From: an uncultured Thermoplasmata archaeon | Lineage (GTDB): Archaea; Thermoplasmatota; Thermoplasmata; RBG-16-68-12 | Assembly: GCA_963768855.1 (NCBI GenBank) | Contig: CAVYJM010000005.1 | Location: 1 to 15,490 of the forward strand | Length of the DNA: 15,490 nt | Direction: 5' to 3' | Shown here: one piece after another, positions 1-15,490 of the stretch | Numbering within the stretch: the stretch's first letter is position 1 | Layout: each line of letters opens with the position of its first letter | Position numbers and translations under genes: made by a program | The notes under the pieces: model-generated | The model's input: only the letters and a program-made list of their open reading frames with translations | What the model was told of the DNA's origin: nothing | The model's database searches: none

Positions 1-419
1 TCCAGCCGCGTGAGAAAGAGGAACGTGTCCCGGATCACAGGCCGCTCAAAGTTCAGGTAGTTCCATCCCGGCTTCGACGGGTCGTCCGATCCGTCGTAGT
101 TCGCGTGCAGCGCGTACGGACCCCACTCCTCATACTTGCGCTCGAAATCAGCGAGCTCCCGCTCCGCATAATCCGGCACGATGACGGAGATGCCCGGAGC
201 ATACGGCTTCATGCCCAGCGGGACGAAGTCGAGGTACGCCTTCGCGTCTCCGACCTCGATCAGCTCGAGCGACGGCCCGTCCTCGAAGTCCACGAAGCGG
301 CAGACCTGGGTTCCGGCATAGTGCGAGACCTGGGGACGGACCGTGAAGCCTGCGTGCTTGAGTTCCGCGAGCTTCGCCGGGTCGAACCCGTGTCCGTAGA
401 CATTGCCGATCTCGAGCAT
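1..419 (-). CDS. VOC/glyoxalase-like domain protein (Glyoxalase_3-like), 3'-truncated by the window edge
   Basis: Manually translated; absent from the ORF track because it has no stop in the window. From ATG at 419: MLEIGNVYGHGFDPAKLAELKHAGFTVRPQVSHYAGTQVCRFVDFEDGPSLELIEVGDAKAYLDFVPLGMKPYAPGISVIVPDYAERELADFERKYEEWGPYALHANYDGSDDPSKPGWNYLNFERPVIRDTFLFLTRL..., open to base 1 with mostly G/C-ending codons. The segment GFTV..HYAGTQVCRFVDFEDGPSLELIEV matches my recollection of the glyoxalase-like GF.V..GG.H...GT.N....F.DG..LEL pattern. An alternative GTG start lies at 443. Confidence 0.7.
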   Translation of the reverse strand, partial: MLEIGNVYGHGFDPAKLAELKHAGFTVRPQVSHYAGTQVCRFVDFEDGPSLELIEVGDAKAYLDFVPLGMKPYAPGISVIVPDYAERELADFERKYEEWGPYALHANYDGSDDPSKPGWNYLNFERPVIRDTFLFLTRL

Positions 420-635
420 GCGGTCCTCGACGACCAAGAGCACGTGGGCGGCCCGGTGTCGCGACCGACCCGCCTCCGTCCGAGCGCGCGGACGCGCGGG
501 AGAGCGCTAAGAATCCACCGCACTTACCGTATGCGGCGGGAGAGCGACGCTCCCCCTGCGGGAGCTCGTGGCGAGGCGTGGGCTCCGTCCCTTTGGGGCG
601 TTACTCGTCCGAGCCGTTCCGATGGTTGCTTCGCT

Positions 636-1073
636 TCACGGTGCGACGGCAGGGGGCGAGACCGCGCGGGAGCCCAGGGTGGATTCCAGGGTGGCGAACG
701 CCTCTCGGAGGTTCTTCTCCATGCCCGTCCCGCGTGCGTGGATCACCGTGTTCTCGCCCACCGGATAGTACCACAGGTGGAGCCGGTTCGGCTCCCCCAG
801 TTTCGCCGCGCCCGTCTTGGCGCCCGAGCGACCGAATTCGAGCAGGCCGCCCTCGGACCGGTGCGCCATGGAGCCGTACGTCATCCCGATCTTGACCTTC
901 TGGTGCAACGCGACGCCCGAGTAGGGCGCGCCCTCGAGGGAGGCGTCCTCCTCCTCGACCGAGAACCCGCTCTGGCTCATCGATGCGTTCACCGCGCTCC
1001 GAAGTTCGTTCACGTTTCCCTGGACACGCCATTCCTTCTCTTGGACCAGCGGTTTCATCAGACCCATGGGCAT
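636..1073 (-). CDS. Hypothetical small soluble protein (~145 aa)
   Basis: Track ORF 636..1088, start trimmed to ATG 1073 because GGAGGTG (1086..1080) lies 6 nt upstream. Globular-looking alpha/beta composition, unlike the Arg/Pro-rich overlapping frames. No family recognised. Confidence 0.75.
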   Translation of the reverse strand: MPMGLMKPLVQEKEWRVQGNVNELRSAVNASMSQSGFSVEEEDASLEGAPYSGVALHQKVKIGMTYGSMAHRSEGGLLEFGRSGAKTGAAKLGEPNRLHLWYYPVGENTVIHARGTGMEKNLREAFATLESTLGSRAVSPPAVAP

Positions 1074-1079
1074 CCCGCC

Positions 1080-1086
1080 CACCTCC
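1080..1086 (-). promoter_or_regulatory. Shine-Dalgarno site GGAGGTG
   Basis: Minus strand reads GGAGGTG-GGCGGG-ATG(1073). Confidence 0.65.
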
Positions 1087-1278
1087 ACTCGCGATCGCGG
1101 CCGGAACCTCCCGCGATGTCGTCCTGAATCCTTCTACCTTCTCCACGCGCGCAAGCGACGAGGACGACCTTCGTCCCCCCTCCGCGAAATGCGTCGGGCG
1201 AGCGAAGGCGACCCGTCGACTCGGAGGGCGGCGCGGGCACCATTGCCGGAGGAATCTCAGTCTCGACGCACTCCCCGT

Positions 1279-1938
1279 TCACGGACTCATCGGAACGAGG
1301 ATCCCCGCTCCCCGCGGCCGGAGCAGCCCCCAGCCGGCACGGATGAAGTGGACGCCCGTGTAGCCCATGACGATGTGCATCGTCAGGGTCAGGATCACGG
1401 CACCGACCTGGACCAGGCTCCCGCCTCCGAACGGGTCGCCGCAGTTGCTGCCCGTGCAGCCCCCTTGATTGTTCCCGCCGTTGTTGCCCCCGCCGACAGG
1501 TCCCGCGTTCCCGCTCGCGTTCGAGGGGATCTGGATCGTGGTCTCGGCGCGGTTCGTGAGCTGGTCCGCATCCCGGACGGTCAGGGAGATCGTGTACGTC
1601 CCAGCCTGCACGTACGTGTAGGGCGAGATCGACTGGCCATACCCGACGCCGCGTCCGTCCCCGGCGTTCCAGGTCCAATTCACGATCACCGCGCCGCCGG
1701 ACTGGGAGAGGTCCTTCACAGACAGCGTGGAACCACTCGTCTGCCAGCTGAACGCGGCGGTGGGCCCGCTCGCCTGCGACCCGACCGGAACCGCCTGGCT
1801 GCCCTGCGGGCGGAGGAAGCTGTTCGGGTTCGTCGCGATTGAGATGAAGCTGTAGACCGTGAACACGACGAGCGCGATGCCGAGGACCAGCACGACGATC
1901 CCGAGGATGAGGGAGAGGGTGTCCCGGTCGCGTTTCAT
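1279..1938 (-). CDS. PKD-domain membrane protein with N- and C-terminal hydrophobic anchors (219 aa)
   Basis: N-terminal TM LILGIVVLVLGIALVVFTVYSFI. PKD signature PTAAFSW...WTWNAGDG...YTYVQAGTYTISLTVRD. Gly/Asn-rich linker, then C-terminal TM LVQVGAVILTLTMHIVMGYTG. An AT-rich box lies upstream. Confidence 0.85.
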   Translation of the reverse strand: MKRDRDTLSLILGIVVLVLGIALVVFTVYSFISIATNPNSFLRPQGSQAVPVGSQASGPTAAFSWQTSGSTLSVKDLSQSGGAVIVNWTWNAGDGRGVGYGQSISPYTYVQAGTYTISLTVRDADQLTNRAETTIQIPSNASGNAGPVGGGNNGGNNQGGCTGSNCGDPFGGGSLVQVGAVILTLTMHIVMGYTGVHFIRAGWGLLRPRGAGILVPMSP

Positions 1939-1970
1939 GATCCCGTCGCCGTCCCCGTTCGCCTGAGACC

Positions 1971-1978
1971 TATATTAA
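1971..1978 (-). promoter_or_regulatory. Archaeal-type TATA box TTAATATA for the PKD gene
   Basis: An isolated AT-only octamer in GC-rich DNA, 32 nt upstream of ATG 1938. Confidence 0.65.
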
Positions 1979-2077
1979 CCCGGGAGGGCGGATTCGCAGG
2001 GTGATAACAGGAACCCGCGGGGGCGTACGGCCTTGGGCGTCCTGGAACGCGATCCCCGCGATAAGAGCGCAGATTCC

Positions 2078-2084
2078 TTCAAGT
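2078..2084 (+). promoter_or_regulatory. Putative weak TATA-like box TTCAAGT for 2119..2556
   Basis: Lies about 35 nt upstream of ATG 2119. The same TTCAAG core occurs on the minus strand upstream of 10857. Non-consensus. Confidence 0.3.
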
Positions 2085-2118
2085 CCCCCCTGGGCCCTTC
2101 CCCCGGGGAGGGAATCGC

Positions 2119-2556
2119 ATGGAACCCCCAGCCCCCTCGTGGGACCCCGTCCACCAGTCCAGAGAGCTGAACGCCTGGCAGCGGCACCAGGAGGCGAGCC
2201 TCACCCTCTCCGGGGCGGCCCTCGCCCTCGTCAACGCGCTCCTGGCCTTCGAGGTCCTGAGCGTGAACGAGGACACGAACACGTTCCTCGTCCTCGGCGC
2301 GCTGAACCTCGCGATGATCCTGAGCTGGGTGATCATCGCGCGCCGCGCGGCCGCGCGCACGGCGCGCTGGGCGATGAAGGCGCGGCGGATCGAGCGGGAG
2401 ATTCTGCGCGTCCCGGACCGGCTCTCCCTGTGGAACGAGGCGCCGGAGGGCGGCCTCCCCGCGTGGATCGCGGTCGGCGGGGTACTCGTCGGCTTCGCGG
2501 TCCTGTGGGTCGGGCTCATGGGATACGCGTTCTGGGTCACGTACCTGCACGGGTAG
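2119..2556 (+). CDS. Small membrane protein with 3 predicted TM helices (145 aa), function unknown
   Basis: Hydrophobic segments ASLTLSGAALALVNALLAFEVL, TFLVLGALNLAMILSWVIIA and WIAVGGVLVGFAVLWVGLMGYAFW, with a basic amphipathic helix between TM2 and TM3. Strongly G/C-ending codons; GGGGAGGGA upstream. Confidence 0.8.
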   Translation: MEPPAPSWDPVHQSRELNAWQRHQEASLTLSGAALALVNALLAFEVLSVNEDTNTFLVLGALNLAMILSWVIIARRAAARTARWAMKARRIEREILRVPDRLSLWNEAPEGGLPAWIAVGGVLVGFAVLWVGLMGYAFWVTYLHG

Positions 2557-2614
2557 CGGCCTCCCCGGGACCGCCCTCGAGGCCGGCTCTGACGGGCGTC
2601 TCGTTCGCTGGACA

Positions 2615-2653
2615 GGGGCACAATGGGCCCAGCATTTCCTTAGGCCCTGCCCC
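2615..2653. other. Stem-loop (11 bp with a 4-nt bulge) between convergent genes; possible terminator or RNA element
   Basis: GGGGCA(2615-20) pairs with TGCCCC(2648-53); bulge CAAT; GGGCC(2625-29) pairs with GGCCC(2643-47); 13-nt loop. No U-tract. Confidence 0.35.
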
Positions 2654-2861
2654 GATGCCTTGCTGACCTGGCCGTTCGACCCTCAGGTGACCGGACGGAT
2701 CGCAGCGATTGTGCTCGCCGGGATCGTGGTCATCCTGCGGCGGGCGGCTGTGCATGTGTTCCCAGGTCGGTCACCTCGCCCGGCGGCCTTCCCGAGATTC
2801 TCAGCGGACACTCACCTGGAAGGGAATGCATGGAGGATGCAAGGCTCGCGGGCGAGGCGGT

Positions 2862-4112
2862 TTAGGGACGTTCGGCGGAGCGGGCCGCGAGGACCTTCTC
2901 GATGAAGTCGAGCTGGGTGGGGATGTACCCAGCCACGAGGGTCCGGGCCTTCATGCCCGCTGCCTCGCGAACACGCGTCCGCAACACCGGGTCGGCGAGG
3001 AGCTTCCGGATGGCCTCCGCCAGGCCCTCGGGCTCACCTGCCTTCACGAACAAGATGTCGATGCCGTCAACGAACTGGTCCGGCAGGGAGCCGACCGGTG
3101 TCGCGATCACCGGGACCCCTGCAAGCATCGCCTCGTACACGACGGTCGGACTCCCCTCCGTGTACGAGGGGAGGAGCAGGAGGTCCGTCGACGCGAGGAG
3201 CGCGGGGACGTCGTCATGCGGGACGGGTCCGCGGATCGAGACCCGGGGCGCGAGGGAGCGCCGCGCGATTTCCGCCCGGAGCTCAGACTCCTGGCTTCCG
3301 CCTCCCACGTACTCGAGTCCGATCCGGGGCGAGCCGGAGCGCGGGAGCCGCTCCATCGCGTCGAGTATGTCGAAGATTCCCTTCTCGCGCTCGAGGCGGC
3401 CAAGGTAGCGGACCATCCAGGATGCCCGATCTCGCTGGCCGGACTCGCCGACCGCGCGGGGTGGGAACCGTCCGGCGTCCACGAAGGAGGTCGATGTCTC
3501 GATGAGCTTGGCCCCGCCCTCTCGGGCCGAGGAGGCAAGAGCGCGGTTCACCGCCAGGACGCCGTCCGCGGCTCGGAACACCCGCCCCTCAAGCCACCGC
3601 ACGGCATGGCGCGTTGCTCCGGCCGCGGTCGACCCCCGTAGCTTCTGACCAACGGTCTCCTCGATGGACCCGGCGAGGAACACGAAGACCGGGATCCCTG
3701 TGAGCTTGCCAGCGACGACGGTCGGGAGGCCGGTGACGACCGTGTCGTCCGCGCGGAGGATGTCGACGCGATCGCGGCGGAGGGCCCGCAGGAGCGCCAG
3801 GTACAAGGCCGCCATTTCGAAGCCCATGCGAAGCGGACGGTCCAGACGGTTCACTCCTCGCGGGAGAGGGATGCGGTGCAGGCGCAGCTCCTTCGAGGCG
3901 ACCGAGGCCTCATGGAGGGCGACCCCGTGCGGCGCGAAGACGAATACGTCGACGCTCCTGAGGTTCTCGATCAGCCGTCGTGCCTCATCGAGGACGACGC
4001 CTGGGAACGAACCAGACGGCGAGATCGAGCTCGTGCCGGCGATGCCCAGCGCGCGCCCGCGGGCCCGCGACTCCAGCCGGTTTCGCTCGGAAGGATCGGG
4101 TGGGGACGCCGT
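2862..4112 (-). CDS. GT4 (GT-B fold) glycosyltransferase, ~416 aa; start codon non-canonical or uncertain
   Basis: The C-terminal domain has YLGRLEREKG and LPSYTEGSPTVVYEAMLAG (EX7E). The track starts it at GTG 3854, but the frame is open to 4235 and encodes a GT4-like first strand and helix upstream (RALGIAGTSSISPSGSFPGVVLDEARRLIENLRSVDVFVFAPHG) with no ATG/GTG/TTG. The start is placed provisionally at an in-frame ACG (4112), 4 nt after GGGGGTGA. Confidence 0.85.
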   Translation of the reverse strand, partial: TASPPDPSERNRLESRARGRALGIAGTSSISPSGSFPGVVLDEARRLIENLRSVDVFVFAPHGVALHEASVASKELRLHRIPLPRGVNRLDRPLRMGFEMAALYLALLRALRRDRVDILRADDTVVTGLPTVVAGKLTGIPVFVFLAGSIEETVGQKLRGSTAAGATRHAVRWLEGRVFRAADGVLAVNRALASSAREGGAKLIETSTSFVDAGRFPPRAVGESGQRDRASWMVRYLGRLEREKGIFDILDAMERLPRSGSPRIGLEYVGGGSQESELRAEIARRSLAPRVSIRGPVPHDDVPALLASTDLLLLPSYTEGSPTVVYEAMLAGVPVIATPVGSLPDQFVDGIDILFVKAGEPEGLAEAIRKLLADPVLRTRVREAAGMKARTLVAGYIPTQLDFIEKVLAARSAERP

Positions 4113-4116
4113 GGTC

Positions 4117-5352
4117 TCACCCCCCGGCGTTGCGCGGCGCGGCCCGGACGGTCTCGTATGCGCCCGCGGCGACCTTCGCGATCCGGGACCAGGAGTACTC
4201 CCGCGCGAGGAAGGCGAGCCCGTTCGACGCTCTTCTCATCCGGAGCGTCTCGTCCGTGAGCAGGCTACGAAGCGTGGCCGCAATCTCCTTCGGATCGTCG
4301 CGGACGCAGCGCCCCATGTCCTCCCGAGCCAGGTCCTCGGCCCACGAGCCCGATCCGGTCGCGACGACCGGCAAGCCCGCCGCAAGATAGTCGTACATCT
4401 TCCCGGGGACGGCGTAGGTGCGTGAGGCGGAGTCCGCCCAGGGTACGATCCCGACGTGGCAGGTGGCCAGGAACCGGAAATACTCCGTGTCGGTGGGGAA
4501 CCAGAAGAATTCGAGACGTACCCCCCGCTCGTGGGCGAGGCGCCGCAGCCGGCGGCGTCCGGGTCCGCGGCCCGTTGCGAGCAGCACGGTCTCAATGCCG
4601 CTCCCCCGGAGGAGGGCGCAGGCGTCGAGGAACGGTTCGAGCCGCACCCATGAGGTGACGATGCCCGAGTACACGAGCCGGAAGGGAGGCGGCGGCGACG
4701 AAGGGCCGGAGACCCGGGCCGTCGCCCCGGTCGGGACGACCCAGGTCCGCGTGTGGTCGGCGCCGAGTTGCTCGACAAAGTAGTCGCGCATCTCCCGGTC
4801 CGGTACGAGGATGCCGTCGGCGTCCGCCGCGATCCGCGCGTCGAGGTCGCGGGCTTGGTGCTCCACCGCCGATCCGGCAGAGGCCAGCCCGTCCTCCACG
4901 AGCTCGGCGGCCCAGACGTTGTGCAGGTCCGCCACGACCGGCATCCCGAGCTCCTGCTTCACGGAGCACGCTGCCGCGGCGGCCACCTGCTGCTCGGCTT
5001 GGAGGAGGTCGAGGTGCAACCCGCCCGCGCGGGCAACGACCTTGCGTGCCAGCCCCTGGATCTCGGCTTGGAGCCGCGCCGGATTCCGAAGGGCGAGGCG
5101 GCGCACCGACTTCCACCGGTAGAACGCATCGACCGCGATGCGCCGCGCGGTGCTCGAGACCCGCTGTCCGGGGGAGGTCGCGAGGGATGCGAACTCCCCC
5201 GAATCCCACCACGCGGGTCGGCCCGGGTAGGGGGAAAGGAGGACGGAGTCCACGGAGTTCGTTCGCAGGCCCCGCGCGAGGCCCACCACCCGCTTCGTCG
5301 TCCCCAGGCTCTGACCCGGCGGATGCGTTGTGAGAATCCCGATCCGGGTCAT
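4117..5352 (-). CDS. GT4 glycosyltransferase, WbuB-like subtype (411 aa)
   Basis: N-terminal MTRIGILTTHPPGQSLGTTKRVVGLARGL and VVADLHN. The C-terminal AVPGKMYDYLAAGLPVV is the P-x-K-x-x-E/D-Y variant replacing canonical EX7E. SD GGCGGTGA lies 6 nt before the ATG. Confidence 0.9.
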   Translation of the reverse strand: MTRIGILTTHPPGQSLGTTKRVVGLARGLRTNSVDSVLLSPYPGRPAWWDSGEFASLATSPGQRVSSTARRIAVDAFYRWKSVRRLALRNPARLQAEIQGLARKVVARAGGLHLDLLQAEQQVAAAAACSVKQELGMPVVADLHNVWAAELVEDGLASAGSAVEHQARDLDARIAADADGILVPDREMRDYFVEQLGADHTRTWVVPTGATARVSGPSSPPPPFRLVYSGIVTSWVRLEPFLDACALLRGSGIETVLLATGRGPGRRRLRRLAHERGVRLEFFWFPTDTEYFRFLATCHVGIVPWADSASRTYAVPGKMYDYLAAGLPVVATGSGSWAEDLAREDMGRCVRDDPKEIAATLRSLLTDETLRMRRASNGLAFLAREYSWSRIAKVAAGAYETVRAAPRNAGG

Positions 5353-5403
5353 GACTTGTCACCGCCGTCCCCGGCGAGCCGCGGCGCCAGCATTCCCCAT
5401 TGG

Positions 5404-5409
5404 TTTAAG
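5404..5409 (-). promoter_or_regulatory. TATA-like box CTTAAA for the GT4 pair 5352->2862
   Basis: Isolated AT patch about 50 nt upstream of ATG 5352, in the short gap after the methyltransferase stop. Confidence 0.5.
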
Positions 5410-5428
5410 CGTATCGCTCGACGGCGCC

Positions 5429-6283
5429 TCATGGGTTCGAGGCGGCATCCCGGAGGCGGGCGATGACCATCACGTTCTGGCTCGCATCCGGCACGCGGAT
5501 GAATCGTTCGTCGAGGCGTGCCTGGATCCTCGCGCACCACGACGCAAGCCAGCCGATGCCCCGCCAGCGCGCGACGACCTCGAGCTCGGAGAGATAGGGC
5601 AGTGAGAAGCCCACGCCATGGACCGTCTCCACCTCGAACCCGTGCGATCGCAAGGTCTCAACCAGGTACGTCGTCGTGTAGAGCCGGTGCGGGACGTTCC
5701 CGTGATAGAGCCGGTAGTCGTAGTATCGCAGGCCCCGGGCCTTGGCGACTCCGATCGCGAGGTAGAACGGCAGGAGCGGTATCTCCGACCATCGCGCGGC
5801 TCGCTGGGCCGCCTTCACCACGCGCCGGGCATGGCGGGGCTCGCGTTTCGCCCACCTCTGGACCCGCTCCGAACCGAGCGCGAGGATGAACGGGGGATAG
5901 CGGAGTGCGGGGACCGTGATGATGTAGCGCCGCGCGGCGAGACGTTCCAGTTCGGAGAGCGCCTTCGCTTCGTCCGGGACGTGCTCCACGACCTCCGTCG
6001 CGACGACCGTGTCGATCGCGTGCGCTCGCAACGGGAGATGTTCCGCGTCCGCTTGCAGGAGGCCCACGGACTCGGATGGCACGGTCGCGCGATCGATCCG
6101 CCGGAGTTTCGTGCGGTTCAGGTCGCAGCCGACGATCCGCTCGAACCGGGCGGAGGAACCGGCCATCTCGCGTTCGAGGTTCCCCTCCCCGCATCCGAGA
6201 TCGAGGAGGCTCCGCGCCCCGAGTTGGTCCAACGCCCTCAGGATAGCGGCATACCGTCTCCGGTGCGTCTCCTCGAGGAGCAT
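5429..6283 (-). CDS. Class I SAM-dependent methyltransferase (Methyltransf_11-like, ~284 aa)
   Basis: Motif I LLDLGCGEG, VGCDLN, LQADAEHLPL, DTVVATEVVEHVPD and IITVP. The track ORF (to 6877) overlaps the divergent GT4 gene, so the start is set at ATG 6283, about 40 nt downstream of AATTAAG. ATG 6376 is an alternative. Confidence 0.88.
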   Translation of the reverse strand: MLLEETHRRRYAAILRALDQLGARSLLDLGCGEGNLEREMAGSSARFERIVGCDLNRTKLRRIDRATVPSESVGLLQADAEHLPLRAHAIDTVVATEVVEHVPDEAKALSELERLAARRYIITVPALRYPPFILALGSERVQRWAKREPRHARRVVKAAQRAARWSEIPLLPFYLAIGVAKARGLRYYDYRLYHGNVPHRLYTTTYLVETLRSHGFEVETVHGVGFSLPYLSELEVVARWRGIGWLASWCARIQARLDERFIRVPDASQNVMVIARLRDAASNP

Positions 6284-6320
6284 CGTCGCGTGCGTCGGCT
6301 CGCAGTCGTCCACGTAGGAG

Positions 6321-6329
6321 CGCTTAATT
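6321..6329 (-). promoter_or_regulatory. TATA-like box AATTAAGCG for the methyltransferase
   Basis: The only AT patch in the divergent gap, about 40 nt upstream of ATG 6283. The TTAATT core could also be read on the plus strand. Confidence 0.45.
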
Positions 6330-6448
6330 CGGTCCGCTTCGGCGGATCGCGGGGGAGGAAGCAGCAAGGAGTGCATCCGAGAGCCGCGTTCCCGGAATGA
6401 ACATTGCGGCACCGCCAACGGTCCCCGGCTCCCATGGAGGCCGGGGGC

Positions 6449-6460
6449 GAAACCTCTATG
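6449..6460 (+). promoter_or_regulatory. Putative BRE/TATA-like element GAAACCTCTATG
   Basis: Ends 27 nt before ATG 6488, similar spacing to CTTTATG before ATG 11366. This would give a leaderless transcript. Confidence 0.35.
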
Positions 6461-6487
6461 CCGGGCATGGGGGTTCCGTGCGCGTTC

Positions 6488-7675
6488 ATGCCCGAGGATG
6501 CAACCGACCTGCTGGCCTTCGTGTCCAGCTTCTCCCACTTCGCCGGGCCGAACAACCCCGTCCTCGACCTGGGGAACCATCTGGTCTCGGCGATGGGGGT
6601 CCGGTTCGCCGTCGTCACGACGCGCAACCCGGTGGACCCGGAGTTCGCGCGGCGCGTGAGGTTCCCCGTGTACCGCGACCTCTCCGGTACCTCGAGCTCC
6701 ATGGGTGGACGCCTGCTCCGCGGTCCCACGAACGTCCATCGTGCGAGGGCTTCCCTGGCTCAACACCGGCCCAGGCGGACAATCGTCTTCTCGAGCCTGG
6801 ACACCGCGTTCGAGGTGTCGCGAGCGGCGCGAGGTCCCGTCCTCCTGGGGTACAACGTCCTCGGCAACATCCCCCACGGGTCGTGGGGGCGGCGATTCGG
6901 TCTACGGTATTGGCGTCCGGCGAGCTGGCGCAACCCGGTGTACGAGGGTCTCGACCGCCTCGCTGCACGAACCGTCGTCTCGGGCATCCTCGCGCACAGC
7001 CGCTACCAGGAGAGCCTGTACCGAGCGATGGGGATCCCTGCCGAACGGATCCGCGTCGTGCCCCACACCATCGACTTCGCGCGGCTGGATGCGGAGGCGG
7101 CCACTGCTCCCCCGGGTCCGTCGTCCTCCGACGAAGGCCGGCCGACCGTCCTCTTCATCGGACGGCTCGAGCCCGACAAGGGCGTCGTTGAGTTGCTGCG
7201 AGCCGCCGAGCTCGCCTCGAGGGAGGTGCCGCTCACGTTGCAGATCATCGGCACGGGCCGGCTCGCCCGCGCGGTCGCCGAGGCCCGGGCGCGTGCGCCC
7301 TCCACGCTCCGGGTCGAGACGTCGCACGACGTTCCCGTGACGGAGCTCCTGGGGCGGATTCGAGCTGCCGCCGTCGTCGTGATGCCCTCCTGGGTCGAGT
7401 TGTTCGGGATGGTCGCCCTCGAGGCGATGGGGCTCGGGAGGCCCTTGATGGCTTCCCGCCACGGTGGGGTCTCCGAGATCATCCGGGACGGCGTGGACGG
7501 GTTGCTCATCGAGCCGTTCGACACGGACGGGTTCGCGGCGTCCCTGCGTAGGGTGCTTGGAGACCCCGCGCTGCGCGAGCGACTCGGAAACCGAGCTCGA
7601 GAGCGGGTCGCGGCGGAGTACGAAGTCCATGTCGTGGCCCCCCGGTTCCTTCGGGCCTTGGAGGAATTGGCGTGA
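6488..7675 (+). CDS. GT4 glycosyltransferase (~395 aa)
   Basis: VLFIGRLEPDKG, MPSWVELFGMVALEAMGLG (EX7E) and HGGVSEIIRDGVDGLL. Start trimmed from 6404 to ATG 6488 (MPEDATDLLAFVSSF...), which directly precedes the first beta-strand. The stop overlaps the next GTG (GTGA). Confidence 0.9.
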   Translation: MPEDATDLLAFVSSFSHFAGPNNPVLDLGNHLVSAMGVRFAVVTTRNPVDPEFARRVRFPVYRDLSGTSSSMGGRLLRGPTNVHRARASLAQHRPRRTIVFSSLDTAFEVSRAARGPVLLGYNVLGNIPHGSWGRRFGLRYWRPASWRNPVYEGLDRLAARTVVSGILAHSRYQESLYRAMGIPAERIRVVPHTIDFARLDAEAATAPPGPSSSDEGRPTVLFIGRLEPDKGVVELLRAAELASREVPLTLQIIGTGRLARAVAEARARAPSTLRVETSHDVPVTELLGRIRAAAVVVMPSWVELFGMVALEAMGLGRPLMASRHGGVSEIIRDGVDGLLIEPFDTDGFAASLRRVLGDPALRERLGNRARERVAAEYEVHVVAPRFLRALEELA

Positions 7676-9690
7676 AGCCCCTGCGGCCGGAGGCGGTGAC
7701 CGCCGCGCTGAGTCTGGCGGTGTGCCTCGCCTTCCTCGGCTCGCTGGCCACCCCAGGCTTCGGAATTGTCCGCGCCCTCGCAGGGGCGCTGATCCTCACG
7801 TACCTCTCGGGTCTCTCGATCCGAGCGTTCCTCCGAGTCGCCTTCCCGCCGAAGGTATCTCGCCCCCTGTGGACTCCCGCGGGGATCGCCTTGGACTTCA
7901 TCACGAGCTTCGCGCTCCTGGTCATCCTGTCCATGGCGCTCGCCCTCACTTTCCTCTTCTGGGCGTCCACGCTGACCGGCCTGGTCGTCGCTCCCTGTAT
8001 GGCGCTCGATGTCGGGACGATCGTGTGCTCGAGGCTCCGTCCTGCGGCGACCTCGACGCACCGGCCTTCTCGCGGAATACCCGTTGCGGTCGCGGCCCTC
8101 GTCGGCGCCTCGGGAATCCTTTTCGTCCTGTTCCGGTGGCCCAACCCGTACCCGTCGATCAGCGGGTGGGACCTGAACCCGGCTCTGGCCTCGGTCGGCT
8201 GGACCCTCAATCATCACGGGTTTGGCTTCGTCCTCTGGCCTCCGTTCCCCGCTTCGGCGCTCGTCCCGTACCCCGCCTCCTTCAACGACTTCATCGCGGG
8301 CTACAGCCTCGTCCTCGGAGTCGACCCTCTCTCCATCTTCTACTACGGCGTCCTCGTACTGCTCCTAGCCTACAGTCTCGGCTTCTTCGCGATCGCGTAC
8401 CGCCTTTCGAGCCGCGTGGATTCCGCGCTTCTCGCGACCTTGGCGATCCTGTATATAGGGACCGCCCTCCCGGAGACGGTCCGGACCCCGCTCTTCGTCA
8501 CGATCGACATGCTCGGCCAGCTCGTCTTCCTCGGCCTCTTCCTCTTCTTCCTTGACGATGAGGGGAGCCTGGGCCGGCGCCGCGCGATCCTCCTGCTCGG
8601 CTCCGTGTTCCTCGTGTACTGGTACTTCTACGAGCTCGTCGTAGTGACCCCGTTCCTCGCGTTCATGCTGGGCGGCTCGTTGCGGTCGGCCCACGCCCAG
8701 CGTCCGGTCCGTTGGTTCCGGGGGACCCTGGTGATCGTCCTCCTCGGGGTCGTCGGCGTCTCACTCGCCGCGACGGTGTTCGTGCCGTCCCTGGAAGCAA
8801 ACCTGTCCGCGGGCTTCCAGTTCGTGCCCAAGGTCTTCGCCCTCGTGGTGATGTACTCACCCGTCGCGCTCGTCCTTGGGTTCCTCGTCGTGTTCAATCG
8901 AGCGCACGTCCCGGAGGACCCCCCGGTGAGGGGATTCCGCGCACGGTACCTCCTCGAGTACGTTTGCGTGTACCTGATCATCTACCTGCTACCCCTCTCG
9001 GCGACCTACCGAGTCGAGTTCTACCTCCGGGCCGCCTTGGCGTTCTACCTCGCCTCGCTCCGCTTTCCCACGACGCGGGAAATGCGCGAAGCGTTCCGCG
9101 CGGTCCGCGCTCTGCTCGCGCGGCGGCGGGCCCCCCGTCCGTGGCACCCTCTTGCGCTCCAGCGTCTCGCGGCGCTCGCGGTACTCGCACTCGTGGTGTT
9201 CATGGCGGTCCTCCTGCCGTTCCAGGTCACTCAGCCGGAGCCCCACATGTCCGTGGACGAGTACCACGCCTCGGTCTGGATTCGGGACCACACCCCGGCG
9301 GACGCGTACATCGTGACGGATCCCGGGACCGGGTACGTCATCCGCGGTTTGTCGCTGCGCAATGCGTCGCTCTCCTTCCTGCTTCCGGATGGACGCGCCC
9401 CCGATGATTCGTCTCCCCTGTATTCTTACTTGCGGACGTCTCTGCACTCCATTTTCGATTCCTACTTCACCGCGCAGGCCCAGGCCCAGATCCTCGTCCT
9501 CGACTTCCCGCACGTCTACGTTGTGATCAGCACGCGGACGGTCCTCTGGGCGAGCACTCCGGCCGTATCCATCTTCGACCATCCGATCCCGGACCTGTCC
9601 CCCGCGAGCCTCCTGCCGGTCTTCGCGCCCCCCGCGTTCCAGCCCCTCTTCGTGTCGCCGACGGTGGTCGTCCTGAGCGTCAGCACGTGA
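7672..9690 (+). CDS. Polytopic membrane protein (672 aa), GT-C fold / STT3-AglB-like architecture
   Basis: About 15 hydrophobic segments. The first large loop has SGWD (8161-8172) followed by YPASFNDFIAGYSLVLGVDP. The soluble C-terminal domain begins DEYHASVWIRDHTPADAYIVTDPGTGYVI, which aligns with the AglB 'AL.WLR.NTP.DA.V.SWWDYG.WI' region but lacks WWDYG. SD GGAGG at 7660-7664; GTGA coupling to the upstream GT4. Confidence 0.8.
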   Translation: MKPLRPEAVTAALSLAVCLAFLGSLATPGFGIVRALAGALILTYLSGLSIRAFLRVAFPPKVSRPLWTPAGIALDFITSFALLVILSMALALTFLFWASTLTGLVVAPCMALDVGTIVCSRLRPAATSTHRPSRGIPVAVAALVGASGILFVLFRWPNPYPSISGWDLNPALASVGWTLNHHGFGFVLWPPFPASALVPYPASFNDFIAGYSLVLGVDPLSIFYYGVLVLLLAYSLGFFAIAYRLSSRVDSALLATLAILYIGTALPETVRTPLFVTIDMLGQLVFLGLFLFFLDDEGSLGRRRAILLLGSVFLVYWYFYELVVVTPFLAFMLGGSLRSAHAQRPVRWFRGTLVIVLLGVVGVSLAATVFVPSLEANLSAGFQFVPKVFALVVMYSPVALVLGFLVVFNRAHVPEDPPVRGFRARYLLEYVCVYLIIYLLPLSATYRVEFYLRAALAFYLASLRFPTTREMREAFRAVRALLARRRAPRPWHPLALQRLAALAVLALVVFMAVLLPFQVTQPEPHMSVDEYHASVWIRDHTPADAYIVTDPGTGYVIRGLSLRNASLSFLLPDGRAPDDSSPLYSYLRTSLHSIFDSYFTAQAQAQILVLDFPHVYVVISTRTVLWASTPAVSIFDHPIPDLSPASLLPVFAPPAFQPLFVSPTVVVLSVST

Positions 9691-9726
9691 CGGACCCGAA
9701 CCGCATCGCGCGGGCCCGAGGCCGGT

Positions 9727-10857
9727 TCACACGAGGTTCTCGTACAGGTTCTCGGTCAGCTGCCCGATGCGCGCCCAGCTGTACGAATCCTCGATGAGGC
9801 GGCGTCCCGCGGCACCCATCCGGCGCCTCATCCCTTCGTCCCTGAGGAGGGCGACGACCCTCTCGGCGAACGCGGCGAAGTCGTGGGCGGGGCGCAGGAA
9901 TCCGGTCTTGCCCTCGATGACGACCTCGGACGTCCCCCCCGTGTCCGCGGCGACCACCGGGACGCCGCAGGCCAGGGCCTCGAGGCACACGGTCGGCAGT
10001 CCCTCGATGAACGACGGGAGGACGAGGACGGAGGTCGATCGGAGAATGTCCGCCACGCGGCTGTGTTCGACCTCGCCGATGAACCGCACGTTGCCGTTGA
10101 GGTCCGCCGCGGCGGCCCGCATTCCACCCAGCATCGAGCCCGTCCCGACGACCTGAAAGATCGCTTCGGGAACCTCGCGCCGCACGAGGCGCGCGATGTC
10201 GAGGAAGGAGCCTGCGCCCTTCCACTGCTCGAGCCGGCCCACGTACGTGACGACGGGTGGGTCCGGCGCGTCTCCGTCGCGGGGCCGGAATTCCTCCGGA
10301 TCCACCGCGTTCGGAATCAGGTGGAGCTTGTCCTCTTCCACGTCGAAGACCTCGCGGCACTGCCGCAGGTCGAACTCGGAGACCGCCGCGATCGCGTCCG
10401 CGCTCTCGATCGTCCAGCGGCCGAGGGTGCGGTCGTAGAGCTTCTCCTTGAGGTAGAGCGCCGACGAGGTCTTGCGGTCCATCTCGGCGTATCGCGAGTA
10501 GGTCGCGCCGTGGATGTGGAGGACGAACGGTCTGCCCGTGATGCGGGATACGAGGGCGGCCTGGTTCGAAGTCGTGTAGACGTACGAATGCGCGTGCAGA
10601 ACGTCCGCGTCGCTCTTGGCCAGCTCACGCGTCAGGAACGTGAGCGGGTTGACGCCGAACATCAGGCCGTAGCAGCGGGTGGTGTGGATCGGAATGTGGT
10701 CGCCCATGAACTTGCGGTGGCCGTTCGGCGGGAAGTTCGGAGCGTAGAAATCGACGTCGTGGCCCCGCTTCTCGAGTTCGACCGCGAGGTTCGAGGAGTA
10801 GACCACCGAGCCGCCCGGCCGCTCGGGAAGGAACGGGGCGATTTGGGCGATTTTCAT
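9727..10857 (-). CDS. GT4 glycosyltransferase (376 aa)
   Basis: MKIAQIAPFLPERPGGSVVYSSNLAVELEKRGHDV, DVLHAHS, IPNAVD, YVGRLEQWKG and LPSFIEGLPTVCLEALACGVPVV (EX7E). Confidence 0.95.
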   Translation of the reverse strand: MKIAQIAPFLPERPGGSVVYSSNLAVELEKRGHDVDFYAPNFPPNGHRKFMGDHIPIHTTRCYGLMFGVNPLTFLTRELAKSDADVLHAHSYVYTTSNQAALVSRITGRPFVLHIHGATYSRYAEMDRKTSSALYLKEKLYDRTLGRWTIESADAIAAVSEFDLRQCREVFDVEEDKLHLIPNAVDPEEFRPRDGDAPDPPVVTYVGRLEQWKGAGSFLDIARLVRREVPEAIFQVVGTGSMLGGMRAAAADLNGNVRFIGEVEHSRVADILRSTSVLVLPSFIEGLPTVCLEALACGVPVVAADTGGTSEVVIEGKTGFLRPAHDFAAFAERVVALLRDEGMRRRMGAAGRRLIEDSYSWARIGQLTENLYENLV

Positions 10858-10924
10858 GGTGTGCCTTCTGGGGCCGATGGGGGCCTCGGACGGAGTTCAC
10901 GTGGGACTAGCGTGCGCCGAAGCG

Positions 10925-10937
10925 AACCTTGAAGGTT
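10925..10937. promoter_or_regulatory. Perfect inverted repeat AACCTT-G-AAGGTT, putative operator overlapping a TTCAAG box
   Basis: 6-bp arms with a 1-nt spacer, about 70 nt upstream of ATG 10857 on the minus strand. Confidence 0.4.
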
Positions 10938-11330
10938 GCAGGTCTGAACCCCAGTGTGCGGCACGACGGTAGCACCCCTCACTGTATTATGCATTCAAGT
11001 ACCCCCTAATAAGCCCTCGGATGTGGTATTGGGACCTCCGATTACGCGGGGTTATCTAAGAGTTTCTTGAACAATTATCGAACCAAGCGGATTTTTCTTG
11101 GCGATATCCGGTTTCGAGCCACTCGGAAGAAGACGACACCGGGTCGGAGGTCCCGGCCCGTGTCGACGAGGTCGGGCGAACCACCTGACCGCGATCGCGG
11201 AGTTCCGCTTCGAGGCGGCCTTTCGGGACGCTTCCGATCCGCACGGCCTTACGCTGATCTCGATCCCCGCGGGCACCTTAGGAACGATGTATCGCTGGCG
11301 CGCCGTGTAACGGCGGAATCGCGCCGCGAG

Positions 11331-11337
11331 CTTTATG
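11331..11337 (+). promoter_or_regulatory. TATA-like box CTTTATG for the ABC operon
   Basis: Ends 28 nt before ATG 11366; GGAGG also lies at 11353-11357. Confidence 0.5.
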
Positions 11338-11365
11338 GCGGGACCGCCCTTTGGAGGCCGCGCCC

Positions 11366-12304
11366 ATGATCGAGGTCCGGGGACTCACGAAGGTCTATAC
11401 CCGCGGGCGCGGGCAGGGCGCCAAGGCCTTGGACGGCGCGACCTTCACGGTCCCCGACAAGAGCATCTTCGGGTTCCTCGGGCCGAACGGCGCGGGGAAG
11501 ACGACGACGATCCGGATCCTGGCCACGATCCTCGAGCCGACCGAGGGCACCGCGACGGTCGAGGGCCACGACGTGCGCACGGATCCGCTCGCGGTCAAGG
11601 GCGCGATCGGCTACATGCCCGAATACCCCGGCTACTATCCCACGATGACCGCGGAGGAGCACCTCGATTACTGGGGCCGGTTCTACCACATGCCGAAGGC
11701 GGAACGGGCGAAGCGAGGCAAGGAGCTCCTCGACCTCGTCGGCCTGGGCCAGGAGCGCGCGAAGAAGGTGAAGGCCTACAGCCACGGGATGCTCAAACGC
11801 CTCGGCCTGGCGCAGGCGCTCCTTCATGACCCGCGCGTCCTGATCCTGGACGAACCCGCGGGCGGGCTCGACCCGTACGGGATCATCTTCTTCCGCAAGC
11901 TGATGAAGGACCTGAATCGCGAGGGGAAGACGATCCTCCTCGCCTCCCACATCCTCTCCGAGGTCGCCCAGACCTGCACCCACGTCGGCGTGATCGACAA
12001 GGGGAAGATCGTCGCGGTCGACACGACCGAGGCGCTCCTGTCCCGCATCGGCGGCGGAGGCGTGCGCTGCCTGATCGAGGCGCCGAGCGTCCCGGACGCG
12101 GCCCTGCGCGGCCTCCTCGACATCAGCCACGTGAAGGATGTGGTTCGCACGGACTGGGGCCTCATCGTCACGATGGACAAGGACGCCCGGGCCGCGGTCA
12201 ATGCGTTCCTCGTCGGCCTCGGCGTGCCCGTGGTGGGCGTGAAGCTCGCGGAGGTCACGCTCGAAGACGCCTTCCTCTCGCTCACGGGAGGCGGGCCGAC
12301 GTGA
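11366..12304 (+). CDS. ABC-2-type exporter ATP-binding subunit (~312 aa)
   Basis: Walker A GPNGAGKT, signature YSHGM, Walker B ILDE, H-loop ASH, and a C-terminal extension ending LEDAFLSLT typical of ABC-2/DrrA-like NBDs. Start trimmed from TTG 11351 to ATG 11366 (MIEVRGLTK). Confidence 0.95.
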   Translation: MIEVRGLTKVYTRGRGQGAKALDGATFTVPDKSIFGFLGPNGAGKTTTIRILATILEPTEGTATVEGHDVRTDPLAVKGAIGYMPEYPGYYPTMTAEEHLDYWGRFYHMPKAERAKRGKELLDLVGLGQERAKKVKAYSHGMLKRLGLAQALLHDPRVLILDEPAGGLDPYGIIFFRKLMKDLNREGKTILLASHILSEVAQTCTHVGVIDKGKIVAVDTTEALLSRIGGGGVRCLIEAPSVPDAALRGLLDISHVKDVVRTDWGLIVTMDKDARAAVNAFLVGLGVPVVGVKLAEVTLEDAFLSLTGGGPT

Positions 12305-13734
12305 GCTTCGACCCGCGGGACGTGTTCCGCGGATCGCTCATCGTCGCGGGGCGCGACCTGCGCTCGAACGCGCGCGGGCTCAAGGTCTGGATCATCTCGG
12401 GGCTCACCCTCCTGGCGATCCTCGGAGCGGCGTTCGGGATCGGCGGGCTCACGTCACAGGGACCGTCCATCGCCACCCAGTACATCCTCTGGGGGTCGGC
12501 CTACTGGACCGCGAACAACTCCACGACAGGCATCGTGGTCTGGGTCAGCGACTACCTCGGGTCACCCCGGGCCGGGCAGACCGTCGTGTTGGGGGAGCCG
12601 TTCTCGCTGGGGCAGTTCAATTCGACCTTCGTCGAACGCGCCATGATCGCGACGAACGCAACGGGATGGGCCCAGTTTTCGAACCTGACCGCGGGAAAAG
12701 TCTGGCCCGTGCGGATCACCGCGGGCGTCCTGACCTTCACCGACGGCTTCGTGATCCCGTCCCAGCGACCCACACAGAACCTGTCCGTGACGGTCAAACG
12801 GTTCGATCTCCTCGGGGACGGAGCCGCGCGGGACGTGAGCATCCACGCCATGTGGGCAAACGGGACACCCGCAGAGGGTGCGCAGGTGGCGGTCAACGGG
12901 ACCGCCGTCGGCACAACGGACCGCAATGGATTCCTCTACCACCGACTCGACGACGGGACGTGGGGACTCACGGTCGCCCTCCGCGGGGAGACCTTCCCTG
13001 ATACCGAGGTGGTCCAGCGGTCCCCGCTCGCGATCCTCCCGTTCTTCCAGGGGCCGGACGCGCTCTTGCTGTTCTTGGGGGTCGCGCTGATGGGCCTGTT
13101 CGCGCCGATCATCGCGATCGCCATGTCCTACGACGCGGTCGCAAAGGAGCGGATGCAGGGCAGCCTTGAGCTCCTCCTCGCGCGCCCCGCCTCCCGAGCG
13201 GGAATCGCGATCGGGAAGTTCATCGGGTCGTTCCTCTCCGTCGGACTCCCGATGCTCGGCGTCCTGCTCGGAGCCGTGGTCGGCGTCGCGGGGGTTTCGG
13301 GGAGGTGGCCCGACGTGGTCTTCGTCGCCGCCTTCGTCGTCGGGACCCTGGGCCTGATCGCGGTCTACGTGCTCATCATGCAGATCTTCTCGACCCTCGC
13401 AAAGTCCGCGGGCACGGCGATCCTCTCAGCCCTCGTCGTCTGGATCGTGTTCAACATCGTGTGGAACCTCGTGTTCCTCGCGGTGGAGTCGGCCTTCCGG
13501 ATCGAGGGCGGGACGCCTGCGGCCTTCACGCTCAGCACGATCACGACCCTGTTCAACCCGAACGGCGTGTACCAGCTCATGGTCACCACGTTCGTGCCCG
13601 CGTCCGCGCTGGGGCTCTTCGGCACGACGGGAGGTGGGAGCCTGCCGGACTGGGCCGGACCGGTCGCCATGGTCGTCTGGATTGCCGTCCTGCTCGTCCT
13701 CGCCGTCCTCGTGTTCCGCAAGCGGATCGTCTGA
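12301..13734 (+). CDS. ABC-2-type permease (NosY/ABC2_membrane_2-like) with a ~190-aa extracellular beta-rich insertion (477 aa)
   Basis: TM1, a large loop, then SYDAVAKERMQGSLELLLARPASRAGIAIGKFIG (the classic ABC-2 permease motif) and 5 further TMs. GTGA overlap with the ATPase stop. Confidence 0.9.
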   Translation: MSFDPRDVFRGSLIVAGRDLRSNARGLKVWIISGLTLLAILGAAFGIGGLTSQGPSIATQYILWGSAYWTANNSTTGIVVWVSDYLGSPRAGQTVVLGEPFSLGQFNSTFVERAMIATNATGWAQFSNLTAGKVWPVRITAGVLTFTDGFVIPSQRPTQNLSVTVKRFDLLGDGAARDVSIHAMWANGTPAEGAQVAVNGTAVGTTDRNGFLYHRLDDGTWGLTVALRGETFPDTEVVQRSPLAILPFFQGPDALLLFLGVALMGLFAPIIAIAMSYDAVAKERMQGSLELLLARPASRAGIAIGKFIGSFLSVGLPMLGVLLGAVVGVAGVSGRWPDVVFVAAFVVGTLGLIAVYVLIMQIFSTLAKSAGTAILSALVVWIVFNIVWNLVFLAVESAFRIEGGTPAAFTLSTITTLFNPNGVYQLMVTTFVPASALGLFGTTGGGSLPDWAGPVAMVVWIAVLLVLAVLVFRKRIV

Positions 13735-13790
13735 GCGACCGCCCGGACCGATGTCGGCCGTCCGACTTCGAGATTCGGGCCTGAATTGGG

Positions 13791-13810
13791 ATTACTATCT
13801 TAATAGTATT
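13791..13810. promoter_or_regulatory. AT-rich inverted repeat TACTAT-CTTA-ATAGTA, putative operator/TATA region for the GT2 gene
   Basis: Perfect 6-bp arms (13793-98 and 13803-08) inside a 20-nt nearly AT-only island. Confidence 0.45.
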
Positions 13811-13853
13811 CTGCCGATTATGGACCTATCGCTTCGTGAAGCGTACAATGACC

Positions 13854-13860
13854 CTTAAGA
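13854..13860 (+). promoter_or_regulatory. Second TATA-like box CTTAAGA upstream of the GT2 gene
   Basis: Lies about 47 nt before ATG 13907 but only about 20 nt before GTG 13880. Confidence 0.35.
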
Positions 13861-13879
13861 AGCACGGAGGCGCAAGTCG

Positions 13880-15490
13880 GTGTACCAGGAGACCCCGCGA
13901 TTGACGATGGAAGGCCGTTCTGTCGCGCAGCGCCGCTTTGCCAACCGCTTCTTCGTGCTGGTGCTCGCTATATGGATCGGCGCCGTTGCCATCTTCGCCG
14001 GCACGACGGTGAACTTCCGCTCCTGGATCAGCGTCCTCCAGTTCGGGCTGATGGTGTTCTTCCTGTTCAGCTTCGCAATCGTGTTCTCGAAGCGCGTCGT
14101 CTCCCTGTTCGTGAAGCCGTACCCGCTCCCCAAGCTCGACTCCCTCGCGAGGCAGCCGCGCGTCGCCCTCCTCTACACGACCATGAACGACGTTGTCCCG
14201 GACTGCGTGGAGGCGATTCGCCAGACGTACCCGGTGGACGTCTACATGCTGGATGACTCCTCGGACCCGTACAAGCGGGCCACCGTCGACGACCTGGCGC
14301 GCAAGCACGCGTTCCGGATCCTCCGCCGCCCCGAGCGCAAGGGGTTCAAGGCGGGCGCAATCAACGGCTGGCTCCGGCAGTTCGGCGTGCAATACGACTA
14401 CTTCGTCCTCCTGGACGCGGACTCGATCCTCCCGCCCGACTGGGTCGCGGAGGCATTGAAGTACGCGGAGCATCCGGAGAACCGGGACCTCGCGATCTTC
14501 CAGGGCCTCATCAACATCTGGAACACGGACCGCCCGTTCCCCCGCGCGCTCGCTGCGACGACCCTCCTCGGCCAGGACGAGTGGGAGCGTCGGGTCAGCG
14601 GTTACGTGGGCGCGGTGTTCTGCTACGGGCACAACGTCATGCTGCGCACGAAGCCGGTCCTAGAGATCGGTGGGTTCGTCGAGGACTACGTGTCCGAGGA
14701 CTTCGCGACGGCCGTGAAGCTCGCGTCGGCGGGCCACGGCTCCGTGTTCGTGCCCCTCCACACCTGGGAGGCCATGCCCGAGAACGTCCGCGGGTTCGTG
14801 AAGCGGCAGACGAAGTGGACGCGCGGGTCGATGGAGTTCTGGTCGTTCGTGCCCCCGGCCCGGCTGCCGTGGCGGAAGAAGGTCTTCCTCTACACGACCC
14901 CGATGAATCACGTGGCCTACATCACGATCATGTTCGCGATGGTCGCGGCCGTATTCGGCCGCGTCTCGACGCCCGGGGCGTTCTTCGCGTTCGGCCAGAA
15001 CCTCCTCGTCGCGCCGATCGCGTACATCTGGTCGATCAACCTCTTCCGCTTCATCATCGTCATGTCCCTCATCACGTCCGTCTTCACGGTCGCGAAGCTC
15101 GTCCAGGTGCGGCTGGGCTTCTGGCGGTACTACCGCGCCCGGACCCTGAGCAAGGCGATTGGGGCGATCATGCTCCCCCACGAGCTCCGGGCGATGCTCA
15201 TGTACCTCGTCGACCCGCGGAGGAAGTTCCCCGTGACGCCCAAGGACGAGCCGCCGATGACGATGCGGGAGATCCTCCACGTCGGCCGCGGGACCGTCGC
15301 GCTCGTCGCGGTCATGGCGGTCGGCCTCACGATGTGGAACCCCGTCGGGCTGTGGTACAACGCCCTCTGGTTCCTGTCGTTCATCACCGCCCCCTTCGTC
15401 CTCTACTACTACTGCGGCCCGCTGACCCGGCCCGCGACCGCGGCGGGCGAGGGCTCGCGCGATCTGCTTGCGGACCCGAGGATCCGGACG
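13880..15490 (+). CDS. Processive membrane GT2 glycosyltransferase, cellulose synthase (BcsA)/OpgH-like, 3'-truncated by the window edge
   Basis: Manually translated; absent from the track, open for 537 codons to the window end. Two N-terminal TMs, then LLYTTMND, VYMLDDS, RKGFKAGAIN, LDADS (14411-14425), YGHN, SED (14693-14701), KRQTKWTRG (14801-14827), further TMs and FPVTPK (15227-15244). Start is GTG 13880 (SD GGAGG 13866-70) or ATG 13907. Confidence 0.92.
   Translation, partial: MYQETPRLTMEGRSVAQRRFANRFFVLVLAIWIGAVAIFAGTTVNFRSWISVLQFGLMVFFLFSFAIVFSKRVVSLFVKPYPLPKLDSLARQPRVALLYTTMNDVVPDCVEAIRQTYPVDVYMLDDSSDPYKRATVDDLARKHAFRILRRPERKGFKAGAINGWLRQFGVQYDYFVLLDADSILPPDWVAEALKYAEHPENRDLAIFQGLINIWNTDRPFPRALAATTLLGQDEWERRVSGYVGAVFCYGHNVMLRTKPVLEIGGFVEDYVSEDFATAVKLASAGHGSVFVPLHTWEAMPENVRGFVKRQTKWTRGSMEFWSFVPPARLPWRKKVFLYTTPMNHVAYITIMFAMVAAVFGRVSTPGAFFAFGQNLLVAPIAYIWSINLFRFIIVMSLITSVFTVAKLVQVRLGFWRYYRARTLSKAIGAIMLPHELRAMLMYLVDPRRKFPVTPKDEPPMTMREILHVGRGTVALVAVMAVGLTMWNPVGLWYNALWFLSFITAPFVLYYYCGPLTRPATAAGEGSRDLLADPRIRT

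Follow-up and report, generated by a model that had tools for sequence, protein, structure and literature searches.

A strain-variable candidate surface-glycan cassette with a predicted STT3-like transferase in an uncultured Thermoplasmata archaeon

Hypervariable glycan loci are known from the O-antigen and capsule loci of bacteria and from the cell-surface 'metagenomic islands' of haloarchaea. The S-layer O-glycan pathway of Geobacillus stearothermophilus, which is ABC-transporter-dependent, combines rml genes and rhamnosyltransferases with a methyl cap, Wzm/Wzt and the O-OTase WsaB. In all OSTs, the Trp-Trp-Asp of the WWDYG motif forms the pocket for the Ser/Thr at position +2, and roles have been described for both WWDYG and DXD (PMC3703281). 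The glycan of the AglB-independent Agl15 pathway ends in rhamnose, and the OST of this pathway is still to be identified (PMC8241124).

The window analysed here is a whole contig of 15.5 kb (15,490 nt) from the MAG GCA_963768855.1 of an uncultured wetland Thermoplasmata archaeon (7.7% contamination). Gene frames were picked by codon-position GC, and the nine genes of the glycan region show a third-position GC of 0.84-0.95, the highest among the frames. All nine lie where an earlier note on this DNA had placed them and are typed as it had proposed: four GT4s, a SAM methyltransferase, a membrane protein, an ABC/ABC-2 pair and a BcsA-like GT2 (Table 1). As also stated there, the window contains no gene for a flippase, a nucleotide-sugar enzyme or STT3; flippase-like (candidates on contigs C6 and C3), nucleotide-sugar and AglH-like genes are encoded elsewhere in the MAG.

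Table 1. Features of the window and the evidence for them.
Feature	Position	Strand	Evidence and remarks
Conserved left flank	1..2546		95% identical to C15 18678-16130, same MAG
Left-flank small ORFs	3-443, 636-1088, 2119-2556	-, -, +	frames from codon-position GC
PKD-domain protein	1279-1938	-	PKD match; left flank
Replaceable glycan cassette	2547..11315		four GT4s, methyltransferase, STT3-like GT-C; without counterpart elsewhere in the MAG
GT4a, 330 aa	2862..3854	-	Glycos_transf_1 8e-34
GT4b, 411 aa	4117..5352	-	Glyco_trans_1_4 1e-12, Glyco_trans_4_4
Class I SAM methyltransferase, ~315 aa	5429..6376	-	Methyltransf_11 8.5e-16
Divergent intergenic region, methyltransferase(-)/GT4c(+)	6377..6487		from gene starts in alignments
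GT4c, 395 aa	6488..7675	+	Glycos_transf_1 4e-29; start M29 of ORF opening at 6404
STT3/AglB-like GT-C (P0001), 672 aa, multi-pass	7672..9690	+	predicted structure, no named family
GT4d, 376 aa	9727..10857	-	Glycos_transf_1 2e-36, Glyco_transf_4 2e-25; convergent with GT-C
Conserved right flank (ABC, ABC-2, GT2)	11316..15490		92.6-93.3% identical to C15 4337-166 and C3 1-4164
ABC transporter ATPase, DrrA/GldA-like	11351..12304	+	ABC_tran 1e-27
ABC-2 permease, PF12679 (NosY/GldF-like)	12301..13734	+	ABC2_membrane_2 4.5e-35
Membrane-embedded processive-type GT2 (BcsA/HAS/Cgs-like)	13880..15490	+	Glyco_trans_2_3 4e-20

A second haplotype in the same MAG (contig C15) carries a different cassette of 11.8 kb at the same place and between the same flanks, exactly swapping positions 2547-11315. 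The co-inherited unit is this segment and not 2862-15490, the extent given in the earlier note. The alternative cassette encodes a DUF2079 GT-C, a GT2-GtrA fusion and a C-methyltransferase. The large membrane transferase differs in each alternative cassette, being of the P0001 type, a DUF2079 protein or an 818-aa unknown protein, and these are mutually unrelated. We found no flanking repeats, integrase or tRNA around the cassette, and a Pfam search with the small ORFs of the left flank gave no match. The assemblies of relatives break off at the locus. We read 2547-11315 as a strain-variable surface-glycan cassette with the right flank as its neighbour and not a part of it, an explanation that, taken as a whole, has in our judgement about an even chance of being correct. 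Whole-cassette replacement between co-existing haplotypes would diversify the cell surface.

Because the MAG is strain-mixed, the assignment of the contig to this genome depends on its composition and on the flanks it shares. The window, short and on a contig of its own, comes from a MAG with the contamination given above, and GT-C orthologues are rare (none in 40 close relatives and one distant match only in 400 genomes of the phylum), as might be expected if the cassette were mis-binned DNA of another organism. However, the tetranucleotide composition of the contig agrees with that of the MAG (r = 0.99), its two flanks match C15 and C3 at 93-95% identity, and another Thermoplasmata lineage has a 44%-identical cassette next to homologues of the same NUDIX-region genes. 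We give mis-binning very little credence.

Neighbourhood comparison across relatives supports the view of the GT4s, methyltransferase and GT-C as one functional neighbourhood. In every informative relative (at least 12 loci), the gene immediately upstream of the GT-C is a GT4c orthologue, in many cases with the two genes overlapping, and its identity rises and falls with that of the GT-C (L066 60%, L002 53%, L065 50% and L019 37%; more distantly L067 36%, L068 34%, and L018 and L023 33%). In the window, the end of GT4c and the beginning of the GT-C share 4 nt, making a translationally coupled pair, and both glutamates of the GT4c EX7E motif (E332 and E340) are invariant in the orthologue alignment. 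This upstream GT4 and a second, GT4d-like one recur beside GT-C relatives down to ~33% identity (GT4d: L016 93%, L002 and L062 60%, L019 37%, L018 34%), usually with a methyltransferase. Synteny of the core extends to relatives with no more than 24-35% identity, so the clustering is not due to chance. All four GT4 genes score above the Pfam Glycos_transf_1 cut-off; orthologue-like genes of GT4b occur in L018 and L067 (27% identity), and no clear orthologue of GT4a was found beside distant GT-C relatives.

The methyltransferase ORF (5429-6877, minus strand) has its likely true start at M168, and the part upstream of M168 is not conserved. The protein is 49-52% identical to the GT-C-adjacent methyltransferase of L002 and L062-L065; its best NCBIfam matches, Hen1 and the mycofactocin oligosaccharide methyltransferase MftM, both fall far under the cut-off, and it can be likened to AglP in the shared class I SAM fold alone. 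The region between the divergent methyltransferase and GT4c genes is presumed to be a promoter region. The cassettes of relatives include dTDP-rhamnose genes. In many relatives, a PF00535 GT2 of 233-320 aa heads the operon; it is absent from the window's cassette and from the L002/L062 clade. This GT2 could be a Dol-P-sugar synthase that feeds a single-sugar GT-C reaction instead.

P0001 has no Pfam, NCBIfam or PDB sequence match, and its family comprises 61 cluster representatives matched among 1.84 billion. Its predicted structure (pLDDT 87.5, pTM 0.90) was compared with known structures by Foldseek and VIA. The best 29 Foldseek matches are all GT-C enzymes, led by STT3, DPY19, PglB and AglB, with modest TM-scores to solved OSTs (0.40-0.44). 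Four extra N-terminal TM helices precede an 11-TM core that begins at about residue 128, and an OST-type C-terminal domain (~525-672) shows the strongest conservation in the family. When this domain was searched alone, the matches listed were OST C-terminal domains (PglB, AfAglB-S1 and AfAglB-S2), and it superposes on those of PglB and AfAglB-S2 with an rmsd of 2.6-3.0 Å. Profile comparison of the family with 27 AglBs of the same order was non-significant (hhalign Prob 2.6%), and the link to OSTs thus rests on predicted structure. On this model, P0001 appears to be an STT3-like GT-C of an unnamed family, with a GT-C fold closest to STT3/AglB/PglB. The earlier claim of an AglB-like GT-C without WWDYG holds, and the true AglB, which the earlier note had suggested locating, is a separate canonical protein of 2172 aa with WWDYG on contig C11.

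Neither WWDYG nor DXD pairs occur in the P0001 sequence. The place of WWDYG is taken by TDPGTG (residues 549-554) in a beta-strand, loop, helix arrangement, and TDPx[ST]G is found in nearly all family members that have the C-terminal domain. With WWDYG replaced by Asp-Pro-x-Ser/Thr-Gly, the acceptor is therefore probably not read as an N-X-S/T sequon, and P0001 probably attaches sugars to something other than such a site. Invariant across the family are D167, R447, E449, R453, W536, D550 and S566. The positive-inside topology puts D167 (in EL1), R447/E449 and the C-domain all outside, and in the model R447/E449 sit where a late TM helix ends on the outer side. The missing WWDYG and DXD motifs would also suit a degenerate, non-catalytic AglB relative acting as scaffold or pseudo-enzyme, but charged residues that face outward do not vary even among members with as little as 16% identity, and the replacement motif is conserved too, pointing to selection on an active site. 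Degeneration, like mis-binning, is highly improbable.

With roughly balanced confidence, we propose that the cassette serves to build a methylated glycan on a lipid carrier in the cytoplasm, and that an OST-like transferase passes this glycan to a non-sequon acceptor outside the cell. At the cytoplasmic face, the four GT4s would lengthen the glycan on polyprenyl (dolichyl) phosphate with nucleotide sugars as donors, the lipid carrier being primed by an enzyme encoded elsewhere, and the SAM methyltransferase may O-methylate one sugar, possibly the terminal one. An unlinked flippase, perhaps one of the candidates on C6 and C3, would turn the lipid-linked glycan over, and the GT-C would then move it from the lipid to the acceptor outside the membrane. 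The putative STT3-like active site would include D167 of EL1 together with R447/E449, with fold and positions taken from the model. Candidate acceptors are another protein site (O-linked or non-canonical N-linked), a membrane glycolipid or a lipoglycan. The cassette has neither a priming enzyme nor a flippase, which counts against this proposal.

Instead of a whole glycan, the GT-C may transfer single sugars outside the cell (AglS/PMT/ArnT/Gtr-like) from a Dol-P-monosaccharide donor, decorating a glycan or protein there, while a separate part of that glycan would come from the GT4s and the methyltransferase. PMT_2 clusters are among the shape look-alikes of the GT-C, the cassette of the second haplotype is exactly of this type with its DUF2079 GT-C and GT2-GtrA fusion, and the possible Dol-P-sugar synthase heading the operons of relatives would fit. 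We regard this as a less likely alternative, since the window's cassette and the L002/L062 clade lack that GT2, the GT-C is tightly coupled to a cytoplasmic GT4 and not to a polyprenyl-phosphate GT2, and the matches listed for its most conserved part, the C-terminal domain, are OST C-domains.

A membrane lipid as acceptor, where the GT4s would act in the cytoplasm and the GT-C afterwards outside to make a Thermoplasmata lipoglycan or glycolipid (mycobacterial PIM/LM-like), appears rather unlikely. Such a division of labour between GT4 and GT-C enzymes is known from PimA/B' and PimE, and many Thermoplasmata carry lipoglycans. Many Thermoplasmata are reported to lack an S-layer (PMC12448462). 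The loss of the Ser/Thr pocket motif suits a non-peptide acceptor, but the GT-C keeps a strongly conserved OST-type C-terminal domain. This reading overlaps with transfer by the OST-like enzyme as proposed above, where the choice of acceptors includes a glycolipid or lipoglycan.

The earlier note had added the ABC-2 exporter and the GT2 synthase as a second arm cooperating with the cassette, and this part is not supported: both lie outside the replaceable cassette, remain unchanged in the haplotype with the other cassette, and do not accompany the GT-C in any other lineage. The ABC ATPase, whose likely ATG start read from the sequence is at 11366, matches the NCBIfam models drrA (6e-73) and GldA (8e-69), both under cut-off. 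In Pfam and NCBIfam, the permease has no match to the Wzm family or ABC2_membrane (PF01061) and the ATPase none to Wzt_C. The outside loop of the permease (~200 aa, eight N-X-S/T sequons) has 76% nucleotide identity between the haplotypes against 96-99% around it. Methyl caps are typical of ABC-dependent pathways, and in one version of the two-arm scheme the methyl-capped glycan would be exported by ABC-2, as in ABC-dependent O-antigen and S-layer glycan pathways, next to a synthase-made polymer. The genes are adjacent on the contig, the cassette has no Wzx gene, apart from the cassette the two haplotypes diverge strongly in the permease loop and nowhere else, and a 79% GT4d orthologue adjoins ABC genes in the same-genus genome G013 as well. 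Against this, besides the position and type of the ABC-2 pair, GT2 orthologues outside the genus lack the pair, and we consider cooperation of the two arms, in the export version too, improbable.

The GT2 is broken off by the contig end about nine codons before its stop (the C3 copy has 546 aa). Its NCBIfam matches, CelA (7e-20, score 70.6 against a cut-off of 699) and MdoH, are far under the cut-offs, and the nearest fold to its model (pLDDT 75.8) is BcsA (Foldseek 7e-16, TM 0.56-0.60). The motifs KAG, DAD, SED and RQTKWTRG do not vary among 15 orthologues. Orthologues (42-72% identity) occur across Thermoplasmata without the cassette and without an ABC neighbour, and the gene order ABC-ABC2-GT2-VWA is kept only within the genus. 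As part of the same evenly poised explanation, the ABC-2 transporter and the BcsA-like GT2 would be conserved neighbours with an independent evolutionary history.

Compared with described systems, this GT2 has the fold and catalytic motifs of BcsA, hyaluronan synthase and cyclic glucan synthase, but no PilZ domain or BcsB partner; it is a lineage-conserved Thermoplasmata gene of predicted processive type. P0001 resembles STT3/AglB/PglB (CAZy GT66) in the acidic residue of the first outside loop and the outside C-terminal alpha/beta domain. It differs in lacking a Pfam STT3 or AglB_core-like match, in carrying TDPx[ST]G for WWDYG and no DXD pairs, in the additional N-terminal helices, in a short loop at the place of EL5, and in co-existing with a canonical AglB. 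Over its whole length, it comes closest in shape, among the cluster models of the ESM Atlas, to the uncharacterised GT-C-like families DUF2206 of archaea and DUF6077 and DUF6541 of bacteria (TM 0.65-0.69 over 557-589 residues, including the N-terminal extension). No P0001-family member matches these three Pfam models even at E = 10, and no mention of DUF2206 turned up in the papers searched.

The short methylated glycan built on dolichol phosphate in the cytoplasm, and the membrane enzymes acting outside, would recall the Haloferax volcanii Agl pathway (AglJ/G/I/E, AglP, AglS, AglB), and the dTDP-rhamnose genes in relatives of the cassette recall the rhamnose-ended Agl15 glycan. The cassette has GT4 enzymes where the Haloferax pathways have GT2 enzymes, and none of the 61 P0001-family representatives is a homologue of haloarchaeal (acidic) composition. 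With Geobacillus stearothermophilus, the locus shares nucleotide-sugar glycosyltransferases, a methyltransferase, a membrane transferase and a nearby ABC-2 transporter, but the transferase is STT3-like and not Wzy_C-like, and the ABC-2 pair is neither of Wzm/Wzt type nor co-conserved with the cassette. As in hypervariable glycan loci, a complete glycosyltransferase cassette is swapped between conserved flanks in co-existing strains; here, unlike in those loci, each alternative cassette brings its own unrelated large membrane transferase.

Reading frames were picked by third-position GC and then scanned against Pfam and NCBIfam, which confirmed the nine genes that the earlier note had placed in the window (table below). 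All four GT4 genes score well above the Pfam cut-off for Glycos_transf_1 (40.7-125 bits against 26.4), and the glutamates of the EX7E motif, E332 and E340, are invariant among the orthologues of one of them, GT4c. The methyltransferase, a candidate AglP-type enzyme that would act on a lipid-linked sugar, matches the Methyltransf_11 fold (class I SAM) and is also co-located with glycosyltransferase genes in relatives. The absence of a flippase, nucleotide-sugar enzymes and canonical aglB from the window was borne out, as Pfam/NCBIfam-type scans detected none of these and no STT3 gene. PADLOC returned only generic methyltransferase and ABC ATPase matches in the window and no specific defence-system model. 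A reading as GT4-conflict defence was rejected, the Pfam matches behind it lying beneath stronger Glycos_transf_1 matches.

Genes of the window and flanking segments with a second copy in the same MAG (BLASTN against the remaining contigs)
Feature	Position in window	Strand	Copy in MAG (identity)	Basis or remark
GT4a	2862-3854	-		Pfam/NCBIfam scan
GT4b	4117-5352	-		Pfam/NCBIfam scan
SAM methyltransferase	5429-6376	-		start of longer ORF not conserved
GT4c	6488-7675	+		Pfam/NCBIfam scan
Membrane protein P0001 (GT-C)	7672-9690	+		672 aa, without family match
GT4d	9727-10857	-		Pfam/NCBIfam scan
ABC ATPase	11351-12304	+		DrrA/GldA-like
ABC-2 permease	12301-13734	+		ABC2_membrane_2
GT2	13880-15490	+		about 9 codons missing at contig end
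Flank	1-2546		C15 18678-16130 (95%)	BLASTN
Flank	11316-15490		C15 4337-166 (92.6%)	BLASTN
Flank	11324-15490		C3 1-4164 (93.3%)	BLASTN

The window is a complete contig (C5, 15,490 bp). Its MAG comprises 2.87 Mb in 24 contigs (93.6% complete, 7.7% contamination), and the composition of the window agrees with the other contigs (GC 0.676 versus 0.63-0.67, tetranucleotide r = 0.99). A GC content of about 68%, together with the basic character of the encoded proteins, indicates that the organism is not a halophile. Seven wetland DNA sequencing runs contain at most 0.29 of the window's sampled words, and no RNA sequencing runs containing the window sequence were listed. Among Logan contigs, one 3.6-kb contig of a relative spans the methyltransferase, GT4c and GT-C genes, the others being short pieces; many organisms contribute to a depth spike at the ABC Walker region, and the joints are all weak (21-letter sides), one of them skipping 2355-11367. 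No conclusion here draws on these Logan contigs.

The membrane protein P0001 belongs to a rare family. An exhaustive HMMER search (E ≤ 1e-3) detected only 61 relatives among 1.84 billion cluster representatives. No Pfam model matches any of the 36 full-length members, and P0001 has no match in NCBIfam; this GT-C family is undescribed. In particular, neither PF02516 (STT3) nor PF22627 (AglB_core-like) matches P0001 or the 36 members at E ≤ 0.01, or nine family members even at E ≤ 10; the AglB encoded elsewhere in the genome matches both. A search of PDB sequences with the 36-sequence family profile found nothing, and hhalign detected no link to the genome's own AglB, whether whole or as the C-domain alone. 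Against 27 AglBs of the order the hhalign result was not significant (Prob 2.6%, E 0.018); this alignment is collinear, with GWD167 on the AglB 'GGSD' and R447 on 'AARF', and serves as a lead only. The same holds for residues 533-552, which repeatedly match DUF6798 below threshold (E 0.055-0.28).

Structure prediction places the family among the GT-C enzymes. The AlphaFold2 model computed from the 36-sequence alignment is confident (pLDDT 87.5, pTM 0.90), and its best 29 Foldseek matches in PDB are without exception GT-C enzymes, headed by STT3 of yeast and human, DPY19, PglB, AftA and AglB (E 2e-7 to 4e-5, TM about 0.40-0.44). The model has both the GT-C transmembrane core and the C-terminal alpha/beta domain of the oligosaccharyltransferase (OST) type, and four extra helices make up the first ~125 residues. 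These four helices were considered as a GtrA-like flippase module, which was rejected: there is no GtrA Pfam match, and the atlas matches, with scores that stay below 0.9, are to the N-terminal parts of DUF6541 and DUF6077 proteins. When the positive-inside rule is applied to the helices of the model, the conserved charged residues are predicted to face outside, namely the invariant D167 ('GWD') in the first loop of the core, 12 residues past core TM1 on the side free of lysine and arginine, and the invariant R447-x-E449; the C-domain is placed outside as well. The two DXD motifs of OSTs were not found in P0001, as EL1 has a single invariant aspartate (GWD167) with no second acid, and the EL2 acid E268 occurs only in part of the family.

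WWDYG, the canonical OST motif, is absent from P0001 and has been replaced. At the equivalent strand-loop-helix the protein carries YIVT-DPGTG-YVIRG where the genome's own AglB has SVVA-WWDYG-FEIT. With the published PglB numbering of 457-461 for the motif, the VIA ranges (529 on 436) also put D550 on the first tryptophan of WWDYG. The consensus TDPx[ST]G is found in nearly every family member with the domain. In OSTs the +2 Ser/Thr of the sequon is bound in a pocket made by the WWD of WWDYG (PMC3703281). The earlier description of the protein as a WWDYG-less, AglB-like GT-C is therefore apt in structural terms, given the GT-C fold, the predicted outside residues and the motif replacement; at the sequence level P0001 fails the tests that define the STT3 family, and the comparison with the 27 AglB sequences fell short of significance. 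The family also carries an N-x-S tripeptide in the outside domain (residues 564-566, window 9361-9369), usually as RN[ACS]S, with N564 nearly invariant and S566 invariant. Either this tripeptide is a sequon kept for N-glycosylation, or its role is structural or catalytic.

In the favoured reading, proposed with moderate confidence, the GT4 enzymes and the methyltransferase would assemble a methylated glycan with a lipid phosphate as carrier at the cytoplasmic side, a flippase encoded away from the window would carry this lipid-linked glycan across the membrane, and the GT-C would hand it over outside to an acceptor whose recognition does not involve a Ser/Thr pocket. That acceptor may be a lipid. 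A further-reaching reading, speculative and unlikely, is that the P0001 family, whose TDPxTG takes the position of WWDYG, represents a second class of archaeal OST, independent of AglB, that would move the methylated lipid-linked glycan made in the cytoplasm en bloc to a non-sequon acceptor.

The neighbourhoods of relatives, obtained by identity look-up and a metagenome scan, show which genes accompany the GT-C. In the clade at 43-44% identity (L002-5, L062-65 and L069-70), the order is methyltransferase on the minus strand, GT4c leading into the GT-C on the plus strand, and GT4d on the minus strand. An RmlB-like gene is present in every locus of this clade that reaches far enough, and in one (L003) all four dTDP-rhamnose genes lie upstream of the methyltransferase-GT4c-GT-C-GT4d block. 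In loci at 24-35% identity with a GC of 38-46% (L018, L019, L022, L023, L067 and L068), the operon reads small GT2, GT4, methyltransferase, GT4, GT4c-like gene and GT-C. A further locus, L020, has this same pattern, but the GT4 upstream of its GT-C is broken. It is called in three pieces (8062-10000; 267, 240 and 128 aa), possibly representing a frameshifted or decaying GT4c.

The small GT2 bears on the main rival to the favoured reading, namely that the GT-C is a single-sugar enzyme dependent on a Dol-P-sugar. Many relatives encode such a GT2, and the alternative cassette found at this locus is Gtr-like, both of which fit a single-sugar enzyme; however, neither the cassette in the window nor the 44% clade has a small GT2 of this kind, and P0001 retains the OST-type domain.

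The orthologue of GT4c always lies directly upstream of the GT-C, often overlapping the GT-C start, with one exception in which a small methyltransferase stands between them. The identities of the two proteins run in parallel (GT4c/GT-C 60/64, 53/44, 37/34, 33/35 and 33/33 percent), and GT4d-like genes also recur beside GT-C relatives. A predicted complex of GT4c with the transmembrane part of the GT-C scored 0.00, which speaks neither for nor against binding. The neighbourhood comparison, which the earlier note had suggested, shows that GT4c, the GT-C, GT4d and usually a methyltransferase are co-inherited. That note had proposed a two-arm surface-glycan pathway, in which a methylated lipid-linked glycan is handed over by a non-AglB GT-C and a synthase makes a separate polymer. 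As a single system, this two-arm pathway is only partly supported. In the loci compared, neither the ABC-2 pair nor the large GT2 is found with the GT-C beyond this genus. No P0001 orthologue turned up in genomes of the same genus (24) or the same order (16), the scan of genome contigs with family patterns yielded no relative, and a search of 400 genomes of the phylum gave a single distant match (5.9e-18) and no orthologue.

The true aglB, which had been expected elsewhere in the genome, was located on contig C11 as one STT3 gene (G000:C11:179473-185991, L071 74-6592, minus strand). It encodes 2172 aa comprising STT3 and AglB_core-like domains with WWDYG, then SdrD_B and CarboxypepD_reg repeats and a C-terminal transmembrane anchor. 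Of 41 genomes of the order, 38 have an STT3 match, and most of these matches are surrounded by an open frame of ~2160-2190 aa, which makes the giant AglB an order-wide trait. C6 carries an AglH-like and a Wzx-like gene, a weaker match of the Wzx type is on C3, and C11 and C18 encode two GT-Cs of the PMT_2 type.

The cassette between the two flanks has been replaced as a whole. C3 1-4329 overlaps C15 4329-1 at 99% identity, which shows that the MAG contains two haplotypes of this region, the window being the other allele. Two haplotypes fit the 7.7% contamination of the MAG, and the variable stretch has its borders where the contigs end. On C15 the same flanks enclose another cassette, of 11.8 kb (L036 4337-16130), with an epimerase, GT2, GT4, a DUF2079 GT-C (3e-61), a fusion of GT2 with GtrA/DPMS transmembrane segments, and a sugar C-methyltransferase. 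It also contains two ORFs without a Pfam family (L036 12221-13474 and 13458-14498) in a stretch of 54-58% GC. The same-genus genome G013 shows a third arrangement, with a subtilase, epimerase, GT2, an 818-aa ORF and a GT4d orthologue, followed by ABC-ABC2-GT2. This 818-aa ORF is a membrane protein without Pfam match at the position of the GT-C (L042 8540-10996, G013 contig C199, minus strand), and matches the P0001 family profile weakly (5.7e-5). In the lineage of L002, a P0001-type cassette adjoins homologues (62% identity) of the NUDIX-region genes that C3 carries downstream of GT2, which indicates that the same chromosomal region hosts the cassette in another Thermoplasmata lineage. Within the genus, five of the six permease orthologues with at least 53% identity are at contig ends, and the contigs of the other same-genus genomes with the permease stop at this locus. 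Flanking repeats, integrase and tRNA were not found at the cassette borders. The spacer that separates the divergent genes GT4d and ABC ATPase is 493 bp long, with an AT-richer stretch at 10960-11100; the ATG at 11366 is preceded at ~28 nt by a TTTATGG box, and homology to the other haplotype begins at 11316.

Downstream of this border, the GT2 is fairly described as cellulose-synthase-like. In Foldseek the closest match of its model (pLDDT 75.8) is BcsA (7e-16, TM 0.56-0.60), with cyclic glucan synthase, hyaluronan synthases and CesA next; it has the fold and the motifs (D, DxD, (T/S)ED, Q(R)xRW) of processive GT2 enzymes, and KAG, DAD, SED and RQTKWTRG are invariant. The label has its limits, as the protein lacks a PilZ domain and scores 70.6 against the NCBIfam CelA cut-off of 699. 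Many Thermoplasmata, Ca. Sysuiplasma among them, have GT2 orthologues (42-72% identity) with no ABC neighbour, and the synteny ABC-ABC2-GT2-VWA is confined to the genus. The permease matches PF12679 and related ABC-2 models and is weakly GldF-like, and the ATPase is spanned end to end by DrrA/GldA-type models. As for Wzm/Wzt, PF01061 for the permease and Wzt_C for the ATPase are not among the matches listed. Judged by sequence, nothing ties the ABC-2 transporter to glycans.

Between the haplotypes the permease differs almost only in an outside loop of ~200 aa (window 12450-13050, residues ~51-250), where ~66 of 210 residues differ and nucleotide identity is 76%, versus 96-99% on either side. 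Seven to eight N-X-S/T sequons in the loop hold their positions in both versions. The loop looks like a second, surface-exposed hot spot adjoining the cassette. On C3, the region downstream of GT2 (L037 4142-8396) encodes a VWA-domain protein of 664 aa, which overlaps the stop of GT2, together with a weak Roadblock/LC7-like ORF, a Ras/Roc-like small GTPase and a NUDIX hydrolase; a second Ras-like GTPase is present in the G013 locus.

We know of no enzymes described for archaeal O-glycosylation. If a second OST class were confirmed, P0001 would be the first candidate for the transferase of that pathway or for one of non-canonical N-glycosylation, and it would travel with a dedicated GT4 as a portable module within swappable surface-glycan cassettes. 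Archaeal glycobiology still lacks some transferases, among them that of an AglB-independent N-glycosylation route in Haloferax (PMC8241124). The P0001 family keeps the OST architecture with the sequon-reading motif rewritten, and is genetically welded to a glycan-building GT4; with its acceptor-reading motif altered, it is a candidate alternative transferase that can be cloned and tested.

The closest shape matches of P0001 are DUF2206, DUF6077 and DUF6541, themselves uncharacterised. Variable glycan islands and the logic of GT4, methyltransferase and GT-C are of known kinds. Here, one wetland population shows a complete exchange of the cassette between shared flanks, each version with a different GT-C, which is relevant to virus-host dynamics and to the question why assemblies of MAGs end at loci of this kind. 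To our knowledge, exchange of this type has been little documented for non-halophilic archaea, whereas it is familiar from bacterial O-antigen loci.

Follow-up and report, generated by a model that had tools for sequence, protein, structure and literature searches.

Do the nine consecutive genes at 2862-15490 of this archaeal DNA, all of them real, form a single surface-glycan system? The window, 15,490 nt in all, is the entire contig C5 from a Thermoplasmata bin of mixed strains. The initial annotation took the nine genes as a two-arm pathway, noting that co-function was not proven, and overlooked what we consider the main feature, a six-gene cassette swapped between strains. Our findings show that the nine genes are not one system. 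Positions 2547-11321, comprising four GT4s, a methyltransferase and a GT-C, represent a single allele at a variable, replacement-type glycosylation locus of a Thermoplasmata lineage from wetland/soil, and the ABC pair and GT2 to its right are flank genes, unrelated neighbours of the cassette (table 1). In this architecture as a whole, a cassette beside an unrelated flank, we have high confidence.

Table 1. Features of the window, in nucleotide positions from its first letter
Feature	Position	Strand	Evidence
Left conserved flank	1..2546		95.1% nt identity to C15:16130-18678, 95% to L099
145-aa membrane protein, left boundary gene of slot	2119..2556	+	
Exchangeable glycosylation cassette, 8.8 kb, six genes	2547..11321		
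GT4a, GT4 glycosyltransferase	2862..4112	-	PF00534 E 8e-34
GT4b, GT4 glycosyltransferase, 411 aa	4117..5352	-	PF13692, PF13579
Class I SAM methyltransferase, ~294 aa	5429..6313	-	PF08241 E 4e-16
GT4c, GT4, 395 aa	6488..7675	+	PF00534 E 4e-29
Unclassified GT-C, 672-aa membrane protein	7672..9690	+	predicted fold, conserved residues
GT4d, GT4, 376 aa	9727..10857	-	
Right conserved flank	11322..15490		92.8-93.4% nt identity to C15 and C3
ABC ATPase, DrrA/GldA-like	11366..12304	+	
ABC-2 permease, NosY-like	12301..13734	+	PF12679 E 4.5e-35
BcsA/OpgH-like membrane GT2	13880->15490	+	runs off contig end

First-start ORF calls were wrong in length, over or under, for several genes (methyltransferase, GT4c, GT4a). 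GT4a probably starts at an ACG at 4112, with a GGTGA ribosome-binding motif ahead: its homologues are longer at the N-terminus by ~85 residues than a start at the first GTG allows, and the GT4a of metagenome contig L099 has GTG at the position of the putative ACG. GT4c shares its last 4 nt with the start of the GT-C, and the GT2 lacks ~9 codons at the contig end, its copy on C3 being 546 aa long. Judged by orientation and spacing, the genes fall into five to six transcription units, in line with the earlier claim of at least five separately promoted units. Four GT4s in six genes exceed chance (0.0003 such windows expected, given 24 GT4 among the 2579 called genes of the genome); since two more such clusters occur, on C6 and C15, this clustering is ordinary biology. 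Both junctions of the cassette are present in independent metagenome contigs (L099, L097 and L098 on the left, L007 on the right), which excludes an assembly artefact as the source of the layout.

Contig C5 is an alternative haplotype of contig C15, with flanks 93-95% identical. The left flank holds a glyoxalase-like fragment, a 150-aa protein, a PKD membrane protein and the 145-aa membrane protein, and identity to the sister haplotype stops in the last codons of the last of these genes. The same slot in C15 is filled by an unrelated 11.8-kb glycosylation cassette (C15:4332-16129), to which the C5 cassette shows no blastn similarity; this allele encodes a GT2-GtrA fusion plus DUF2079 and GT-Cs and resembles a three-component single-sugar system. 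Genome G013, where the orthologue of the 145-aa protein again flanks a different cassette, has a third type in the slot, with a DUF6541-like 818-aa GT-C, although this otherwise different cassette keeps GT4d (79%). In locus L107 a 31%-identical GT-C plus GT4c adjoin the same ABC ATPase. Conserved syntenic flanks with non-homologous glycosylation contents are thus seen for C5 against C15, G013, G009 and L107. By pairwise identities among four haplotypes, moreover, cassette contents are incongruent with flank relatedness: in the flank genes the window is closest to C15 (96.7-97.4%) and G009 is further away (86-88%), yet cassette genes of C15 and G009 are 90% identical over 2972 nt. No integrase, att site, tRNA target or boundary repeat was seen for the cassette, and alleles may be swapped when homologous flanks recombine. 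Replacement flexible genomic islands for surface polysaccharides, familiar from O-antigen-type loci and from Salinibacter, Alteromonas, SAR11 and Haloquadratum, have conserved flanks, non-homologous glycosylation contents and no integrase; the cassette shares all three traits and differs by its small size (9-12 kb). We found no literature description of a replacement-type surface-polysaccharide island for this Thermoplasmata lineage.

The right flank bears directly on the two-arm pathway proposed in the initial annotation, where all nine genes co-function, the ABC-2 pair exports the glycan and the GT2 makes a polymer. The ABC pair does adjoin the GT2 in G009, G013, G023 and G036, and several relatives have glycosylation cassettes next to the ABC ATPase; however, neighbourhood comparison largely refutes the proposal, because the ABC and GT2 genes stay beside unrelated cassettes. 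The pair is found without the GT2 in G005 and next to non-glycan genes in G018, the GT2 stands alone, without glycosylation neighbours, in five other genus members and eight examined genomes of other families, and the GT-C occurs without ABC pair or GT2 in most loci of sufficient length. The best solved relative of the permease is NosY (7o0y, E 2.8e-9); it carries an extracellular Ig-like insert and is not of the PF01061 (Wzm) type. The ATPase lacks the Wzt C-terminal carbohydrate-binding domain, which is frequent, but not universal, in such proteins. The bin's sole PF14524 hit, at C15:51861, belongs to a different ATPase of 431 aa that is accompanied by a permease of 284 aa, and the true Wzm/Wzt pair lies at C15:51699-53845. 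On these grounds we rejected the flank pair as a Wzm/Wzt glycan exporter. The GT2 resembles BcsA (E 7e-9) and OpgH in keeping the catalytic D, KAG, DxD, the FxVTxK gating motif and membrane channel helices, with SED for TED. It differs in its ~5 predicted helices, in RQTKW replacing the missing QxxRW signature (RQ[NT]KW in at least 111 of 120 homologues), in having no PilZ domain, the 546-aa copy stopping after the membrane helices, and in having no BcsB-like or other conserved neighbour in the genomes examined. With both the ABC pair and this BcsA-like GT2 in the flank, an ABC exporter plus synthase arm is unsupported, and the nine-gene pathway is highly improbable.

Within the cassette, gene association is tighter. 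The GT4c orthologue (clade support 100% SH-aLRT) adjoins the GT-C in 14 loci, which belong to two archaeal lineages only and are not independent, and the GT4c and GT-C trees split into the same high-GC and low-GC groups. GT4d is the second conserved partner of the GT-C, methyltransferase orthologues (~50% identical) take the equivalent place in L003 and L100-L103, and GT4b is sister to a GT4 of L096 (99% support). Co-conservation in relatives extends to GT4c, GT-C, GT4d and a methyltransferase. Among 301 genomes of the class, only this bin has a strong GT-C match. The methyltransferase matches PF08241/PF13649/PF13489 and not FkbM (PF05050); because AglP is an FkbM-type methyltransferase, the earlier comparison with AglP stands for a SAM methyltransferase, at most an analogue, and fails for the AglP type. 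FkbM genes are present in the low-GC loci L041, L096 and L104.

No Pfam or NCBIfam model matches the 672-aa membrane protein above its cut-off. Its AlphaFold model (pLDDT 90.7, pTM 0.91) matches OST, DPY19, Aft and ArnT structures, and all 26 Foldseek matches at E<=0.001 are GT-Cs (PglB, E 1e-6). In VIA comparison, where unrelated rows score Z <5, it aligns to yeast STT3 with Z 16.3 (rmsd 6.0, 437 aligned). The model consists of a DUF1616-like 4-helix N-terminal module (~1-125), a GT-C membrane core and an STT3-core-like C-terminal domain (~525-672), of which residues 529-672 align to the PglB core 3aag_A (Z 11.7, rmsd 2.6, 123 aligned) and to 3vu0_A (Z 10.4, rmsd 2.9, 121 aligned). Given these structure matches, the protein was rightly called a WWDYG-less, non-AglB GT-C, as a predicted fold, while "AglB-like" holds at fold level only. 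Whole-chain matches between predicted models, over residues 1-672 with the N-terminal module included, lead to DUF6541/DUF6077/DUF2206 proteins (TM 0.66-0.70, feature score 0.98). The GT-C shares their fold with its own motif set and lies below every Pfam gathering cut-off for these families; one family member reaches DUF2206, at no better than E 4e-4. No tested function was found in the literature for any of the three. Systems of this kind are known, but the GT-C family is unclassified.

Like AglB, STT3 and PglB (GT66), the protein combines a GT-C membrane core and an EL1 Asp with a conserved Arg after a late helix and a C-terminal core domain. D167, kept in 44 of 44 family rows just before helix 168-181, lies opposite AglB D58 in a weak hhalign profile alignment (probability <5%) which, with range offsets, gives the residue equivalences. 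R447 and E449 are kept in 51 of 52 rows, and R453 also belongs to the invariant set. As to a second DXD metal site in EL2, all 13 close rows have D279, but only 18/47 do across the family, and E/D268 stands at 64%. Unlike GT66 enzymes, with which identity is 10-14%, it has an additional DUF1616-like N-terminal module, an accessory distribution, and no PF02516, WWDYG or TIXE. PF02516 matches neither it nor any of 52 family members; no conserved acidic column occurs between 268 and 449 of the family, hence no TIXE/SVSE motif in EL5; and the strand-helix junction reads DPxTG (550-554), with D550 in 48 of 49 rows. In oligosaccharyltransferases, WWDYG forms the Ser/Thr pocket and TIXE activates Asn (PMC8342417). 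A canonical AglB, expected elsewhere in the genome, was indeed found at C11:179476-186027 with WWDYG and TIAE, and it alone in the bin scores with PF02516. We consider it very probable that the GT-C uses a lipid donor and is not an N-oligosaccharyltransferase.

The acceptor is harder to assign. Might the GT-C be a second, sequon-independent oligosaccharyltransferase placing the cassette glycan on protein Ser/Thr? Its top structure matches are protein-modifying GT-Cs (STT3, PglB, DPY19, Pmt4), and its C-terminal domain has an invariant surface of its own (D529, E530, W536, D550, R558, N564, S566, R622). However, the glycan-modifying AftA/B/D, ALG9 and ArnT match the fold with similar scores, no target protein gene is co-conserved, and the nearest whole-chain models are the DUF proteins above, which makes such O-glycosylation quite unlikely. 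Each cassette type has its own GT-C, as with repeat-specific polymerases, and the genome has Wzx-type flippases, as would suit a WpsI- or Wzy-like enzyme that joins lipid-linked repeat units into a polymer, either a lipoglycan or a surface polysaccharide. Yet the structures matched by fold are GT-Cs of OST type, which have a luminal dome, among the matches listed is no Wzy/WaaL/RodA structure, and no locus has a chain-length regulator; we regard polymerisation as improbable.

Overall, we suggest, at a probability of roughly 0.6, that a lipid-linked methylated glycan made by this replacement-type cassette is attached by the GT-C outside the membrane to a surface glycoconjugate. Judging from family knowledge and gene order, and with dolichol phosphate as the carrier, the four cytoplasmic GT4s and the methyltransferase would assemble a short methylated oligosaccharide. 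The cassette on C5 has neither a flippase nor a priming GT2. Priming would fall to a DPM1-like GT2, encoded elsewhere in this genome and, in low-GC relatives, as the first gene of co-oriented operons, where orthologous copies precede two to four GT4s. A Wzx-type flippase (C6:636765; weakly, C3:11817) would carry the glycan across; C5 being a co-binned strain, AglB, flippases and DPM-like GT2s are established for the bin, not for that strain. On the extracellular side, the GT-C would transfer from the lipid donor to a glycoconjugate already present at the surface, rather than to Asn sequons; by analogy, D167 would serve as the catalytic acid/base, and R447 would lie close to the leaving phosphate. 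The outcome would be a strain-specific surface type.

Whether the glycan moves whole or as single sugars divides two close readings. In Haloferax, AglS uses a Dol-P-mannose donor and the N-glycan as acceptor. Correspondingly, the GT4s and methyltransferase here might extend a lipid-linked N-glycan that AglB transfers to protein, the GT-C then adding one sugar from Dol-P-hexose to this protein-bound glycan. Such an arrangement is known in Haloferax volcanii (PMC5867893, PMC4973528), whose agl cluster (GTs, AglP, AglS, with AglD encoded elsewhere) accounts for the same gene content by single-sugar capping (PMC5867893). AglB is core to the order (57/61 genomes), the low-GC operons contain the DPM1-like GT2, the C15 allele pairs a GT2-GtrA fusion with GT-Cs, and acceptor specificity would explain GT4c/GT-C coupling equally well. 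Nevertheless, the gene that constantly accompanies the GT-C is a GT4, the high-GC loci examined lack the DPM1-like GT2, neither GT4 nor GT2 lies within 30 kb of aglB, and most genomes of the family lack the cassette though AglB is nearly universal there. We regard capping as less likely than en bloc transfer, but a close rival to it; if true, the cassette would vary the N-glycan. The Haloferax comparison extends to an archaeal cluster of GTs, methyltransferase and non-AglB lipid-donor transferase and to clusters that vary by strain beside a conserved anchor gene, such as the alternative cluster adjoining pilA2 that has been likened to serotypes (PMC5867893, PMC4973528). Here, by contrast, aglB is unlinked, the GTs are GT4s, the methyltransferase has no FkbM match and entire non-homologous cassettes swap between two conserved flanks.

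We slightly prefer en bloc transfer by analogy with WpsJ. The bacterial precedent is lactococcal wps (WpsA/B, WpsC-F, WpsG and the GT-C WpsJ), one of the multicomponent transmembrane glycosylation systems that include CsdAB-CflA (PMC9574508). The likeness is one of system layout: a priming GT-A on a monophosphate lipid, elongating GTs in the cytoplasm, contents variable by strain and a GT-C without sequence conservation acting outside the membrane. The cassette differs in being archaeal, with a presumed dolichol carrier, GT4 elongators plus methyltransferase, and no flippase. En bloc transfer onto a glycan or lipoglycan acceptor remains a tentative assignment, somewhat below even odds. In any case, the six-gene cassette probably gives some strains of this wetland archaeon their own cell-surface sugar pattern. 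That the GT-C is a second archaeal oligosaccharyltransferase, moving an entire glycan from dolichol phosphate to protein hydroxyls or tetraether lipids without AglB or N-sequons, is unlikely; if true, an en bloc O-glycosylation or lipoglycan route so far unassigned to any archaeal enzyme would be passed among strains as a serotype-like cassette.

The initial annotation proposed nine consecutive genes as one surface-glycan system, and all nine exist: four GT4s, a class I SAM methyltransferase, a 672-aa membrane protein, an ABC ATPase, a PF12679 permease and a membrane GT2, the last lacking about nine codons owing to the contig end. Its count of eight carbohydrate-active or export-related genes stands when the ABC pair is included and falls otherwise. 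Four GT4s per six genes is well above chance, and two further such clusters occur in the genome. Our findings nonetheless support a smaller unit, a six-gene cassette (GT4a, GT4b, the methyltransferase, GT4c, the membrane protein or GT-C, and GT4d) in a slot between conserved flanks; the nine-gene "system" is an accident of neighbourhood.

Contig C5, an alternative haplotype, is taken up entirely by the window. The source bin (2.87 Mb, 93.6% complete, 7.7% contaminated) probably belongs, judging from GC, habitat and accession type, to order RBG-16-68-12, or Ca. Angelarchaeales (PMC9038741), and sequences related to the window were found in wetland metagenomes. Many of its small contigs (C1, C13, C14, C16, C19, C20, C22, C23, C24) duplicate larger ones at 88-98%, and the bin therefore mixes two or more strains; other alternative haplotypes among these duplicates may mark variable loci. 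Both window flanks recur on contig C15, which C3 continues at 99% identity, and enclose there an unrelated cassette: an epimerase, GT2, GT4, DUF2079 protein and GT2-GtrA fusion, then a 417-aa membrane protein, a 346-aa protein and a C-methyltransferase. In make-up this C15 cassette resembles a three-component glycosylation system, and Pfam holds no match for its 417-aa protein. The allele in the window is genuine: loci L097-L099 cover its left part and left junction and L007 its right junction, and since both junctions are seen again in other samples, misassembly was rejected.

Coordinates of the slot, its flanks and related features in the bin and in compared loci
Feature	Location	Details
Left flank	window 1-2546	95.1% match to C15:16130-18678
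Window cassette	window 2547-11321	GC 68.1%; no nucleotide similarity to C15:4332-16129
Putative GT4a start region	window 4110-4123 (-)	no in-frame ATG/GTG/TTG ahead of the conserved N-terminal strand
GT-C	window 7672-9690 (+)	672 aa
GT4d-ABC ATPase gap	window 10858-11350	490 bp; lower GC (61%); partly conserved in L007 and genome G013
Right flank	window 11322-15490	92.8-93.4% match to C15 and C3
C15 cassette	L046:4332-16129	GC 61.7%, falling to 54%
C15 copy of flank GT2	G000:C15:320-1777	broken near residue 486 at contig end
Gene after flank GT2	L063:338-2137 = C3:4337-6136	599-aa vWA-domain protein
Glycosylation cluster left of slot	L048:5433-16554 (C15:25.4-36.6 kb)	GT2, several GT4s, B12-dependent radical SAM enzyme, 544-aa membrane protein without Pfam match
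Second cluster left of slot	C15:48-54 kb	DUF1616-like gene, GT4s, Wzm/Wzt
True Wzt and its permease	C15:51699-53845
Canonical AglB	G000:C11:179476-186027; L010:7474-13992	2172 aa; TIAE, WWDYG; long tail of CarboxypepD_reg-like repeats
Split GT4c orthologue	L043:8865-10000	240- and 128-aa ORFs; preceding GT4 split too
Putative DPM1-like GT2s	C6:676945; C15:25433
Putative Wzx-type flippases	C6:636765; C3:11817	C3 candidate weak

In genome G013 the same two boundary genes enclose a subtilase, an epimerase, a GT2, an 818-aa DUF6541-like protein, a GT4 and a 79% GT4d orthologue, and in genome G009 the slot carries a C15-type cassette. By their flank genes the window and C15 are sisters (96.7-97.4%), with G009 at 86-88% and G013 at 84-85%; despite this, 2972 nt of cassette sequence are common to C15 and G009 at 90%. 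Cassette content therefore departs from flank relatedness, and alleles have been exchanged between fixed limits. The cassette shows neither an integrase nor a tRNA nor a boundary repeat, repeats at its ends look like chance, and viral contigs yielded no relative. We infer exchange through homologous recombination in the flanks, although old polymorphism may instead underlie the pattern. The Rfam search returned no match, the GT4d-ABC ATPase gap included, and a sigma-70 promoter scan, a model unsuited to archaea, matched as often in shuffled sequences.

As for the start of GT4a, four haplotypes share an unchanged GGTGA motif that overlaps the stop of GT4b, and four bases past this motif stands GTG in L099 and ACG in the window, L097 and L098; the alignment suggests that GT4a starts at an ACG codon. 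The idea that a +1 frameshift joins GT4b to GT4a was set aside: it is simpler to assume a ribosome-binding motif followed, at a single aligned position, by an ACG or GTG start.

Both the ABC pair and the GT2 sit in the right flank. The closest solved relative of the permease is NosY, and the ATPase resembles DrrA/GldA and has no Wzt domain; the pair occurs in G005 without the GT2 and in G018 beside non-glycan genes. The GT2 keeps the BcsA catalytic and gating motifs, with RQ[NT]KW replacing QxxRW and no PilZ. Its close homologues number at least 243; the gene is present in 19 of 200 genomes of the class, and sits by itself amid unrelated genes in five other members of the genus and eight examined genomes of other families. 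The two-arm pathway, with its synthase-made polymer, failed the neighbourhood comparison by which its proponent had asked that it be judged. More broadly, PilZ-less BcsA/OpgH-like GT2s with RQ[NT]KW (homologues P0100-P0219) are widespread in archaea as stand-alone genes and occur in 10/10 genomes of one other Thermoplasmata family. The broken C15 copy is probably an assembly error, the overlapping C3 copy being intact. The vWA-domain protein that follows, conserved in G009 and G036, has an N-terminus resembling a class III (pilin-type) signal peptide.

Although the 672-aa protein has no Pfam or NCBIfam match, its predicted model is confident (pLDDT 90.7), and every significant Foldseek match is a GT-C; Wzy, WaaL and RodA entries are absent from the fold matches. 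VIA comparison with STT3 gave Z 16.3, rmsd 6.0 over 437 aligned residues, with similar values for DPY19, Pmt4, PglB, AglB and AftB, and residues 529-672 matched the PglB core at Z 11.7, rmsd 2.6 over 123. Residues 1-125 make up an additional DUF1616-related helical module. Over the whole chain, predicted DUF6077/DUF6541/DUF2206 proteins match best (TM 0.66-0.70); a literature search returned no paper on these families or DUF2079. D167 is invariant in the family and aligns weakly with the EL1 Asp of AglB, a kind of carboxylate that GT-Cs employ as general base (PMC10154233), and R447, E449, R453, D529, E530, D550 and R622 show almost no variation. In place of WWDYG stands DPxTG, and a TIXE-like acid is absent; the WWDYG and TIXE motifs serve sequon binding and Asn activation (PMC8342417). 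The profile matched no PDB sequence; in hhalign comparisons with local AglBs the EL1 region alone could be aligned (probability <5%), with no alignment for the C-terminal, EL2 or R447 windows. A single-sequence fold of the C-terminal domain (pLDDT 37.9) was set aside. Judged by sequence and model, the protein is a GT-C outside GT66. Canonical AglB lies on C11 and is present in 57 of 61 genomes of the order, typically as open frames of about 2170-2190 aa; one low-GC genome with the GT-C also encodes its own AglB.

Among 301 genomes the GT-C has a strong match only in this bin; its family comprises 61 representatives at 50% clustering, the named members being Bathyarchaeia. A GT4c orthologue (clade support 100; orthology from a quick tree) adjoins the GT-C in 14 loci, which amount to two lineages, not 14 independent cases: both trees divide into the same high-GC and low-GC groups. 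GT4c lies upstream, usually overlapping the GT-C, downstream in two loci and one small gene apart in another; L106 and L109, too short or too altered, were left out of scoring. Most complete loci hold a GT4d-like gene and some methyltransferase; high-GC loci keep methyltransferase, GT4c, GT-C and GT4d in the window's order and orientation, and in low-GC loci, which are co-oriented operons, the first gene is an orthologous DPM1-like GT2. The window's species group has added GT4a and GT4b. In L003 and L100-L102 the module adjoins dTDP-rhamnose genes, without ABC pair or GT2, and in L095 (24% identity) the upstream GT4 is non-orthologous. The split GT4s of L043 may reflect assembly error or decay. 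In L107 a GT-C of 31% identity and an orthologue of GT4c adjoin an ABC ATPase that shares 81% identity with the window's; this locus (P0016, MFA5870069.1) is labelled Bathyarchaeia, yet its 63% GC and that ATPase suggest a misbinned Thermoplasmata contig.

In the mechanism we propose, a DPM1-like GT2 would prime a Dol-P carrier on which the GT4s and methyltransferase would act in the cytoplasm, a Wzx-type flippase encoded outside the cassette would translocate it, and the GT-C would perform transfer outside the membrane. By analogy with the lactococcal Wps pathway (PMC9574508), we slightly prefer, at a probability of roughly 0.4, en bloc transfer by the GT-C onto an existing glycan or lipoglycan, because its fixed partner is a GT4, the cassette is dispensable, and AglB is core and unlinked. 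A close rival, which we hold possible but somewhat doubtful, is capping of the N-glycan with a single sugar, in the manner of AglS of Haloferax (PMC5867893, PMC4973528). Direct protein O-glycosylation by the GT-C seems improbable, and a polymerase role more so. 

Variable glycosylation clusters and accessory GT-Cs are already known in Haloferax and bacteria, so the concept is not new. What is new is a GT-C family of archaea, so far unclassified, that has a constant GT4 partner, is missed by Pfam and NCBIfam and now has defined candidate catalytic residues, together with direct evidence that cassettes replace one another in this uncultured lineage. The GT4c/GT-C module is common to Thermoplasmata-like and Bathyarchaeia-like genomes, and the locus offers a compact, bounded test case for archaeal surface glycosylation beyond AglB, which is poorly mapped. 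Overall, co-occurring strains of an uncultured wetland lineage display serotype-like cassette replacement, with a different GT-C in each allele.

Follow-up and report, generated by a model that had tools for sequence, protein, structure and literature searches.

A strain-specific glycan cassette encoding a predicted GT-C glycosyltransferase in an uncultured Thermoplasmata archaeon

We read the window analysed here (the whole of the 15,490 nt contig C5 of a Thermoplasmata MAG) as one allele of what is probably a hypervariable surface-glycan locus in an uncultured population, an explanation to which we assign a probability of about 0.6. Its conserved core would consist of the glycosyltransferase gene GT4c, coupled translationally to the gene for a GT-C-fold membrane glycosyltransferase, together with GT4d and a sugar methyltransferase, while GT4a and GT4b would be allele-specific additions. 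The cassette GT4s and the methyltransferase would build a dolichol-linked glycan, the presumed donor, which the GT-C, a non-AglB enzyme, would transfer outside the cell to a presumed acceptor. The ABC-2 pair and the BcsA-like GT2 encoded alongside are probably conserved neighbours with separate roles, outside the cassette system.

A sequence-only reading of this DNA had reported nine genes, all of which were recovered at or near the positions it gave (Table 1): four GT4 genes, a SAM methyltransferase, a 672-aa polytopic protein, an ABC-2 pair and a BcsA-like GT2. Pfam matches bore out the assignment of the GT4s (all four above the curated cut-offs for PF00534/PF13692), the methyltransferase, the ABC-2 pair and the membrane GT2. 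Two gene starts were revised. The methyltransferase most likely begins at Met168 of the 5429-6877(-) open reading frame, judging by the 167 upstream codons, which are rich in Arg, Gly and His, and by an ortholog of 292 aa. GT4c most likely starts at 6488, as its alignment to a 395-aa ortholog, the gene upstream of the GT-C in locus L002 (53% identity), begins at Met29. The genome (2.87 Mb) contains 31 PF00534 matches, four of which fall inside 8 kb of the window; a simple Poisson estimate gives P ~2e-6, with the caveat that glycosyltransferase genes tend to cluster anyway. The clustering of GT4 genes in the window is not due to chance.

Table 1. Coordinates of features in the 15,490 nt window
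Feature	Position	Strand	Evidence or remark
Conserved left flank	1-2546	.	95% nucleotide identity to C15:18678-16130, same MAG
PKD-domain membrane protein	1279-1938	-	PKD Pfam match; within left flank
Small membrane ORF	2119-2556	+	Within left flank
Strain-specific glycan cassette	2547-11315	.	GT4a, GT4b, methyltransferase, GT4c, GT-C, GT4d
GT4a, 330 aa, short N-terminal domain	2862-3854	-	PF00534, 117 bits
GT4b, 411 aa	4117-5352	-	PF13692, 48.7 bits; PF13579, 44.1 bits
Class-I SAM methyltransferase, ~315 aa	5429-6376	-	PF08241, 58.8 bits; ORF extends to 6877
GT4c, 395 aa	6488-7675	+	PF00534, 101.7 bits; ORF from 6404
Predicted GT-C-fold membrane glycosyltransferase (P0001), 672 aa	7672-9690	+	AlphaFold2 model, Foldseek, VIA
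GT4d, 376 aa	9727-10857	-	PF00534, 125.4 bits
Intergenic region, lower GC	10858-11350	.	
ABC transporter ATPase, DrrA/GldA type	11351-12304	+	PF00005
ABC-2 permease, PF12679 type	12301-13734	+	PF12679, 121.7 bits
BcsA-like synthase-type membrane GT2	13880-15490	+	PF13632, 72.8 bits

The six-gene cassette spans 8.8 kb bounded by conserved flanks and has no match elsewhere in the same genome. The left flank lies outside it, and positions 2138-2560 are kept at 79% in a second genome of the genus, G128. The right flank (11316-15490) matches at 93% identity two contigs of the same MAG, C3 and C15, which carry a different cassette. On C15, the same flanks enclose 11.8 kb of other glyco-genes, which encode an epimerase, a GT2, a GT4, a DUF2079 protein, a GT2-GtrA fusion, a 417-aa protein with GT87-like features and a C-methyltransferase. 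In G128 the left breakpoint is again near 2560, and the genes found there form a third set, which includes an 818-aa DUF6541-like polytopic protein; a GT-C-like membrane protein of its own is encoded in each alternative set. As judged from these alignments, at least three alternative gene sets occupy the same flanks, and the cassette is a strain-specific, replaceable unit. Its boundaries are mosaic, since GT4d (79% identity) adjoins the ABC pair in G128, a genome that lacks the GT-C.

Comparison of loci that encode members of the GT-C family supported the claim that the GT4s and the methyltransferase work with the GT-C. The order methyltransferase(-), GT4c(+), GT-C(+), GT4d(-) is identical in at least nine distinct metagenomic contigs (seen in L002-7, L074-80 and L087) at a GT-C identity of 42-44%. 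Methyltransferase orthologs (48-53% identity) occupy the same position in L002-L007, L074-L080 and L087, and GT4d orthologs follow the GT-C in L002-7, L074-79, L085 and L087 (59-61%), with a 93% identical ortholog in L008. At loci with 27-33% identity and 39-46% GC, too, the GT-C is flanked by GT4c-like and GT4d-like genes; this arrangement was seen in L013, L014, L017, L081-84 and L092 (39-68% GC). Across the family, the partners of the GT-C are a GT4c-like gene (adjoining it in L002-7, L013, L014, L017, L074-84, L087 and L092) and usually a GT4d-like gene too. The GT4c stop and GT-C start codons overlap in the four bases GTGA (7672-7675), and in L002, L014 and L017 the GT-C start likewise overlaps the stop of the GT4 upstream of it. 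GT4b has only weak counterparts in L013 and L081 (27-30% identity), and no clear ortholog of GT4a was found among the examined loci of the family. A lack of co-conservation in relatives therefore describes GT4a and GT4b, and not the GT4c/GT-C/GT4d core or, with it, the methyltransferase. The closest named or solved relatives of the latter are Hen1 (a ribose 2'-O-methyltransferase), MftM (an oligosaccharide methyltransferase) and a D-glucose O-methyltransferase, which suggests that it is probably a sugar O-methyltransferase.

Neither Pfam, its STT3 model included, nor NCBIfam gave a match for the 672-aa protein. Sequence searches place it in an undescribed and rare family (71 representatives among 1.84 billion proteins); the GT-C was not found in the 28 same-genus, 33 same-family and 400 same-class genomes searched. 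An AlphaFold2 model (pLDDT 91.7, pTM 0.92) predicts a GT-C fold with a core from about residue 130, preceded by four extra N-terminal TM helices, and an extracytoplasmic C-terminal domain (about residues 520-672) of the STT3/PglB/AglB type. The top Foldseek matches are STT3, PglB, AftA, DPY19 and AglB (probability 1.0), and every strong structural match is to a GT-C enzyme with a lipid donor. VIA Z scores of the full model are 14.7 to STT3B, 14.1 to PglB and 14.0 to AfAglB. The STT3 score is tied with those for PMT (14.4), DPY19 (14.3) and ALG12 (14.3), and the TM core therefore does not point to an oligosaccharyltransferase function in particular. The C-terminal domain alone scored 11.8 against the PglB domain and 11.0 against that of AglB-S2 (rmsd 2.6-3.0 Å across about 120 residues). 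Homology to AglB is weak at the sequence level: hhalign comparison with 25 Thermoplasmata AglBs is collinear at a low whole-length probability (28-43%), which for the C-terminal domain by itself is 0.2%.

The description of this protein as an AglB-like GT-C without WWDYG was thus accurate: it shares the predicted AglB-type C-terminal domain but lacks the hallmark motif, which was found in no member of its family. As the family lacks WWDYG, the sequon-binding motif, its acceptor probably differs from the canonical N-X-S/T sequon served by the genome's own AglB. The family instead conserves, in the first outer loop, a GWD motif containing D167, as well as R447/E449/R453 and [ST]DPx[ST]G (TDPGTGY, residues 549-555, in P0001), with D167, R447, R453, W536 and D550 invariant across 39 full-length members. 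Hydropathy and charge predict that D167, R447/R453 and the C-terminal domain lie outside the cell. With a probability of only 28-43%, hhalign places D167 on the EL1 Asp of AglB and R447 on its 'AARF' Arg.

A possible, though doubtful, alternative is that the GT-C is a decorating enzyme comparable to AglS, Gtr-type GT-Cs, ArnT or PMT, which would take one sugar from a Dol-P-monosaccharide and attach it to a glycan or lipid that is already displayed, rather than transferring the GT4-built oligosaccharide en bloc. Polyprenyl-P-monosaccharides are the donors of most GT-C families, the scores for PMT, DPY19, ALG12 and ArnT are as high as that for STT3, the sequon-binding motif is missing, and the C15 cassette contains a classic Gtr-like pair, in which the GT2-GtrA fusion adjoins DUF2079. 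However, neither a GT2 Dol-P-sugar synthase nor GtrA is present in the cassette or in most loci of the family, and the only GtrA domain of the genome is that of the C15 cassette. The constant partners of the GT-C are GT4s, one of them translationally coupled, and the fold of its C-terminal domain is specifically of the STT3/PglB/AglB type.

The sequence-only reading had combined all nine genes into one two-arm envelope system, in which the ABC-2 pair exports a glycan and the synthase-like GT2 makes a second polymer. The core of GT4c, GT-C, GT4d and the methyltransferase stood up as co-conserved, but the second arm and a single system did not, and we consider them improbable. The genes are physically adjacent, and the variable/conserved boundary at about 11316 is only about 35 nt 5' of the ABC ATPase start, which makes the ABC promoter region cassette-specific. 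The large extracytoplasmic loop of the permease (residues ~31-240, eight N-X-S/T sequons) is hypervariable between strains (50-80% identity versus ~100% in TM segments) and co-varies with the cassette; GT4d adjoins the ABC pair in G128 as well. Against this, neither the ABC-2 pair nor a GT2 homolog was found beside the GT-C in about 25 family loci examined, and both lie in the conserved flank, so they are not co-conserved with it; that flank is 93% identical on C3 and C15 despite the different cassette there. Synteny of ABC, GT2, VWA and Ras genes persists with other cassettes or none. The pair also differs in type from Wzm/Wzt: the permease, described earlier as of the Wzm/TagG type, matches PF12679 and not PF01061, and the best NCBIfam matches of the ATPase (98.7% aa identity to the C3 and C15 copies) are drrA and GldA, each under its cut-off. 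The GT2 occurs across Thermoplasmata MAGs (42-90% identity) without the ABC pair, which adjoins it only in the closest relatives. It is cut by the contig end about nine codons before the stop (the full-length C3 copy has 546 aa), carries DDS 125, DAD 179, SED 272 and RQTKW 309, and has BcsA cellulose synthases as its best solved relatives (E 4e-9).

It is more improbable still that the 672-aa protein acts as a Wzy/WaaL-type polymerase or ligase in a Wzx/Wzy-like exopolysaccharide pathway. Pfam often misses Wzy proteins, and a distant long-form family member (P0045), part of a large polysaccharide cluster, has a Wzx-type flippase as its neighbour. The strong structural matches, however, are all GT-C_A (STT3, PglB, AglB, PMT, DPY19, ALG, ArnT, Aft and Emb); no polymerase or ligase is among the matches listed, which weighs against this reading and is not exclusion, and the cassette has no chain-length regulator or Wzx. 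An artefact, with C5 mis-binned or chimeric and the cassette from another organism, is very improbable: the MAG, with a contamination of 7.7%, exceeds its genus mates in size, and no independent contig bridging the 2546/2547 and 11315/11316 junctions was found, but both flanks match C15 and C3 at 93-95% identity, GC is uniform (0.674, 0.681 and 0.667), and contiguity recurs for GT4d and ABC in G128, for GT-C, GT4d and the intergenic region in L008, and for methyltransferase, GT4c and GT-C in a wetland contig.

Under the preferred reading of a lipid-linked glycan transferred by the GT-C, soluble GT4s at the cytoplasmic face would lengthen a glycan carried by dolichol phosphate, with nucleotide sugars as donors, and one sugar of this glycan would be O-methylated by the methyltransferase. 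The 672-aa protein would then move the glycan from the lipid carrier onto an extracytoplasmic acceptor, with D167 as the candidate catalytic base and R447/R453 as candidates for holding the lipid phosphate. Priming and flipping could be provided by the products of AglH-like (C6:645945) and Wzx-like (C6:636765) genes. As reported earlier, the window contains no flippase, nucleotide-sugar enzyme or canonical aglB, all of which are encoded elsewhere in the genome: RmlC is at C6:671587, and a search for the true aglB located a canonical WWDYG-containing AglB on C11.

Pfam analysis recovered four GT4 glycosyltransferases (GT4a–d), a class I SAM methyltransferase (MTase), an ABC pair and a membrane GT2 in the window, which makes up all of contig C5 (15,490 bp), in agreement with the gene calls of a sequence-only reading that had united them with an AglB-like GT-C enzyme lacking WWDYG into one two-arm envelope pathway. 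All four GT4 proteins exceed the Pfam cut-off for the GT-B Glycos_transf_1 domain (PF00534 at 40.7–125.4 bits or PF13692 at 48.7–113.5 bits), and none reaches the cut-off of an NCBIfam equivalog. The metagenome-assembled genome (MAG; 2.87 Mb in 24 contigs, 93.6% complete, 7.7% contamination, GC ∼66%) has 31 GT4-domain matches, four of which fall inside 8 kb here (P ∼2e-6 by a simple Poisson estimate). The MTase features only generic class I methyltransferase domains in Pfam, and its nearest named relatives are the sugar or ribose O-methyltransferases Hen1, MftM and glucose O-MTase. Two gene starts are probably internal to their open frames: the first 167 codons of the MTase frame are rich in Arg, Gly and His and its ortholog has 292 aa, so the true gene is most likely 5429-6376, while GT4c most likely starts at 6488, since its alignment with a 395-aa ortholog begins at Met29. 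A further frame at 3-1127(+) was rejected as a gene because it is Arg-rich, matches no family and is less similar to its C15 copy in amino acids (89%) than in nucleotides (95%). As had been noted from the sequence, the window encodes no flippase, NDP-sugar enzyme or AglB; counterparts are found on other contigs of the MAG, including Wzx-like, AglH-like and RmlC genes on C6 and, answering the suggestion that the true aglB be sought elsewhere in the genome, a canonical AglB with WWDYG on C11.

Features of the window (contig C5) and of related loci, with the basis of each assignment
Feature	Contig	Position	Strand	Basis or remark
PKD protein	C5	1279-1938	-	left flank
GT4a	C5	2862-3854	-	Pfam
GT4b	C5	4117-5352	-	Pfam
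Class I SAM methyltransferase ORF	C5	5429-6877	-	Pfam
GT4c ORF	C5	6404-7675	+	Pfam
GT-C P0001, 672 aa	C5	7672-9690	+	no Pfam or NCBIfam match
N-X-S sequon (LRNAS) of P0001	C5	9361-9369		N564 and S566
GT4d	C5	9727-10857	-	Pfam
ABC ATPase	C5	11351-12304	+	Pfam
ABC-2 permease	C5	12301-13734	+	PF12679
Outer loop of permease	C5	12391-13020		residues ∼31-240
Membrane GT2	C5	13880-15490	+	Pfam
VWA-domain protein	C3	4142-6136		directly 3′ of GT2
Ras/Roc-family small GTPase	C3 (L030)	7076-7780		
Ras/Roc-family small GTPase	L073	4027-5112		same-genus genome G128
818-aa polytopic protein	L073	12540-14996	-	same-genus genome G128
Wzx-like gene	C6	636765		
AglH-like gene	C6	645945		
RmlC gene	C6	671587		
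AglB match	C11 (L001)	184636-185829	-	open frame ∼180000-189000

Comparison of C5 with the rest of the MAG by blastn revealed a central cassette between two conserved flanks. The left flank (1-2546) corresponds to C15:18678-16130 at 95% identity and the right flank (11316-15490) to both C15:4337-166 (92.6%) and C3:1-4164 (93.3%), and the cassette (2547-11315) has no match in the rest of the MAG. Between the same two flanks, C15 carries 11.8 kb of other genes (4338-16129, L029): an epimerase, a GT2, a GT4, a 793-aa DUF2079 protein, a GT2-GtrA fusion, a 417-aa polytopic protein whose GT87-like features are a lead only, a 346-aa single-TM protein and a C-methyltransferase (PF08484/PF08421). Evidently the MAG merges two strains at this locus, and part of its estimated contamination probably stems from this. 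The same-genus genome G128 has the left flank (to ∼2560) and the GT4d-ABC segment in common with the window, and between them it encodes a subtilase, an epimerase, a GT2, an 818-aa DUF6541-like polytopic protein and a 376-aa protein. The site holds at least three alternative gene sets, each with its own GT-C-like membrane protein, and cassettes have been replaced at this locus. Contigs of several relatives end within or just ahead of the ABC permease, as is expected of a site that varies within populations. Most of the genome's other GT4 genes are concentrated in two large regions, C15 26-82 kb (11 GT4s, past the left flank) and C6 636-686 kb (nine GT4s, in the company of the Wzx-like, AglH-like and RmlC genes), so the variable cassette appears to lie at the edge of a far larger glycan-gene region.

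The 818-aa protein of G128 (contig C199) lies at the equivalent position, has no Pfam match and is not detected by the P0001 profile; its Atlas look-alikes (DUF6541, DUF6077 and DUF2298) are the structural neighbourhood of P0001. Wetland metagenome contigs that are 90–95% alike but fragmentary include none that spans the 2546/2547 or 11315/11316 junction, and their shares are too small to indicate a habitat. One of them (run X1, record 2) is collinear with MTase-GT4c-GT-C except at window 6359-6427, where 66 unrelated letters take the place of the 67-nt divergent MTase/GT4c intergenic stretch.

The ABC-2 pair and the synthase-like GT2 belong to the right flank. Their strain copies are nearly identical (98.7% for the ATPase, 97–98% for the GT2), and the order ABC permease, GT2, VWA protein, small ORF and Ras-like GTPase is kept in the closest relatives. 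Across Thermoplasmata there are GT2 orthologs (42–68% identical) that are not accompanied by the ABC pair, with close relatives in MAGs of Thermoplasmata, Methanomassiliicoccales or Sysuiplasmataceae, and no ABC or synthase-like GT2 homologs were found beside the GT-C family in the other family loci examined. The permease matches PF12679 rather than the Wzm-type PF01061, and the best NCBIfam families of the ATPase, DrrA and GldA, both score under cut-off. The pair thus differs from Wzm/Wzt glycan exporters in its permease domain, its DrrA/GldA-like ATPase and its position in a flank, and its earlier interpretation as a glycan exporter finds no backing in domains or in the other GT-C loci. The proposal of a single two-arm system is not supported, because the pair and the GT2 are conserved flank genes that do not accompany the GT-C family in the other loci examined; the over-inclusive annotation is corrected here by leaving both out of the system. 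The GT2 itself matches PF13632 at 72.8 bits and reaches no NCBIfam cut-off; its best solved relatives are BcsA cellulose synthases (E 4e-9), and it retains DDS, DAD and SED motifs with RQTKW in place of the final QxxRW. It may be a lipid glycosyltransferase, as a weak GT21 match would suggest.

Eight N-X-S/T sequons lie in the outer loop of the permease, which alone diverges strongly between the strain copies (blocks of 30 residues are 50–80% identical, whereas the TM segments reach ∼100%) and may be under diversifying selection or co-vary with the neighbouring cassette. The VWA gene next to the GT2 is syntenic in the closest relatives, and in different genomes, genes for small GTPases of the Ras/Roc family are found near the locus on both of its sides.

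Gene-neighbourhood comparison divided the proposed system: GT4c, the GT-C and GT4d, often with the MTase, recur together, whereas the ABC pair, the GT2, GT4a and GT4b do not, the last two having no consistent counterparts in GT-C family loci. At least nine distinct metagenomic contigs share MTase(-), GT4c(+), GT-C(+) and GT4d(-) in identical order and orientation (GT-C 42–44% identical, partner genes 48–61%, 58–62% GC), and in one lineage (L003 and L007) rmlC, rmlA, rmlD and rmlB directly adjoin this group. At more distant loci (27–37% GT-C identity, 39–68% GC), GT4c-like and GT4d-like genes still flank the GT-C, with MTases in some, and a distant long-form member adjoins a Wzx-type flippase within a large polysaccharide cluster. 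The upstream GT4 overlaps the GT-C start codon in the window (GTGA, 7672-7675) and also in L002, L014 and L017. Judged by this recurrence, GT4c/GT-C/GT4d(/MTase) constitutes a conserved module.

The GT-C at the centre of the module, the membrane protein P0001, belongs to a rare family. Word-indexed protein searches retrieved only four relatives, and an exhaustive profile HMM search of 1.84 billion proteins was needed to obtain 71 representatives, of which 29 score E < 1e-30. Ten members were looked up and all derive from metagenomes or MAGs, the only one with an organism name coming from a Thorarchaeota MAG. The family was not found in 28 same-genus, 33 same-family or 400 same-class genomes, and a profile scan of genome contigs gave no family match. 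Pfam searches of 39 full-length members (E ≤ 0.01) returned nothing except one chance-level match; in particular, PF02516 (STT3) was matched by neither P0001 nor these 39 members at this threshold, compared with 64.6 bits for the genome's AglB. A PDB sequence search with the family profile placed bile-acid transporters at E 0.3–0.7, which is chance level, and relatedness to these was rejected. P161, D167, R447, R453, W536 and D550 are invariant in the 39 members. Most of 24 members checked feature GWD and [ST]DPx[ST]G motifs, the latter conserved ∼30 residues past the last TM helix, with GWD missing in several of the most distant ones. WWDYG is present in none of these 24, compared with all 25 Thermoplasmata AglBs checked. 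Lacking both PF02516 and WWDYG, P0001 falls outside GT66.

Also in the outer domain, N564 and S566 are near-invariant and form an N-X-S sequon, which may serve as a glycosylation site conserved in the GT-C itself or as a functional motif. Two long-form members, P0045 (1058 aa) and P0073 (954 aa), come from 63,137-bp Logan contigs, perhaps one and the same (L016), where their surroundings form a polysaccharide cluster that includes a Wzx-type flippase; this suggests paralogous expansion of the family in some lineages.

An AlphaFold2 model of P0001 built from a 66-sequence alignment (pLDDT 91.7, pTM 0.92) was compared with solved structures. At E ≤ 1e-3, Foldseek gave 26 PDB matches, every one a GT-C enzyme, headed by STT3, PglB, AftA, DPY19 and AglB, with probability 1.0 to STT3/AglB/PglB and also to 3vu0. 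In an independent search with VIA-align, the first ten ranks are likewise all GT-C enzymes (Z 12–14.7), led by the tied values of STT3B (14.7), Pmt4 (14.4), DPY19 and ALG12 (14.3), PglB (14.1) and AfAglB (14.0). The GT-C core of the model starts at about residue 130, behind four extra N-terminal TM helices. On its own, the C-terminal domain matches that of PglB (3aag_B) at Z 11.8 with an rmsd of 2.6 Å over 120 residues, and that of AfAglB-S2 (3vu0_A) at Z 11.0, the rmsd to PglB/AglB C-terminal domains ranging from 2.6 to 3.0 Å. The model thereby indicates that P0001 has a GT-C fold and that its outer domain is of AglB type, and the phrase ‘WWDYG-less AglB-like GT-C’ in the sequence-only reading proves apt as a description of shape.

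The first outer loop (EL1, 156-218) is modelled as two short helices and contains the invariant D167. Hydropathy, charge and the model helices together place the D167 loop, the R447/E449/R453 helix end and the C-terminal domain on the outer face, so that conserved acidic and basic residues are predicted to face outward. In hhalign comparisons with the 25 Thermoplasmata AglBs, P0001 is collinear over ∼450–500 columns at a probability of only 28–43%; at that level D167 pairs with the EL1 Asp of AglB, and R447, located where a late TM helix ends on the outer face, with the Arg of the AglB ‘AARF’ motif. When the C-terminal domain is compared by itself with that of AglB, there is no sequence signal (hhalign probability 0.2%). 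The only indications that TDPGTGY would be the residue-for-residue counterpart of WWDYG are its position after the last TM helix and the ranges aligned by VIA (model 529-672 with PglB 436-713).

P0001 accordingly resembles STT3/AglB/PglB (CAZy GT66, PF02516) in its fold and in its C-terminal extracytoplasmic domain, and differs in having [ST]DPx[ST]G instead of WWDYG, in its four additional helices and in occurring in a genome that already has a canonical AglB. Over its full length (residues 1-672, N-terminal extension included), its best neighbours among predicted models are DUF6077 (TM 0.70), DUF2206 (0.69) and DUF6541 (0.66), with STT3 lower at 0.56, and these three are also its top language-model look-alikes. 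Their Pfam models are not reached by any P0001 family member at E ≤ 0.01. DUF6077 and DUF6541 occur mostly in Actinomycetota and Chloroflexota and DUF2206 mostly in Methanobacteriota. We know of no function for the three, and a literature search on DUF2206, DUF6077, DUF6541 and DUF2079 yielded no publication.

In the cytoplasm, GT4 enzymes use nucleotide sugars to elongate lipid-linked glycans, and GT-C enzymes take polyprenyl-phosphate-linked donors and act outside the membrane. Given this established behaviour, the GT4s and MTase of the module would assemble a methylated dolichol-linked glycan, which P0001 would hand to an extracytoplasmic acceptor. A serious alternative, although an unlikely one, is that the GT-C is a decorating enzyme that adds a single sugar. 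En-bloc transfer is favoured over decoration on three grounds: GT4s are the partners that stay constant, the family is accompanied by neither a Dol-P-sugar synthase nor GtrA, and the type of outer domain is that of oligosaccharyltransferases. The sole GtrA domain in the genome belongs to the C15 allele. That WWDYG has been lost speaks against a standard sequon as the acceptor, which could instead be another protein site, O-linked residues, a membrane lipid or a lipoglycan. Taken to its full extent, the en-bloc reading would make the P0001 family a new class of oligosaccharyltransferase, an STT3 relative in which WWDYG is swapped for another motif and which transfers GT4-built, methylated dolichol-linked glycans en bloc to a non-canonical acceptor; we consider this unlikely, at a probability of roughly 0.2. 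If it is true, the family would represent the enzyme type that has been postulated to act in AglB-independent archaeal glycosylation. Its AglB-type outer domain, different motif and coexistence with a normal AglB make P0001 a concrete, testable candidate for such a transfer step.

One such route is the ‘low-salt’ N-glycosylation pathway of Haloferax volcanii (Agl5–Agl15), in which a short glycan is built on dolichol phosphate by a cluster that includes dTDP-rhamnose genes, and whose oligosaccharyltransferase, distinct from AglB, had yet to be identified as of 2013 (PMC3892788). By description, the module may be likened to this pathway as a possible second, AglB-independent route with a cluster of its own, and with rmlABCD beside the core in L003 and L007; the host phyla differ. 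In bacteria, Gtr-type systems combine a GtrA flippase, a GtrB GT2 and a GT-C that works outside the membrane in serotype-like variable modules (PMC11127046). The C15 allele resembles these in layout, its DUF2079 protein (a GT-C) lying divergent beside the GT2-GtrA fusion, whereas the window cassette has neither GtrA nor a GT2 Dol-P-sugar synthase and its constant partners are GT4s. For archaea, alternative gene sets at a surface-glycan locus, varying among strains and species and analogous to bacterial serotypes, are also described in a comparison of the genus Haloferax (PMC5867893). The window locus is similar in that a shared pair of flanks encloses three alternative sets, and differs in its host class, Thermoplasmata, and in that each allele has its own GT-C-type enzyme. 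With variable gene sets in archaea and GT-C modules in bacteria, the locus type as a whole is already known; what is new is the P0001 family, which combines an STT3-like fold and domain make-up with motifs of its own and a fixed GT4 partnership and has no Pfam or NCBIfam profile.

Archaeal surface glycans affect virus sensitivity, mating and environmental fitness, and to our knowledge almost nothing is known of those of uncultured soil and wetland Thermoplasmata. The locus represents serotype-like cassette replacement in this group and singles out a compact three- to four-gene module around a GT-C family that lacks a database model.

Two further observations concern possible acceptors and AglB. 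The 219-aa PKD protein of the left flank comprises an N-terminal TM helix, a PKD domain, a Gly/Asn-rich linker and a C-terminal hydrophobic segment; it is likely a surface protein and, carrying two N-X-S/T sequons, a possible glycosylation target. The AglB match on C11 sits inside an open frame of ∼2000 aa, and those of other Thermoplasmata genomes in frames of ∼2100–2400 aa, so that AglB seems to be unusually large in this class.
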